Of a DNA stretch of 64,000 nucleotides, positions 1 to 64,000 are shown one piece after another. This stretch comes from Candidatus Izemoplasmatales bacterium (GTDB lineage Bacteria; Bacillota_I; Bacilli_A; Izemoplasmatales; Hujiaoplasmataceae). Position 1 is the first letter of the stretch, and each line of letters starts with the position of its first letter. The position numbers were made by a program, and so were the translations under genes. Under the pieces are notes generated by a model. It worked only from the letters and a program-made list of their open reading frames with translations, did no database searches and was not told the DNA's origin. The stretch covers positions 384,001 through 448,000 of the forward strand of contig JBMNEZ010000001.1 of the NCBI GenBank assembly GCA_050949045.1. The letters are read 5' to 3'.

Positions 1-507
1 GGACATAAGTACTTGCTTAAGGCAATGCCTTTGATTCTTCAAGAAAAGCCGGACGCTTTCTTGGTTTTGGCTGGGGAAGGCGAAACAATGGTAAGTATGA
101 TCGAACTGATAGATGAACTGAAGATCAACGAACAGGTCTTATTAGTCGGGTATGTCGCTGATCTGCCAAAGCTGTATCACACAGCCGATGTGTTTGTTTT
201 ACCGTCTGTTGCGGAAGGATTTGGCAATGTCATCGTCGAAGCGATGGCCTCTGGCATCCCTGTTATCGCGGCCGCTGCTGGAGGGATCCCGGAGATTATC
301 GAACATGAACAGACAGGCTTGTTGTTTCCTCCCAAAGACGAAGATGCTATCGCCAAGGCATATCTGAGGCTCACTCGCGACGATGAGTTAAAAACGAGTT
401 TAGTCGGAAATGCCTTGAAGAACATTTCCAAGTTTTCGCTGGAAACACAAGTGGATTCCTATCAAAAACTTTATCTTGAGCTTAGTATAAGAGGCGAGGA
501 TCGCTGA
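1..507 (+). CDS. GT4-family glycosyltransferase, 5'-truncated by window edge
   Basis: Frame is open from base 1 (GHKYLLKA...). GT-B motif ADVFVLPS..EGFGNVIVEAMASGIPVI. Confidence 0.9.
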   Translation, partial: GHKYLLKAMPLILQEKPDAFLVLAGEGETMVSMIELIDELKINEQVLLVGYVADLPKLYHTADVFVLPSVAEGFGNVIVEAMASGIPVIAAAAGGIPEIIEHEQTGLLFPPKDEDAIAKAYLRLTRDDELKTSLVGNALKNISKFSLETQVDSYQKLYLELSIRGEDR

Positions 508-1376
508 TGGAAATCTTATGGATCTTTCTTGGCATCATCGGGATGCTAATGATTTGGAATATTATTAGGTTTCTTCTTTTCAAGAAAGACTTTGTTCCGG
601 TGTTGATGTATCACAGAATCGACGATTCTGTGACGCCTTCATCGCTTCGCTATGTCAAACATAAAGGCAAAATACTTGATCTTGATGAGATGAAGACAAC
701 TCTGAATCAATTTGACAGGCAATTGGAATATCTAGCAAAGCGCGGATACACCGCAGTACTTATGAATGATTATCTTAACATTAAGGCGAAAAAGCCTGTC
801 GCACTCACTTTTGATGACGGCTACTTGGACAACTATACCAATGCCTTTCCGTTGCTTAAGAAACACAACATCTGCGCTACGCTTTATTTATGCACCGACA
901 AAATCACTGATTTGCCCGGCACAGAGTATCTGAGTTGGCCTGATATTAAGATGATGCAATCGGAAGGCATCGGTTTCGGCTCGCACACGAAAAGCCACTT
1001 GTGGTTAAATGAGGAAGCCTCAAAAACTCAAATTGAAGATGAGATTGTCTCAAGCAAACTATTAATCGAGAACAAACTGAACCAGAAAGTCAACAGTTTT
1101 TGTTATCCAGCGGGCGTGTATACAGAAGAAGCAATCGAAGTGGTCGGTAAGCATTATGACAATGCCGTAATCACCGCATACGGAAGCGAGGTTCCATTAC
1201 ATAATGCCAATCCTTTCTTGATTGAAAGAGAAGCAATGTCAAGAAGCGACTCTATGCTCATGTTCAAATTGAAACTCTGGGGCGTTCATCGGTTCATCCG
1301 CAAATCATGGCTGTTTAAGGTGGTGAAGAAACTTAGACATGGAAAAGCAATCACTGAGGATTCTCGCAAACACTGA
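507..1376 (+). CDS. Polysaccharide deacetylase (CE4/NodB-like) with N-terminal membrane anchor
   Basis: VPVLMYH, LTFDDGY, GSHTKSH and FCYPAG motifs. Confidence 0.9.
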   Translation: MEILWIFLGIIGMLMIWNIIRFLLFKKDFVPVLMYHRIDDSVTPSSLRYVKHKGKILDLDEMKTTLNQFDRQLEYLAKRGYTAVLMNDYLNIKAKKPVALTFDDGYLDNYTNAFPLLKKHNICATLYLCTDKITDLPGTEYLSWPDIKMMQSEGIGFGSHTKSHLWLNEEASKTQIEDEIVSSKLLIENKLNQKVNSFCYPAGVYTEEAIEVVGKHYDNAVITAYGSEVPLHNANPFLIEREAMSRSDSMLMFKLKLWGVHRFIRKSWLFKVVKKLRHGKAITEDSRKH

Positions 1377-2322
1377 GTATTCCTTGTGGAACGAGTTTCT
1401 TGATACCCTTGAGTATGCCAATGTGTTTCAAGCGGTCAGTTATCTTGAAGCGCTGAAAGTCAACGGTTGGCACTATGAGGTCGTTGTCAATGAAGATCCA
1501 GCCGGCAGTATCATTTCTGGAGCGATTATTCAACTGAAAACCCTGATTGGCAATCGCTATGCTTACGCTGCGATCAACTATGGACCTCTATCAAGAAATC
1601 ATGATTCCGGTCTTGAGCCAATCATCGATTACCTGAGGCAGAAGAAGTGCAAAATCCTTGATCTGATGCTTCTTTCCGGAATTGACATCAATTCGGTTAA
1701 AGGCCTAAAGTACAAACATACCGGCAATAATTACACTTATCTGCTCGATTTGCTAGTCCCCTACGAGAAGATATTCACTAATTTTTCACATACGCATAGA
1801 AATTGTGCGAGAAAAGGCAAGAAAGAAGGGGTAGAGATCACTTTCTCAACTGATCAGAGCATAATCCCTTTGTTTTTAACAAAATATATGGAAATGGCTT
1901 CCCGAAAGAGTTTGAAAGCCATCACTCCTTCACTGATGCAAGCAATCGTTTCTAATCTTCTTTCTACCAATAATGGTTTTTTTGCGGTAGCGAGTTTCAA
2001 AGAAGTAGTTTATGAAATAGCCTTTGTTTCAACCGCCGGCAAGTCTGCTCGTTATCTTTACGGCGCATCGTCAAAACAGCCGAAGGGAACACCGCCGATC
2101 GGGCAGTATCTTCACGAGCAGATCATCGTCAAACTTCAAGCGGAAGGATATTCGACCTATGATCTTGGCGGTATTGTCAGCGAGGTTGTTCCGCCGGAGA
2201 ATGAGACATATGGTGTTTGGAAGTTCAAGAAAGGCTTTGGCGGCAAGGCTACGACAATGACTGCCAATTACCGCGTCTTTCTTTCTGGGGGATTATCTAG
2301 ACTGATAAGCCCGTTCATATAG
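1339..2322 (+). CDS. FemAB/GNAT-fold aminoacyl- or acyltransferase
   Basis: Motifs RNCARKGKKEGV, YLYGAS, YDLGG and C-terminal WKFKKGFGG are typical of FemAB-like proteins. Confidence 0.75.
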   Translation: MEKQSLRILANTEYSLWNEFLDTLEYANVFQAVSYLEALKVNGWHYEVVVNEDPAGSIISGAIIQLKTLIGNRYAYAAINYGPLSRNHDSGLEPIIDYLRQKKCKILDLMLLSGIDINSVKGLKYKHTGNNYTYLLDLLVPYEKIFTNFSHTHRNCARKGKKEGVEITFSTDQSIIPLFLTKYMEMASRKSLKAITPSLMQAIVSNLLSTNNGFFAVASFKEVVYEIAFVSTAGKSARYLYGASSKQPKGTPPIGQYLHEQIIVKLQAEGYSTYDLGGIVSEVVPPENETYGVWKFKKGFGGKATTMTANYRVFLSGGLSRLISPFI

Positions 2323-3888
2323 GTGATGTATTTGGAAAAAGCGAAGAAACACATCTTAACCAATGTTAGCAAAGCCGTCGGCGTTCTGACGATTATAACC
2401 ATTATCAGCAAGTTTTTGGGGTTGTTTCGTGAGATTGGAATCGCGGCTGCTTTTGGCGCAGGAATGGAAACGGACGCCTTCTATGTGGCAGTCCTGATTC
2501 CGACTTTGATCTTCACATCGGTTGGCCTGGCACTACAGAATTTATTCATGATTGAGTTTACAAAGGTGAAGGAACAAACAAACAGTTTAAAAGATCAATC
2601 GCTTTTAATCAGCAAAATGGTCAACATTTTGCTGGTAACAGCGATTTTGTTGTTCGTCATCTCTTTTTTATTTGCGGATGCGCTCGTTAAAATTATTGCC
2701 CCGGGATTTGTCGATCCGGATAAAGTGTCGCTGACTGTCGTTTTAACGAGGATCTTATTGCCGGTAATCATCATTATCCCTATCTACAATATCAAAGCTT
2801 CGGTGATGAAAGTTTATAACCGTTTTGGCACGATTGGAATGATTGACTTGATTTTCAACGTGGCACAACTTACTTATCTGCTTTTGTTTGCGGATCGCTT
2901 TGGCATTCACGGGCTTGCATATGCGATTCTTGGCGCATATTTGCTTCAACTAATCATCGTCGAAATCCTCATGTATAGATTGGGGTTTCGCCATTATTTC
3001 TGTTTCGGCTTCAAAGATGATGCAATCAAGCGGATCTTCGGTTTGTTTTTGCCGACACTACTCGCCTTTGCCATCATCCAAGTGAATGCGATGGTCGAGA
3101 AGATGATTGCATCAACGCTTCCCGAGGGCAGTATTTCTGCGTTGAACTACGCTTTGACCGTTAGGAATCTCGTTTTCAATGTCTTTGTACTTTCTGTGCT
3201 TACGGTTATCTATCCGAAGCTTCTGCATCACCGGACAAACCATGAAGAAGAAGAGTATCAAGACACTTCGATCAAAACACTTAAATTCTTGATCGTCGGT
3301 ATCATTCCGATGGTCATGACGATAATGTTGTTTTCAAACACGATCATAAAAGTGATTTTTGAACGCGGCGAGTTTTTACTGGAAGCGACACTGGTCACCG
3401 GGCAGGCATTGTTCTATTATGCGATTGGGATTCTGTTTTTTTCCTTGAAAGAGTTTTTCGTCAAGATATCCTTTGTCAATCAAGATACGAGACTGCCGCT
3501 TTTCATCACATTCATCGGGGCACTGCTTCATATATCATTAAGCCTCCTTTTACTGCCGTCAATGGGAATAAACGGAATCGCTTTGGGATTGTCGATATCA
3601 GAATTGATCAGTTTGATTGTTCTGGTGATCTTTATCGGCAAGAACGGTTATCTAGCGCTTGGAGATAACAGCGGTGATGTTTTCAAGATTGTGTTGATCA
3701 CTTTTATTGTCGGGATTCCTGCTTATTTTGTACAACCCTATCTCAATGTTACGGGCGGTTTCATTATCCAAGCGCTTGCGGTATTGGCAGGATTTGTCGT
3801 TATTGCGGTCAGTTTCGTTTTGTTGGCACTGCTCTTTCGGGTTGATTTGTTCAAATCGATTTTCAAGCGAGGGGAGCGAAAATCATGA
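2323..3888 (+). CDS. murJ: MurJ/MviN-family flippase
   Basis: ISKFLGLFREIGIAAAFGAGMETDAF, ASTLPEGSISALNYA, IFERGEF. Highly hydrophobic. Confidence 0.85.
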   Translation: MMYLEKAKKHILTNVSKAVGVLTIITIISKFLGLFREIGIAAAFGAGMETDAFYVAVLIPTLIFTSVGLALQNLFMIEFTKVKEQTNSLKDQSLLISKMVNILLVTAILLFVISFLFADALVKIIAPGFVDPDKVSLTVVLTRILLPVIIIIPIYNIKASVMKVYNRFGTIGMIDLIFNVAQLTYLLLFADRFGIHGLAYAILGAYLLQLIIVEILMYRLGFRHYFCFGFKDDAIKRIFGLFLPTLLAFAIIQVNAMVEKMIASTLPEGSISALNYALTVRNLVFNVFVLSVLTVIYPKLLHHRTNHEEEEYQDTSIKTLKFLIVGIIPMVMTIMLFSNTIIKVIFERGEFLLEATLVTGQALFYYAIGILFFSLKEFFVKISFVNQDTRLPLFITFIGALLHISLSLLLLPSMGINGIALGLSISELISLIVLVIFIGKNGYLALGDNSGDVFKIVLITFIVGIPAYFVQPYLNVTGGFIIQALAVLAGFVVIAVSFVLLALLFRVDLFKSIFKRGERKS

Positions 3889-6248
3889 TGGCTGGGAAAA
3901 CTGATTGGTTTGCCAAATTGCAGTCGGTAATGGTAATAGTTGTCGCCTGTGTGTATTTGGTTGCCAATTTTATTTTTTGGAATCTCAACTCGCCTGCTTT
4001 AAAAGCCAACAGCACAACGATATACAATATTTTTATCTACTCGATGCTAGTGGCTTTTCTTGTGAATATAAACAACATCAAAATTCGCTCGTTCTTTAGG
4101 GACAACCGCTTTCTTTTTGTTCTGGCAGTAATTTTGTTGTTCAACTCTTTCTTCATTCCGCTTGGGGGTAGAAGCAGAGAGTTTGTTTATACCATTCTCG
4201 GGGTGTTTTTGCTGACAACGATCATTGGCAGACTAACATATCGAAGTTTGATCGACTACGGTCTCAAGATTTTGCTCGGGCTGTTCGTGGTCTACATGCT
4301 TCTGGGAGTTATCGGTGCCGTCTTTCAGTTGGAGTCATTTTTTGGCTGGTTTCCTAATAATTTGACCGACAACTACCGCTACAGTTCAATCCTCGATAAT
4401 CCAAATTCCTTGGGTGAATATTCGTTCGTGGGTTTTTTTATCGCTGCTTTCTATTTTGTCAAAACACCAAATAACAAAACAAGGTTGCTATGCGGTCTGA
4501 TTATTGCTTTATCGGCAGCTTCGCTCCTAGTAAGTCTGAGCCGCGCCGCCTTGGTCATGGTTGGCGCGACGGTCGGCTACTTGCTTTTTTCGATGAAGCA
4601 CTTGGATAAGCAACTCAAGTTAATTCTTAAGCTGGGAATCATTGCCGTTGTCGTTGGACTGATATGCGGTTTCATCATTGCTCCTCGGTTCATGATTACT
4701 TTTTTTCGGCTTGATCAAGGGCTTACCGGCAGGGATGAGATCTGGCGGTATCTTGTCGAAGGAATCAAAGAACATTGGCTGTTTGGCGTAGGCTATAACA
4801 ATTCGCAGCTATACATCAGCATCGCCTTTCCCGGGCAGACATCATCAGCTCACAACATGTATCTCGGCTTTCTTTATGAAGCGGGGATCATTGCCTTCAT
4901 CGTTTTGCTTGCTTTCATGGTGCTCTTGATTATTCGAAACATCATATTGATCAAGCAAGACAGTAAAATCAGATTGTATTTGATCATGATTAACGCTTTC
5001 TACATCGGTTTCTTTGTCGCTCAGTTTTTTGAGTTCACATTTATGAAAATATCTGCCATAAACACCTTTATGTTCTTCATCTTTGGGATCAATCAGGCAC
5101 TGGTCTATCAAGCGAAGAAAGATGGGGACATCAAACTTCGAGTGGTTCATATGATAAGCGGGCTTGCGAACGGCGGAGCTGAGGCGATGCTCTATAAAAT
5201 CGTTAAGCACACTGATAAAACCAAATATCAGGCTAGTGTGGTCTCAATGGACACAAGGGGTTTCTATGGCGACTTGATCGAAGGCTTTGAGATTCCGGTA
5301 ATCGCTCTCAGGCTTAAAGAACCAATCGCCTTTATTAAGATTCTTCCGAAGTTCATTAGCCTTGTTTTCTTCGCCGATGTGCTTCAAACTTGGTTGTATC
5401 ACGCGAATCTGTTCGGGCTGTTTACAGGAAAACTATTGGGCGTTGACAAGATCATCTGGGGAGTCAGGCAGGCAAATGTCAGTTACGATGTCAATCCCCG
5501 TTTGGCTATGCATATTGCCAGGGTCTGTGCCTCGCTCTCTTTGTTTGTCTACCGGATTCTGAGTAATTCCGATGAAACGACGAACACTCACCAAAAACTT
5601 GGGTATCTGAAAAGAAAGTTTGTAACGATCTACAATGGTTTTGAAATGAATGAAGACTATTTGGATCAGAAACTGCTTACATCAATGAGAGCGGAGCTTG
5701 CACAAGATAACGATCTCTTAATCATCAATGTCGCGAGGTGGGATCCTCAGAAGGACCATCGGACATTGTTTCAAGCAGTCAGATTGTTGAAAAAAAGCGA
5801 ATCCAAAATGAAAATAAGACTCATTCTTTTAGGAATGAATATCGACCAGTCGAATGATGAACTTGTCAGTTTGTTGCGGGAAAATGAAATTTATGATGAC
5901 ACCATTTTGCTTGGAGTTCGTCATGATGTGTTGCAATTGATGGCCATTAGTGATATTTTTGTACTGTCATCTCTTGGCGAAGGCTTTCCCAATGTATTGG
6001 GCGAGGCAATGTCAGTCGGAACATTGGTCGTTGCGACCGATGTCGGCGATTGTAAGGCCATTATCGGTGATGCTGGACTATGTGTTCCCCCGAAAAATGC
6101 CGAGTTGCTCTTTGAGGCAATCGAGAAACTCATCAGTTTGCCTGAAATCAAAAAAGATGAACTGAGGCAGAAAGCAATGAACAGAATCAAGAACACATAT
6201 GACATCAAGGTCATCACCAGAAAGTACGAGGAACTCTATGGCGAATAA
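3885..6248 (+). CDS. O-antigen ligase-family membrane domain fused to a C-terminal GT4 glycosyltransferase
   Basis: N-terminal half: NPNSLG, SLSR, TGRDEIW, FGVG, AHNMYL. C-terminal half: VVHMISGLANGGAE, QKDH, EGFPNVLGEAM. Confidence 0.85.
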   Translation: MMAGKTDWFAKLQSVMVIVVACVYLVANFIFWNLNSPALKANSTTIYNIFIYSMLVAFLVNINNIKIRSFFRDNRFLFVLAVILLFNSFFIPLGGRSREFVYTILGVFLLTTIIGRLTYRSLIDYGLKILLGLFVVYMLLGVIGAVFQLESFFGWFPNNLTDNYRYSSILDNPNSLGEYSFVGFFIAAFYFVKTPNNKTRLLCGLIIALSAASLLVSLSRAALVMVGATVGYLLFSMKHLDKQLKLILKLGIIAVVVGLICGFIIAPRFMITFFRLDQGLTGRDEIWRYLVEGIKEHWLFGVGYNNSQLYISIAFPGQTSSAHNMYLGFLYEAGIIAFIVLLAFMVLLIIRNIILIKQDSKIRLYLIMINAFYIGFFVAQFFEFTFMKISAINTFMFFIFGINQALVYQAKKDGDIKLRVVHMISGLANGGAEAMLYKIVKHTDKTKYQASVVSMDTRGFYGDLIEGFEIPVIALRLKEPIAFIKILPKFISLVFFADVLQTWLYHANLFGLFTGKLLGVDKIIWGVRQANVSYDVNPRLAMHIARVCASLSLFVYRILSNSDETTNTHQKLGYLKRKFVTIYNGFEMNEDYLDQKLLTSMRAELAQDNDLLIINVARWDPQKDHRTLFQAVRLLKKSESKMKIRLILLGMNIDQSNDELVSLLRENEIYDDTILLGVRHDVLQLMAISDIFVLSSLGEGFPNVLGEAMSVGTLVVATDVGDCKAIIGDAGLCVPPKNAELLFEAIEKLISLPEIKKDELRQKAMNRIKNTYDIKVITRKYEELYGE

Positions 6249-7746
6249 TCGAAATCAGTTCAAAGAGAAACGACCCAGCCCCATCTGTGAATGGGCTGGG
6301 AAGTTTTGCGAGTACTATCTTGATGTTTTAGCGGTCTTGTTTTTGACAATCAATATGATGCTATTCTATATTGACAATGAGTTTTTCAGTCTACACAGTT
6401 TCCCGCTTTACCATCTTGGCATTATCTTGATATCTAGTGCTCTCGTCATCAACATTTATCGTTTGAATCTGATCAAAGGGCTTTCAACAATAGCTGTCCT
6501 ACTTTTAGTTTTCTTAGTGGTGCTTTACAACTCATATTCGATAATCATGAATTTTAACGGTATCGTCGTGGATATGGGAGAGCGAAGCAGAATTTTGTTA
6601 ATGCAAGCATTTCCTGGTTTTTTGCTTGTGCTGTTGTTGTTCTGGAAAATAAGCAGGCCCGCCTTTGGTGTGGCAATGGCGTCTGTTGGCTTGATTGCGA
6701 CGATTTATGCGGGGATCGCGGTCTATGCTTTCATTACGGAAACGACTGAGTTGTGGGATTTCTCACTTGTTTCGTTTAACCGGTTTCAATCGATCTTGAA
6801 TAATCCAAATGCGTTTGGCGAACTATGCTTCATTGGCTTTGTCGCTTTGCTTTATTTGATTATCGTGATTGACTCGACAATCGCTAAGATAGCTATTAGT
6901 CCATTAACTGTCTTGCTTTTGCTGGGGATCGTCTTATCGGGAAGCAGAACGGCGCTCCTGATGACTATTATTTTTTCCGGTGTTATTCTCGCATACTACA
7001 ATTATCACGAGCGTAAACAACGAGTCTATCTGATTGTCACATTCGTGCTGGCAATCATGTTAGTCGTCTATCTTGCTTTTGGTGGATTTCCTGAACTAAT
7101 AGACCACATCCGGGCTGACTTTGACACAAGCGGCAGGGACAAGATTTGGTATAATATTCTGAAAATCATCAGTGATGATGGGCTCAAGGGAATTGGTTAT
7201 GGGAATCTGACATATGTATATAACGAGCGTTTCCGCGTGCTGACATCGGCACACAATATGTATCTTGGAATATATGCCGAACTTGGATTCATTGGCTTCT
7301 CATTGATCTTGTTGTGGCTGGTCTTTGTTTTTGTCGGAACTCATAACCGGATCATTGTTCCTCAAACAGATCGAAACCGGAAATACCTGATCGTCGCCAA
7401 TGCGTTATTGATTGCATTTTTGGTCGGCCAAATGACGGAGTTTTCGTTTCTGCATATTTCGACAATAAATACATTTATTCTGGCTTTTATCGGTTTTTCT
7501 TTCAATATCCGGCGGCGGATCAAGCCCGTAGAGGACCGCCTGAAGATATTGGATCTCGTTCTTTTCTTGGTAATAGCCGGCGTTTCTTTTTATGGTATGT
7601 TGGCTGAAGTCCAAGATGGGAACATCACTTGTCTTTTGATCATCATCAGTTTGGGATTTGTGATTATAAAAGAAGTAGCCAGTCTAATACTTTCTCGAAT
7701 TGAAGATAGAAAGCAAACCGTGGTTACAGTTGAAAAAGGGAAATGA
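6238..7746 (+). CDS. O-antigen ligase/Wzy_C-family membrane protein
   Basis: NPNAFG, SGSRTA, SGRDKIW, GIGYG, AHNMYL. Start moved to ATG 6238, which follows GAGGA. Confidence 0.8.
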   Translation: MANNRNQFKEKRPSPICEWAGKFCEYYLDVLAVLFLTINMMLFYIDNEFFSLHSFPLYHLGIILISSALVINIYRLNLIKGLSTIAVLLLVFLVVLYNSYSIIMNFNGIVVDMGERSRILLMQAFPGFLLVLLLFWKISRPAFGVAMASVGLIATIYAGIAVYAFITETTELWDFSLVSFNRFQSILNNPNAFGELCFIGFVALLYLIIVIDSTIAKIAISPLTVLLLLGIVLSGSRTALLMTIIFSGVILAYYNYHERKQRVYLIVTFVLAIMLVVYLAFGGFPELIDHIRADFDTSGRDKIWYNILKIISDDGLKGIGYGNLTYVYNERFRVLTSAHNMYLGIYAELGFIGFSLILLWLVFVFVGTHNRIIVPQTDRNRKYLIVANALLIAFLVGQMTEFSFLHISTINTFILAFIGFSFNIRRRIKPVEDRLKILDLVLFLVIAGVSFYGMLAEVQDGNITCLLIIISLGFVIIKEVASLILSRIEDRKQTVVTVEKGK

Positions 7747-7810
7747 TATATTCGTATCTATTGTCTAATGCCTATTAACTTACTATCCTGATTACAAGGA
7801 AGAGGTCAAT

Positions 7811-9112
7811 ATGAAGAAAATCATCGATTTCACTCACTCATTGAAGTTCCTCATCCTCGTCAGTTTTGTGACGCTATGTTTTTGGACTTTGAAACTTGAG
7901 TCGATTGGAATCTTCATATATCTGGGTTTGATGATGGTTGTGTTTATCTTTTCCAAAGATACCATGCCGATAATTCCTTTATTGTTCAATGCTTTGTTTA
8001 TGGTATCGACGCTTCCGTTATCATTTTCGGATATTCCTCTGTATTTATACTTGACACCGATAGTTTTGATTTCCGGGATGGTTATCCATATAGTGAAATT
8101 TAAAGTCAAGTTTAACAAAGGGAAGATGCTTCCGGGAATCATTATCATGGCTTTGGCGATGTTTCTTTCGAGTTTCAACGCCGCGGAACTGTCACTCAAT
8201 TATTGGTTTTACGCCTCGATTGGCATCGTATATGCTCTTATATATACTTTCTTCGTGAACACATTTCAAGGCGACAATAAGAAATATCTTCTGCAAATGA
8301 TGTTCATCCTAGGTATCCTTATCAGTATCCAAGTCGTGATTCATTTTGTTCAGGCTGAGGATTTTGTCCAGGAGATGATCGACAAGGAACTTGTTCTGGG
8401 GTGGGGAATATCCAACCAGATAGCGACATATCTGGTGATGTTTATTGTAATCACCGTCTATTTCATCACCACTTTGGATAGGGGCTATTTGCTTGTCCCG
8501 GTGATGGTTTTTCAGTCTGTTATGCTTCTGTTCACTCTGTCTCGAGGCGGGATCTTTGCTTATATATTGATTTTGCCACTGCTTGTATATTTGACATTTA
8601 AAAAGTCGGATAGAAAACTAGAACACTTGATTTCTTTTCTAGTATCCGCGGCTGTTCTAGCAATCATCTTTTTGATTGGCAAGAATAAAATATTGCCCTT
8701 ATTTGACTATTTTCTAAGAACGGGATTCGATGATAACCTCCGTTTTATGGTTTGGAATGACGCTTGGAATGTATTCAAGAGGCATCCGCTATTTGGCGGC
8801 GGGATCTTTGCCAGAGAAGGACCAAAAGACTATCAAATGTATCACAATACGTTCATCCATGTGCTTGGAACCATGGGAATTGTAGGACTGATTGGGCTTC
8901 TGCATCAATTGTATATGCAGTTCAAGATCACGCTTGGGCATTACAAAAAGGAGAATCTGTTCTTGGCGTTAGCATTGCTGGGAGCACATATCCATGGTCT
9001 TGTGGATAATGTCTATCTTATGCCACAATTCATGATATTGATGTTGGTGATTGTTGCGGTGGTTGAAGTGGATCTTGGTAGCAGTAGCCTAACACAAAAA
9101 ACATGCGAATAG
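7811..9112 (+). CDS. O-antigen ligase/Wzy_C-family membrane protein
   Basis: TLSRGG, R..W..AW..F..HPLFGGG, YHNTFI..L...GIVG. Confidence 0.8.
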   Translation: MKKIIDFTHSLKFLILVSFVTLCFWTLKLESIGIFIYLGLMMVVFIFSKDTMPIIPLLFNALFMVSTLPLSFSDIPLYLYLTPIVLISGMVIHIVKFKVKFNKGKMLPGIIIMALAMFLSSFNAAELSLNYWFYASIGIVYALIYTFFVNTFQGDNKKYLLQMMFILGILISIQVVIHFVQAEDFVQEMIDKELVLGWGISNQIATYLVMFIVITVYFITTLDRGYLLVPVMVFQSVMLLFTLSRGGIFAYILILPLLVYLTFKKSDRKLEHLISFLVSAAVLAIIFLIGKNKILPLFDYFLRTGFDDNLRFMVWNDAWNVFKRHPLFGGGIFAREGPKDYQMYHNTFIHVLGTMGIVGLIGLLHQLYMQFKITLGHYKKENLFLALALLGAHIHGLVDNVYLMPQFMILMLVIVAVVEVDLGSSSLTQKTCE

Positions 9113-9922
9113 CAATATGACATATTCAAGAAAAGACGGAAGGTTGGTTTCTTGATTACGAATCCCGATAAATAATTTTGGTATGGCAAGACGATTTTTA
9201 TTGATATCAAAAAAGATGGCGAGACTATGCCCTCTTCAACATCAACTCCATAAAGGTGATGATGGGCAAAAGCAAATACAAAGACAAATCCGATAATCAA
9301 GTTATGAAACCCTAACTAATGAAGATCACCTCTAAACTGAATACGTTGAGATTGCCGGGGGCTTTAATTTGATGCCCTCGGTTCAAAAGTACATCTTTCC
9401 GGAAATAGTGGACTAAAAGACAAGAACCATCATTTTTGTGAGGTTTTTAGAAAGTACGACATATGTATATACACTTGTAAGGAATTAATGACAAAATATT
9501 GTTTTTGAAGCAACACATCGATGAGATGAAAGGTTCATTTGGTATGATTGTATATTATACTAGGCTGTACTAAAATATCAGAAACTATGACTTTATTAAA
9601 TATTTTAACGGAATTCATTAAGGGTTTCTTAATTTATATGTTTGATGAAAATTTACAACCAATCATAAGGAAATTACATATAAACAGTTTATCAAATGAA
9701 AGCGCATTTCATTTTTGAAATGTGTTTTGTTTATGAATACTTATAAATTCTTCATTTAATACCATTAATAATAGCATGTAAAAAGTCGATGATTCATGTT
9801 GGTTATGTCAAATAGGCTGGATTTGTATCTGTATAATTAAGAATGTCGATGGTTTACTCTCTTGTTTTCTTAAGGCTATTGTGCAAATGTTTTGTTCTTA
9901 TTTGAGAAGCCCAATCCGGTTA

Positions 9923-10010
9923 TTTGTTCGATATTCAAACAAAATCGTGTTTACCCCTTGATTTATTTCAATAATAGTCATACAATGTGATTATTCAATT
10001 ATCGAACAAT
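9923..10010. promoter_or_regulatory. Two imperfect palindromes TTGTTCGA-N3-TCGAACAA flanking the promoter (candidate operators)
   Basis: TTTGTTCGA-TAT-TCAAACAAA at 9923-9943 and ATTATTCAA-TTA-TCGAACAAT at 9990-10010. Confidence 0.5.
9958..9986 (+). promoter_or_regulatory. Sigma70/SigA-type promoter of the AT-rich EPS operon
   Basis: TTGATT (9958-63), 17-nt spacer, TACAAT (9981-86). Confidence 0.6.
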
Positions 10011-10023
10011 GGGGAGAAACGCA

Positions 10024-10644
10024 ATGATAGAAAACAATTTCTTTAAGCCGACTCCATTATACAAAGAATATCTGGTTCTTGATATGATTGAGAAACGACC
10101 AAACATTACTCAGCGCGTTATCAGCGAAGCGCTGGGTGTTTCTGTTTCAATGATTAATTATTATCTTGATGAATATGAAAAAAAGGGGTATATCAAAAGA
10201 AAGTACCATTCTACAAAATCTGTTGAATACAATATCACCAAAAAAGGTTTGGAACAAAGAAAACTGTTGAATATTAGATATTTGAAGTCATCGCACATGG
10301 TCTATTTATCGGCTAAAGACAATATCGTTGTTTTCCTAAAACAGATTGCCGACCGAGGATTTCACAAAATACTGTTGTATGGTGCTGGTGAAGTGGCCGA
10401 AATTATTCTCCAATCAATGAGTGATGATTTTTTTGTTCCTATATCGGTAATTGCTGTTATTGATGATGATTTAGATAAACAAGGAAAAAAGATTGTAGGG
10501 ATACCTATCATCAGCATTAATAACATTGGTGTATTCGAACATGACGGTATCTTAATATCAAGTTATACCCACCACCGTATCATAAGAAGCAAACTTCTTG
10601 AAATTGGTTATCCGGAAAAACAGATTATTGAGTTTTTTTCTTAG
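10024..10644 (+). CDS. MarR-like winged-helix EPS regulator with C-terminal Rossmann-like domain
   Basis: ITQRVISEALGVSVSMINYYL..GYI..YNITKKG, then ILLYGAGE..VIDDD. ATG 10024 follows GGGGAG. Confidence 0.8.
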   Translation: MIENNFFKPTPLYKEYLVLDMIEKRPNITQRVISEALGVSVSMINYYLDEYEKKGYIKRKYHSTKSVEYNITKKGLEQRKLLNIRYLKSSHMVYLSAKDNIVVFLKQIADRGFHKILLYGAGEVAEIILQSMSDDFFVPISVIAVIDDDLDKQGKKIVGIPIISINNIGVFEHDGILISSYTHHRIIRSKLLEIGYPEKQIIEFFS

Positions 10645-10656
10645 AAGGAGGAACAG

Positions 10657-11823
10657 ATGAAAGTTACAGTAATTGGCATCGGATATGTTGGTCTTTCGAT
10701 TGCAGTATTGCTCAGCCAGAAACATGAAGTTGTGGCCCTTGACATAATCAAGGAAAAAGTGGATTTGGTCAATCAAAGAAAATCACCGATCAGTGATCCT
10801 GAGATAGAGGAATACTTTAGAACTAAACAACTCAATCTCAAGGCTACATTATCTAAAGAAGAAGCTTATAAAAACGTTGATTTTGTAGTGGTTGCCACTC
10901 CAACTAATTATGATCCCAAGCTCAACTACTTTGACACTTCTTCAGTTGATTCGGTAATAAATGATGTTTCTGTTTATTCGCCAAAAGCGGGCATAGTCAT
11001 CAAATCGACGGTTCCAGTAGGCTATACACTGGAACAAAAAGAAAAACATCCAGATCTTTCCATCATGTTTTCTCCCGAATTTCTTAGGGAAGGCAAAGCA
11101 TTGTATGACAATCTCTACCCTTCAAGAGTTATTGTTGGAGATCATTCGGATTTAGCTAAAAGATTTGCTGGATTGTTGGTTGAAGCGTCTTTGAAGCCGA
11201 ATGTTCCGGTTCTGTACACCGGCTCCACAGAAGCGGAAGCAATCAAACTCTTCTCAAACACCTATCTGGCATTGAGAGTTGCTTTTTTCAATGAACTTGA
11301 TACCTATGCTGAGATTAGAAGCCTGAGTTCCAAAGAAATTATCGAAGGAGTCGGCCTCGATCCTCGAATTGGCAACCATTATAATAATCCCTCTTTTGGG
11401 TATGGGGGCTACTGCTTACCAAAAGATACAAAACAGCTGGTTGCTAATTATATGAATGTTCCACAAAACATAATGACCGCTGTTGTAGATGCAAATAGAA
11501 CGAGAAAAGACCATATCGCTGAAATGATCATAGCTAAGAATCCAAAGATTGTTGGCATATACAGATTAGTCATGAAAAGTAACTCTGATAATTATAGGCA
11601 TTCTTCTATCCAAGGAGTTATGAAAAGAATCAAAGCTAAGGGAATAGAAGTGGTAGTGTATGAGCCGGTTCTGAAGGAGTCAACATTCTTTGGTTCAAAA
11701 GTGATTCGAGACATCAATGAGTTTTTCAATATTTCTGAGTTAATTGTATCCAATCGTTTTTATAGAGAACTTGAACCTTACAAAAACAAAGTATATACTA
11801 GAGATTTGTATAATAGAGACTGA
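10657..11823 (+). CDS. ugd: UDP-glucose 6-dehydrogenase
   Basis: [41 protein letters not shown]. Confidence 0.95.
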
Positions 11824-12112
11824 ATTATACGAAATACGATTTTTAATGCATTTACATATACAAATATTGTTCCTAAAGGTTTTTAAAGTGGTAATATGTC
11901 ATTTTTCTGAGTCTAATTTTGCAAGAATTCAGTGTATTCAGTCTCTTGAAACTACTTGAAATGTATACTAGCATGTAAGTATTTCTATCTCAATTTTCTA
12001 GTTTAGAAGTGAGGTATTAAAATAAATATTCAAAATAATTGCTCTCAAAATTATATTCTTTAAGTTTTTAGAAACCCGAGTTCATTAATACAGATTTCGG
12101 AGGAATTCTAAA

Positions 12113-12754
12113 TTGATATATAGGTTTTTAAAATACTCTATGGACTTTATAATATCTTTTATTGGAGTTATTGTTTTACTGCCAGTATTTATCATTATAT
12201 CTATTCTTATTAAAATAACCTCAAAAGGCCCAGTTCTGTTTAAGCAAAAGCGGGTAGGAATTAGAAAAAAACTCTTCACCATTTACAAGTTTAGAACAAT
12301 GAGAATTGATACTCCTCGAAACATACCAACACATCTTTTGGATAACCCGGAAAAATATATAACGAATATTGGTAAATTTTTAAGAAAAACATCCTTAGAT
12401 GAAATACCACAGATATTTAATATTCTGTTTGGGAAAATGAGCATAATTGGACCAAGACCAGCGTTATGGAATCAATATGACTTAATTCTTGAAAGGGATA
12501 AATATGATGTCCATAAAGTTAGACCCGGTTTATCTGGACTCGCCCAGGTCAGTGGAAGGGATACTCTTTCAATACCTGATAAAGCTAGGTTAGATGGAGA
12601 ATATGTTGCAAAGCAAAACTTATTACTTGATATATCTATCTTCTTAAAAACAATCAAAAATATCTTGGTATCTGATAGTGTTGTCGAGGGGGGAACCGGA
12701 ACCATTACTAAGCAAAGAGAAGAGATGTCAACCCAGTTTAAGGAGAATTCATAA
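12113..12754 (+). CDS. Priming (initiating) sugar-phosphate transferase
   Basis: FKQKRVG, YKFRTM, FLRKTSLDEIPQ, MSIIGPRP, RPGLSGLAQVSGR. Confidence 0.9.
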   Translation: MIYRFLKYSMDFIISFIGVIVLLPVFIIISILIKITSKGPVLFKQKRVGIRKKLFTIYKFRTMRIDTPRNIPTHLLDNPEKYITNIGKFLRKTSLDEIPQIFNILFGKMSIIGPRPALWNQYDLILERDKYDVHKVRPGLSGLAQVSGRDTLSIPDKARLDGEYVAKQNLLLDISIFLKTIKNILVSDSVVEGGTGTITKQREEMSTQFKENS

Positions 12755-13635
12755 TGAAAAGAATATTGATTACTGGAGCGAACAGTTATATTGGTACAAG
12801 TTTAAAAAAATGGTTGATGAAAGAACCAGAAAAATACTATGTTGATACTCTTGATATGACCAATCCAACTTGGAAAGAAAAGAATTTTTCTTTCTTTGAT
12901 GTTGTTTTTCATGTAGCTGGAATTGCACATGTAAGTTCTAAAAAAAAGAAGGCCTCTTTGTATTTTAAGATAAATCGAGATTTAGCAATTCATACAGCAA
13001 TTAAAGCGAAAGAAGAAGGGGTCAACCAATTCATTTTTGTGAGTTCTATAATTATTTATGGTAAAGACAACAAAATTGGTGATTATTCTCATATTAATAC
13101 TGACAAGTTTTTACCAGAAAATGCATATGGTCAAAGCAAATATGAAGCTGATCAAGTGATTCAACAATATTCTAGTCCTTACTTCATTACTTCTATAATA
13201 AGATCACCAATGGTATATGGACCTGGATGTAAAGGCAATTTCCTTAAACTTGTTAAAGCGGCAATGAAATTACCTATTATTCCAAACATATACAATCAAA
13301 GAAGTATGATATATATTGACAATTTATGTGAATTAGTTCGTTTAATAATAGATTATAATGAAGGGGGGGTTTTCTACCCTCAAAATTCTGAATATGTTTC
13401 AACAACAAAATTGATTGAGGATATTAGACATATAAGAGGGAAAAAAATCAAAAAGTCAAAAATACTTGTTCCTATTTTTCGTTTCCTATCTTTGGTTTTT
13501 CCGGTTATTAACAAAATATTCGGGAATAAAACATATATTAATGAATTATCACAACATTTTCATAATAACTACATATTATATAACTATAATGAATCGCTTA
13601 TTATGACTATGGAATCAATTAATCAGAATAATTGA
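12754..13635 (+). CDS. NAD-dependent nucleotide-sugar epimerase/dehydratase
   Basis: ILITGANSYIG, YGQSK catalytic motif, RSPMVYGPG. Confidence 0.9.
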   Translation: MKRILITGANSYIGTSLKKWLMKEPEKYYVDTLDMTNPTWKEKNFSFFDVVFHVAGIAHVSSKKKKASLYFKINRDLAIHTAIKAKEEGVNQFIFVSSIIIYGKDNKIGDYSHINTDKFLPENAYGQSKYEADQVIQQYSSPYFITSIIRSPMVYGPGCKGNFLKLVKAAMKLPIIPNIYNQRSMIYIDNLCELVRLIIDYNEGGVFYPQNSEYVSTTKLIEDIRHIRGKKIKKSKILVPIFRFLSLVFPVINKIFGNKTYINELSQHFHNNYILYNYNESLIMTMESINQNN

Positions 13636-13715
13636 TGAAGACATAATCATTGATTCTCTAATGTGAAACACAGAGTTTTTCTTAATTAGTTTGACTGTAT
13701 TTGGGAGATATTTGT

Positions 13716-14180
13716 ATGAAAAAAAAGTCAAATTCCACTAAGATTTGTATGATATCTTCTTCTGGAGGGCATTTTGAACAGCTGAGGATGTTATCTTCCT
13801 TGAGTGACAACTATCAATGCATTTGGGTTACAGAAAAGACAAAGTACTCAATGAAAGCTGACTACTATTTGTTACAAACAGGTTTAAAAGACTGGTTGTT
13901 CATCTTCAAGATGATAATTAACACAGTAAAAAGTTTTTTTATTTGGATTAGAGAAAGACCAAAATACGTTATCACTACAGGAACTGCTGTAGCTATCCCA
14001 ATGGTTTTTATTGCAAAAATATTTCGCAAAAAGACAATATTCATAGAAACCTTCGCACGCTTACATGATGCGACTAAGACTGGGAAATTGTTATATGGAC
14101 GAGTCGACCTTTTTATAATCCAATGGGAGTCATTAAAAAAAATATATCCAGAAGCTGTATTTGGGGGGAGTATATATTGA
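13716..14180 (+). CDS. PssD/Cps14F-like (Alg14-like) glycosyltransferase subunit
   Basis: SSSGGHFEQL, ITTG, FIETFAR, FIIQW. ATG 13716 follows GGGAG. Confidence 0.85.
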   Translation: MKKKSNSTKICMISSSGGHFEQLRMLSSLSDNYQCIWVTEKTKYSMKADYYLLQTGLKDWLFIFKMIINTVKSFFIWIRERPKYVITTGTAVAIPMVFIAKIFRKKTIFIETFARLHDATKTGKLLYGRVDLFIIQWESLKKIYPEAVFGGSIY

Positions 14181-14665
14181 TATTTGTATCTGTGGGATCA
14201 AGAGAATATCAATTTGATCGACTAATACACAAAATAGATTGCCTTGTTGATTCGGGAGAATTATCCGATAAAGTATTTGCCCAAATTGGTAATTCTAATT
14301 ATATTCCAAAAAAAATTGATTACACGAGATTTTTAGATAACGATCAATTCTCAAAAGCACAGGATATGGCAAATATTATCATTTCTCATGGTGGTACCGG
14401 TGCATTGGTTTCAGCCCTAAAAAAAGATAAAAAGGTAATCGCAGTACCGAGACTTTCCGCTTTCAAAGAGCATGCTGATGATCACCAAATGCAGATAGTT
14501 GATTTATTTGAAAAAGAAGGGTATGTAATAAAAGTTGTTGATATTGAATTGCTGATTGAAGCTATTGAAAAATGTAAAAGCGGAGGTTTCACCCCCAAAA
14601 GGTTTTCAAAATATAGCAATATTGAACAAATAATTCGTGACTTCATTATAAGCAGAGGTGATTAA
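14177..14665 (+). CDS. PssE/Cps14G-like (Alg13-like) glycosyltransferase subunit
   Basis: IFVSVGS..QFDRL, ISHGGTG, VPRL...EHADDHQ. TTG start overlaps the upstream stop. Confidence 0.85.
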   Translation: MIFVSVGSREYQFDRLIHKIDCLVDSGELSDKVFAQIGNSNYIPKKIDYTRFLDNDQFSKAQDMANIIISHGGTGALVSALKKDKKVIAVPRLSAFKEHADDHQMQIVDLFEKEGYVIKVVDIELLIEAIEKCKSGGFTPKRFSKYSNIEQIIRDFIISRGD

Positions 14666-15549
14666 AGTGAATTATAGAATAAAAAATCTTTTACTATTAC
14701 CTTTTCGATTTTTACAGAAGATTTGTCCGAAAATTAACCTGAAACCTCTTTATCAATTGAAAACAGGAAAAAAACTTAATCTTCATAATCTTATACTGTA
14801 TAATGAGAAAATTCAATGGATCAAATTATACGCCAGAAATCCTCTGATGCCTATTTGCGCAGATAAGTATCTTGTTCGTGAATAAGTATTGAACAAAGGC
14901 TTAGACAGAATATTAAACACATTGTATTGGCAATGATATGGTTCTAATCATATTCCCTTTGATCTTCTTCCAAATGAGTTCGTCATAAAAATGATCCATG
15001 GTTTAGGGATGAACATTATTTGTACTGATAAAAGCAAACTAAATATTGATAAAGTTAAGAAAACACTAAGAATGTGGCTAAGAACAAAATATTTGCCAGC
15101 CTATGGAGAATGGTTCTAACAATGATCACAAGCCGAGAATTGTAATTGAAAAGTACCTATCTAATTGTGACGGTAAGAATTTATATGGCTACAAACTGTT
15201 TTGTTTTCACGGTAAGGTAAAATTAATTTATATTGATACATGGAAAAACGGCAGTTTCTCTATGAATGTTTATGATAACAACTTTAATTTATTAGAAAAC
15301 GTTAATATGGGTTTTCCTAATGATAATTCAGTGAAGATCAAGAAGCCAGACTAGTTTGAAGAATTAGTGAAATATGTTTAAGTATTTTCTAAAGATTTTA
15401 TGCATGTGAGAATAGATTTTTATGTTGTTCAAAATCGAGTAGTATTTGGCGAATTGAGTTTTTCCAAAGGAGCTGGATTTGACAAAACAAGTCCAAACGA
15501 ATTAAATATTCATATGAGTAGTTGGCTCAAACTTCCAAATAAAAAATAA
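14658..15549 (+). pseudogene. Degraded TupA-like ATP-grasp gene
   Basis: Motifs EKIQWIKLY, ADKYLVRE, LPNEFVIK..HG, KPRIVIEK, YKLFCFHG, VRIDFY..FGEL. Interrupted by stops at 14883, 14934, 15117, 15352 and 15379, plus a frameshift near 15118. Confidence 0.9.
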
Positions 15550-15587
15550 AAACGTTATGGCACCATAATATTGGGGAGAATTATTTA

Positions 15588-16745
15588 ATGATAAAAAGAA
15601 TTGTTGTAATAACGAATAAGTATCCAAATAAATATGAAAAGAACGTATTGGTTTTTCTTCAACAACTTGTATGGCAATTTGCTGATATGGGAATTGCTTG
15701 TACGGTTATTTCTCCAGTTCCAGTTAATATTAAGCCCCAGTATATATGTTTGCCTTTTCACTCGAATGAATATACCGAAAACGGGGCTTTGATAGATGTA
15801 TACTATCCAAAATATATAGGTTTTGGCCAAACAAAAGTATTTGGGATTAACCCGACTAAGTTGACAACTAGTTTGTTTTCGTGGTCAGTAAAAAAGACGA
15901 TAAAAAAAATAAACATTATTCCAGATCTGTTCTATAGCCATTTTGTTACTCCTGCCGGCATATGCGCATCTAGGTTAAGCAAAAAATATGGAATAACTGC
16001 AGTTATGGCCTATGGCGAATCTACACCGATGACGATACAACATTATGGGGAGAAAACTATTTCAAAAGCATTAGAGTACTTATCAGGAATAATTGCGGTT
16101 TCATCTAAAAACAAAAGAATTTTACTTGATTATGGTATTCTTGATGAAAATCGAATTGTTGTAATCCCTAATGGATATAGAAAAGAAAGATTTTTCCCGA
16201 GGGACAAACGAGCGTCAAGGAAGAATTTTTTATTTCCAGAAGACAAGTTCATTGTGTCCTTTGTCGGGAGTTTCGATGAAAGAAAAGGAATTAAAAGGCT
16301 AGAAGAGGCGGTTGATAGATTAGATGATGTATATTTCATCTGTGCAGGAAAAGGGAAACTATCCCCCTCTTCAAAAAAGTGTTTGTTTGCGGGCGAAGTT
16401 GATAACGCTATTTTGCCTTATTTCTATAGTTCATCAGATGTTTTTGTTCTTCCTACTCTGAATGAAGGGTGTTGTAATGCTATTATTGAAGCTATGGCAT
16501 GCGGATTACCAATAATCTCATCAAATATGAGTTTTAATGATGAATTGTTGAATGAAGATAATTCAATTCGTATAAACCCTAACAATGTATGTGAAATTAT
16601 TAATGCAATTAAAGTCATTAAGGATAACAGTAATTTAAGATTAAAAATGTCTAATGCTAGTCTGCAAAAAGCAAAACAGTTGTCTTTACAGAAAAGAGCA
16701 CAATCAATAATTAGTTTTTTTGATCAAGTGATAAAAAATAAATAA
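15588..16745 (+). CDS. GT4-family glycosyltransferase
   Basis: VIPNG, FVGSFDERKG, SDVFVLPTLNEGCCNAIIEAMACGLP. Confidence 0.9.
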   Translation: MIKRIVVITNKYPNKYEKNVLVFLQQLVWQFADMGIACTVISPVPVNIKPQYICLPFHSNEYTENGALIDVYYPKYIGFGQTKVFGINPTKLTTSLFSWSVKKTIKKINIIPDLFYSHFVTPAGICASRLSKKYGITAVMAYGESTPMTIQHYGEKTISKALEYLSGIIAVSSKNKRILLDYGILDENRIVVIPNGYRKERFFPRDKRASRKNFLFPEDKFIVSFVGSFDERKGIKRLEEAVDRLDDVYFICAGKGKLSPSSKKCLFAGEVDNAILPYFYSSSDVFVLPTLNEGCCNAIIEAMACGLPIISSNMSFNDELLNEDNSIRINPNNVCEIINAIKVIKDNSNLRLKMSNASLQKAKQLSLQKRAQSIISFFDQVIKNK

Positions 16746-16755
16746 TGGGGGCTCA

Positions 16756-17958
16756 TTGTTGAAAAAGATTAATGTAATTGATATTTCTGCAACTCTAATG
16801 ATAGCTTTCATATTTGCTTTTTATGATTATACTGTCTTGGCAGTTATATTTCAGATTGTTTTCATTTCACTTGTAACTATCAAGACAATATATTACAAGA
16901 GAAAATTACCATTATTATATATTAGTTGGTGGATATTATTTATTGTTTGGTGTGCTACTTCGGTTTTATGGGCGAAGCATACTGAAACATTCCTTTCAGT
17001 TTTGATTTCAGTAATTCAAGTTGCTACGATTGGAATCTCCATTGTGTTATATGCAGATAGCGATTTTAAAATTAACCACCTAATTTTTTCAATGGTTGTA
17101 AGTGGCGTATTACTGTGTGTTAGGTTTTTTATTAATGTTCCAATATCCTTATGGGGTGATGAACAGCGTTTGAAGGGATTCATATCATTTTATTCAAATA
17201 CTGGACCGATGATGCTTTCGTTTGTATCAGTTATTCTTTTTAACAAATATCTCCAAAGAAAGAATATATGGTTTATAGGCATTATAACTATTTTTTTCTT
17301 CGTAATGATTCTATATGGAACAAGAAAAGCATTAATAATTTTTTTGTTTGGAATCATTGTTCAAACTCTATTATCAGCAAAGAGATTAGTAAAGACAATA
17401 ACATATACTATATTTATAGTTTTAGGAGTTATATCGCTGTATTATGCTTTATTATCAATTCCGCTTCTTTATGGAGCAATAGGATATCGAATTGAAGGAA
17501 TGATGAACTCTATACAAGGCCAAGTTGGAGATGCATCAACAAAAGCAAGATTGCTATTTATTGATTATGCAAAAAAATTGTTCTTAGAATCGCCTTATAT
17601 TGGTGTTGGACTTGATGGTTTTCGGTACTATAATATTCATGAGATGACATATTCTCATAATAATTATTATGAACTTTTGTGTAACACCGGTATTATTGGA
17701 CTTCTTCTATATTATTGGTTTTATTTCGTGATGATATTAAAGTTATTGCCGTGTGTAAGAAAGAGCAACAACTGCCTATTAGCTTTTACAATTATTACAT
17801 GCTACATAATTATAGACTATTTTAATGTGTCATATTTTGAAGAACTTGCTCATGTCATTATCTCTTTTTCGTATGCGTTGATTCGATTAGAAAAATCTAA
17901 AGTTGTGAATATATCTGAGTTTGGCCAACTTGTTAAAATGAAACCTATATACAATTAA
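16756..17958 (+). CDS. Wzy-like polymerase (O-antigen ligase family)
   Basis: Multi-TM protein; YGTRKA, AR..., GVG, YSHNNYYELL..TGIIG. Position inside a Wzx cluster. Confidence 0.7.
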   Translation: MLKKINVIDISATLMIAFIFAFYDYTVLAVIFQIVFISLVTIKTIYYKRKLPLLYISWWILFIVWCATSVLWAKHTETFLSVLISVIQVATIGISIVLYADSDFKINHLIFSMVVSGVLLCVRFFINVPISLWGDEQRLKGFISFYSNTGPMMLSFVSVILFNKYLQRKNIWFIGIITIFFFVMILYGTRKALIIFLFGIIVQTLLSAKRLVKTITYTIFIVLGVISLYYALLSIPLLYGAIGYRIEGMMNSIQGQVGDASTKARLLFIDYAKKLFLESPYIGVGLDGFRYYNIHEMTYSHNNYYELLCNTGIIGLLLYYWFYFVMILKLLPCVRKSNNCLLAFTIITCYIIIDYFNVSYFEELAHVIISFSYALIRLEKSKVVNISEFGQLVKMKPIYN

Positions 17959-17973
17959 ATACATATACAAGTC

Positions 17974-18927
17974 TTGGAAGGAGGGCTATTTGTGTTTAAA
18001 AAAATTAAATATTACATCAATAATTTAGGGAAAGCAGTTTGCCTACTTGGTTATCACAAGTTCTTTTTTTGGCTTTCGGATCGAGCATTTATTAAATTGG
18101 TTTGGAGATTAAGATATCATACAAAACTTAATTTATCAGCGCCAACGGGGTATGCTGAAAAAATACAATGGTTGAAATTATATGATCATAACCCGATATA
18201 TCCTGTTCTTGTTGATAAGTTAAGTGTGAGAGACTATATTGCTGATTTGATTGGAAGCAAGTATTTGATCCCTCTTCATTCAGTTTTTGATTCTGTCAAA
18301 TCAATTGATTGGGAGAGTCTACCTAATAAATTTGTGATGAAATGTACTCACGATTCTGGATATGTTTTGGTGTGCAAAGATAAAACAGTTATGAATATTA
18401 AGTTAAAATCAAAGGAGTTAAGTAAGAGATATAGACGCAGTATATATTGGTACGGAAGAGAATGGCAATACAAACATCTTAAACCAAAAATATTAGTTGA
18501 ACAACTGATTGAAAGCAATTCTGAATATGGCTTAATTGATTACAAAGTATTTTGCTTTAACGGAAAAGCTAAGTTAATACAAGTTCATACAGGTAGATTC
18601 ACCAACCACATTCAGCAGTTCTATGATCTGGAATGGAATTTAACGGATATATCACACATTGACATCCCTTCAACAAATGAATATACTGTAGAGAAACCAG
18701 ATTGTTATAACGAAATGATTGAACTGTCCGAAAAGTTATCTCAAGTTACATGTCATGCTCGAATTGACTGGTATTATGCTCAAGGGAAATTGTATTTTAG
18801 TGAATTTACATTTTATGATGGGTCTGGATTTGTCTCTTTTTCTAATCCAGAGCACGACTTGCTCTTAGGAAGTTGGATAGATTTATCGAAAGTGATTAGA
18901 AAGGAGAAAAACATAAAAATAAAATGA
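17974..18927 (+). CDS. TupA-like ATP-grasp amidoligase (intact)
   Basis: EKIQWLKLYD, VDKLSVRDY, LPNKFVMKCTHDSG, DYKVFCFNG, RIDWY..YFSEFTFY. True start may be GTG 17992. Confidence 0.85.
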   Translation: MEGGLFVFKKIKYYINNLGKAVCLLGYHKFFFWLSDRAFIKLVWRLRYHTKLNLSAPTGYAEKIQWLKLYDHNPIYPVLVDKLSVRDYIADLIGSKYLIPLHSVFDSVKSIDWESLPNKFVMKCTHDSGYVLVCKDKTVMNIKLKSKELSKRYRRSIYWYGREWQYKHLKPKILVEQLIESNSEYGLIDYKVFCFNGKAKLIQVHTGRFTNHIQQFYDLEWNLTDISHIDIPSTNEYTVEKPDCYNEMIELSEKLSQVTCHARIDWYYAQGKLYFSEFTFYDGSGFVSFSNPEHDLLLGSWIDLSKVIRKEKNIKIK

Positions 18928-20102
18928 AAAAAATTGGGTTGTGTATTTGTTACAATGTACATAATTATGGAAGTGTCTTGCAGGCGTTAGCAACAGTTAA
19001 AATAATAGAACAACTGGGATACGAGTATGAAATAATTGGATACATAAAAAAAAGGAGTATTTTTTATTATATAAAAAAGGCACCTTTATTATTATCTAAA
19101 ACCTTTTATTATGTATTGAAAAGAAAAATTTCAATAATAAAACAGGCAAGAAAAAGTAACGAATATAAAGCAAACTTAAGATTACGAAAAAAAATATTTA
19201 ATGAATTTTCAAAAGAGCATTTTGTTGAAAATGTAAAAAAGTACATTGGTTATAGCGAATTAAAAAGAGGTTCTTCAAATTATTATGCCATTATTGTTGG
19301 AAGTGATCAACTGTGGAATCCTATGGGTTTTTCCACGAATTTTTATAATCTAATGTTTGTTAAGGATGAAGTGAAAAAAATTTCATATGCTACAAGTTTT
19401 GGAATTTCGCATATTCCAATTTTTTATAGAACAAAAGCACGTAAATTCATATCTAGAATAGATCATCTTAGTGTTAGAGAAATTGAAGCTAAGAACATTA
19501 TTGCTCAACTTGTGCCAAGAAAAAAGGTATTTGTAGCTGCCGACCCAACTCTGTTGTTTAATAGAGAACAATGGGAAGTATTAATTCCGCAAAAAAACGA
19601 AGTTATTGATGAATACATTTTTTGTTATTTTTTAGGAACCTCACTTGAGAGTCGAAATGCGGCAAATGAATTAAGTGATTATTTAGGGCTCAAAATAGTT
19701 ACTATAAAACATGAAGATGAGTATTTTGCTCCGGATGACTCCTTTGGTGATTATTCGCCTAATGGATTGTCGCCGAATGATTTTGTCAATTATATTAGGA
19801 ATGCGAAATACATCTTAACGGATTCATACCATGGGACAATTTTCTCAATCATTAATCATAAGAAGTTTTTGACATTTTATCGTTTTAAACAAAACGACAA
19901 AAACTCCCGAAATTCAAGAATAGATAGTTTGCTAAATATTCTTGGGTTGCAAAACAGATTGTTTACACAAGAAAGTAATGTTAGAACAATAATGGAAGAA
20001 ATAAATTATGATGAAATTGATAAAAGAGTCAACGTTTTTAGAAATGAATCCATAGATTTTCTTAAAGATGCTTTAGAAAATTGTGAGAAAGATCATGATT
20101 GA
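18924..20102 (+). CDS. Polysaccharide pyruvyl transferase family protein
   Basis: NYGSVLQA, IVGSDQLW, ISYATSFG, LSVRE, DPTLL, TDSYHG. Confidence 0.9.
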   Translation: MKKIGLCICYNVHNYGSVLQALATVKIIEQLGYEYEIIGYIKKRSIFYYIKKAPLLLSKTFYYVLKRKISIIKQARKSNEYKANLRLRKKIFNEFSKEHFVENVKKYIGYSELKRGSSNYYAIIVGSDQLWNPMGFSTNFYNLMFVKDEVKKISYATSFGISHIPIFYRTKARKFISRIDHLSVREIEAKNIIAQLVPRKKVFVAADPTLLFNREQWEVLIPQKNEVIDEYIFCYFLGTSLESRNAANELSDYLGLKIVTIKHEDEYFAPDDSFGDYSPNGLSPNDFVNYIRNAKYILTDSYHGTIFSIINHKKFLTFYRFKQNDKNSRNSRIDSLLNILGLQNRLFTQESNVRTIMEEINYDEIDKRVNVFRNESIDFLKDALENCEKDHD

Positions 20103-21285
20103 TAAAGTCGTTTCTAGATCTGAATGTACTGGCTGTACAGCTTGTTTCAATAATTGTCCCAAGAATTGTATTTCAATGATTGAAGATAAAGAAGGGTTCT
20201 TGAACCCCAAAATCAACTATGATGAATGCATTAGGTGTGGAAAATGTGTCAAAGTGTGCCCAGTTGTAAATTATGAGTTGGATAATAATGAAGACACTAA
20301 AGTGTTTGGCGTTCAAAACAAATCCATACATGAGAGAATGATTAGTTCTTCAGGAGGTTTTTTTTCAGTATTAGCAAATGAGGTTCTTAAAAAAAATGGA
20401 ATTGTAATTGGAGCTGGGTTTGATAATCATTTTCGGGTCTATCACAAAATTGTATCTAGTTTTGAAGAATGGAACTTAACTGATTTACGAGGTTCAAAAT
20501 ATGTTCAGAGTGATTTGGGGATAGTATTTCGGTTGGCAAAGGAAGCACTGCTTAATGACCGCTATGTATTATTTGTTGGAACTCCATGTCAAGTTGCGGG
20601 AATATCAAACTATATGATTAAAAAATATGATAAACTCATACTTGTTGATTTAGCCTGTTATGGGGTGCCTTCTCCAAAAGTATTTAAAAAATATATAAGT
20701 TATTGTGAAGAAAAATACAAATCTAAAATTTACAAAGTTGACTTTCGTGACAAGACATATGGCTACTCTTCACCCAATTTAAAATTGTATTTCTTAAACG
20801 GTAAAATAAAACAACAGAATTACACAGTGAAATCTTATCAACGAGCTTTTTTCAATGGGATTAGCATTCGCTCCTCTTGTTATAACTGTAAATTTAAATC
20901 TGTTCAAAGACTTTCCGATTTCACTTTGGCTGATTGTTGGAGTATTGGGAAATTTTATAAAGAAATGGATGATAATATTGGAACTACGGCTGTATATGTT
21001 CATTCAAAAAAAGGATTAAGCATACTAGAACAATTGGAACATGCTTGTTTGTTTCAGAAATTGAATGTTGAAGAATGCATATCAACGGATGGAATCAAGA
21101 TGATATCTTGTGCAAAAGCCCATCCAAATCGAACTAAATTTTTCGATGATATTGATAAATTATCGTACAAAAAAATTATGAAAAAATATTTGCCACAATC
21201 GTTAAAAAGCAGACTTGGAAGTGTTATCAAATATATTTTATTAAAATTAAAATTACAAAAAATCTTCAGATTTTTTGTGAAATAA
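20095..21285 (+). CDS. FrhB/FdhB-like (coenzyme F420 hydrogenase beta-type) Fe-S protein
   Basis: Two ferredoxin motifs CTGCTACFNNCP and CIRCGKCVKVCP; SSSGG, GSKYVQS, GTPCQV, C.GVPSP, RSSCYNC. Confidence 0.85.
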   Translation: MIDKVVSRSECTGCTACFNNCPKNCISMIEDKEGFLNPKINYDECIRCGKCVKVCPVVNYELDNNEDTKVFGVQNKSIHERMISSSGGFFSVLANEVLKKNGIVIGAGFDNHFRVYHKIVSSFEEWNLTDLRGSKYVQSDLGIVFRLAKEALLNDRYVLFVGTPCQVAGISNYMIKKYDKLILVDLACYGVPSPKVFKKYISYCEEKYKSKIYKVDFRDKTYGYSSPNLKLYFLNGKIKQQNYTVKSYQRAFFNGISIRSSCYNCKFKSVQRLSDFTLADCWSIGKFYKEMDDNIGTTAVYVHSKKGLSILEQLEHACLFQKLNVEECISTDGIKMISCAKAHPNRTKFFDDIDKLSYKKIMKKYLPQSLKSRLGSVIKYILLKLKLQKIFRFFVK

Positions 21286-21304
21286 TTGCAATGAGGATAT
21301 TCTG

Positions 21305-22759
21305 TTGAAAAAGAACAACATTGTAGTTAATTACTTATATAATGTTTCATATCAAATATTAATAATGATATTGCCTCTAGTTACTGCTCCCTATATAGCA
21401 CGTGTAATTGGCTCTGAAGGAATAGGAATTCATACCTTTTATCGATCAATTGCTTCGTATTTTGTGCTTTTTGCAATGCTTGGGATGAACAATTATGGGA
21501 ACCGAACTATTGCTTCAATAAGAGATGACACTGAAAAAAGAAACAAGATGTTTTCAAGCATGTTTTCTTTTCAACTTATCATGTCTTTAGTTGCGACTGT
21601 TGGGTATTTTATTTTTGTACAATTTGTTGCTGAATCGAACTATTTTATCGCAATGTTATTCATTATTTACGTTCTCTCAGCAGCTTTAGATATCAATTGG
21701 TTCTTTTTTGGTCTTGAAGAATTCAAGATGGTTGTCAACAGAAAAATAATGTTCAAGATAATTTCTGTTGCATGTATTTTTCTTCTTGTTAAAACGCCAG
21801 AAGATTTGTGGATATACTCATTAATCATGTGTTTGGAGCTATTCTTCGGGCAAGCAATTATGTGGATTTTTCTTCGAAAACACGTTTCTTTTGTTAAACC
21901 AACAATTAAGGAAATATTTTCTCATTTTAGATATACAATTATTTTGTTTGTTCCTTCAATAGTGACTTTTTTGTATAGGGAACTATCAAAAATATTACTG
22001 GGTTTTTTGGGAACTATGGAAGATGTCGGTCTTTTTGAGTATTCAGAAAAAGTTATTATGATGTGTTTAGGATTAATATCTGCTTTGGGGACAGTTATGT
22101 TGCCTAAGATGGCATATAGTAAGGCTCAAAACGATTATGTTACCATGAAAAAATATATAATTGACTCAATGCAATTTGCAATGATATTGGCATTTGCAAT
22201 CGCTTTTGGATATGCTGCAATTGCTCCTGAGTTTTCGGTTGTATTCTTTGGAGATGATTTTTCGTCCAGCAGTATATTAATGATAGGACTGTCCATTTCT
22301 GTTCCATTTATTGCTTGGGCAAACGTCATTAGGATGCAATATTTGATTCCGAACGCTTTAGATTCGGTTTATTTGAAATCAACAATTGTGGGTGTGATAA
22401 TTAACATATCTTTAAATTTTATACTAATCCCAAAAATGGGCGCACTTGGAGCGGTAATTGCAGCAGTAACAACAGAAATATCAGTTGCACTGACTCAAAC
22501 TCTTTTGATTAAACATTCGCTTGATATCAAACAATATGTTCTTAACGCTGTTCCATATGCAGTAATTGGGATCGTAATGTATTTTTGTGTGAGATTAATT
22601 GCATCGATTTTTGGAAGCACAATCAAAGGCTTAATATTAGAACTGGTTGTTGGTGGTTTTGTCTACCTATCATTATGTATTCTATATTTCATTATTTCAA
22701 AGAATGATTTGGCAAAAAGATTTTATGATTTGATTAAATCAAAATTGTTTTCAAAATAG
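21305..22759 (+). CDS. wzx: Wzx-type polysaccharide flippase
   Basis: NYLYNVSYQIL..ILPLVTAPYIARVIG, DINWFFFGLEEF, LGTVMLPK, LIPKMGALGA. Confidence 0.85.
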   Translation: MKKNNIVVNYLYNVSYQILIMILPLVTAPYIARVIGSEGIGIHTFYRSIASYFVLFAMLGMNNYGNRTIASIRDDTEKRNKMFSSMFSFQLIMSLVATVGYFIFVQFVAESNYFIAMLFIIYVLSAALDINWFFFGLEEFKMVVNRKIMFKIISVACIFLLVKTPEDLWIYSLIMCLELFFGQAIMWIFLRKHVSFVKPTIKEIFSHFRYTIILFVPSIVTFLYRELSKILLGFLGTMEDVGLFEYSEKVIMMCLGLISALGTVMLPKMAYSKAQNDYVTMKKYIIDSMQFAMILAFAIAFGYAAIAPEFSVVFFGDDFSSSSILMIGLSISVPFIAWANVIRMQYLIPNALDSVYLKSTIVGVIINISLNFILIPKMGALGAVIAAVTTEISVALTQTLLIKHSLDIKQYVLNAVPYAVIGIVMYFCVRLIASIFGSTIKGLILELVVGGFVYLSLCILYFIISKNDLAKRFYDLIKSKLFSK

Positions 22760-22792
22760 GCTTCTATTGAATTTTGTTAATTTATTATAAAT

Positions 22793-22820
22793 TTGACACT
22801 GATTGACTTAGAACTACAAT
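22793..22820 (+). promoter_or_regulatory. Possible internal promoter for the terminal epimerase gene
   Basis: TTGACA, 16-nt spacer, TACAAT. Confidence 0.4.
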
Positions 22821-22852
22821 ATTGATAATTTTATTTCGAAAGGAATCAATAG

Positions 22853-23833
22853 ATGAATAATATACTTATAACCGGTGGATCGGGGTTTATTGGAAGCAAT
22901 TTGATTGATAGAATGTTATCATTGAATAAGAGGATCATTAATATTGATAACATGAATAATTATTATAATGTACACCAAAAGGAAATTAATATTTCCTCCC
23001 ATTATAATTATTCTACGTATCAAATGTTTCCTATAGATATACTTAATAAGGAATCTTTATTAGAAGTGTTTATTAAACATAGAGTTGATATAATTATCCA
23101 TTTGGCCGCCATGGCTGGTGTTAGACCATCAATTGAGGATCCGATTTTGTATCAAAATGTTAATTGTTTAGGCACTCTAAATATCCTTGAGATGGCAAAG
23201 AAATTTGGGATTAAAAAGATTATTCTTGCTTCTTCATCTAGTGTATATGGAAACAACAAAAAAGTTCCGTTTTCGGAATCAGATGTAGTTGATTATGCTA
23301 TTAGCCCATATGCCGCTACAAAAAAAGCAAATGAAGTTATGGGGCATGTTTATCACAAACTATATGGAATTGATATGATATTCTTAAGATTTTTTACAGT
23401 ATATGGGCCAAGACAAAGACCAGATTTGGCTATCCATAAATTCACAAAAATGATATTAGAAAGAACCTCAATACCATTTTACGGTGATGGGTCTTCGGCT
23501 AGAGATTATACATATATAGATGATATAGTTGATGGAATTATTATGGCGATAGAATACTTGAAATGTCATGATAACATATATGAAATAATTAACCTCGGTA
23601 ATTCGTCTCCGGTTTCGTTATCGACAATGGTAAAGACTATTGAAGATGCTTTAGGTATCAAGGCAATTATTGACAAGCAACCGATGCAACCTGGAGATGT
23701 AGACATAACATATGCCGACATATCAAAAGCAAAAAGCTATCTTGGTTATAATCCTACAACTGAGTTTTCTGAAGGAATAAATAGATTTGTCAAATGGTAT
23801 TACGATAATTTGTATCGGAAAGATAACATATAG
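22853..23833 (+). CDS. UDP-glucuronate 4-epimerase-like SDR
   Basis: ITGGSGFIG, HLAAMAGVRPS, ASSSSVYG, SPYAATKK, RFFTVYGP..RPDLA, QPGDV. Confidence 0.85.
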   Translation: MNNILITGGSGFIGSNLIDRMLSLNKRIINIDNMNNYYNVHQKEINISSHYNYSTYQMFPIDILNKESLLEVFIKHRVDIIIHLAAMAGVRPSIEDPILYQNVNCLGTLNILEMAKKFGIKKIILASSSSVYGNNKKVPFSESDVVDYAISPYAATKKANEVMGHVYHKLYGIDMIFLRFFTVYGPRQRPDLAIHKFTKMILERTSIPFYGDGSSARDYTYIDDIVDGIIMAIEYLKCHDNIYEIINLGNSSPVSLSTMVKTIEDALGIKAIIDKQPMQPGDVDITYADISKAKSYLGYNPTTEFSEGINRFVKWYYDNLYRKDNI

Positions 23834-23938
23834 ACCTTAAAGTTGTAAGTACTAAATATATAAAGTTGTCATATAGTATTTTCCATTTAACTACGAAAAC
23901 AAACTTTAATAATTACCAATGCTCATTTTTTTGGAGAG

Positions 23939-24925
23939 TTATGGAACTGATGATCGAATAATCAATTCTGCGTTTATCTTTATTTGTTGCGGTTTTCCGC
24001 TGGTTGATAAGGCGTTCATCATCAATGAGAAAGCTTTCTTTGCATACTGATCTTTTTTAGGCCCAGCAGAGGTAAGTTTTGGAATCAAGTTTTCACACAA
24101 CTCGGTATTGTCAAAGCCAATAACCGATACATCATCCGGCACTCTCAAGGCTTTGGTTGCTAGGGCTGTATATAACCATCTGGCTGCCGCATCACAGTGA
24201 CAGACAAAAGCAGTTGGGTATTCTTTAAGATCTAGTTCAATGATGTCACTGCTTTTTTCGATATTGACATTGATATGCCACATCGGATTTTGAGTTATTT
24301 TATTCTCAGTCAAAGCTTTGAGATAGCCAAAATACCGATCTGCGATTGCCGATGTAGAATGGATGTTACCAACAAAGCCAATCTTGGAATGCCCCTTGTT
24401 GATTAAGTAATTGGTGACAATGTAGGATAAATGATAGTTGTCTTGATAGACATAATTGCATTCAAATAATGGGGAATAATAGTCGATGTAGACGGTCGGG
24501 ATACTGATCTTCTGCATATATTCGATAATCTCATTCTTTACTTCCCCCGCAAAGAAGATCCCGTCCGGCCGATATGAAGATATCGCTTTTTTTATTTTGT
24601 CGATTGTGTTTTCTGGTTCCAAGTAAGCTATTTGAAGCAGATTGTTGGTCTTGTTGCACTCGGCACTCAGAAAGTAGAAGATCGTCGAATAGTACTGCTC
24701 GGACAAAGACAAGAAGAATTCCTGATTGACAAAAAAGAGGAATTTCCGGTTCTTGACTTCTTTGGCGATGACTTGGGTTCGATACCCAACGGCCATGGCG
24801 TATTCCTGGATTCTTTTCCTAAGGCTATCGCTGACGCCCTTTTGATTGTTCAAGGCTTTGAAGACTGCTACTTTACTGACGGAAAGGGCGTCGGCGATTG
24901 TCTGGAGCGTCACTTTCTTTTTCAC
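23939..24925 (-). CDS. LacI-family transcriptional regulator
   Basis: N-terminal HTH VTLQTIADALSVSKVAVFKALN; C-terminal VPDDVSVIGFDN..PKLTS. Confidence 0.9.
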   Translation of the reverse strand: MKKKVTLQTIADALSVSKVAVFKALNNQKGVSDSLRKRIQEYAMAVGYRTQVIAKEVKNRKFLFFVNQEFFLSLSEQYYSTIFYFLSAECNKTNNLLQIAYLEPENTIDKIKKAISSYRPDGIFFAGEVKNEIIEYMQKISIPTVYIDYYSPLFECNYVYQDNYHLSYIVTNYLINKGHSKIGFVGNIHSTSAIADRYFGYLKALTENKITQNPMWHINVNIEKSSDIIELDLKEYPTAFVCHCDAAARWLYTALATKALRVPDDVSVIGFDNTELCENLIPKLTSAGPKKDQYAKKAFSLMMNALSTSGKPQQIKINAELIIRSSVP

Positions 24926-25061
24926 TAGAGCACCCCGCTTCTATGATGAAATTATCATAAAATTAACCAGCGGTCAAGGGTAAAATTAAATTTTAATCTA
25001 ACTATTCAATTCTGTTAACTAAAATTAATCTATTTACCTGTAAAAATAGTGTTGATGATGC

Positions 25062-25089
25062 TGAAAAAACGTTTTCATTGTGTTAGCAT
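25062..25089 (+). promoter_or_regulatory. LacI/cre-like operator within the putative promoter of the glycan operon
   Basis: TGAAAAAACGTTTTCA with a CG-centred palindrome AAAACGTTTT (25066-75). Possible extended -10 TGtTAGCAT at 25081-89. Confidence 0.45.
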
Positions 25090-25106
25090 ATAATTGAGGT
25101 AAGAAG

Positions 25107-27170
25107 ATGAAGAAGATTACCGTTTTGTTATTGCTCGGGCTCATTGCTTTCCTTGGTGGCTGTCAAACTGAAACCGAAAAAATGCAAACGACAACGACGC
25201 CGACGACCTCGGCTGTTTCAACGATCGTTGCGGACTCAGAAGCCATCCGCTTGATCCGGGGAAACAAAGCGGTGGAAAAAACGATCCGCAAGGTTGGAAT
25301 GTATCCCGATATCAGTAGTAGTTTCACTTTTTTTGATTATCTTGAGAAAGCAAGATCGCTTGACCAGTTGGCATTTGGTTTTGCGAACAACAATAATGTC
25401 TCGATCCCCTATTATGCCAAAGATGATTCCAGCACTTGGAGCCAGATGGGCTATTGGATCGACCAGTCAAGGAAGCCTTCCAACTACAATCCCCTAATCC
25501 ATGGATATCTCGAAAGAACGTTCGCGATGCCCACCTACCTCGGCGATTCCCGAGTCTTCAGTTCCGGGTCGGAACCGATCACGATCATCTCGATGATCCT
25601 AGGGGCGTCCTATGCCCATATCGATAAGCAGAACCAAGTCATTGGCGACAACACCTATGACTTTGTCAAGATGGCGATGTCGGGCTACGACACCGGCAGC
25701 GGGCTTGTCAAGAACATCGGTGCCCAGGGCCAAAGCTTCTGGTATGACATCTTCCCCCAGATCATGTTCGCCAGGCTCTACGATCTCTATCCCGAAACGG
25801 AGTATATGAAAGAAATGGTTCTAAACGGAGCCGATCAATGGCTCGAGGCCCTGCCTTACTTTGAAACAGACGGCATGGTCAACTATGAGTTTGTCGGCTT
25901 CAATGTCGTCTTTGAGTCGCCAACCACTGTTGGCGATCACATCGAACCGCCAAACGGCGGTCTTGCCTTTTTGTTCTATTCGGCATATCAACTGACAGGG
26001 GACGAGAAGTATCTCGATGGGGCTAAAGAAGTCCTCGACTATTTCCAGGACTATCAGAAGAACCCCAGCTATGAGGCGATGACCGATTATGCCCCCTTGG
26101 TGGCCGCTTGTCTCAACTATCAATATGGCACCGCCTACGACACTGGCAAGTTTCTCGATTTCCTCTTTGAGGAGGATTCCGCCTTCCGTCCCGGCTGGAC
26201 CGTCATGGCCGGAACTTTCGGCGATCTGTCCGTTGACGGCCTGGTCGGCCAACAAGGCGATTATGCCTTTTCGATGAATACCTTCCACCTAGCATCGACG
26301 CTCGCACCGATGGTCAAATACGATCCCCGGTATGCCAACGCGGTTGGGAAATATCTTCTCCATGTCGCGCGCAACGCCAAAGTCTTCTTCCCGACCGCCT
26401 TGCCCTTATCCAGGCAATCGATGACCGAGTATCTCGCCTATGATCTATATGGAAGCATCGCCTATGAAGGATTCAAGAACGAAGCAGGCGGCATCGCCAC
26501 CGGCGATGCCACCAGGCTGTTCTCGCAGCCTTCTGATCTTAGCCTTTACAGCTCCGCGTTTATCGGGGCTTTCGGAGGAATGATCGCTGAGACCAACATC
26601 TCAGGCGTTCTCAAGGTCGATTTAAACAATACCGATAGTTACGGCCTGAACCAATATCCCCACTACCTCCTCTATAACCCACATATGGATAGTGTGATCG
26701 TTCGCTTTAGGGGACCAGAAACGGCATATGATGTCTTTGACAAGGCCTCAAACACCATTCTCGCCAAAAACGTGAGCGGCACCATCAATCTTAAAATTGA
26801 AGGCAACAGTTCCCTGGTAGTGGTTGTACTTCCCGCTAACAGCAGTTATCAAGCGGTTAAAAACGAGATTTTTGTCGGCGATTACAAGCTCTCCGAATAC
26901 ATGGCTTCTGTCAATCTTCCCTCGCTATTTTCCCGCCAGGAACTAACTGAGGCAAGCACGATAGCGATCAGTTACGATGCGCCGCTTGGTGACGAAGTAA
27001 CATCAATGAAGATCTATTTCGGGGATATCCTCGCCTACGATGGCGAACCGATCACCGAATTTAATTACAACAAGAGCATCTTGCCTGATACCGATTATGA
27101 AATCAGAGTTGAAATCGCCACCAGGAACGGACTCAGTGATTATGTTACGAAAAGGGTGGTCTGCCGTTAA
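25107..27170 (+). CDS. Lipoprotein, putative (alpha/alpha)-toroid glycoside hydrolase-like
   Basis: Lipobox LGGC plus Thr-rich linker. AYQLTGDEKYLDGA helix-hairpin motif typical of six-hairpin enzymes. Family not assigned. Confidence 0.5.
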   Translation: MKKITVLLLLGLIAFLGGCQTETEKMQTTTTPTTSAVSTIVADSEAIRLIRGNKAVEKTIRKVGMYPDISSSFTFFDYLEKARSLDQLAFGFANNNNVSIPYYAKDDSSTWSQMGYWIDQSRKPSNYNPLIHGYLERTFAMPTYLGDSRVFSSGSEPITIISMILGASYAHIDKQNQVIGDNTYDFVKMAMSGYDTGSGLVKNIGAQGQSFWYDIFPQIMFARLYDLYPETEYMKEMVLNGADQWLEALPYFETDGMVNYEFVGFNVVFESPTTVGDHIEPPNGGLAFLFYSAYQLTGDEKYLDGAKEVLDYFQDYQKNPSYEAMTDYAPLVAACLNYQYGTAYDTGKFLDFLFEEDSAFRPGWTVMAGTFGDLSVDGLVGQQGDYAFSMNTFHLASTLAPMVKYDPRYANAVGKYLLHVARNAKVFFPTALPLSRQSMTEYLAYDLYGSIAYEGFKNEAGGIATGDATRLFSQPSDLSLYSSAFIGAFGGMIAETNISGVLKVDLNNTDSYGLNQYPHYLLYNPHMDSVIVRFRGPETAYDVFDKASNTILAKNVSGTINLKIEGNSSLVVVVLPANSSYQAVKNEIFVGDYKLSEYMASVNLPSLFSRQELTEASTIAISYDAPLGDEVTSMKIYFGDILAYDGEPITEFNYNKSILPDTDYEIRVEIATRNGLSDYVTKRVVCR

Positions 27171-29098
27171 TGATGACAATATTTAAAAAAATATTCTATT
27201 TTGGCATTGCCTTATTGTTGGTCTTAGGCTTTTCCGCATGCAAGGAAGAGACGACCACAGCCAAAACCACATCCGCGATCACTACCGATCCGCTCACTTC
27301 AAATACGACCGATACAAAAAGTGTCACGACGGCTTTCCCCGTCTTCGACGGACATGTTACTTACCGGGCCGATCATATCCGAACCTTCGGGAGCGGCACT
27401 CCCGCAGGGACTGTCAATTATGACAGTGTGAATGACACCGCCATCATCTGGAACACCGATGCCAGTTTGGATAACTACGGCGGGATCCAGACTCCGATTC
27501 TCAAGCTTGATTTTGCCAAGGCGGTCATCTTCCAGATGGAAGTGGAAGCGGTCTATAGCGAATACATCGTCAAACTCTCTGTCGAAGGTGAGAGCGAGTC
27601 CTATTATGTAATCTCCGACGAGCCTAGACTCGGATTCATCTCGATCAACGTCGTCGATGCGATGCTTTCTAAAAAATACCAAGAAAGAGTGACAATGCCC
27701 GATCCCGGCTACCGGAACGGTTGGAAGTATGACGGCGAGATCAAAAACTGCTCGTTCCAGATTCTCGCCAAGGGACCTGACGGCGAGCGCCAGACAGCTG
27801 AGTTGATAATCAAATCGATTTCGATCTACAACGATCTTGACGCAATCGAAAAGATCGCAATCGAATCAAGCGAAATCGTCGATGGCAAGATCGAGAAACT
27901 TAAAGGCAGCGGTCCTATCCAGCTTTCAAGCTCACTTACACCTGGCAGTGGTGCCGGTGAGGAAGTGTTCTGGTCAGTGCTTGACGAGGACGTCGCAACC
28001 ATCACCGAAAGCGGGCTTCTCAGTTTCATCGGCGTTGGCAGGACTTATGTCAAAGTCATTTCCGCGATCGACCAAAGTAAGGAAGACCTTGTGGAGGTCA
28101 ATGTCCTGAGCGGCTATGAAATTGAAAATGAGCTTGTAGAAAGGCTTGATGAACTCACTTATGGCGGCGCAACAACCGATGCGGAAACTTTCCTCGATCT
28201 CTTCAAGACCACTTGGCGAACCGATCCCATCCAAGGCATCGATCTTGAAGGACACGCTTTCCTTAAGGTAAGATCGACGAGTCTTGATACCATCATCGAA
28301 AACTATTTTGATGAAGACAATTCCGATCACATCGCGATCGCGAGTTCTGATTTGATAGCCGGCAAGGAAGCGGTCCATGATTTGGCCCTTGATGTCGAAA
28401 CGCCGGTAACTGTCTATTGGCTTCAAGACGGAAAACTTCAAAAAAAGGAAGCTGCGACCAGCATTCCCTTGGTCTACGCCACTTATCAATCCGCTTATCA
28501 AAAACAACTAACCTATTCGATCCGAATCATCACCGTCACGGGTTCAAACGAGGCAAGGAAGATTGAACTCACTGTTCAGTCTTCAACGCTTCTTAAAGAA
28601 TATGAGCCATCTGACTTTCTAGACCAAGATCAATGGATCGTTCCCGATCGCACCAAACAAGCTCTTGATCCCATCGTCCATCAATTGAGTCCGGGCGAAG
28701 CTTCTTTGGTTGATGGAGTATTGAACCTCAAGCAGAACAAGTATCCCGATGCCAAGTATTGTTTCGGCGGCATCGCAAGCGAAGTGATCCATTCGCAAAC
28801 GACAGACCTGGTCGAGATCGTCCTCGACGTGGCTTCGATCAACCAGCTGAATGACTATGTGAAGACGATGTGGGAGGTAAAAATTCTCTATTTCTATGAC
28901 GTAGAGGCAAAGTTAGCCGTCAGTTCGAACCCCTTGAAACTCGCCTCCGGGAACACTCCCGGTTTGCATTCATTCACCTTTACCCCGGCTCATCAGTATT
29001 ACAGACTCTACCTAGTCGCCAACGGCAGCGATATCGGCGCCCAGTTTTCCGGCGCCACCATTCAGGTGGCGTCGCTCAAAGTCCAAGTTCTGGACTAG
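27170..29098 (+). CDS. Lipoprotein with a central Ig-like (Big_2) domain
   Basis: Lipobox FSAC plus Thr-rich linker; VFWSVLDEDVATITESGLLSFIGVG. Confidence 0.65.
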   Translation: MMTIFKKIFYFGIALLLVLGFSACKEETTTAKTTSAITTDPLTSNTTDTKSVTTAFPVFDGHVTYRADHIRTFGSGTPAGTVNYDSVNDTAIIWNTDASLDNYGGIQTPILKLDFAKAVIFQMEVEAVYSEYIVKLSVEGESESYYVISDEPRLGFISINVVDAMLSKKYQERVTMPDPGYRNGWKYDGEIKNCSFQILAKGPDGERQTAELIIKSISIYNDLDAIEKIAIESSEIVDGKIEKLKGSGPIQLSSSLTPGSGAGEEVFWSVLDEDVATITESGLLSFIGVGRTYVKVISAIDQSKEDLVEVNVLSGYEIENELVERLDELTYGGATTDAETFLDLFKTTWRTDPIQGIDLEGHAFLKVRSTSLDTIIENYFDEDNSDHIAIASSDLIAGKEAVHDLALDVETPVTVYWLQDGKLQKKEAATSIPLVYATYQSAYQKQLTYSIRIITVTGSNEARKIELTVQSSTLLKEYEPSDFLDQDQWIVPDRTKQALDPIVHQLSPGEASLVDGVLNLKQNKYPDAKYCFGGIASEVIHSQTTDLVEIVLDVASINQLNDYVKTMWEVKILYFYDVEAKLAVSSNPLKLASGNTPGLHSFTFTPAHQYYRLYLVANGSDIGAQFSGATIQVASLKVQVLD

Positions 29099-29109
29099 AA
29101 AGGAAACCG

Positions 29110-30144
29110 ATGCGGAAATTTCTTCTCCTTGAACCATCAGCCTTAAAACCCACAAGACCCGATTTCGAAGTGATCGGTGTTTTCAACCCGGCGATCACGA
29201 AATTCAATGATCAATACATCATGATCGCAAGAGTCGCCGAAAGGGCGATTCAGAGCGATCCGGACAACTATCTTTTGCCGCATTACGAGCATAACAAGGG
29301 CATTTGTCTCAGAAAAGTGCCGATAGGCGCAAAGGACTTTGATTACTCTGATTGTCGGATCGTGAAAAACCACGAGGCGACCTATCTCACTTCGATATCG
29401 CATCTGAGGATCCTGAGAAGCGATAACGGCATCGATTTCGATCCTGACAGCGCCTCCTTGATCTTCCCCGACAACATCTACGAGGAATATGGGATCGAGG
29501 ATCCCAGGGTCACCAAGATCGGCGATACCTACTATCTGACTTTCACCGCTGTCAGTTCGAATGGCATCAATGTCCGCTTGATGAGCACCAAGGATTTTTT
29601 GAAGTTCAAAAGACTCGGAAACATCTTTCATTCCGATAACAAGGATGCGGTGATCTTTCCCGAAAAGATCAAAGGCAAGTACTATGCCCTCCATCGCCCG
29701 AGCATCTCCCAGTTCGCAAGACTCGACATCTGGATGGCGACGAGCGACAACCTGACCGACTGGGGGAACCATCAGGTATTAAAAGACGCCAGGATCGACT
29801 ACAAAGAAAGCGCCCGGATCGGAGCGGGAGCCGTTCCCTTTCTAACAGATCAGGGCTGGCTGGTGATCTATCATTCGACTGATAAACTCCACCGTTATCA
29901 CTTGACGGCGATGCTCCTTGATAAGGACGATCCTCACAAGGTGCTTATGCGAAGCAAAGCCCCCTTGATTGAGCCAACGGAAGCATATGAAAAAAGAGGC
30001 TTTGTGAACGATGTCGTCTTCACCTGCGGTTTGATCCGAAATGAAGAAGAAGTCCTCCTCTACTACGGCGCTTGTGACGAAAGGGTCTGTCTATGCAAAA
30101 TGACGCTTTCGGAGATCATGGCCAATCTCAAGGAGGTGCGCTAA
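29110..30144 (+). CDS. GH130-family mannoside phosphorylase/hydrolase
   Basis: GVFNPA, YLTSISHL, YGIEDPRVT, NKDAVIFP, ALHRP, RIGAG, GFVNDVVF, YYGACD. Confidence 0.9.
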   Translation: MRKFLLLEPSALKPTRPDFEVIGVFNPAITKFNDQYIMIARVAERAIQSDPDNYLLPHYEHNKGICLRKVPIGAKDFDYSDCRIVKNHEATYLTSISHLRILRSDNGIDFDPDSASLIFPDNIYEEYGIEDPRVTKIGDTYYLTFTAVSSNGINVRLMSTKDFLKFKRLGNIFHSDNKDAVIFPEKIKGKYYALHRPSISQFARLDIWMATSDNLTDWGNHQVLKDARIDYKESARIGAGAVPFLTDQGWLVIYHSTDKLHRYHLTAMLLDKDDPHKVLMRSKAPLIEPTEAYEKRGFVNDVVFTCGLIRNEEEVLLYYGACDERVCLCKMTLSEIMANLKEVR

Positions 30145-31469
30145 TGAAAAGACTGTGGAAGTTGTTCTTGTTGGCGCTTGTCGCAGTGCTCCTTGGTTTT
30201 CCGCTTCTCGCATGCAAGCCTGAGACCGGCGCTCTCAAGATCGCCCTCGACATCGAGGATGAGGGCCGCTACGATGAATTGTTCGCATACTTCGAAGCGA
30301 AAACCGGGATCGCGGTCGAAGCCACCTACGGCCAGGATCTCTCCAAGTTGATCGGCACCGCGCATGAGCCCGACATCATCAAGACTTCAACCGTCGTGGT
30401 CTTGTCGATGCAGCCGAGTCTATATGATCTCACCGAGATGATCGAAGCCGATCCCGATATCAGCCCCGATCTGTATCTTGATCCGGTGATCGAGGCCTTG
30501 ACGATCGATGGCAGGATTTATGCTCTCCCGACATCGATCAACACTTCGCTTCTTTACTATAACAAAACAATGTTCGATGCCAAGGCCGCTGAACTCAGAA
30601 CGGCTTTCGGACTTGATGAAGATGAATCGGTCTATCCGAGAGCCGACTGGACCTATTCTGACTTCGTACTGGCCGGTGTCACGCTTTCCGAATACACCGT
30701 CTTGCCGGATACAAAAAGGGTCTATACCAAGTTTGGCGCCGAGACCCAGCTCAACTGGTGGGGCGAATGGTTGGTCTATGTGAACCAGCTGGGCGGAAGT
30801 TTCTATGAGGAAGGTTCAAACAACCATGCCGTCGACCTCACTTCGCCCCAAGTGATCGAAGCCACGACCTTCTACCGTAACAAATCAATGGGAGATGAAA
30901 CACAGAAATTCGCTCCCGACGCCGTTGAGGCCGCCTCAGCGTTCTCGTTCCTGAATGGCAACGTGGCGATGATCTTCGGCGGCCACATGGGCGACTGGTT
31001 CAGCTATGACATCTTGGAACTCGATTGGGATATCCAGGTGCTCCCAAGACCTGATGATTATCCAAATGCCCCAAGCGGCGAAATTGCCGCCGATGCTTTC
31101 GGCATCTCGGTCAGAAGCACGAAAAAAGCCGATGCGTTTTTATTCCTCAAGCTTTGGGCAGGACCGGAAGGCGCTCTCAAAATGTATGAATACGGCAAGG
31201 TCGGCGCTTTGAAGAATATGGAAGAACTGATTGCCGGCTTGCCGGAAAGCAAGCAGAAAGACATCAATATCGCGGCCGTCTTCGACGCCGCTGAAACAGC
31301 ATACACCCTTCCCCGTGAAAAAGATTTTTCCAAGGTCATGCGGGAAATGGTGATGACCGAACTCTACCGGTTGATGTTTTCCGGAAGAGGTTCGAGTGAT
31401 GACATCGAAGCAGTATTGGCATTGATCAAGACTAATGTCGACAACTACTATGCGGGACTTTACGATTAA
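30144..31469 (+). CDS. Carbohydrate ABC transporter substrate-binding lipoprotein
   Basis: Lipobox LLAC; DGRIYALP..LYYNKTMFD, FLNGNVAMIFGG. ATG 30144 follows AAGGAGG. Confidence 0.9.
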   Translation: MKRLWKLFLLALVAVLLGFPLLACKPETGALKIALDIEDEGRYDELFAYFEAKTGIAVEATYGQDLSKLIGTAHEPDIIKTSTVVVLSMQPSLYDLTEMIEADPDISPDLYLDPVIEALTIDGRIYALPTSINTSLLYYNKTMFDAKAAELRTAFGLDEDESVYPRADWTYSDFVLAGVTLSEYTVLPDTKRVYTKFGAETQLNWWGEWLVYVNQLGGSFYEEGSNNHAVDLTSPQVIEATTFYRNKSMGDETQKFAPDAVEAASAFSFLNGNVAMIFGGHMGDWFSYDILELDWDIQVLPRPDDYPNAPSGEIAADAFGISVRSTKKADAFLFLKLWAGPEGALKMYEYGKVGALKNMEELIAGLPESKQKDINIAAVFDAAETAYTLPREKDFSKVMREMVMTELYRLMFSGRGSSDDIEAVLALIKTNVDNYYAGLYD

Positions 31470-31483
31470 GGGGAACAAAAGCG

Positions 31484-32404
31484 ATGAACAAGAAGAATTT
31501 CCGGAAAAACTTTAACAAAGACTACAAATATTTCTTATCTTTCGCCGGGATCGCGATTCTTGGTTTTTTGCTCTTCTATCTTTATCCGATCATAAGAACT
31601 TTGATGCTCAGTTTCACCGACAAGACCATCTATTCTCTGGAGACTACGTTTGTCGGTTGGGACAATTACACCTACGCCTTGTTCGAAGACCCCTTGTTTT
31701 TCAAGTCGATCTCGTTATCTTTGATCTTTGCCCTAGTTAGCGGGGTTCTGGTCCTATCAACCTCATTGATCCTCGCATTGCTCTTAAATACCAAGATCAA
31801 AGGCATCGGTATCTTTAGGACCATCTATTTTCTGCCTTTCATCATTCCCTCGTTTGCGGTCGGAGCCGTCTATAAGAACGTCTTCAACCCCACCTCGGGA
31901 ATAATTAACAAAATCCTCCAACTAATTGGCGTCCAGAATCCTCCCTTATGGTATATCTCTCCGGAGACCGCGCTTGTGACGATGATCATCATCAGTGCCT
32001 TCGGCTTTGGCGTCAAGATGCTCGTCTTCCTGGCAGCCCTCCAGGGCATCCCCGAGAGCTACTACGAAGTGGCTCGGTTGGAAGGAGCCACCAAGTTCCA
32101 GCAATTCCGGAAAATCACCCTGCCTTTGATTACCCCGATGCTTTTCTTCAATGTCATCTTGATCACGATCGACGGACTGAAAGCCTTCAACCTCGCTTTC
32201 GTGATGGGCAACGGGCAGGGCTTTCCGGCCAATTCGACCTTGCTTTTTCCAATCTACATGTTCATGACCGCCTTTAACATGCCCTTCCGCCTCGGCTACG
32301 CCGCGGCGATGGCCTGGCTGTTCTTTCTTCTGATCCTCGCGCTTACGGGCATCAACTTTCTCCTCTCGCGCTACTACGTCCAAAAGGATGTGAGCGTTTC
32401 ATGA
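31484..32404 (+). CDS. Carbohydrate ABC transporter permease
   Basis: FRTIYFLP; EAA loop LAALQGIPESYYEVARLEGA. Confidence 0.95.
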   Translation: MNKKNFRKNFNKDYKYFLSFAGIAILGFLLFYLYPIIRTLMLSFTDKTIYSLETTFVGWDNYTYALFEDPLFFKSISLSLIFALVSGVLVLSTSLILALLLNTKIKGIGIFRTIYFLPFIIPSFAVGAVYKNVFNPTSGIINKILQLIGVQNPPLWYISPETALVTMIIISAFGFGVKMLVFLAALQGIPESYYEVARLEGATKFQQFRKITLPLITPMLFFNVILITIDGLKAFNLAFVMGNGQGFPANSTLLFPIYMFMTAFNMPFRLGYAAAMAWLFFLLILALTGINFLLSRYYVQKDVSVS

Positions 32405-33282
32405 GTACCTTGAAAATGACAAGGAAGAAAAAGAAAACCAAGGACGCTTGGGTCTATCTCCCGCTCGTTTTGTTTGCGATCGTGGCACTCTTGCCACTAT
32501 ACTACTTGATCATCACTGCTTTCAAGAGCGTCGAGGAAGCCTCGCAGCTGGCGACGATGTGGCCGCGGTCCAACGAACTGATAAACAACATCAGATTCGT
32601 GCTCTCCCATCCCGATTACCGTGTAGCGAGAATGTTCATGAACACGATGGTGATCTTCGCGCTCAAAACCTTGGGCACCGTGCTCACCTGTTCCCTTGCG
32701 GGCTATGCATTTGCAATGTACAAGTTCCCGGGCAAAAAAATCATCTTCGCCGTCTTGCTTTCGACGATGATGATTCCCGGAGAGATCCTCGGGATCCCGA
32801 TCTATGAGTTCATGGTCAACACCGGACTCAAGGAGATCGCCTACATCCCCCTTTGGATCGCCGCCTGGTTTGGGACCGATGTCTTCATGATCTTCTTGTT
32901 CAGACAGTTTTTCCAGACCATACCAAAACCGCTTATCGAAGCTGCCAGGGTCGATGGGATGAGCGAACTAGGGATCTTCTTTAAGATTGTCGTGCCGCTC
33001 AATGTACCGGTAATTTCGACCGTGATCGTGCTTTACTTCGTCGGCACCTACAATGACTTATACGGACCGGCACTATATATCTCACAAAAATCCAATTGGG
33101 TGATGGCCAACAGCATCTCGATCTTCGAGAACCTTTATCGCACGGGTTCGGGGAACTACATCGTCCCTTGGAACTATGTCGCCGTTGCCAGTTTGATCGC
33201 GCTGGTTCCGGAAGTCTTGTTATTTGCGTTCATGCAAAAGAAATTCATGCAAAGCGTCGCCGGAACGGGGATCAAATCATGA
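32401..33282 (+). CDS. Carbohydrate ABC transporter permease
   Basis: AGYAFA..KFPGK; RQFFQTIP..LIEAARVDG. Confidence 0.95.
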   Translation: MSTLKMTRKKKKTKDAWVYLPLVLFAIVALLPLYYLIITAFKSVEEASQLATMWPRSNELINNIRFVLSHPDYRVARMFMNTMVIFALKTLGTVLTCSLAGYAFAMYKFPGKKIIFAVLLSTMMIPGEILGIPIYEFMVNTGLKEIAYIPLWIAAWFGTDVFMIFLFRQFFQTIPKPLIEAARVDGMSELGIFFKIVVPLNVPVISTVIVLYFVGTYNDLYGPALYISQKSNWVMANSISIFENLYRTGSGNYIVPWNYVAVASLIALVPEVLLFAFMQKKFMQSVAGTGIKS

Positions 33283-34211
33283 TTGAATTTGTAAGTAAAC
33301 CGACACCGCTCGTTGAACTGCTCAAAGAAAAATCAAAGAGGCAAGAAAAGATCCGGCCGCGGAAACTGAAATTCAGGGGAGCGCTCGGCTTTGATCTCTA
33401 CAATCCGAGCCATGAGTTCAACTTTGACGGTGATTGTTACATCGCCGTCAGGGTCGAGAAACGCGACTCGGAGATCTCGGGTGTCCGGATCTTCAAAAAA
33501 AGCCCCGATAATGTCTATGACATCACCGATTTTTCTTTCCAATTGCTTCAAGATCCTTTTGTGACCAAAATCGAAGGCGAGATCGTTTTCGGGGGCACGG
33601 CGATCGAAATCGATGGAAAAAGGAAAATCGTCAACTGGCACACCGACTTCTACAAGGGACCTTCGCTCAAAGAATTGAAGTTCTTCCTGAAAGCGCCCGA
33701 CAAGATGAAGGATGTCCGCCTCCACGAGCATGAGGGGATCCATGTCTTCACCAGGCCTCAAGGAGGAACGGCGGGGCCCGGCAAGATCGGATACTTCAAG
33801 GCAAATTCTCTTAAAGAAGTGACGAGTGAAAAGATCGCCGACGCCGCTGTTCTCGATTCCCATTTCGCCTCCGGCGAATGGGGCGGCGTCAACCAGGTTT
33901 TGACGCTTGACAATGGCCTGCTCGGGATCGTTGGCCATATCGCCAAAATGACGGGAAATGGGACCCGCAATTACTACGGCATGGTCTTTTGTTTCGATCC
34001 TTTTACCAAATCATCGTCAAAGATCAAGATCATCAGCGAAAGAAGCGACTTCCCCCCGGGGCCAAGCAAAAGAAGCGATCTTTACAACGTCATCTTCCCC
34101 GGCGGGATCATCCGCCAGAAGAAAGGTTTCGCGACGCTCTACGCCGGTTTATCCGATGCTCAGATAGCCAGCGCCATCATTCCTGACCCCTTTAAAGAAT
34201 ATGAGGAGTAG
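33279..34211 (+). CDS. DUF1861 / GT108-like (MTP) mannoside phosphorylase-transferase
   Basis: YNPS, RVEKRDSE, LQDPFVT, MKDVRL, VFTRPQG, EWGGVN, GHIA, VIFPGG, LYAGLSD. ATG 33279 overlaps the permease stop (ATGA). Confidence 0.75.
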   Translation: MIEFVSKPTPLVELLKEKSKRQEKIRPRKLKFRGALGFDLYNPSHEFNFDGDCYIAVRVEKRDSEISGVRIFKKSPDNVYDITDFSFQLLQDPFVTKIEGEIVFGGTAIEIDGKRKIVNWHTDFYKGPSLKELKFFLKAPDKMKDVRLHEHEGIHVFTRPQGGTAGPGKIGYFKANSLKEVTSEKIADAAVLDSHFASGEWGGVNQVLTLDNGLLGIVGHIAKMTGNGTRNYYGMVFCFDPFTKSSSKIKIISERSDFPPGPSKRSDLYNVIFPGGIIRQKKGFATLYAGLSDAQIASAIIPDPFKEYEE

Positions 34212-34214
34212 AAG

Positions 34215-35648
34215 ATGAAGAAAGGAATCGCCATCATCCTAATGCTAATAGCCGGTTTTGGTCTTTTTGCCTGCGACAGTGTCACCTCGACGACAGTGAC
34301 GACCACCGCTTCGATCACGACCATTCCAGACTCGACTAGTGCGACCACTATGGACGCGCCTTTGGTGATGGAATTCGATTTCGATCTTCCAAGCGATGTC
34401 TCGACCTCTTCTTTGTCTTTGACTGATTTCATCATTATTTCCGGTCATAACCTCACATCAGCCGACTATGAGGTTGATCTTGAAAGAGGAGTACTGACTT
34501 TCAAGAAAGAATATCTTGCCTATCTAAATCCTGGCATCTACACCTATACCTTGCATCGCAGTGATACTGAAGAAAAGTTCAATTTGAATATCATCGATAG
34601 AAACCAACAATACCGCCTCGTCAACGAGGGCTTTGAGACCGGTGACCTCTTTGGCTGGGAACCTCAGACCATCTTCAAGGGCGAAAGCAACCTGCTCGCC
34701 TTTGATGACGGTGTCGTTGTCGAAAACGGCATGATAACCGGCAGTGAAACCGCCTATGGCGCGGAAGGCGAATATCTGGTGGGGATCGATAGCGGGATCG
34801 CCCTTAGTTTGTTTGAAGAACGGATGGGCAAATTGAGATCAACGACCTTCATCCTTGGGGGTTCCGGCTACATCACCTTCCGCCTTGGAGGCGGCGGGAA
34901 TCCGGCTCTTGGTTATTTGTCGGTTCGAAACAGCATGGATGATACCGAAGTCGCGCGCTTCTATCCGGAAATAGCCGCGACGCATCCGGCCGAGCTGATT
35001 CTCTACAAGGCGGATCTCAGCGAAGCGATCGGAGAAAGGCTCTATCTCGAACTAATTGATCTTTACGGTCATGAGGGGGATTATCTGACTTTCGATGACT
35101 TCCAAGTCTACCATCAGAGCATTCCTGAGGAAGGGATGCTAGCGACCAGCATCCTGCCTACATTTGCGGTCGCATACGTTCCCAACCAACTTCCAAACGG
35201 CAACTTTGAAAACGGACTTGAAGGCTGGATCGAGGTGTATGGCGAAGCCTTCAGAGTAGAAAATAACACCCTGAAAAGCAATCAAGGCGGCGATGAGGCC
35301 GTCGGCGTCATCCGCTCCTCGTTATTCAGAGTCGATGGCAGCGGTATCGCGAGCGTCACCATCTCTGCCGCCCAGGGAGCCCGTTATGACAAAGACACTT
35401 TCATCTCGGTCAAAGAAGCAAGCACCAATCGAGAGATCCTGCGTTTTGCGAACCGCAACCATGACGGGATCTTCCCGGTCACCTATTATCTCGATCTTGG
35501 CGAATATCTGGGGAAGAATCTCTATTTTGAGATCGTTGATAATGCCAAAGGCAGTTACGATACGATCTTCGTAAGCGATATCGTCACCTATTATCAGGAA
35601 AGACCTGATTTTACCTACAAGGATCTTGCCTTGAATCTCAACGAATAG
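34215..35648 (+). CDS. Lipoprotein: X2-like Ig domain plus tandem NxGFE.G carbohydrate-binding-like module
   Basis: Lipobox LFAC; LTFKKEYLAYL; NEGFETGDLFGW and NGNFENGLEGW repeats. Confidence 0.7.
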   Translation: MKKGIAIILMLIAGFGLFACDSVTSTTVTTTASITTIPDSTSATTMDAPLVMEFDFDLPSDVSTSSLSLTDFIIISGHNLTSADYEVDLERGVLTFKKEYLAYLNPGIYTYTLHRSDTEEKFNLNIIDRNQQYRLVNEGFETGDLFGWEPQTIFKGESNLLAFDDGVVVENGMITGSETAYGAEGEYLVGIDSGIALSLFEERMGKLRSTTFILGGSGYITFRLGGGGNPALGYLSVRNSMDDTEVARFYPEIAATHPAELILYKADLSEAIGERLYLELIDLYGHEGDYLTFDDFQVYHQSIPEEGMLATSILPTFAVAYVPNQLPNGNFENGLEGWIEVYGEAFRVENNTLKSNQGGDEAVGVIRSSLFRVDGSGIASVTISAAQGARYDKDTFISVKEASTNREILRFANRNHDGIFPVTYYLDLGEYLGKNLYFEIVDNAKGSYDTIFVSDIVTYYQERPDFTYKDLALNLNE

Positions 35649-35651
35649 GAT

Positions 35652-38600
35652 GTGGACAAGATCAAAAAGCTAGTTTGGTTGTTCATCTTCATCGGTTTTG
35701 CCTTCACCTTCATCCTTGGATGCAAGGATGTTTCAACGACGATCGTTGAGACGACTTCGACGACAACTTTGGGCGTAATCAGCACCACCACCTCAAGCGG
35801 AAAGACTTCGACTGCGACGACCACCGCTCCGATAACGACCTCATCCACCATCTCCACGGACTTGACGACGGTAATAACGACCGCTCCACCTACTGTGACC
35901 ACGACGGTTCCATCTACTTTGAGCACGGCCGTCACCACCACTGTGGCATTTCCTGAGCCGACGATGGATTTTTCGGGTGAAACCGGCTGTCACACCATCG
36001 GTCTTTCGAACGATTTGGTTCTTTCGCTTGACCTTGGCGGGGCGGATATCACCGAACTTAAGTTGGGGACTACGGTCCTAGCCGCCAAAGATTACCGTTT
36101 GAGCGACGATGAATTGACGATCTTTAAGGAGTTCATCGATCGTTTTCAGCCAAGCGCAAGTTCCTTGCTTAAACTGACGACTGGTGGCGGAACCGCCACT
36201 CTCGACCTTGTCATCAACGATATCCCGGATATCAAGAACAAATCCGACTTCATCAAGTTTCCCGGAGAAGCGATCGTCAATGAGGATTTCAGAGGCCTCG
36301 TCATCGATGAAGTCGGGGCTTTGACCTATGAGTTTTCGATCGCTTCCGATGATCATCTGTTGGTCGATCACGGCAACGGCACCTTTGACTTCACCCCAGG
36401 CTTTGTCTTTGTGGGCGATCTTGCGATCACTTTCAAGGTGACCGACGAATATGGGGCAGGAGTCCAAAGAGACATCAACTTGAATTACAAAGAGGTCGAT
36501 CCTTATATCTTTGACGCCGGAGGCGAGAAGACATTTGAAAAGATGACCGCCGCCGCCGATCTTGTGATGATGGTCAATACCTATGGAAGCGAACCCGACA
36601 CTCTTTATTATGAGATGACGGATGTCTTGTTGTCAAAGGCTTCGATCGGCAGCGACAACTACCTTTTCAAAACCGATGACAATCCCAAGCTTTTCTCCCT
36701 CAAATATGAATATTTAATGGCTCTTCCTGTCGGAATTCACACTTTCACATTGACGACCGAGGCCGGACAGGCCGAGTTTATTGTCAATATTACGGATTCG
36801 AGGCCGGTAGAGGCGACTCCGAATGAGGCGGAATACACCCTCGGTGTTTCCTCGCAAAACCTCGATTTTGCTTTGGTTATTTATAACAATCAGATCACGG
36901 GAACCAGCTTTGAGCTCGATGGAACGACGCTTCTTTGCGACGAGTATACTTACAGCGATCAACTGCTCAGTTTACAGGTTGGTTTCCTGGAGACCTTGAC
37001 TCCCGGAAACCACCGCTTGAGCTGTAACGGCACGCAAATTGCATTGATTACTATTTTGACACCGCAAACGCCAAAATTGGGCGAAATCGATGAACCGGTC
37101 ATCTTTGAAAAAACAAACCCAAATGATTTGGTGATTCCGATCGAGCTCCATGGCTTTGCAAGTGTTACCGATATCTTTGATTCCCAGGTTAAACTTGAAA
37201 CCTCTGCTTACAGTCTCACCGAAACAACTCTCACCATCAAGAAAGCTTATCTTTCCGAACTGGCCTACGGGAACCATGAGTTCTTTATTGTGAACTCTCA
37301 AGGCTCGGCATCGTTCTTTGTGGCGATCACCGACAAACCAAAGCCGTCTTCAACCGATCAGAATGTGACCAAGTTCACCTACGAGACGATATCGAGCGAA
37401 GCGTTGAGGGTCTTGCAACCCGGCGGCTATGAAATCGAGCGCTTTGAACTGCTTTCGGTCGGCTTCTACAACTATGTTGAAACCGCGAGCGGAACCGCTC
37501 TAGAAGCCGATCTTGATGAATCGCTGCTTGAGGCGACCGGCGGCTTTGGCTCGCTTACCATCAGCGAGACCGCCAAAGCCTTCGCCTTTATCAGAAACTC
37601 CGGCTGGTACGGCGTGGTCGTCTTCACCTATGTCGCCCTTGATGAACTCGGTCTCTCAAGCGCTCCGATCACGATGGAAGTCGTCTATAAGCCTATGCCC
37701 CCGGCGATCGCCGACAGTACTTCCAAGCACTATGTGAAAGGCGATTTGACCGATGTTGTCTACACCGTCACCAACATGTCCGGCAATTCTTACTTCCCGA
37801 TCGAGAAGATCTTCTATGGAGAAACCGAACTGGTGCTTGATAGCGATTATACGGTCGGGCCGCAGGAAGGAAGCAACCTCTTCTTCACGATTAAAGCCAC
37901 ATACTTAGAAACTTTATCGCTCGGAACGAAAGCTTTCCTGCTTCGAACCGGAGGCGGACAGGCCGAGTTCTCGCTTGAAATCAATAGCGCTTTGAATATC
38001 AGCGATCCCGACGGCGAGTTCGACAAAAACATTCCCGAAACCATTGTGTTTGCGGTTTCGGGTCAGCCGAACGTCATCCAGACATTGAAAAAAGCTGGGA
38101 CCGTCCTTCCTTCCGATCATTACACTTTCACGGATGGATCCCTCTCGATCAAGTCTACCTATCTGAACAATCTTCCTTATGGAGAACACCACTTCACGAT
38201 CAATAACGGGTATGGAGAAAGCGAACTAAAGATTACGGTGATGGACTCTAGAACGCCCGTCTTGGTGTCAGAGACGATAACCTACTATGAGGGCAGTCTG
38301 GAAAATGTCAGCGTCGCCGTCAATCTTTACGACAAGTCGGTTACGGGGTTGTTGCTGGGAGAAACTGAAGTAAGCAGCAGCAATTACTCGGTTTTTGAAA
38401 ACACCGTTACGCTCACAGGTCCGTATCTTGAAAGCGTCGGCGTTGGCCGGGAAGAACTCGCCTTCACGATCGTCTGCTCGGAAGGAAGCATTTCTTTCAC
38501 GGTTTTGATCGAGATTCCGGTCGCTGGTCCAACTATCACGCAGATATCCCCGGATTTCAAAATCGACACCATCGAAGATGTGACCTACAGCATCAATTTG

Positions 38601-41117
38601 TCGGGCAACACCTTCACGAGCCTCAGGTATCAGGGGATCGTCCTCACCGAGGGAAGTGACTACACCTTCAATGAAACGACGGGAGAACTTGTCCTCTTGG
38701 GTGAATTCCTGATCAGGCTATACAACCATGAAGACAGCACTTATGGCTTCACTCTCCATACGCTTGAAGCTCCGCCCAAAGCTTTCAGCCTGACTTATCA
38801 AAACTCTTCCTATCTTCTTTTGAACGGCGGCTTTGAAACGGGCGACCTCTTTGGTTGGGCGCCTTACGCGCTTTGGAAGGACGAAGCGGTTTTGACCGCT
38901 TTTAGGAATGAAAGAGTCGTGGACACCCTCTATTACGGCTCGGCGGGAACTAACCTCTATAACAAGGACGGCACCTATCATTTCGGTCTTTACATCGATC
39001 CTTACGACAATGCCAACAAGGATCTGAACCAGGAGCGGATGGGGATGCTGAGGTCGGAGAACTTCACCCTTTCAGGTTCTGGGGTCATCTCCTTCAAACT
39101 CGGAGGCGGCAAGAACACCGCAACGGCCTACATAGCAATCCATGACGCCTCTAACAATCAGGAACTTGCCCGCTTCGGCAACCGTCATTTTGGGAACACC
39201 GCCCTGAGCGGCACCGAAAACGCCGAAGGGTACATGTTCCAATATTACTATGATCTATCCGAGCATCTGGGGAAAGAACTCTACTTCCTGATTGTCGATA
39301 GCGCCAGCCATGAATGGAATGTCCTCGCTTTTGACTCTTTTATCACCTATTATATAGAAAAACCGACTTACAACGCCGATGAGACGGCACAAGACATCAA
39401 ACCGACAATTTACGCCGCCGGCGCGGCGACCAACCAGATCATCAATGGCGCCCTGACCGCCAATCTCGACAATTGGGAAAACCCGAATGGCGTTTTCAAA
39501 ATCGACAATGGCGGCGCCATCAGCAGCCATGGCGGCAACGCCGCTCTCGGAGCGCTCCGCTCGCCGGCATTCACCGTTAATGGCGCAAATGTCTATCTCA
39601 CCTATGAATTTGCCGGCGCGATCCAGCGCGACAAGCAAGTCTTCATCTTGATCAAGGAAGTCGGCACCAACCTTGAAGTATTGCGGTTGACGAGGAGAGC
39701 GGACCAAGCCTCCAGTTCGGATTCGGGGGATTTCAAGCCACACTGGTACGATCTGTCCGGACTTGATCCTCTGAAAGAATACTATTTGGAAATCATTGAC
39801 AACCGCGACGGTGAATGGGGCGTGGCCTTGGTCCGAAATATAAACTTGGTTTCCGGCGGCTATGGCGCTGATAATCAAGCAGCCGTGAACGCCTTCTACG
39901 GCTTGAACCAGCACGACCCGGAAACGGGGATGCACTGGAAAAGAGTGTCTGAACTTGAAGCAAGCGCTCTAGCTATTCCCCATTTCGTAATTGCGACACT
40001 TGGGGAAAACGCTTCAAGCGGTTTCAGCATCAACTACCATTCGCCTTATGAAACGACTTATCTCGAGTATACCCAGGCAAGCGATCCTACTTTTGCGAAC
40101 GCCTCAAGAATCAAGGTGACCGGCGCGTTGTATCAAGCCGAGATCAGTGAAACCGGAAACATCGTCTACGGTTTCACTCCGAGATATGTTCACAAAGCCG
40201 CTATCACCGGCCTTGATCCAAACGCCGAGTATATCTATCGGATCAGGGAAGGCTATGCGATTTCAGAGGTCAAAAACATCAAAACCGCCCCACTTGACAG
40301 CTACCGTTTTCTCTACTATACCGATACCCAGGCCGAAAACAAGGGTCAAACGGCGACTTTTTCTATCCTGATCGAAGAAGCTTACCTTTATCATGATGAC
40401 TATCTTTTTGCCCTTGTGACCGGCGATCTGGTCGAAAAAGGAGTATCGGAGACGATGTGGGACTGGTTTTATGATGCAGGGCCTGATGCGTTGCCGTTGA
40501 TGACGGTTCCTGGAAACCACGACTATCAAAACCAGGCCGGGGAGATCGTTTCGGCCGGATACTATAACAGTTTGTTCAATAACCCCCAGAATGGGAGTTC
40601 AAACTATCTTAACTCGTCTTACTATTTTCTCGTCAATAACACTCTTTATATAATGCTCGACACGGTGACCGGCACTGATTTGGCTTCGCAACAGGCTTGG
40701 CTGATTGATACCGTGACTGCCAATCCAAGCGACTTTGTCATCGTCGCGACCCATTACAGCATGTATGGCACCTATCATGAGCCGACCGCAGCCCAGATGA
40801 TCAGCGACTGGCTGCCGACCTTCGATTCGGCCGGCGTCGACCTGGTCTTATCCGGGCATGACCACATCTATGCGAGAACGCCAAAAATGGCCGGAGGCAT
40901 CAAAGTCACCGAAGGGGAAGGCACCTACTATTTGATTGGCGGCACCGCCGGATACAAGTACCGCTATGTCGAAGAAGGCGAAGGCGACGTCTTCGAATTC
41001 TTCATCGAGGACACGATCTCGACGATCTCGATGATCGAAGTGAGCGCTGCTCAAATTGCAGTCCAGACGATCGATACCGAAGGCACCATCGTCGATTCTT
41101 TCACGATCCCCGCCTGA
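35652..41117 (+). CDS. 1821-aa lipoprotein: X2-like Ig repeats, tandem NxGFE.G module, C-terminal purple-acid-phosphatase-like metallophosphoesterase
   Basis: Lipobox ILGC and long Thr-rich linker; repeated LTIK.AYL..L..G.H units; metal motifs TDTQ, GDLV, GNHD, H, GHDH. Confidence 0.8.
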   Translation: MDKIKKLVWLFIFIGFAFTFILGCKDVSTTIVETTSTTTLGVISTTTSSGKTSTATTTAPITTSSTISTDLTTVITTAPPTVTTTVPSTLSTAVTTTVAFPEPTMDFSGETGCHTIGLSNDLVLSLDLGGADITELKLGTTVLAAKDYRLSDDELTIFKEFIDRFQPSASSLLKLTTGGGTATLDLVINDIPDIKNKSDFIKFPGEAIVNEDFRGLVIDEVGALTYEFSIASDDHLLVDHGNGTFDFTPGFVFVGDLAITFKVTDEYGAGVQRDINLNYKEVDPYIFDAGGEKTFEKMTAAADLVMMVNTYGSEPDTLYYEMTDVLLSKASIGSDNYLFKTDDNPKLFSLKYEYLMALPVGIHTFTLTTEAGQAEFIVNITDSRPVEATPNEAEYTLGVSSQNLDFALVIYNNQITGTSFELDGTTLLCDEYTYSDQLLSLQVGFLETLTPGNHRLSCNGTQIALITILTPQTPKLGEIDEPVIFEKTNPNDLVIPIELHGFASVTDIFDSQVKLETSAYSLTETTLTIKKAYLSELAYGNHEFFIVNSQGSASFFVAITDKPKPSSTDQNVTKFTYETISSEALRVLQPGGYEIERFELLSVGFYNYVETASGTALEADLDESLLEATGGFGSLTISETAKAFAFIRNSGWYGVVVFTYVALDELGLSSAPITMEVVYKPMPPAIADSTSKHYVKGDLTDVVYTVTNMSGNSYFPIEKIFYGETELVLDSDYTVGPQEGSNLFFTIKATYLETLSLGTKAFLLRTGGGQAEFSLEINSALNISDPDGEFDKNIPETIVFAVSGQPNVIQTLKKAGTVLPSDHYTFTDGSLSIKSTYLNNLPYGEHHFTINNGYGESELKITVMDSRTPVLVSETITYYEGSLENVSVAVNLYDKSVTGLLLGETEVSSSNYSVFENTVTLTGPYLESVGVGREELAFTIVCSEGSISFTVLIEIPVAGPTITQISPDFKIDTIEDVTYSINLSGNTFTSLRYQGIVLTEGSDYTFNETTGELVLLGEFLIRLYNHEDSTYGFTLHTLEAPPKAFSLTYQNSSYLLLNGGFETGDLFGWAPYALWKDEAVLTAFRNERVVDTLYYGSAGTNLYNKDGTYHFGLYIDPYDNANKDLNQERMGMLRSENFTLSGSGVISFKLGGGKNTATAYIAIHDASNNQELARFGNRHFGNTALSGTENAEGYMFQYYYDLSEHLGKELYFLIVDSASHEWNVLAFDSFITYYIEKPTYNADETAQDIKPTIYAAGAATNQIINGALTANLDNWENPNGVFKIDNGGAISSHGGNAALGALRSPAFTVNGANVYLTYEFAGAIQRDKQVFILIKEVGTNLEVLRLTRRADQASSSDSGDFKPHWYDLSGLDPLKEYYLEIIDNRDGEWGVALVRNINLVSGGYGADNQAAVNAFYGLNQHDPETGMHWKRVSELEASALAIPHFVIATLGENASSGFSINYHSPYETTYLEYTQASDPTFANASRIKVTGALYQAEISETGNIVYGFTPRYVHKAAITGLDPNAEYIYRIREGYAISEVKNIKTAPLDSYRFLYYTDTQAENKGQTATFSILIEEAYLYHDDYLFALVTGDLVEKGVSETMWDWFYDAGPDALPLMTVPGNHDYQNQAGEIVSAGYYNSLFNNPQNGSSNYLNSSYYFLVNNTLYIMLDTVTGTDLASQQAWLIDTVTANPSDFVIVATHYSMYGTYHEPTAAQMISDWLPTFDSAGVDLVLSGHDHIYARTPKMAGGIKVTEGEGTYYLIGGTAGYKYRYVEEGEGDVFEFFIEDTISTISMIEVSAAQIAVQTIDTEGTIVDSFTIPA

Positions 41118-41157
41118 ATCAGTTCATGAACAAATAATTGTCAAGGAGGAAAACCCG

Positions 41158-43665
41158 ATGAAAACAAGAATACTCGGATTATTGATGGTTAGCTTAACCC
41201 TCGTTTTCCTTTTTGCTTGTAAAGAAACTTCGATCACCACGGCCTTGACCGATTCAACTACAACTGCGATCACAACCAAGACCAGTGTTCCCACAACCGC
41301 GACTGAGGCGACGACCACGACAACTGCCAACGATGATTTTCTGATCGCCAATCCCGGCTTTGAAAGCGGCGATCTTAGCGGTTGGACGGTGCTTTCAGGC
41401 GAAGCTTTCGCTTCGGAATATGTCACAAATGCTTCTCGCATTGGCTCCGCACCGTACAACAAAGCCGGCAACTATCTCTATGGCGCCGCTCCGGAAGCGT
41501 TGATTGGAAAGATGCGCTCTGAGAGTTTCCGAGTTTCGGGCAGCGGCTATGTGTCCTTCCTACTAGGTGGCGGCTATCTATCTGCTTTATGCTATGTCTC
41601 TGTTGTCGAGGAATCAACGCATCTGGAACTCTTCCGGATCGGCAATGAGGCTTTAGAGATTGTCGAACACTTCGGTCAGATGACGAGGCACTATGCCGAC
41701 TTATCGCCCCATCTTGGAAAAGAGGTTTACTTCCTTGTGGTCGATGATCAGACGGCCAACGGCGGCTATCTGGTTGTCGATGATTTCATATCCTATTACG
41801 CCAGCACGCCCAATACTGATCAGGGAATCCTCGCAACGGACATCAAACCGAGTTTTCCGGATCTGACAACGATCCCGAACAGTCTCGATAACGGCGATTT
41901 CGCAACAAGAACGCTTGAAGGCTGGACAATCAGCGGCGAAAAGGGCGTCTTTCGCGACTCGCATATCAACGAGAGTGGAAGGCTCTCGAACCGTCCCGAT
42001 GAGACCAAGATCGGCGTCCTCCGCTCCCCGGCCTTCAAAGTCAGTGGGAAAAACATCATCTCCTTTCGGCTCGGAGCGACCAAACACGCTGATCTAACTT
42101 ATCTGTCGATCAAAGAAGTGGGCACGAACATCGAAGTCTACCGGACTTACAGCGATCGCTGGATCGACGCTCATGAGGAGGCAACCCATCTTTATTACAT
42201 CGATCTTGGAAAGCACAGCGGACAGGCTTTGTATTTGGAGTTTGTCGACAACTCCCGGGGTGATTGGGGACTCCTCACGATCGAGGATATCATCACCTAT
42301 TACGACAGCGATCCCGTCGTCACCGACGAGATCGGCTGGAATCTGCTTAATGAAATCGATCATAGACGTGATTATGATAATATGCGCGACTATATCGATC
42401 CGCTAATTGCCTCAATCTCCGATGAGGCTGAACGGATTACCTTCCAAAAAACCTTCTATTCAACCGTCGATGGCATCAAAAACAACAAAGGCGACTGGCC
42501 CGGCGTGCTCCACTACAAGGACAACGGAATGACTTTTGTCTATACGGGGGACATCCACGCGATGTGGCTAAGGGATTCGAGCGCTCAGGTCCTGCCTTAC
42601 CTCCAGTTCATGGAAATGGATCAGGATGTGAAACATATGGTCAGAGGCTTGCTTTTGCAGCAGTTCGAGCAGATCCGCCGCGATCCCTATGCCAATGCCT
42701 TCAACCCCGACGGGAGCGTCTTTGAAAAGAAATTTGAGATCGATTCGCTTTGTTATCCCTTGTGGCTCGCTGATAAGTATTACTCGCTTACAGCTGACGA
42801 TACGATCTTCGACTACTTCTTTGAGCTGACCGTCCGGAAGGTGATTGAGACCCTGAGAAACGAGCAGAACCATTCCGATCATAATTACCGGATCGAGAAC
42901 GAATACGACCGTTCGGTCGGCTCAAATGACTTCAATCCGGAAAGCAAGTTGATTTGGAGCGGCTATCGTCCAAGCGACGATGTCTGTCACTACAAGTACT
43001 TCATCTCCGGCAATATGTTCGCTGTCGCCACTCTGGAAAAAATGGCTATCCTATTTGAAAATCTCGGTCTTGACGATGAACTTCGCCTGGAGATGGAAGA
43101 CCTGGCGGAGGAAGTAAGAACCGCGATTGAAACCTACGGCGTCTATGATCACCCCGTCTATGGCAAGATCTATGTTTTCGAGACGACCGGCCTGACAAGC
43201 GATTCGGGTTCGGCAGCCGAAAAAATCTTGGCCGATGCGGCCAATATCCCGAGTTTGTTGGCGGCTCCGTGGCTTGGTTATCTCGAGGTCGACGATCAGG
43301 TCTACCAGAATACCAGGGCCTTCATCCTGAGCGATGATAATCCGTATTACCATGAAGGGACCTATGCGAGCGGCATTGGCGATCCCCACGACAGCATCTA
43401 TCATGAAAACCCCGCCCTTCCCGTCGTTTGGCACATGGCGCTCGCCATGCAAGGTCTCACGGCCACTGACCCCGATGAGATCGATTTGATGCTTGCCTAC
43501 ATGAAAAATACGACTGCGGGCACTTATGTAATGCACGAGGCCTTCAATGCCAACAACCCCTCCCAGTACACCCGTGATTTTTTTACCTGGCCCTGCGCCC
43601 TTTATGCCGAACTTTATCTCAGAAACAAACTCAACATCAACCTTGATCAAGGAGTGACGCCATGA
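41158..43665 (+). CDS. Lipoprotein: tandem NxGFE.G module fused to a GH125 exo-alpha-mannosidase domain
   Basis: Lipobox LFAC; TGDIHAMWLRDSSAQ, EKKFEIDSLCY, GYRPSDD, ANIPSLL, MHEAF, TRDFFTW. ATG 41158 follows AAGGAGG. Confidence 0.85.
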   Translation: MKTRILGLLMVSLTLVFLFACKETSITTALTDSTTTAITTKTSVPTTATEATTTTTANDDFLIANPGFESGDLSGWTVLSGEAFASEYVTNASRIGSAPYNKAGNYLYGAAPEALIGKMRSESFRVSGSGYVSFLLGGGYLSALCYVSVVEESTHLELFRIGNEALEIVEHFGQMTRHYADLSPHLGKEVYFLVVDDQTANGGYLVVDDFISYYASTPNTDQGILATDIKPSFPDLTTIPNSLDNGDFATRTLEGWTISGEKGVFRDSHINESGRLSNRPDETKIGVLRSPAFKVSGKNIISFRLGATKHADLTYLSIKEVGTNIEVYRTYSDRWIDAHEEATHLYYIDLGKHSGQALYLEFVDNSRGDWGLLTIEDIITYYDSDPVVTDEIGWNLLNEIDHRRDYDNMRDYIDPLIASISDEAERITFQKTFYSTVDGIKNNKGDWPGVLHYKDNGMTFVYTGDIHAMWLRDSSAQVLPYLQFMEMDQDVKHMVRGLLLQQFEQIRRDPYANAFNPDGSVFEKKFEIDSLCYPLWLADKYYSLTADDTIFDYFFELTVRKVIETLRNEQNHSDHNYRIENEYDRSVGSNDFNPESKLIWSGYRPSDDVCHYKYFISGNMFAVATLEKMAILFENLGLDDELRLEMEDLAEEVRTAIETYGVYDHPVYGKIYVFETTGLTSDSGSAAEKILADAANIPSLLAAPWLGYLEVDDQVYQNTRAFILSDDNPYYHEGTYASGIGDPHDSIYHENPALPVVWHMALAMQGLTATDPDEIDLMLAYMKNTTAGTYVMHEAFNANNPSQYTRDFFTWPCALYAELYLRNKLNINLDQGVTP

Positions 43666-46163
43666 AAAAGCTGATTCTTTTGATTCTGACCATTATTCTC
43701 ACTTTTGCGCTCCTGCCCTTTTATTCAAGTGTGAGAGCGGAAGCGCCCCTCAGGGAGTATGGAGCCGATCTCGCCTTTAAAAGGCGCGTCGTCTCGAGTC
43801 CGAATACCGATCAAAACCTCAACATCAATGCCGTTGACAACGATCCTTCAAGCCGCTATGCGGCCGTGAAGGATGATTCTGCCTTTTTCTATGTCGATCT
43901 CGGATCAGTGGAGAAGATTGGCAAGGTCGTAATCGCTTTCGAAGCGGCCTATGCCAAAAAGTATCTGCTTCAACTGTCAAACGATGCCTTGACGTGGACG
44001 ACGGTGGCGACGGTGACCAATACCAAGGCGACGGTGAATGAAATCATCTTCCCCGAGTACCTTGAAGCCAAGTTTGTCCGTTTTCAGGGCGTTGAAAGGG
44101 GCATGGTTGATTATGGCTATTCATTCTGGAGTTTCGAGGTCTATGGACCCAAAAACCTGGCAGTGGGGGCCAATGTCGTCTTTGTTTCCTCAAATGAAAA
44201 CGAAGTCGAACTGAACAAAAGCTGTCTGACCGACGGCCTTGCCCACACGAGGTGGGCATCCGGCGTCGCTGATGGCCAGCATGTGATCATCGACCTTCTT
44301 GAAGCCAAGACTTTCGATCTCATCAAGATCCGCTGGGAAGTCTCCTTTGCAAGACGGTTTGCCATTTATGGCTACGAGGGAACACCTGATGGCGCTTATC
44401 CCGAAAGAGACGATGCTTCCTGGTTTGAAATCGAGAGATCGGATGTCGGTCTTGGCGAAGTCGATACTTTCAAACTTGATGGTGATCAGACCACAAGATT
44501 CATCAAACTCGAACTGATCCAAAGGGAAACGAACGAAGTGACGAAGAAGACCGGACGTTTTCCCTGGGAATCGACCTTCTCGATTTATGAATTCGAAATC
44601 TATGACTGGGATGCCATCCACGCAGCTCCTCTGGGCAGCGTCATGGAATTTTCCAAAGCCGCTCCCGCCTGGACGGCGATGGCCAACATAACCTTGAATG
44701 AAAGCGGGTTATTGCTGGCGCCGATCGGTTATCCCATTGAAGCCGATGGCAAGGTGACCGACCTTGCGAGCATCGCCAGTGGCGACATTCCCGGTTTTGA
44801 ATCTTATGCTGTTTATAATCCCGCCGTCATTTATGATGATGAAAGGGAAATGTTTCATATGATCTACCGAGCGGAACTCCCCGATAACTTCCATCACTAT
44901 TTCGGGGAGAAATATCCGCTTGGCCATATGTCCAGCCTGGCTTATGCTTTTTCCTTCGACGGCATCAACTGGGAAAGAGGAGCCGAAAATCCGATCGCCT
45001 GGGCGACATCCGCCGATGAAAAAGGCGGCGGCCTTGAGGATCCCAGGATGTTCAAAATCGAAAATGACCCTAATCGGGGGGGACTGACAACCTACTACAT
45101 CACCTACACGATGTATGACAACAACATGACTCGTGAGGGCATCATCTACACCCATGATTTTGTGACTTTCACCAAGGTCGGCAGACTCGCTCCCGATTAT
45201 CCAAACAACAACAAATCAGGAACCTACGTGACAGACCCCGAAGGGAATGCCGTGCTGATCAATGACCCAAGGCCGGGCAAGACCGGCAAGGTCTACATGA
45301 TCTACATGAAAGACGGAGGTTACACGAGAATCGGCTTCACGACCGATGTCATCAGGATCGAAGCCGAAGACATCATCGATATCGACACTTCAGGGTTTGG
45401 TTCAAACCATATCGAAGCCCTGACCAAGGGCAATGAGTCGTGCATGGCCTTGACCAATATCTATGGAGAAGAAGATCAAGATATTTATCTGATGTATGGC
45501 GGCGGCGTCCTGAGCGATCCGGAAATCAAGAACCAACAACCAAACGCCAGCGGCTGGTTTTATGCCTTGGGCGTTCTCAAAACGACCAAAGCGAATCCGT
45601 TTGAACTCACCCATTTCGATTATGATCTTAATGAACCCTCGATGTATCCCACCGATACGAACAAAATCGATTACGGCCTCTTCGACAAGTGCATGTTCGC
45701 CGATTCGCTGATCCGCCATGACAATCAATGGTATCTCTACTACGGAGCTGGCGACATGTATGTGGGAGCCGCCCTTGCAAGAGCGGATTTCACCGCCCCC
45801 AGCGCCACCTATGAACTCGAAGGCACCACTTTGATCGCAAGCACCACCGCTCTAAACAAGAAATACAAAGACGAGATGACGCCGCTGCTTGTCGAATTCG
45901 CGGTTGACGTCTACAACCTTGACGGCACCTTGCTCGACACGGTTGTGAAGAGTTATGAGATCGAGCACTTCACCATCTCGCCAATTGGCATTTACGAACA
46001 AGGCACCGAAATCACGGTAGCGGTCGATTTAACAAAGATCAGCGCGCTGGAAACGGATTACTATGTCATCGGTTACATCCGCGATCAACTTACAAAAGAA
46101 CGGCTGAACAATCCTTCAAGTTATCTGCACGTCACACCGATCATCATTTATCCTGAAGGTTAG
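43662..46163 (+). CDS. Secreted protein: two F5/8-type C (discoidin/CBM32-like) domains plus a GH130-like beta-propeller
   Basis: Signal peptide; VDLGS..FEAAYAKKY..YSFWSFEVYG twice; YNPAV, IYRA, LEDPRM, YLYYGAGD. Confidence 0.75.
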   Translation: MKKLILLILTIILTFALLPFYSSVRAEAPLREYGADLAFKRRVVSSPNTDQNLNINAVDNDPSSRYAAVKDDSAFFYVDLGSVEKIGKVVIAFEAAYAKKYLLQLSNDALTWTTVATVTNTKATVNEIIFPEYLEAKFVRFQGVERGMVDYGYSFWSFEVYGPKNLAVGANVVFVSSNENEVELNKSCLTDGLAHTRWASGVADGQHVIIDLLEAKTFDLIKIRWEVSFARRFAIYGYEGTPDGAYPERDDASWFEIERSDVGLGEVDTFKLDGDQTTRFIKLELIQRETNEVTKKTGRFPWESTFSIYEFEIYDWDAIHAAPLGSVMEFSKAAPAWTAMANITLNESGLLLAPIGYPIEADGKVTDLASIASGDIPGFESYAVYNPAVIYDDEREMFHMIYRAELPDNFHHYFGEKYPLGHMSSLAYAFSFDGINWERGAENPIAWATSADEKGGGLEDPRMFKIENDPNRGGLTTYYITYTMYDNNMTREGIIYTHDFVTFTKVGRLAPDYPNNNKSGTYVTDPEGNAVLINDPRPGKTGKVYMIYMKDGGYTRIGFTTDVIRIEAEDIIDIDTSGFGSNHIEALTKGNESCMALTNIYGEEDQDIYLMYGGGVLSDPEIKNQQPNASGWFYALGVLKTTKANPFELTHFDYDLNEPSMYPTDTNKIDYGLFDKCMFADSLIRHDNQWYLYYGAGDMYVGAALARADFTAPSATYELEGTTLIASTTALNKKYKDEMTPLLVEFAVDVYNLDGTLLDTVVKSYEIEHFTISPIGIYEQGTEITVAVDLTKISALETDYYVIGYIRDQLTKERLNNPSSYLHVTPIIIYPEG

Positions 46164-46171
46164 GAGGAATC

Positions 46172-48292
46172 ATGATGAAAAAATACTATCTGCTCTTCCT
46201 CCTTATTCTCTTGACTGCTCTTGGCGGCTGTCAAGAGGAAACGACTCTGCCCACAACCCTGCCGGTCACAACTGCCTCAACCACCACTCTGTTGGCGCTT
46301 GAGGCGCCCGGCAATCTTGTTTTGGCCGACAGGACTCTGAGCTGGGGCGAGGTGCCGGGGGCGAATGAGTACATCGTCAGGATCGACGGCAGGGAAACAA
46401 ACGTTTCGACAAACTCCTACCTTATCCCGGAATCCGTTTACGGCAAACTCTCGATCAGTGTCAAGGCCAAAGCCGGGACAGTGGAATCACCGTTTTCAAA
46501 TCCGATACTGAGAACGATCTACTATGTGTTGTCACAGCCGGAAAATATAGCCCAGAACGGCACCTTGATCACCTGGGATGAAGTTCTATGTGCGAGCGGC
46601 TATGTCATCAAGGTGAACGGTGTCGAGATCGTCCTTGAAGACAATGAATACAATATCGATATCGCCACCTCTAAAACGATCAATGTGAGAGCGATCTGTC
46701 CCTCTGATTCCTATATCATCAATAGCGATTTCACTGTTGATTTTGTGACCAAGACCAGACTGCAAACGCCCTCGGGCATCCGCTATGAAGAAGGCAGGCT
46801 GGTTTGGGATGCGGTCGCAAACGCTGATGGTTACCGGCTGACGATCGGGGCTTCCAGTTACCAGGTCGCGATCAATGTTTTTACCGATGTTTCGGCTTAT
46901 CGCGGAGAAGAAACAGTCACTGTGACAGCCAAGAACACTCTGGGGCTGTATCTTGATTCGATTGCGGCTTCAGCGATCATCGATTTTCCGATCCAGAGAC
47001 TTCCAAAAGTGACCGGCATAGAAGTCTCTGGAAACAATTTGAGGTTTGAGGGAAGCGCCGGCGCCACCGTTTATGATATCTACTATGGCGGGAACTACTT
47101 TGCGACGATCACGGAAACAACCTACCTCATACCCCCCTCGATCATGGCTGATCCAGACAGCTATCTCCAAGTCGTTGCCAAAGCCGATGGCTTCCATGAT
47201 TCGCCTCTGAGCGAGAAGGTCTTCGTCAACTATGAACTGATCTCGACCGAAGCGGAACTGATCGCCATGACCGCCGGCGGGCACTATGTTCTCGCAAACG
47301 ATATCGCGCTTACTGCGCCCTGGATTCCGCTTGATTTCTCAGGAAGCTTAAACGGCAACGATTTCGAGATTTCAAACATCGTTATCAGCGACGCATACCA
47401 GAACACCGGTTTGTTCGGCGTCTTGAATGAAGCGACGATCACCAATCTCAACCTGAACGGCGACATCAATTTCATCAGCGGTTTGTTTGCGGTCAATGTC
47501 GGTTCTCTCGCAGGAACGATCACAAGTTCAGAGATCGCCAATGTCAGCGCCAGATTCACGATCAACGCAGCTTCCCATAACGGAGTGGGAACAGTTGGCG
47601 GCCTGGTCGGCCTGCTTGAAAACACCAATCTCTATCGAAGCCATTTTGCGGGCGAAATAACAACCGCCAATATGACCACCGGCGGCCTCATCGGCAAGGC
47701 CCAGAACCCACTCGCATCCTCATCAGTCCACCAGTCAAGCGTTACAGCCGCCATCTTTAGTTCGGGCGGCCTTGAGAGCCCGGCGGGCGGTTTCATCGGC
47801 GTCATGAACAACAATTATCTTTCAATCAGCGAAGCTATGGCGAGGGTTGAAGTGGTCGGCGCAAACACCGTCGGCGGTTTTGTCGGCCGACTGGACTTTG
47901 GACATATCAGCGACAGTTACGCTATCGGAACCGTGGAAGCGACAAACACCGAATTTGTGAGCCTCGGCGGCTTCATCGGCATGCTTGTGGGCTACAACGC
48001 GACCGTCGTCAATATCTTGTCGGCTGTCGATGTCGTTGATCCTTTGGGCAACATTGAAGTCTACGCGGGCGGCTTCACGGGACTTACACCCGGAGGCAGT
48101 TACGCTCTCATGTATGACAATTGTCACTACCAAAGCCTGGCAAATCCGATTGACCGGATCGGCAACGCCGAAACCGGCAGAGGCGATGGCATCGCCCTGC
48201 TTGTCGGCTTAGAAGACATTTCCGGCTTCAGCCCATCAATCTGGGATTTTGGGACATTCTTCAAGTTAGTATGGGAAAAAGAAGCAGACTAA
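46172..48292 (+). CDS. Lipoprotein with FN3-like repeats and a GLUG/ZmpB-like beta-helix region
   Basis: Lipobox LGGC; L.AP.NL..LSW.EV..A..Y repeats; YVLANDI, FSGSLNGN, repeated VGGLVG/VGGFVG. Confidence 0.7.
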   Translation: MMKKYYLLFLLILLTALGGCQEETTLPTTLPVTTASTTTLLALEAPGNLVLADRTLSWGEVPGANEYIVRIDGRETNVSTNSYLIPESVYGKLSISVKAKAGTVESPFSNPILRTIYYVLSQPENIAQNGTLITWDEVLCASGYVIKVNGVEIVLEDNEYNIDIATSKTINVRAICPSDSYIINSDFTVDFVTKTRLQTPSGIRYEEGRLVWDAVANADGYRLTIGASSYQVAINVFTDVSAYRGEETVTVTAKNTLGLYLDSIAASAIIDFPIQRLPKVTGIEVSGNNLRFEGSAGATVYDIYYGGNYFATITETTYLIPPSIMADPDSYLQVVAKADGFHDSPLSEKVFVNYELISTEAELIAMTAGGHYVLANDIALTAPWIPLDFSGSLNGNDFEISNIVISDAYQNTGLFGVLNEATITNLNLNGDINFISGLFAVNVGSLAGTITSSEIANVSARFTINAASHNGVGTVGGLVGLLENTNLYRSHFAGEITTANMTTGGLIGKAQNPLASSSVHQSSVTAAIFSSGGLESPAGGFIGVMNNNYLSISEAMARVEVVGANTVGGFVGRLDFGHISDSYAIGTVEATNTEFVSLGGFIGMLVGYNATVVNILSAVDVVDPLGNIEVYAGGFTGLTPGGSYALMYDNCHYQSLANPIDRIGNAETGRGDGIALLVGLEDISGFSPSIWDFGTFFKLVWEKEAD

Positions 48293-48335
48293 GAATTTTG
48301 GATAGATAAACATAGGATTGTAGGAGGTGGTGCCT

Positions 48336-48455
48336 TTGATTGAAAGAAACATCGAGGCGCGAACAACAATGAGAAACGCATCTAAGGGATTGCTTGTGCT
48401 CAAAAGCGAATTACCAGACAAACGAGAAGCAACTTATAAAGGAGAATGTGTATGA
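48336..48455 (+). CDS. Possible 39-aa upstream ORF coupled to precursor 1
   Basis: AGGAGGT at 48322-28, TTG at 48336; its TGA overlaps the precursor ATG (ATGA). No recognisable motif. Confidence 0.3.
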   Translation: MIERNIEARTTMRNASKGLLVLKSELPDKREATYKGECV

Positions 48456-48583
48456 AAGAAAAACAGACAAAAAAACAATATGAAAGGCCGATGCTTGAAG
48501 TGATCGAATTTGACCTCGAAGACAGCATCGCGACGAGCATGGATTTCGGCCCTTCGACGATTTGCGGTGAGCAGACATGGTAA
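48452..48583 (+). CDS. RiPP-like precursor peptide 1, 43 aa: MKEKQTKKQYERPMLEVIEFDLEDSIATSMDFGPSTICGEQTW
   Basis: Translated by hand. RBS AAGGAG; YxxPxL leader motif; near-identical paralog at 55101 with only synonymous differences over 21 codons. Confidence 0.9.
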   Translation: MKEKQTKKQYERPMLEVIEFDLEDSIATSMDFGPSTICGEQTW

Positions 48584-51057
48584 ACATCAAAAAGGCTTTG
48601 GCCTGTTTTCTCGTCGTGACGCTGTCACTCTTGACGGTGGCCTTTCTTGCGAAAGAAACGACCATCAAGGCAACAGGGGGACAACAAACAGCTGAAAGCG
48701 TGGAATTGACCCTCGTGAGCTACTTTGACCAGGAAAACACGATCACATCCGTGTTTGAGATTCCCGAGGAGGGAACGCGGTGGTTTGATGAGTCGACAGA
48801 CAAGCTCCATGTCTATACTTCTGGAGCCTGGGACGCGGGAACAGCTGTCCCCGTTGTCGCCCCTGAGATGCCATCAACCGGCGACATGTGGTTTGACGAG
48901 GCAAAGAACACGCTCTACACTTACCTGGCTGAAGGTTGGGATGCCGGCGAGGTACTGCCGACCGCGGAACCCGATCTCAAGTATGGACAGAAACTGTCGT
49001 TAAACAGCAGTTTGGCATCAATGCCGGGATATTCATTTCTCTTTTGGGAAGTGAACGGATCGATTCGTCATGATTATGCTATCGATCACGTGTTCACTCT
49101 AACCAAAACAAATGTCATCAAGGCTGTTTTCAGCCCTTCTGACAGGCACGCGGTGGTTTTTGTGGATGCCAACAGTGAGATCCTTAAAGTCGAGTATGTC
49201 GCAGATAACGGAACTGCCACCCCGCCGGAGACCCTACCATCAAAACCGGGATATTCAACCAACGGGTGGGATGTCAGTTATGAAAATGTCACCGATGATG
49301 TCGTGACGGTGTTGCAGTATACTGCCACAGACACGACTGAGTATCTGGTTACGGTCGAAAACGGCACCGGCGATGGCAGTTATGCTTATAACACTGTTGC
49401 GACCGTTACTGCGGACGTCCCTTCACAAGGAAATTATTTTCATCATTGGTCGGTCGGCGACGAGATCGTCAGTTATCAATCGACTTACAAGTTTTCTGTC
49501 TATGGTGCGACAACGATAACCGCAGTTTATGAGGGTTCAGCGCCTTCCGACAATCCCTACGTGGTGCTCGGGGATGATCTGGCGATCAGATCCGGCTCAA
49601 AAACCTATGTCGGTCAGTTCTATGTTCCAACCGGCTACACATTGATCGAATACGGGATCTTGACATCGATCAGCGAAGCGGAAATCAATCTCGACACCAT
49701 TAGGACAACAAGGTATCCTGGCTATAAGTACAATGCGGCCACCAAAGAATTCGTGATGAGTTTTGAAGAAAACGAAATCACCGCCGCCAGGGCTTATTTG
49801 ATTTGTAGTGATTCGGAAGATGCTATCCACACTTATTACAGCGGCCATAGATACTCGTCTTCCATCTATCAAGTCAAGAATGGCGGATTTGAGTTTGAAG
49901 ACGGCGCCATAACCGGTAGTCTCGATGGCTGGTATGGATACAACATTTGGAAGAACGAAAAGGGAATGCAATCATTCCTTCGTTGGGACGATGGGAATGG
50001 AAAATTTGTCAATCTTGATGACCGCGTCGTGAACACAACGTATTTTGACAATCATCCTTATAACAGAGATGGCAGTTACAATCTCGGGATCACATGGCCG
50101 GGAGGCAGTTGGGATCAAACATCAGAAAGAATGGGACATCTCCGTTCATCTAATTTCACGCTTGGCGGAAGCGGATGGATCAGTTTCAAACTCGGGGGAG
50201 GCAAGTCTAGCTCTTTCGCTTTCGTATCCGTTAGAAGAGCTTCGGATAACTATGAGGTCGCCCGTTTTGGAAACAAGAACTACAACAATACTGCAATCGC
50301 GTCGGCACAATACGGTTCGGCCATAACCAATGCGGAAGCATTCTTATTCCAATACTACTATGACTTAAGCGAATATTTGGGCACAGAATTGTATTTCCTC
50401 ATCACAGAATCATCATCAAAAGAATGGTGTATTCTCTCAGCCGACTCATTCGTGACCTACTATCCAATAGCGCCCTCAACTGATTCGGATACCTTAGCCA
50501 CAAATATCCTGCCAACGATTTACAATGCCGGATCCTCAACGAACCAGTTGGCAAACAACCTTAATGGCAATGTTAATAATTGGGGGAACCCAAATAATGT
50601 GTTCCGTTGGGATGATGGGGCAGGAAGAACTAATGCTATTAGTGGAGATAACGATTTGGGAGTCGCCCGTTCATCAGCGTTTAATATCAATGGGCCCAAC
50701 ACCTATCTATGGTGGCAGTGGGAAGGCAATATCAGTCAAGACAAACAATTGTTCATATCCATCAAAGAGGTCGGGACAAACATTGAAGTTTTGCGATTGG
50801 TAAGAAGAGACAACTTGTCAGGAAAAACAGGTGGTGGATTTGACAATCACTGGTTTGATCTCAGCGGGCTTGATGCCGGCAAGGAGTACTATGTTGAACT
50901 ATGTGACAATTTGACCATTGGTTGGGGCTTGATCAGTATCAAAGATATTTATCTGGCACAGAATAATCAAAGCGACAAGGTTGGGTCGGCTCAACCAAAT
51001 GACGTGGCGGTTTCAATCTCAGGAATTGAAACCGAGTTTGCTTACGAGGAACCTTGA
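48577..51057 (+). CDS. Secreted protein, scaffold family member 1 (B-repeat-like N-terminal scaffold plus tandem NxGFE.G module)
   Basis: Signal peptide. N-terminal region is homologous to the 55242 and 57825 proteins; C-terminal region is homologous to the module in the 35652 protein. Confidence 0.85.
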   Translation: MVNIKKALACFLVVTLSLLTVAFLAKETTIKATGGQQTAESVELTLVSYFDQENTITSVFEIPEEGTRWFDESTDKLHVYTSGAWDAGTAVPVVAPEMPSTGDMWFDEAKNTLYTYLAEGWDAGEVLPTAEPDLKYGQKLSLNSSLASMPGYSFLFWEVNGSIRHDYAIDHVFTLTKTNVIKAVFSPSDRHAVVFVDANSEILKVEYVADNGTATPPETLPSKPGYSTNGWDVSYENVTDDVVTVLQYTATDTTEYLVTVENGTGDGSYAYNTVATVTADVPSQGNYFHHWSVGDEIVSYQSTYKFSVYGATTITAVYEGSAPSDNPYVVLGDDLAIRSGSKTYVGQFYVPTGYTLIEYGILTSISEAEINLDTIRTTRYPGYKYNAATKEFVMSFEENEITAARAYLICSDSEDAIHTYYSGHRYSSSIYQVKNGGFEFEDGAITGSLDGWYGYNIWKNEKGMQSFLRWDDGNGKFVNLDDRVVNTTYFDNHPYNRDGSYNLGITWPGGSWDQTSERMGHLRSSNFTLGGSGWISFKLGGGKSSSFAFVSVRRASDNYEVARFGNKNYNNTAIASAQYGSAITNAEAFLFQYYYDLSEYLGTELYFLITESSSKEWCILSADSFVTYYPIAPSTDSDTLATNILPTIYNAGSSTNQLANNLNGNVNNWGNPNNVFRWDDGAGRTNAISGDNDLGVARSSAFNINGPNTYLWWQWEGNISQDKQLFISIKEVGTNIEVLRLVRRDNLSGKTGGGFDNHWFDLSGLDAGKEYYVELCDNLTIGWGLISIKDIYLAQNNQSDKVGSAQPNDVAVSISGIETEFAYEEP
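48757..48972 (+). repeat. Two tandem 108-nt (36-aa) intragenic repeats, E.P..G..WFDE....L..Y....WDAG...P
   Basis: Units at 48757-48864 and 48865-48972; absent from the two paralogs. Confidence 0.8.
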
Positions 51058-51079
51058 TTTTTTTACTTGCCGTGATTCA

Positions 51080-51112
51080 AAACCCCCGATGACACGCCGT
51101 TGTCGGGGGTTT
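51080..51112 (+). terminator. Stem-loop, probable intrinsic terminator
   Basis: AAACCCCCGATGAC-acgcc-GTTGTCGGGGGTTT just after the stop at 51057; short U tract. Confidence 0.65.
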
Positions 51113-51162
51113 CATAATGGTTGAGGGAAATTCAAGCAAATGATGCTAGCTCAGATGTTTTA

Positions 51163-51171
51163 TGATAAAAT
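51163..51171 (+). promoter_or_regulatory. Extended -10 element upstream of the radical SAM gene
   Basis: TGaTAAAAT ending 8 nt before the GTG at 51180. Confidence 0.45.
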
Positions 51172-51179
51172 ACAAATAG

Positions 51180-52187
51180 GTGATCTCATTGACTGACTAT
51201 CAAGGCTTAAAATCTAAAATCATCAGACTGGGAGCGCTTCAAAGAGTCCCGGTTCTTGGCGAGTTTGAACTGACCTCGAAATGTAATTTCGCCTGTCCCA
51301 TGTGTTATGTCAAAGACAATAAGCCAAAAAGCGAGCTGGCCAAGGAAGAGTGGATCTCGATCTTTGAAGAAGCGGTTGTCGAAGGATTGGTCTACGCCCT
51401 TTTGACCGGAGGGGAGCCCCTCACAAGGAGCGACTTTGTGGAACTGTATGAGTTCCTCTATGACTATGGAGTCAAGATAACGGTTTATACAAACGGCTAT
51501 CATTTAACCAAAGAACAGCTTGAGGCCTTCACGAACAGGCCCCCGGAGATGGTTGCCATCACTCTTTACGGCGCAAGTGACGATACCTATAACATCGTGA
51601 CGGGCATCAAGGATGGCTATACAAAAGTAACAGAAAACATCCTCAAACTGAAAAAAAGCAAGATCAACATCGCCTGCCGGGTAATTCCGATTCCCGAGGT
51701 CTACGCCGATCTTGATGATATCTTGAAGTTTATCAAAGAAAATAACATTCCCCTAGGGTATTTCCTCTATCTAGCTCCGTCGAAGAAAAAGGATTACCAC
51801 GGAAGATTATCTCCCGAGCAATTAGTTGATTTCGAGCAGCGGCTTCTTACTTTCAAAGGAAAGCAAAAACCCTCCAAGGATTTTGATACTTTATCGAGTT
51901 GCGCCGCTCTTAAGAGCGGCTATGCGGTGAACCACCGAGGATATATGCAACCATGTACTTTGATGGCTCATCCAAGAAAGAAACTGGAACGCGGGACATT
52001 TCTCACAACCTTTCGGGAACTAAGTGATAAATGGCAGAATCTTGAGAAGTCCCATGACTGTGAGTCCTGTGATTTAAGCTCATCATGCATTCCCTGCCCC
52101 GCCAGAAGATATTATGAAGGCGATCCTCACAAGTGTGCTCCCTACCTCCTTGAAATCGCCAAGGAAAGGAAAAAACGAAATGACTGA
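51180..52187 (+). CDS. Radical SAM/SPASM-domain peptide maturase
   Basis: ELTSKCNFACPMCY (CxxxCxxC), TGGEP, YTNG; C-terminal CAA..G.MQPC..CESCDLSSSCIPCPA..C. Confidence 0.9.
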   Translation: MISLTDYQGLKSKIIRLGALQRVPVLGEFELTSKCNFACPMCYVKDNKPKSELAKEEWISIFEEAVVEGLVYALLTGGEPLTRSDFVELYEFLYDYGVKITVYTNGYHLTKEQLEAFTNRPPEMVAITLYGASDDTYNIVTGIKDGYTKVTENILKLKKSKINIACRVIPIPEVYADLDDILKFIKENNIPLGYFLYLAPSKKKDYHGRLSPEQLVDFEQRLLTFKGKQKPSKDFDTLSSCAALKSGYAVNHRGYMQPCTLMAHPRKKLERGTFLTTFRELSDKWQNLEKSHDCESCDLSSSCIPCPARRYYEGDPHKCAPYLLEIAKERKKRND

Positions 52188-53031
52188 CACCTATAAGATC
52201 GGTAATGTTTGTCTTAGATTTAAGTATATCTACGACAAATATTTTGCATCGAGGATACGTTCATACAAAAGCGATGAATCACCTGAATATCAAATGCGGG
52301 TTGTTATTAAGAAAGATTTGATGTTTCCCGAAGGAAAACCGAAATATAGATTTCAAGACCGTCAGATTTATGAAGATGGACAAAAAGGAGTCATTGTCAA
52401 ACATGATGACAAAAACAATATTACCCACCTAATCACCTATTCGCTCGATTTCAAGGATATTCTAATCGAGCTGTCGGAGTCATTGGGATCAAGATTGGCC
52501 GAAGTGGAATACAAAATCAGCGGAATGATGTTTTTCGAGATTGCGATCAGGAATGGTTTGATCCCGATTCACGCCTCAGCTATCGGCTACCAAGACGAAG
52601 CTATCCTTTTCTGTGGTTCCTCCGGAACCGGCAAATCGACTCAGGCGGAGCTTTGGAAACAAAATCTTGACGAGGTGATCTTCATCAACGACGACAAGCC
52701 TTTGCTTTATGAGGCCGGCGACGGACTCTATGTCACTGGCTCGCCTTGGTCGGGAAAGACATCAAGGAATGAAAACGTCAAAATGAAGGTGAAAGCGATC
52801 GTCTTCATCAAGCAAGCCCCCCACAACAATCTCATTTCTCTCACTGTCTATGACAAGATAACCAACTTCTTAAGAAACATCTATCGACCGAGGGAAGAGG
52901 CCAAGATCGAGAATGTGCTGGAACTGATCGAAAAGATGATCTCTGATCTTCCGGTTTACAAATATTATTGCACAAAAGAGAATGATTCTTTCGAATACTT
53001 GTATCAGGCACTTTATAGAAGGGATTACTGA
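52180..53031 (+). CDS. HPr-kinase-related P-loop kinase
   Basis: IHASAI..AILFCGSSGTGKSTQA..W, INDDKP, GSPWSGK. ATG 52180 overlaps the end of the rSAM gene. Confidence 0.8.
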   Translation: MTDTYKIGNVCLRFKYIYDKYFASRIRSYKSDESPEYQMRVVIKKDLMFPEGKPKYRFQDRQIYEDGQKGVIVKHDDKNNITHLITYSLDFKDILIELSESLGSRLAEVEYKISGMMFFEIAIRNGLIPIHASAIGYQDEAILFCGSSGTGKSTQAELWKQNLDEVIFINDDKPLLYEAGDGLYVTGSPWSGKTSRNENVKMKVKAIVFIKQAPHNNLISLTVYDKITNFLRNIYRPREEAKIENVLELIEKMISDLPVYKYYCTKENDSFEYLYQALYRRDY

Positions 53032-53033
53032 AG

Positions 53034-53306
53034 ATGAAACTGAAAGCAAACTATGTTTTAAGAGAAGTCGCGGGCGAGAATATCGTCATCCCTGTCGACA
53101 GCGAGGCCATCAACTTCAACGGCATCATGACGCTCAATGAAACCGGTAAGTTTTTGTGGAACCAGTTGAAACAAGAGGTGTCGGTCGAAAGCTTGATTGC
53201 GTCCATCGTCGATAACTACGAAGTCGACAGAAACACCGCCGCCCAAGACGTGACGGCATTTATTGAAAAGCTTAGAAAACACAATGTTCTTGAAGATGGC
53301 AAGTAA
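53034..53306 (+). CDS. Stand-alone PqqD-family RiPP recognition element (RRE)
   Basis: 90 aa; LREVAGE..V, TLNETGKFLW..L, YEVD...A..DV..FIEKL....L. Confidence 0.9.
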   Translation: MKLKANYVLREVAGENIVIPVDSEAINFNGIMTLNETGKFLWNQLKQEVSVESLIASIVDNYEVDRNTAAQDVTAFIEKLRKHNVLEDGK

Positions 53307-53745
53307 GAAAGAGACAAAAAACGGCATCTTGCCGCTGATCGAGGAACAACTGCTTCTCGGCAAACAAGTGGCCTTTAAAGTCAAGGGAACAAGCATGTTC
53401 CCGTTTTTGCATTCGGGAAGAACCGAAGTCACGCTCCATAAGCCAACCGTCGAACCGAAAAAATACGACATCGTCCTTTTCAAAACAAAAGACCACTATG
53501 TTTTGCACCGGATCATCAAGCGTCGCCGCGATGTTTACATCGTCATGGGCGACGCTTTAAAGAAAAAAGATTATGTCAAGATCGACCAAATCATCGGTGT
53601 CGTCAAAGAGATCAAAGTCGATGGCAAACCGGTCGACATCCATGAGAAGAAATACAAGCGTAAAGTCAGATGCTGGGTCGCTTTCCGGGCCGCCAGGAGA
53701 TTCCTCCTCTACTACTTGAGGCGTTCACAGAAGGATATAAAATGA
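53296..53745 (+). CDS. S24/S26-family peptidase (Ser-His type, no N-terminal TM)
   Basis: VKGTSMFPFL, DIVLF, VLHRII, MGDA. ATG 53296 overlaps the end of the PqqD gene. Confidence 0.85.
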   Translation: MASKKETKNGILPLIEEQLLLGKQVAFKVKGTSMFPFLHSGRTEVTLHKPTVEPKKYDIVLFKTKDHYVLHRIIKRRRDVYIVMGDALKKKDYVKIDQIIGVVKEIKVDGKPVDIHEKKYKRKVRCWVAFRAARRFLLYYLRRSQKDIK

Positions 53746-54935
53746 GCATCCTCTACGATCAATTGATCTTTATCAGCAAATGCGCCCTGAACAACCTTGA
53801 ATACGAAGAGGCCATCGACAACATCAAAGAACTGTTTCGTCTTGCCCGGGAAAACGGCCTGTCGGGGCTCTTTTACGCCGTTTTGAAAAACAACCAGTCA
53901 GTCATTGATGAACAGCGATTGCTTCTCAAAGAGTACTATCTCTACCAAGCAAAAGACATAATTCAAAAGCAGGCGATTGCGGAGATCACCTCTTTTTTCA
54001 ACCATGCCCGGATCGATCATATCTATCTCAAGGGCTCGGCCATCAAGAAACACTATCTTGAGAGCTATATGCGCTCGATGGGCGATATCGATCTTATCAT
54101 TAAGCCGGAAGATTTAGAGCGTTCACGAATGATTTTAAAATCAGCCAACTATAAACTCGACATTGAAGGCTCGACTCATGACGTCTATTTCAAAGGCAGG
54201 GACATCATAGTTGAGGTCCATCCCGGAGTCGACCATCACCTTGATTCGGATCATTTAACCGCTTTGGGCGACGTCTTCGCCGACGGTCTTCCCATCAGCG
54301 GATGTTTATTCGAGTTATCTCCCGAAAAAGAACTTGTCTATCTTTTATCCCATCTCAAGAAGCACTTTCTTTCATCGGGTGTCGGCTTGCGTCAAGTCCT
54401 TGATATCGGCGTCTTTTTAGACAAGATGGAAGCCAAAATCGATAACGAAAAGTTATTTGACCTTCTCAAAACTGCTAATCTTACAAACTTTGCAAAGAAC
54501 ATGATCTCCTTCAATAAGCAAGCCTTCGGCTTCCGGATTGGAGAATTTATCCTGTCCGGATACCGGATGGCGGATGCTCTCTTTGAAGAAACCAAAGCAT
54601 ATGTCATCGGTTCTGGAGTCCATGGGACCGCTAGGGATTTCAATCGCAGTGTTCCGGTGCTTACGAAACATTCACTCAAGACCGGTAAGACTAGAGGCAG
54701 CAAGATTCGTTATTTGATCCGTATTCTTTTCCCCAAGCGGATCGATCTGATGTCAACTGAGAAGTATCTGAAAAAACATGGTTGGCTGTTGCCGTACGCC
54801 TGGATCAAAAGGTGGATCAGGCTTGTTTTCAAGAAAACAAGAAGAAGCATCGCCAAACTGAAAGCTTTGGATGCGGTTGACAAAGAAATGCTTCAGAGTA
54901 ATCTTGATCTATATCGTAAACTAGGTATTAACTAA
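53742..54935 (+). CDS. Nucleotidyltransferase-family protein (type found in lasso/HPr-kinase-related clusters)
   Basis: LKGSAI..Y..RSMGDIDLII, VEVH, HL.KH..GVGLRQVLDI. ATG 53742 overlaps the peptidase stop. Confidence 0.85.
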   Translation: MSILYDQLIFISKCALNNLEYEEAIDNIKELFRLARENGLSGLFYAVLKNNQSVIDEQRLLLKEYYLYQAKDIIQKQAIAEITSFFNHARIDHIYLKGSAIKKHYLESYMRSMGDIDLIIKPEDLERSRMILKSANYKLDIEGSTHDVYFKGRDIIVEVHPGVDHHLDSDHLTALGDVFADGLPISGCLFELSPEKELVYLLSHLKKHFLSSGVGLRQVLDIGVFLDKMEAKIDNEKLFDLLKTANLTNFAKNMISFNKQAFGFRIGEFILSGYRMADALFEETKAYVIGSGVHGTARDFNRSVPVLTKHSLKTGKTRGSKIRYLIRILFPKRIDLMSTEKYLKKHGWLLPYAWIKRWIRLVFKKTRRSIAKLKALDAVDKEMLQSNLDLYRKLGIN

Positions 54936-55100
54936 AGAATGCGCACGCATCGTATATAGTAAACAATAGGTGGTATTCCGAATATTATACATACAGATTT
55001 ATCATTAATTGTTTTATCAATATGGGCAATATGATAAAATATCTGTGGTATGCGCTTGATCGATACATAATATTTTTCTTGAAGGAGATGACGTTTAAAA

Positions 55101-55235
55101 ATGAAACAAGTCAATGACAAGAAATCGCAATATGTGAAGCCCGACATCGAAGTGATTGAATTCTCGCTTGAAGACAGCATCGCCACCAGCATGGATTTTG
55201 GCCCGTCGACAATCTGCGGCGAGCAAACGTTTTAG
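55101..55235 (+). CDS. RiPP-like precursor peptide 2, 44 aa: MKQVNDKKSQYVKPDIEVIEFSLEDSIATSMDFGPSTICGEQTF
   Basis: Translated by hand. GAAGGAG at 55081-87; YxxPxI motif; paralog of 48452. Its TAG overlaps the AGGAGGT RBS of the next gene. Confidence 0.9.
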   Translation: MKQVNDKKSQYVKPDIEVIEFSLEDSIATSMDFGPSTICGEQTF

Positions 55236-55241
55236 GAGGTA

Positions 55242-57683
55242 ATGATGATGAAAAAGGGATTTATTTTTTGCTTGTTGTCGCTTTTCCTGTTCGCTTTGCC
55301 GGTAAGGTATGTTAAAGCTGAATCAATGGCAAATGTCGATGTTCAAGTAAAAGCCTATTTTGATGAATATAACATTCTAACAACAAACGTAAATGACCAG
55401 CCATACGCCAGCAAAATATCTGCCTCTCTTCATATCCCTGAAGCCCCAGAAGGATATTCTTCATATCAGTTCTTCTGTTGGGTTGTCAATGGGGTTGTCA
55501 GGCAAGACCTTCCAGCTGATTATGAGTTTTTTGTTAGAAACACGACCGTTCTTACAGCCATCTACAGGCCGTCTGACAGACATGCGGTTCTTTTCATGGA
55601 CTCCAACGGAACTGCAATAAAAGTTGATTATGTCAGTAATGGTGAAGATGCAACACCGCCGGATGTATCAAGTTATTCCAAACCGGGGATGGTCGTCTCA
55701 TCAACCAGTCCTTGGGGCGAAGTAAGTCTAACCAACATCACAGAAAACAAAATCGCGTATCTCGAGTATGATTTTGATACTTCGGAAACCTTTAATGTCA
55801 CAGTTGTGAACGGTAGCGGCAGCAATGAAGCGGCGTCATACGGATCAGTATTGACTGCTGTCGCCAATGCTCCCGAAGGAGATTTGGAATTCTTTCATTG
55901 GACCGATGAAAACGGCAAAATTGTAAGTCATAAACCATCATACTCATTCACGGCCTACAAAGACACAACGATTACCGCGGTTTATGAAAACATGCCGTCG
56001 GTTGATATTCCGTATGTTGTGATAAGTGATCTGTTGTTGCTGAGAGATGGCAAAAGCACATTCATTGGTCAGTTCAACATTCCCGATGGATATACTATGG
56101 TTGAATATGGATTTCTTGCAGCTAATACTCAATTTGATTTTAAACTCGATACCGAAGGTGTCATTAAATACCAATCGGAAAAATCAAATGCGCAAACTAA
56201 CGAGTATATGATTAGTTTTCCATTTGTAAATGGGCAATCCGTCAAAGGTTACATTGTTGTTAAAAACGCCTTAACCGGTTTATTAGAATACCATTATAGC
56301 AGTACTGAGAAAATTTCTTTCTTGATGATCAGCGAATATGGAGAAGGTTCGAGCTACAACAAATGGATTGAAATTTATAATCCAACCGATGAAATCGTCG
56401 CGCTTTCTGATTATAGGGTTGAACTTTATGTCAATGGCGCTACCACAGCAAGTAATCCGCTATCATTTACTACTGAATCGATTTTTCCTGGAGATGTCTA
56501 TGTTATTGCTCACCCTGATTCAAACGCAGATATTCTAAGTCAATCGGATGTTACCAGCGAAGTAACTAATTTCAATGGAGACGATGCGGTTGCATTGCTG
56601 AAAAATTATGTTGTGATCGATGTCATTGGTGTTATTGGAACTGATCCAGGAACAAAATGGGATGTAGGAGAAGGATCCACTCTTGATCATACACTGGTAA
56701 GGAAACCAAGTACGGATTATTATCCGAATGGTGCTTGGAAACCTTCGGATTGGGATGTCTATGATTGTGATTACATAGGCAATCTTGGATATCACGAAGA
56801 TGTAGAACCCTTGTCAATTTCGATTATCGGTGCTACTGAAGTGATGAAAGATGCATCTCTACCACTAGCAGTAATGTATAACCCGATCAATTCGATAAGG
56901 GGAGTCGAATGGGAAAGCAGCAACACTTCGATTGCCACGGTTAATAGTAATGGACTTGTGACTGGGGTTGACGTGGGAGAGGTTACTATTACTGCCAGGT
57001 CCGCACTCAATGGAACTATTTTAGATACACATCCAGTTACGGTTACTTCACCTGTCTATTATTCTGTCAGTGCATCATCTTCTGACGAATTAAAAGGTTC
57101 AGTCAGCGCGAGCCCAACTTCGGTTTTATCTGGCGGCTCTTCGACAATCACAATTTCGCCAGCAACAGGATATCAAGCCTCAACAATCACAATTAATAGC
57201 GAAGAACCTATTGATATTACTGGACAGACATCATATTTGATTGAAAACATCTTTGAAAATAAGACGGTTGTAGTAAATTTTGTTGAAGGTATTACGGAAT
57301 TAGTGTTCTCAAAGACTCTTACTGGTACAACAGGTAATCCCCCTTCAGGGTGGACCTATAGTGGCTTAGGTAGTGCATATAAAGACGGCTCACTAAAAAT
57401 GGATACCACTGGCGACTATATTATTTCTGAATCGTTTGCTCTTCAAACATCGGCAATTTTGTATATTGAATTGAAAGGCAACGGTTTTTCTGGAGGTAGT
57501 ATTAGTTTCTACGATCAAGAAAATAACCTTCTCAAGACTTTTTCAACTGAAATCGAAAATTTGCAAAAAACACTATCATTTACCATTTCAGATACTTCGG
57601 TTACTTCTGTAAAATTTGTATATAATAAATCAAGCGGAAATGTTGGAATATACTCAGTTGAGTTAAAACACATAGTTGACTAA
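55242..57683 (+). CDS. Secreted protein, scaffold family member 2 (scaffold plus lamin-tail domain, Big_2, C-terminal beta domain)
   Basis: Signal peptide ending VKA; LMISEYGEGSSYNKWIEIYNP (lamin-tail domain); WESSNTSIATVNSNGLVTGV (Big_2). Start may be 55245 or 55248. Confidence 0.85.
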   Translation: MMMKKGFIFCLLSLFLFALPVRYVKAESMANVDVQVKAYFDEYNILTTNVNDQPYASKISASLHIPEAPEGYSSYQFFCWVVNGVVRQDLPADYEFFVRNTTVLTAIYRPSDRHAVLFMDSNGTAIKVDYVSNGEDATPPDVSSYSKPGMVVSSTSPWGEVSLTNITENKIAYLEYDFDTSETFNVTVVNGSGSNEAASYGSVLTAVANAPEGDLEFFHWTDENGKIVSHKPSYSFTAYKDTTITAVYENMPSVDIPYVVISDLLLLRDGKSTFIGQFNIPDGYTMVEYGFLAANTQFDFKLDTEGVIKYQSEKSNAQTNEYMISFPFVNGQSVKGYIVVKNALTGLLEYHYSSTEKISFLMISEYGEGSSYNKWIEIYNPTDEIVALSDYRVELYVNGATTASNPLSFTTESIFPGDVYVIAHPDSNADILSQSDVTSEVTNFNGDDAVALLKNYVVIDVIGVIGTDPGTKWDVGEGSTLDHTLVRKPSTDYYPNGAWKPSDWDVYDCDYIGNLGYHEDVEPLSISIIGATEVMKDASLPLAVMYNPINSIRGVEWESSNTSIATVNSNGLVTGVDVGEVTITARSALNGTILDTHPVTVTSPVYYSVSASSSDELKGSVSASPTSVLSGGSSTITISPATGYQASTITINSEEPIDITGQTSYLIENIFENKTVVVNFVEGITELVFSKTLTGTTGNPPSGWTYSGLGSAYKDGSLKMDTTGDYIISESFALQTSAILYIELKGNGFSGGSISFYDQENNLLKTFSTEIENLQKTLSFTISDTSVTSVKFVYNKSSGNVGIYSVELKHIVD

Positions 57684-57703
57684 ATAAAAATACCATTTAC
57701 ATT

Positions 57704-57726
57704 AGGGCGCCAATCATCGGCGCTCT
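57704..57726 (+). terminator. Weak stem-loop after scaffold gene 2
   Basis: AGGGCGCC-aatcatc-GGCGCTCT; poor U tract. Confidence 0.35.
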
Positions 57727-57776
57727 GTTATTCACTAGGTGTAATGTCATAGTATGTACATAATACAATTATTATA

Positions 57777-57806
57777 TTCACATCGTGATGAGCTATACTA
57801 TATAAT
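57777..57806 (+). promoter_or_regulatory. Candidate promoter for scaffold gene 3
   Basis: TTCACA, 18-nt spacer, TATAAT; AGGAG RBS downstream. Confidence 0.45.
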
Positions 57807-57824
57807 TTTTTATTAGGAGATTAC

Positions 57825-62038
<4,214 letters not shown>

Positions 62039-62039
<1 letters not shown>

Positions 62040-62701
62040 TGAAGAAGAAAATACTGATCATTTTGTTTCTGGTTCTCGGTGTCACGCTGTTTGGATGCAA
62101 GGGTGAAACGACTGTCACGACCACAAAAGCCCCGCAGATAAGGACAACCACCGCCTTTTTGATCGTGAACACCCTCGAATATTCCTATGACAAGGTCTCG
62201 GACAGCGATCTCGAGATCAACCTTTCTTCGCAGTCGGCTACGATTACCGAACTCCAAACCGAATCGGGAACATCCTTTTCGAGTGAATGGGTCACCTACA
62301 CGGAAGGCAAGGCTCTGATCAATTCACGTTATCTTGAAGGCTTGCCGCTCGAGACAAATCGCTTCCTGATAGAGACTTCGGCCGGCCTCTTCGAACTGAG
62401 GATCACGATCAGCGATACCCGCAAACCCGAGATCATCGGCTCCCTATCCGTCAATTACCAGATGGATGTCGATCTAGTCTTCGAGTATGAAGCTTATGCG
62501 GGATCGTTCCAGATGATCTCGGGAAATGACATCACCAGCGATGATTACACATTTGATGGGTATACCTTCACGATCGATTTCGACTACATCCATGGCAAAT
62601 TCACAGAAAACCCCGAACGGAACGCTTTAATTCTCCAGGTGTTTTTCAATTATCCCGAAGGCGTCGTCTTTAGTTATATCTTCATCTACAAACCCGAATA
62701 A
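62039..62701 (+). CDS. Lipoprotein with an X2-like Ig domain
   Basis: Lipobox LFGC, Thr-rich linker; LINSRYLEGL..F.IETSAG resembles the repeats of the 35652 protein. Confidence 0.7.
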
Positions 62702-62715
62702 TTAATTCTCATAAC

Positions 62716-62747
62716 GGGGCCGTCAATGATTGACGGCCCCTTTTTTT
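62716..62747 (+). terminator. Rho-independent terminator
   Basis: GGGGCCGTCAA-tga-TTGACGGCCCC followed by TTTTTTT. Confidence 0.9.
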
Positions 62748-62796
62748 ATCATTACTTTAAAAAAGCGGCGTAACCTTTTTTTATGTAAAATTTTCA

Positions 62797-62825
62797 TTGA
62801 GAAAATGGCACTTTCACTATATAAT
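62797..62825 (+). promoter_or_regulatory. Sigma70/SigA-type promoter of gdhA
   Basis: TTGAGA, 17-nt spacer, TATAAT. Confidence 0.6.
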
Positions 62826-62973
62826 GTTAGGTATATATGAAAATCGTCTGGCCAATAGCAGTCGCAAATTGATCAACCGTTCCACAAATCATGCTAATCA
62901 TTTTCGTTCGTTTCGAATCCTGATCAAGTGAAGAACAGATAAAAAAACAATCGATTGAAGCGAGGGTAAGTAA

Positions 62974-64000
62974 ATGTTTGAAAGCGAGTATTTGAATGAT
63001 TTATTCAAAAAGGTTTGCGCCCGTAACGAAAATCAAAAAGAGTATCTCCAAGCAGTCGAAGAATTCTTTGAGTCGATGGATTTAGTCGTGCCTTCCGACT
63101 CAAAGATCCAGAAATACGCGATTATGGAACGAATTATCGAACCGGAACGGCTCATCAAGTTTCGCGTCACTTGGATCGATGACCAGGGAAAAATCAACGT
63201 CAATCGCGGTTACCGCATTCAATTCAATTCGGCGATCGGACCGTATAAGGGCGGAATCAGATTCCATCCGTCCGTGAACGAGTCGATCCTCAAGTTCCTG
63301 GCCTTTGAACAGACATTCAAGAATTCTCTGACCGGTCTCCCGATGGGTGGGGGGAAAGGGGGAGCGGATTTCGATCCGCGCGGCCATTCAGAAGGCGAAA
63401 TCATGCGTTTTTGCCAGAATTATATGCTCGAACTCTTCCGGCATGTCGGTCCCAACACGGACGTTCCCGCCGGCGACATCGGTGTCGGTCCCCGAGAAAT
63501 CGGCTATATGTTTGGTATGTATAAGAAAATCACCAATGAATTCACCGGCGTCCTAACCGGCAAGGGACTTACCTACGGCGGCTCGCTCGGGCGAAAAGAG
63601 GCGACCGGCAACGGTTTGCTTTATTTCGCTCAGGAAATGCTCAAAGCCTATCGCAACGACACAATAAAAGGTAAAAAAGTCATCGTTTCCGGAGCCGGCA
63701 AGGTCGGTTTTTATGCCGCTCTCAAGGCCAATGAACTCGGAGGCAAGGTCGTCGCCTTGTCCGATGTCAACGGCTTTGTCCATGATCCGGACGGCGTCGA
63801 TCTCGACATCGTCAGGAAACTCACTGAGAACGTTCCCGAATTCTCGACCAAGTACTCTGAATACCGTCCAAAAGCCACCTACAATGCCAACCCGATGGAG
63901 ATTTGGAAGGTTCCTTGCGACATCGCCTTTCCTTGCGCCACCCAAAACGAACTTCCGCTTGAAGGTGCCAAAGCCCTCGTCAAGAACGGCTGCTTCCTCG
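62974..64000 (+). CDS. gdhA: NADP-type glutamate dehydrogenase, 3'-truncated by window edge (absent from the ORF track)
   Basis: Translated by hand from ATG 62974: EYLQAVEE, EPERLIKFRVTW, NRGYRIQFNSAIGPYKGGIRFHPSVN, LPMGGGKGG, DVPAGDIGVG. Confidence 0.95.
   Translation, partial: MFESEYLNDLFKKVCARNENQKEYLQAVEEFFESMDLVVPSDSKIQKYAIMERIIEPERLIKFRVTWIDDQGKINVNRGYRIQFNSAIGPYKGGIRFHPSVNESILKFLAFEQTFKNSLTGLPMGGGKGGADFDPRGHSEGEIMRFCQNYMLELFRHVGPNTDVPAGDIGVGPREIGYMFGMYKKITNEFTGVLTGKGLTYGGSLGRKEATGNGLLYFAQEMLKAYRNDTIKGKKVIVSGAGKVGFYAALKANELGGKVVALSDVNGFVHDPDGVDLDIVRKLTENVPEFSTKYSEYRPKATYNANPMEIWKVPCDIAFPCATQNELPLEGAKALVKNGCFL

Follow-up and report, generated by a model that had tools for sequence, protein, structure and literature searches.

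The window, by which we mean the whole stretch of 64,000 nucleotides that was analysed, holds two short open reading frames (ORFs) of related sequence, each followed by the gene for a large secreted protein. Five genes of an enzyme block lie between the two short ORFs (radical SAM, HprK-like, PqqD, protease and PF14907 nucleotidyltransferase). The features of this region, in order, are:

48452..48583, + strand: precursor peptide 1, 43 aa, from ATG at 48452 to TAA at 48583
48577..51057, + strand: Big1, a Sec-secreted protein of 826 aa, N-terminal module with an insert, the rest without a Pfam family
51083..51112, + strand: inverted repeat CCCCCGA...TCGGGGG followed by TTT, terminator-like, 3' of Big1, read from the sequence
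51180..52187, + strand: radical SAM/SPASM enzyme, 335 aa, Radical_SAM E 9e-22
52114..53031, + strand: HprK-like/ScmC-like P-loop protein, likely true start ATG 52180
53034..53306, + strand: discrete PqqD-family RRE, 90 aa, PqqD E 1.2e-17, over cut-off
53263..53745, + strand: soluble signal-peptidase-I-like (S24/S26) protease, likely start ATG 53296, 149 aa
53670..54935, + strand: PF14907 (NTP_transf_5) nucleotidyltransferase, likely start ATG 53742
55101..55235, + strand: precursor peptide 2, 44 aa, paralogue of peptide 1
55242..57683, + strand: Big2, a Sec-secreted protein of 813 aa, N-terminal module, LTD and Big_2 domains
57825..62039, + strand: secreted nuclease, 1404 aa, same N-terminal module, LTD, Big_3, metallo-beta-lactamase and Endonuclease I

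Peptide 1 is preceded at a distance of 7 nt by AAGGAG (48439-48444), and its stop codon overlaps the ATG of Big1 (ATGGTAA). Peptide 2, which we located by a six-frame motif search, ends 6 nt before the start of Big2. The layout of peptide 1 comprises a Lys-rich N-terminus, a leader (Y10-x-x-P13...EVIEF...LEDSIATS29) and a core (MDFGPSTIC38GEQTW). Profile searches with the two peptides against Pfam, NCBIfam and PDB gave no match, and the host's own genome (1,356,138 bp in one contig, 98.3% complete) holds these two copies only.

A preliminary description of this DNA had proposed that both peptides are translated and that their C-terminal sequence is functionally constrained. Codon-by-codon comparison bears out the details on which that proposal was built. 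The 21 residues L22-T42 (LEDSIATSMDFGPSTICGEQT) are the same in both peptides, and the corresponding codons differ at exactly 10 positions (codons 22, 27, 28, 32, 34, 36, 37, 39, 41 and 42), all third positions and all synonymous; EVIEF carries two further synonymous changes (I18 and F20). The N-termini diverge with Y-x-x-P kept, in that Y10 and P13 are common to both copies, as are K7 and Q9, which the preliminary description lacked, and both peptides end in an aromatic residue (W/F). By the Nei-Gojobori method, codons 22-42 show 10 synonymous differences over 13.3 synonymous sites (pS 0.75, saturated) and 0 differences over 49.7 non-synonymous sites (pN 0). When 10 substitutions were placed randomly in 63 nt as a control, an all-synonymous outcome arose in 0 of 300,000 trials. 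Ungapped identity between the copies is 70% in the coding part, 28% in the 100-nt upstream flank and 32% in the 100-nt downstream flank.

Support for translation and for constraint at the protein level extends well beyond these two copies. We aligned 40 distinct homologous DNAs from all related loci, ungapped and starting at the Tyr. The sense frame is open in 40/40, and each of the remaining five frames is interrupted by stops in 12 to 38 of the 40. Nucleotide diversity at codon positions 1, 2 and 3 is 0.31, 0.23 and 0.64, and the dN/dS comparison across homologues that had been suggested as a check gives a sense-frame pN/pS of 0.33 with pS saturated. Moreover, no frame-disrupting change occurs among 65 distinct genomic homologues. 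The two ORFs are genuine genes under purifying selection, and ORFs shorter than 60 aa thus hide genuine genes in genomes like these. The further claim that the C-terminal sequence is constrained stands for the close lineage, where it concerns 14 C-terminal residues, but not for the family as a whole, in which the leader up to S29 is most constrained.

This conservation could in principle belong to an RNA element or to an ORF on the opposite strand instead of to a peptide. When only the two window copies are compared, the wobble-sharing antisense frame is almost equally conserved (one E/D change), so data from the wider family were needed; in addition, all three antisense frames are open in copy 1, and the RNA fold of that copy has a z-score of -1.97. 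In the family, however, stops interrupt the three antisense frames in 12, 26 and 34 of 40 homologues and the sense frame in 0/40, which excludes even the wobble-sharing frame (12/40), and diversity is highest at sense third positions. Copy 2 folds into a structure unlike that of copy 1 at a z-score of +0.95, and the peptide genes have no Rfam match at E<=1; together, these fold scores and the Rfam result indicate no shared RNA structure. The reading as an RNA element or antisense ORF is therefore already contradicted by the family data, and we accord it practically no probability.

Peptide 1 is covered at >=99% identity by RNA-library contigs from three runs of three studies (biogas/bioreactor metatranscriptomes), where a contig marks presence in the library, is no proof of transcription and leaves RNA start, end and strand unreadable. 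One contig of 2857 nt (run X3; 48231-51086) spans peptide 1 and the entire Big1 and ends at 51086, at the terminator-like hairpin, a repeat that our terminator scan had missed because its loop is 13 nt. In the same contig, the A7 run at 48469-48475 is one A longer, a change that would shift the frame of peptide 1 and that the two other contigs over this run lack; an error in assembly, strain variation or slippage could explain it. The A7 run lies in the Lys-rich N-terminus of the peptide, and a contig of another run has C>G at 48476 (Q9E). Among the contig pieces listed, none covers peptide 2 and little of the enzyme block is covered, a pattern that is uninformative on expression.

To place the peptides in a wider family, we searched both related genomes and metagenomic proteins. 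The peptide was found in 25 of 61 related genomes at E<=10, 22 of these at E<1e-3, and two copies ~6.6 kb apart are frequent. A profile search of 1.84 billion cluster representatives returned 252 at E<=0.001, all of 29-81 aa, which are mostly left unnamed by gene callers; for 8 close database homologues, the sole name given by the source was "hypothetical protein". YxxP is present in 147 of the 149 representatives examined, with a Ser 19 residues after the Tyr in 140/147 and an Ile at +16 in 145/147, giving a family leader of YExPxIEVIEFxLEDSIAxS. Conservation stops at S29, and the residue that follows is mostly Gly. The variant was found in 34 of the 218 genera sampled in the host's class. 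Within the genus, comparing the last residue (W/F/Y) by eye with the type of downstream protein revealed no pattern. One sub-family (P0075, P0086 and P0127 among the representatives) reads ...IEFETEDVITTSG... with short acidic Gly-rich cores, and its FET triplet recalls the published logo of linear polyphosphorylated peptides (LPP), but in another register.

The YxxP leader and the adjoining block of enzymes centered on a PqqD-type RRE support the label of precursor peptide used in the preliminary description. The radical SAM enzyme has C35-x3-C39-x2-C42 together with C241, C259, C294, C297, C303, C306 and C319, all conserved in 21-22 of 22 sequences. It matches SPASM maturase models, all below their cut-offs, and the nearest solved sequence is SkfB (E 5.4e-16), a thioether-forming enzyme. 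Matches of the HprK-like protein were likewise sub-cut-off (ScmC, 1.4e-7 and 31 bits vs. a cut-off of 125; HprK_rel_B, 0.0027 and 16.9 bits vs. a cut-off of 200), with a further weak match to PEPCK_ATP at 18.9 bits. Its Walker A motif S-x-x-G-K-S-T is well kept, with S170, G173, K174 and T176 in 34/34 sequences and S175 in 32/34. The RRE is the only PqqD match in the genome. In NCBIfam, it comes closest to the lasso PqqD chaperone of Bacillota (43.5 bits vs. a cut-off of 80), and in PDB to the lasso-type PbaB1 (9x90_B, E 1.3e-6); TbiB1 was also matched, and LppB (9x8z) was not among the PDB matches at E<=0.01. For the protease, sub-cut-off matches were to Peptidase_S24 (1.5e-4) and, best in NCBIfam, to sigpep_I_arch, the archaeal-type signal peptidase I (2.4e-7), and its G-x-S33-M-x-P, H71-R and G85-D86 are invariant (19/19). 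The nucleotidyltransferase matches NTP_transf_5 at E 3.7e-42 (145 bits, cut-off 31.2) and has G-D-I-D in 35/35 sequences. These conserved motifs fit what would be expected of active enzymes.

Related loci retain the order radical SAM, HprK-like, PqqD, protease, NTP-transferase, peptide, and in them the block either immediately precedes a peptide gene or is flanked by one on each side. The HprK-like gene accompanies a strong peptide match (E<1e-3) in 20 of 22 genomes, the exceptions being G008 (81% complete) and G015, and the radical SAM enzyme is found in 20 of the 61 related genomes. At some loci (L050, L051, L112, L116 and L117), an enzyme block is lacking within 9-10 kb of the peptide gene. 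Two related loci depart from the usual arrangement. In G015, positions 6906-9693 of contig C28 (L064) hold the radical SAM, protease and NTP-transferase genes with no HprK-like or PqqD match, and the peptide gene lies on another contig ahead of a gene for a 792-aa secreted protein. In L060 (G026:C35, 4879-12419), there are two tandem enzyme blocks, the first with a 627-aa ORF that matches both radical SAM and HprK-like proteins and looks like a fusion. A CxxxCxxC ORF after the L109 peptide was considered as a maturase and rejected, as it is the housekeeping enzyme RlmN.

We next consider the single Cys of the core, which occupies core position 9 in 42 of 43 cases. Among 65 distinct peptide genes, 41 have an HprK-like gene within 9 kb; of these, all 26 with a core Cys have a radical SAM gene and none of the 15 without it do (26/26 vs. 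0/15), counts that are inflated by kinship, as the radical SAM trait changes ~3 times on the HprK-like tree and the 1-2 independent contrasts put significance out of reach of any test. Together with the likeness to SkfB, this co-variation points to a Cys-dependent cross-link. The Cys-less relatives outside the order have the full LPP set and an adjacent ABC exporter in 5 of 5 cases checked. In four Cys-less loci outside the order (L098, L101, L102 and L103), the HprK-like ORF is 362-371 aa long and a separate PqqD ORF was not matched, and the RRE may be fused to the HprK-like ORF. A divergent MsbA-like exporter stands beside the HprK-like ORF in all three of these loci that were checked (L098, L101 and L102).

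The closest parallel to the block is the LPP pathway, described only in 2026 and, according to the available text, with its end product and role still open. As given there, the clusters (lppA-K-B-S-D-N) come from Paenibacillus alginolyticus and other Bacillota and encode a SipW-like peptidase (LppS), an RRE (LppB), an HprK-like kinase (LppK), an NTP-transferase (LppN) and an MsbA-like exporter (Popov et al., Nat Commun 2026, PMC13381572). The precursors are 35-200 aa long with the leader YxxPxVLxHQxIxFET|xxS, both polyphosphorylation of S3 and the need of the RRE for leader cleavage were shown, and the clusters were found in capsule loci (PMC13381572).

Measured against this available text, the window shares with LPP a discrete PqqD-type RRE, an HprK-like P-loop protein, a PF14907 NTP-transferase and a soluble, archaeal-type, signal-peptidase-I-like leader peptidase with a Ser/His/Asp set. 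The signal-peptidase-like gene adjoins the PqqD gene, just as the LPP peptidase stands beside a discrete RRE, and both systems lack a cyclase. The precursors are short in each, with YxxP in the N-terminal leader, variable C-termini and a conserved Ser that marks the end of the conserved stretch, and each system is encoded close to loci for extracellular structures. The five Cys-less relatives of the window system also share the adjacent ABC exporter of LPP.

By contrast, several features of the window are unlike the LPP clusters as described in that text. The first gene of the block encodes a radical SAM/SPASM enzyme, a single Cys is fixed in the core, and every precursor gene is coupled to one for a large secreted protein. 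The 64-kb window contains no exporter: neither ABC_membrane nor ABC_tran was matched by any of its ORFs, and the genome's six ABC_membrane matches all fall outside it. The leaders also differ (YExPxIEVIEFxLEDSIAxS vs. YxxPxVLxHQxIxFETxxS), with 19 residues from Tyr to Ser in the window family vs. 18 in LPP and no FET triplet in the window leader. Because the window RRE matches PbaB1 and not LppB at E<=0.01, descent from the LPP clade is not established. The host group (Izemoplasmatales and related small-genome lineages) goes unmentioned in the available text and supplements of Popov et al., the text has no mention of radical SAM, Tenericutes, Mollicutes or Izemoplasma, and "Radical_SAM" appears once in the supplements available, as a column of a domain matrix (PMC13381572). 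Our literature searches returned no paper combining PqqD, nucleotidyltransferase, HPr kinase and radical SAM, and none combining HprK, radical SAM and RiPP; among the matches listed, a search on SynChlorMet/ScmC/PF14907 gave unrelated papers only, and Popov et al. was the only relevant paper on LPP.

We therefore consider it probable that peptides 1 and 2 are paralogous RiPP precursors and that their pathway joins the LPP enzyme set to a SPASM radical SAM enzyme. What would be new is this extension, by which the window variant would add radical SAM chemistry to an LPP-like pathway, with the chemistry itself predicted by analogy. In the proposed sequence of steps, the leader (YExPxIEVIEF) would dock on the genome's single PqqD-type RRE, as the motif and solved homologous complexes suggest. 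The target of the radical SAM/SPASM enzyme would be the single Cys, at core position 9, and the most likely result a thioether cross-link, a step suggested by the co-variation and by SkfB as the nearest solved enzyme. The HprK-like P-loop protein may then phosphorylate S29, the near-universal Ser at the border of leader and core, by analogy with LppK acting on S3. Decoration of this phosphate could fall to the PF14907 enzyme by analogy with PsmN, which according to the available text is required for the hexose on the phospho-Ser of pseudomycoidin (PMC6993621). Finally, the soluble signal-peptidase-I-like protease would remove the leader near SIAxS, at LED|S or AxS|G.

The Ser and the cut are closely connected in this scheme. 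S29 is the sole near-universal hydroxyl residue in the family, and some relatives (e.g., the L086 peptide) have no Ser, Thr or Tyr beyond it. If the kinase resembles LppK and if the phosphate is kept on the product, S29 would be the acceptor and cleavage would have to fall upstream of it. Three cleavage registers can be drawn, namely LED|S from the analogy with FET| of LppA, S|I from a rule placing Tyr at minus 16, and AxS|G from the classical -3/-1 rule, by which the cut falls after A-x-S29. The S|I register is weakened because S25 is a Ser in only 85 of 147 relatives. A three-chain model of protease, RRE and peptide lends weak support, with a score of 0.56 vs. 0.35 for the best control, agreement between runs in >=75% of contacts and a partner pLDDT of >=52. 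The mark for such scores was reached by 116/157 solved complexes and 2/215 mismatches, but at scores <=0.60 by only 18/157 solved complexes and by both of the passing mismatches. Since like complexes have been solved (9x8z and 9x90), the pass may reflect likeness only.

The radical SAM step also invites comparison with sactipeptides (SkfA/SkfB) and ranthipeptides, which have in common with the window a SPASM/twitch-type radical SAM enzyme, RRE-guided leader recognition and a core Cys. However, the window differs from them in that the RRE is a separate protein, there is a single Cys, and a kinase-like enzyme, a nucleotidyltransferase and a signal-peptidase-like protease are added. A thioether in the window product would be predicted from the co-occurrence of the Cys and the enzyme.

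The peptide genes are linked both to the block and to secreted proteins, by synteny and by phyletic pattern. Among the 57 peptide genes with >=300 nt of downstream sequence, 55 have a long ORF <=60 nt downstream, and 53 of these 55 ORFs are homologous to the N-terminus of Big1, Big2 or the nuclease. Examination of 21 cases placed the ORF start at -10 to +11 nt relative to the peptide stop, with a Sec-type signal peptide at the front of each protein. The common N-terminal module is ~330 aa long and all-beta (Big1 vs. Big2, 37% identity over 314 aa). Its model (pLDDT 84.3, pTM 0.77) gave only generic tandem Ig-like adhesin or stalk matches in Foldseek at TM 0.10-0.20, with no clue to peptide binding. 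Cargo beyond the module varies and may be LTD, Big_2, LRR, or metallo-beta-lactamase with Endonuclease I. Peptide and module occur together in the same 23 of 61 relatives. Across ~400 genomes of the class, both occur in 35, the peptide alone in 19 (in 13 as a weak match, E>1e-5) and the module alone in 9, where at least 4 of the matches cover a single repeat. The nuclease at 57825..62039 has no peptide gene in front. Orphan units of peptide and big ORF exist with no block nearby, so the unit that travels together is the peptide with its secreted protein, and the enzymes would act in trans.

These observations link the role of the product to the secreted proteins encoded just downstream. It is possible, though on present odds unlikely, that the matured peptide is a dedicated partner of Sec-secreted exoenzymes that carry the ~330-aa N-terminal stalk module, among them nuclease-type proteins of DNA-foraging wall-less bacteria. 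Such a partner could be, for example, a phospho- or glyco-decorated tether or adaptor that holds or activates the exoenzymes at the cell surface. If this is true, LPP-type peptides would serve machinery at the surface or outside the cell as accessory factors and would not be antibiotics. The repeated tight coupling to secreted nuclease-type genes offers a concrete, testable lead on what the peptide is for.

Two other accounts of the peptides compete with a radical SAM-extended LPP-like pathway. The same coupling could mean that the peptide stays unmodified and acts mainly as a small partner of the secreted protein encoded downstream, whether as an upstream ORF that ensures translational coupling, as an aid to secretion or folding, or as an inhibitor, and that the block serves another substrate. 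The near-invariable downstream ORF, the start-stop distances, the shared presence of peptide and module and the orphan units would all be expected on that account. However, YxxP is a known RRE-docking motif and the genome's only PqqD sits between both peptide genes, the HprK-like gene accompanies nearly all strong peptide matches, and the core Cys accompanies the radical SAM gene. Moreover, no other candidate substrate was seen in the block, and orphan copies are found in genomes that have a block elsewhere (G021, G036 and G414). Taken together, we judge this account improbable.

Lasso-peptide precursors are the other candidate. Phosphorylated or glycosylated lasso peptides (paeninodin and pseudomycoidin), as far as the available text describes them, share with the window a YxxP/WxxP leader, a discrete RRE, and an HprK-type kinase and a PsmN-type NTP-transferase for Ser tailoring (PMC6993621). 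The window leader is of the lasso-compatible YxxPx[ILV] type, the best RRE matches in both NCBIfam and PDB are lasso proteins, and clusters of the paeninodin type contain, in the same available description, a kinase with a PF14907 enzyme. By contrast, the window has no macrolactam synthetase and no B2 protease. No Asn-synthase-type cyclase (PF00733) scored over cut-off anywhere in the 98.3% complete, one-contig genome, the B2-type protease family was not found among the window ORFs, and the signal-peptidase-like protease takes the place that a B2 protease would have. A lasso product is thus highly improbable, and the LPP-like pathway with a SPASM radical SAM enzyme remains the reading that we prefer.

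Positions 1-23833 of the window form a capsule/EPS-type polysaccharide biosynthesis locus in a wall-less lineage, with MurJ- and Polysacc_synt-type flippases, several Wzy_C proteins, glycosyltransferases, a pyruvyl transferase, a sugar transferase and a UDP-glucose dehydrogenase. A run of very large secreted enzymes occupies 35652-48292 and 57825-62701. It includes a 1821-aa protein of CBM_X2 and purple-acid-phosphatase type, GH125, a protein with F5/8-C and GH130-like parts, a Glug-motif protein, the 1404-aa LTD, MBL and Endonuclease I nuclease, and a CBM_X2 protein. This run fits a lifestyle of foraging on extracellular polymers and DNA.

Follow-up and report, generated by a model that had tools for sequence, protein, structure and literature searches.

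The linear polyphosphorylated peptides (LPPs) of Paenibacillus alginolyticus, encoded by the lppA-K-B-S-D-N cluster, are the closest described counterpart of the locus analysed here (Popov et al. 2026, PMC13381572). According to the accessible text of that paper, the LPP kinase polyphosphorylates Ser3 and the peptidase cuts before A-Q-S; LppN displayed no detectable activity in one published test, and the authors suggest that it requires a partner beyond the core cluster. The biological role of LPPs and paeninodins and the acceptor of LppN are given there as not known, and the same text reports no surface partner for the Bacillales LPP clusters. The words ‘radical’, ‘surface’, ‘secreted’ and ‘membrane’ are absent from the main text; in the supplement, ‘Flg_new’, ‘InlB’, ‘Acholeplasma’ and ‘Izemoplasma’ are absent and ‘Radical_SAM’ occurs once, as the head of a column in a domain matrix.

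A second point of reference is provided by fosfazinomycin biosynthesis (FzmF/K/U, PMC13622209), in which kinases build a triphosphate-like donor and a nucleotidyltransferase ligates this donor to a YxxP peptide. FzmU is a precedent for a transferase that uses a kinase-made surrogate of an NTP. Unlike what we propose below, the donor in this pathway is a small phosphonate, and PF14907 is not mentioned for FzmU in the accessible text of the paper.

The stretch of DNA that we analysed (the window, 64,000 nucleotides of a Candidatus Izemoplasmatales genome) contains the following features.

48452–48583, + strand: precursor peptide 1 (43 aa), with a YxxP leader, the invariant I-A-x-S, and a predicted core of 17 aa that contains one Cys and has an acidic-aromatic end
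48577–51057, + strand: S1, a secreted protein of 826 aa with a signal peptide; module at 48664–49872, with its D4 domain at 49549–49839; no Pfam match
51080–51112: hairpin with a 14-pair stem, the likely terminator of the precursor 1 and S1 unit
51180–52187, + strand: radical SAM/SPASM enzyme (PF04055, E 9e-22) with CxxxCxxC and seven C-terminal Cys; Cys conserved in 21 homologues
52180–53031, + strand: HPrK-like kinase (TIGR04249, E 1e-7, below cut-off) with a Walker A motif
53034–53306, + strand: discrete RiPP recognition element (RRE) of the PqqD family (PF05402, E 1e-17)
53296–53745, + strand: S24/S26 signal-peptidase-like leader peptidase (TIGR02228, E 2e-7, below cut-off) with Ser, His and Asp motifs
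53742–54935, + strand: NTP_transf_5 nucleotidyltransferase-like enzyme (PF14907, 145 bits against a cut-off of 31.2)
55101–55235, + strand: precursor peptide 2 (44 aa), whose predicted core equals that of precursor 1 except for the last residue
55242–57683, + strand: S2, a secreted protein of 813 aa with a signal peptide; module at 55323–56315, with D4 at 56004–56297; lamin-tail and Big_2 domains
57777–57806, + strand: promoter-like site upstream of S3 (11 of 12 consensus positions, a consensus match only)
57825–62039, + strand: S3, a secreted protein of 1404 aa; module at 57900–58871, with D4 at 58554–58844; no precursor gene

Analogous to the LPP clusters as they are described in the accessible text, the locus combines a YxxP leader with an RRE of the discrete type, a kinase that is HprK-like, a signal-peptidase-like leader peptidase and an NTP transferase, has A-x-S at the start of the predicted core, and contains no cyclase. 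The kinase assignment rests on weak matches to HprK-related and ScmC profiles together with the Walker A motif, and the archaeal-type signal peptidase I of the LPP clusters finds its counterpart in the TIGR02228 match and the catalytic-type motifs. The locus departs from the same description in several respects. A radical SAM/SPASM enzyme is added to the cassette, whereas the MsbA-like exporter of the LPP core cluster is missing from it; the core is short (17 aa), and each precursor lies directly next to a secreted module protein. The leader agrees with the LPP consensus YxxPxVLxHQxIxFETxxS only at YxxP and the final Ser and is one residue longer. As the exporter and the full leader consensus both fail, we consider the system LPP-like but do not class it as a member of the LPP family. 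We found no solved relative of the NTP_transf_5 transferase.

Other peptide systems match the cassette in part. The best NCBIfam matches are to ScmE (radical SAM) and ScmC (kinase) of the SynChlorMet cassette (TIGR04248–04251), and an RRE is present in the window, but the scores (72.8 of 400, 31.5 of 125 and 19 of 100) are far below the curated cut-offs. Phosphorylated lasso peptides of the paeninodin type share the kinase, RRE and transferase types (accessible text of PMC13381572), and there is a weak match to their leader (NF033524, E 0.05). However, lasso peptides need a macrolactam cyclase and a B2 cysteine peptidase, and neither has a match among the cassette genes. The radical SAM/SPASM maturase is a feature in common with sacti- and ranthipeptides. 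Variants of the cassette occur elsewhere: L053 contains at 3861–5762 a 633-aa ORF with matches to the radical SAM enzyme and, going by its length and position, to a second enzyme fused to it, two partial cassettes are present in G026, and a kinase–RRE fusion is found in cassettes without radical SAM (L104:12293–13396).

Across its 1.36 Mb, the genome carries two precursor genes, a single enzyme cassette and three genes with the module. Only two of its stop-to-stop segments shorter than 150 aa match the precursor and both abut module genes (two of the three), so the adjacency in this genome is not due to chance. The precursors differ synonymously at 13 of the 28 codons that specify the same residue, which shows that selection keeps the peptide. 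Furthermore, I-A-x-S is invariant in all 29 aligned precursors, including the Ser at the place that matches LPP Ser3, which suggests that cut and Ser are those of the LPPs; the cleavage site of precursor 1 is predicted by this analogy. As an earlier note on this DNA had described, the end of precursor 1 overlaps the S1 start by 7 nt (ATGGTAA), and the TAG of precursor 2 lies within the ribosome-binding site of the next gene, overlapping AGGAGGT 6 nt before the ATG at 55242. These overlaps of start and stop point to translational coupling between each precursor and the downstream gene. Fusion of precursor and protein by read-through can be ruled out in the window because the proteins carry their own signal peptides. 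In one RNA contig (X3) the A-run at 48468 is one A longer, which would shift the precursor 1 frame; the additional A is absent from five other runs that cover this site or its vicinity, and is possibly an error or rare slippage.

The hairpin that had been noticed at 51080, between the first unit and the maturase operon, is borne out by its stability (z −4.0; none of 200 shuffles is equally stable). RNA contigs end at 51066–51086 in four of eight runs while one run continues to 51154, which is a weak hint of termination. A single RNA contig spans precursor 1 and S1 (48231–51086), although contigs cannot prove a single transcript. The enzyme genes are barely covered by RNA contigs, which are uninformative on their expression.

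The proteins downstream of the two precursors are paralogous in their N-terminal region, as previously claimed: S1 and S2 share a module of about 330 aa with 36% identity. A third paralog, S3, which the earlier note did not include, carries the same N-terminal module followed by lamin-tail, metallo-β-lactamase-fold and endonuclease I domains. The AlphaFold2 model of the module is confident (pLDDT 94.5) and displays four domains, all of them β. The first three resemble InlB-type repeats (weak Flg_new_2 match), and D4 appears to have an FN3/Ig-like fold whose best structural match (Z 9.1, rmsd 2.5 over 86 aligned residues) is tied with many others. D4 matches no Pfam family and nothing in plasmids, and a Foldseek search with the whole module returned only generic β-sandwich chains. 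Residues conserved in D4 include R268, E288, E321 and Y337 in the numbering of S2. Co-folding of module and precursor gave a score of 0.02 against a mark of 0.32, which counts neither way. The cargo that follows the module varies (endonuclease I, purple acid phosphatase, lamin-tail, leucine-rich repeats, ice-binding-like domains, the last exemplified by L046:4174–5997). D4 is found no more than 60 residues from the C-terminus in seven of the best 150 database representatives; a protein from Clostridium pascui and one probable fragment are among the seven. In the single-member database protein P0146, D4 runs in frame into a precursor-like C-terminal tail. S1 has two short W-F-D-E-type repeats inserted in its first module domain (48750–48960) that are absent in S2 and S3. 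The GC content of S2 (39.5%), compared with 47% in S1 and 46% in S3, suggests a different history.

The pairing of precursor and module gene is conserved. In 61 relatives, strong module matches (E below 1e-30) and strong precursor matches fall in one and the same set of 23 genomes, and the transferase is present in 22 of them. Strong precursor matches in these relatives lie directly before a module gene in 31 of 33 cases and stop at contig breaks in the other two; this and the pairing counts that follow overstate the association because kin are not independent. D4 was found in 39 genomes of a 399-genome sample of the class, together with the precursor in 35 and with the transferase in 33 of them; 37 of the 70 transferase-positive genomes have no D4. 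Another 24 strong or moderate precursors at the class level comprise 19 before a module gene, three at contig breaks, one before another secreted protein and one (L108) without an adjacent partner. A metagenome scan seeded by the precursor alone yielded 43 precursors (39 distinct) in 41 loci, some of which repeat known genomes: 36 precede a module gene, six are near contig ends, one precedes a short module-type ORF, and none precedes an unrelated gene. The check that the earlier note had proposed, whether precursors consistently precede scaffold genes across genomes, thus came out in favor of the pairing. Precursor-module units also stay intact far from the enzymes (e.g. L037, L042, L046, L049 and L050).

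Scaffold genes in genomes that lack the cassette, which were to speak against the link, exist in part: in G093, G165, G419 and G260, each with a module, no RRE, kinase or transferase was detected. G093 (100% complete, 200 contigs) has precursor and module, and G165, of the same genus, has an intact module with 37 of 42 conserved residues. The carriers are records of Acholeplasmatales, Ca. Izimaplasma and Ca. Izemoplasmatales, and include the cultured species Acholeplasma equirhinis (P0166); these groups are not known to have a cell wall. A scan of a genome collection found only three loci. Judged by title and opening of the abstract, no paper in the openly accessible literature that we searched describes this pairing.

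The genetic tie across genomes and the anchoring-like character of the module support the earlier proposal that the peptide is a partner of these surface proteins, but a dedicated one-to-one pairing is not supported. Within genomes the predicted cores are on average 0.88 identical (12 pairs, with 0.94–1.0 in 10 of the 12) whereas the D4 domains of their partners are 0.35 identical; between genomes, pairs with D4 identity above 0.45 have cores that are 0.63 identical (31 pairs). As the cores track the genome and not the neighboring protein, a single product common to the whole cell is a better fit than a private partner for each protein. Of the 66 module genes on the tree, 19 were scored as lacking an adjacent precursor, in one case only through a cut contig. 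In a quick tree, the S3-type genes that have no precursor group separately in supported clades.

Several observations concern how the module proteins may be held on the cell. By a custom rule, neither a lipobox nor a C-terminal membrane helix was found in any of 146 D4 proteins; in the window genome this lipobox rule missed about 4 of 26 evident lipoproteins, and 22 large ORFs there pass it. Among 59 locus proteins there is one doubtful case of a lipobox or C-terminal helix. The missing anchor is not special to module proteins since the genome has other large signal-peptide proteins with neither module nor lipobox. The lipoprotein at 35652 in the window ends in a 770-aa phosphatase cargo, and its residues 1049–1820 share 51–55% identity with the region behind D4 in three module proteins. 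In these proteins (G021, G024 and G036), which have a signal peptide and the module, the phosphatase cargo starts right after D4. Judged from these sequences, module and lipid anchor appear to be interchangeable front ends. A second natural experiment is found in G377 (97% complete, 8 contigs), which falls in the same genus as G289, a carrier of the system, but has no match to the precursor, RRE or kinase, and no transferase above the cut-off. Its module protein has a lipobox at the start and keeps 22 of 42 conserved residues, compared with 29–42 in 66 others; relative to S3, its nuclease is 38% and its module 24% identical. This loss of the system with gain of a lipobox and decay of the module is a single event. 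The comparisons support the view that the module behaves like an anchoring unit.

The radical SAM enzyme is an optional member of the family. In 50 genomes, chosen because a precursor was seen, a core with Cys and the radical SAM enzyme are both present in 23 and both absent in another 23 (46 of 50 agree). Two genomes (G013 and G398) have the enzyme without a Cys core, and two (G008 and G060), in both of which the cassette is missing or cut, have a Cys core without the enzyme. The split recurs within two families (f2 and f7), in which kin are not independent. There is one Cys per core, and the radical SAM enzyme likely acts on it.

The cassette has no exporter gene, in agreement with the earlier reading of the DNA, and the genome contains no orthologue of the exporters in the cassettes of relatives: its best matches are 25–38% identical to five such exporters, which are 35–51% identical among themselves. 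A dedicated LppD-like ABC exporter is present in 16 of 58 genomes but in none of the 26 of the window's family, in a survey that scored 25 candidates per genome and checked the window genome separately. A strict swap between radical SAM enzyme and exporter is ruled out, as the two occur together in G049 and G398 and are both missing from several genomes. In G049, locus L047 contains a full cassette with radical SAM enzyme and exporter and then two module genes without a precursor, which is on another contig.

Combining these findings, we propose a modified-peptide anchoring system in which a shared, phosphorylated surface hook would bind the module of S1–S3 and hold these proteins on the cell, a reading whose chances we judge to be evenly balanced. 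Five enzymes would convert two near-identical peptides into this one hook. By analogy with LPPs, the RRE would bind the YxxP leader, the kinase would polyphosphorylate core Ser3, and the S26 peptidase would cut before A-x-S; co-variation suggests the Cys of the core as the target of the radical SAM enzyme. More speculatively, the transferase might use the phosphorylated Ser as an activated donor, or nucleotidylate the Ser, and couple the peptide to a lipid of the membrane or a glycan of the surface. Export in the window's family, none of whose 26 genomes has the LppD-like exporter, may use a general transporter. D4 would then recognise the anchored peptide, in which case module and peptide would stand in for a lipoprotein anchor, and the gene overlap would match the supply of hook to that of protein. 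In cohesin-dockerin, SLH and choline-binding anchoring, likewise, a terminal module common to varied cargo docks on a cell-surface partner; the partner proposed here differs in being a ribosomal, enzymatically modified peptide.

The absence of a dedicated exporter from the window's family and the tight gene overlap, which suits co-translational capture, would also agree with a peptide that is attached to the module or escorts it inside the cell, as a covalent tag or a helper in folding or secretion, and leaves with the protein, the module binding the surface otherwise. The partner suggested for LppN outside the core cluster (accessible text of PMC13381572) and the precursor-like tail fused after D4 in P0146 point the same way. 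We nevertheless consider this course of events unlikely: a dedicated ABC exporter exists in 16 of 58 genomes, S3-type genes manage without an adjacent precursor, and the fusion in P0146 is known from one sequence, whose linker resembles a translated ribosome-binding site, and may be an error.

It is improbable, too, that the peptide is an independent, released RiPP (a signal or weapon) that is merely co-regulated and co-inherited with surface-protein genes. The precursor-module units that are intact far from the enzymes, the lack of an unrelated gene behind any of the 43 metagenome precursors and the decay of the module where the system was lost argue against such a product, even though the cores track the genome rather than the partner, module genes occur without detectable maturases, and Bacillales LPP clusters have no surface partner reported in the accessible text of PMC13381572. 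Overlaps between start and stop range from −8 to +21 nt and are conserved throughout, as would suit a small ORF that is a regulatory leader, the translation of which, sensed via the RRE and enzymes, controls the downstream secreted gene. This we regard as very improbable, considering that (i) in other families, related precursors are found directly downstream of a secreted neighbor whose terminal domain is C-terminal (L067, L125, L126, L129, L130 and L132), and (ii) the presence of complete maturation machinery, leader peptidase included, implies that a product is made.

The shared surface hook could have a wider counterpart. Of 21 precursors in 20 further regions, four are located before module genes, four precede and eight follow secreted proteins with an unnamed domain that we call ‘IR..GLRF’, one lies about 250 nt before such a protein, and four have other neighbors. 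In the ‘IR..GLRF’ regions the peptide gene is at whichever end of the neighboring gene carries the domain, and the N- and C-terminal copies of the domain are homologous (profile comparison, probability 96.8%). The comparison between the D4 and ‘IR..GLRF’ profiles was not significant (probability about 2%, E 0.025–0.38, with controls at E 0.12–0.69). Each of the two matches one Atlas cluster, identical in size (116 aa and 196 members, with 0.89 and 0.92), which is a lead on kinship and no more. We tentatively extend the proposal to a general form of anchoring in which kinase and transferase would join a RiPP to the membrane, and an unnamed family of terminal domains (D4 here, and in other Bacillota the possibly related ‘IR..GLRF’) would dock secreted enzymes and adhesins in place of lipoprotein or sortase anchoring. 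If true, this would be a novel means by which bacteria retain secreted proteins on their surface, drawn from natural-product enzymes; it would give a role to a peptide class of hitherto unknown function and explain many unannotated small YxxP genes beside surface-protein genes. The locus offers a candidate partner domain for LPP-like peptides, and the anchor swap and the loss of the system with lipobox gain provide two natural experiments.

The surroundings of the locus are rich in glycan-related genes. LPP clusters, according to the accessible text of PMC13381572, lie near polysaccharide loci, and a polysaccharide biosynthesis locus occupies positions 1–23830 of the window, where we find four proteins with an O-antigen ligase (Wzy_C) domain besides two flippase-like genes and a TupA-like ATP-grasp enzyme. 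It is followed at 23939–48292 by a glycan use locus, probably for a mannoside, that comprises a LacI-type regulator, GH130, a sugar ABC transporter, DUF1861, a GH125 lipoprotein, an F5/8-GH130 protein, and a 1821-aa lipoprotein with CBM_X2 repeats and a purple acid phosphatase. The C-terminal half of S1 is 44% identical to part of the neighboring lipoprotein at 35652, and S1 has an unnamed domain in common with two proteins of the glycan use locus.
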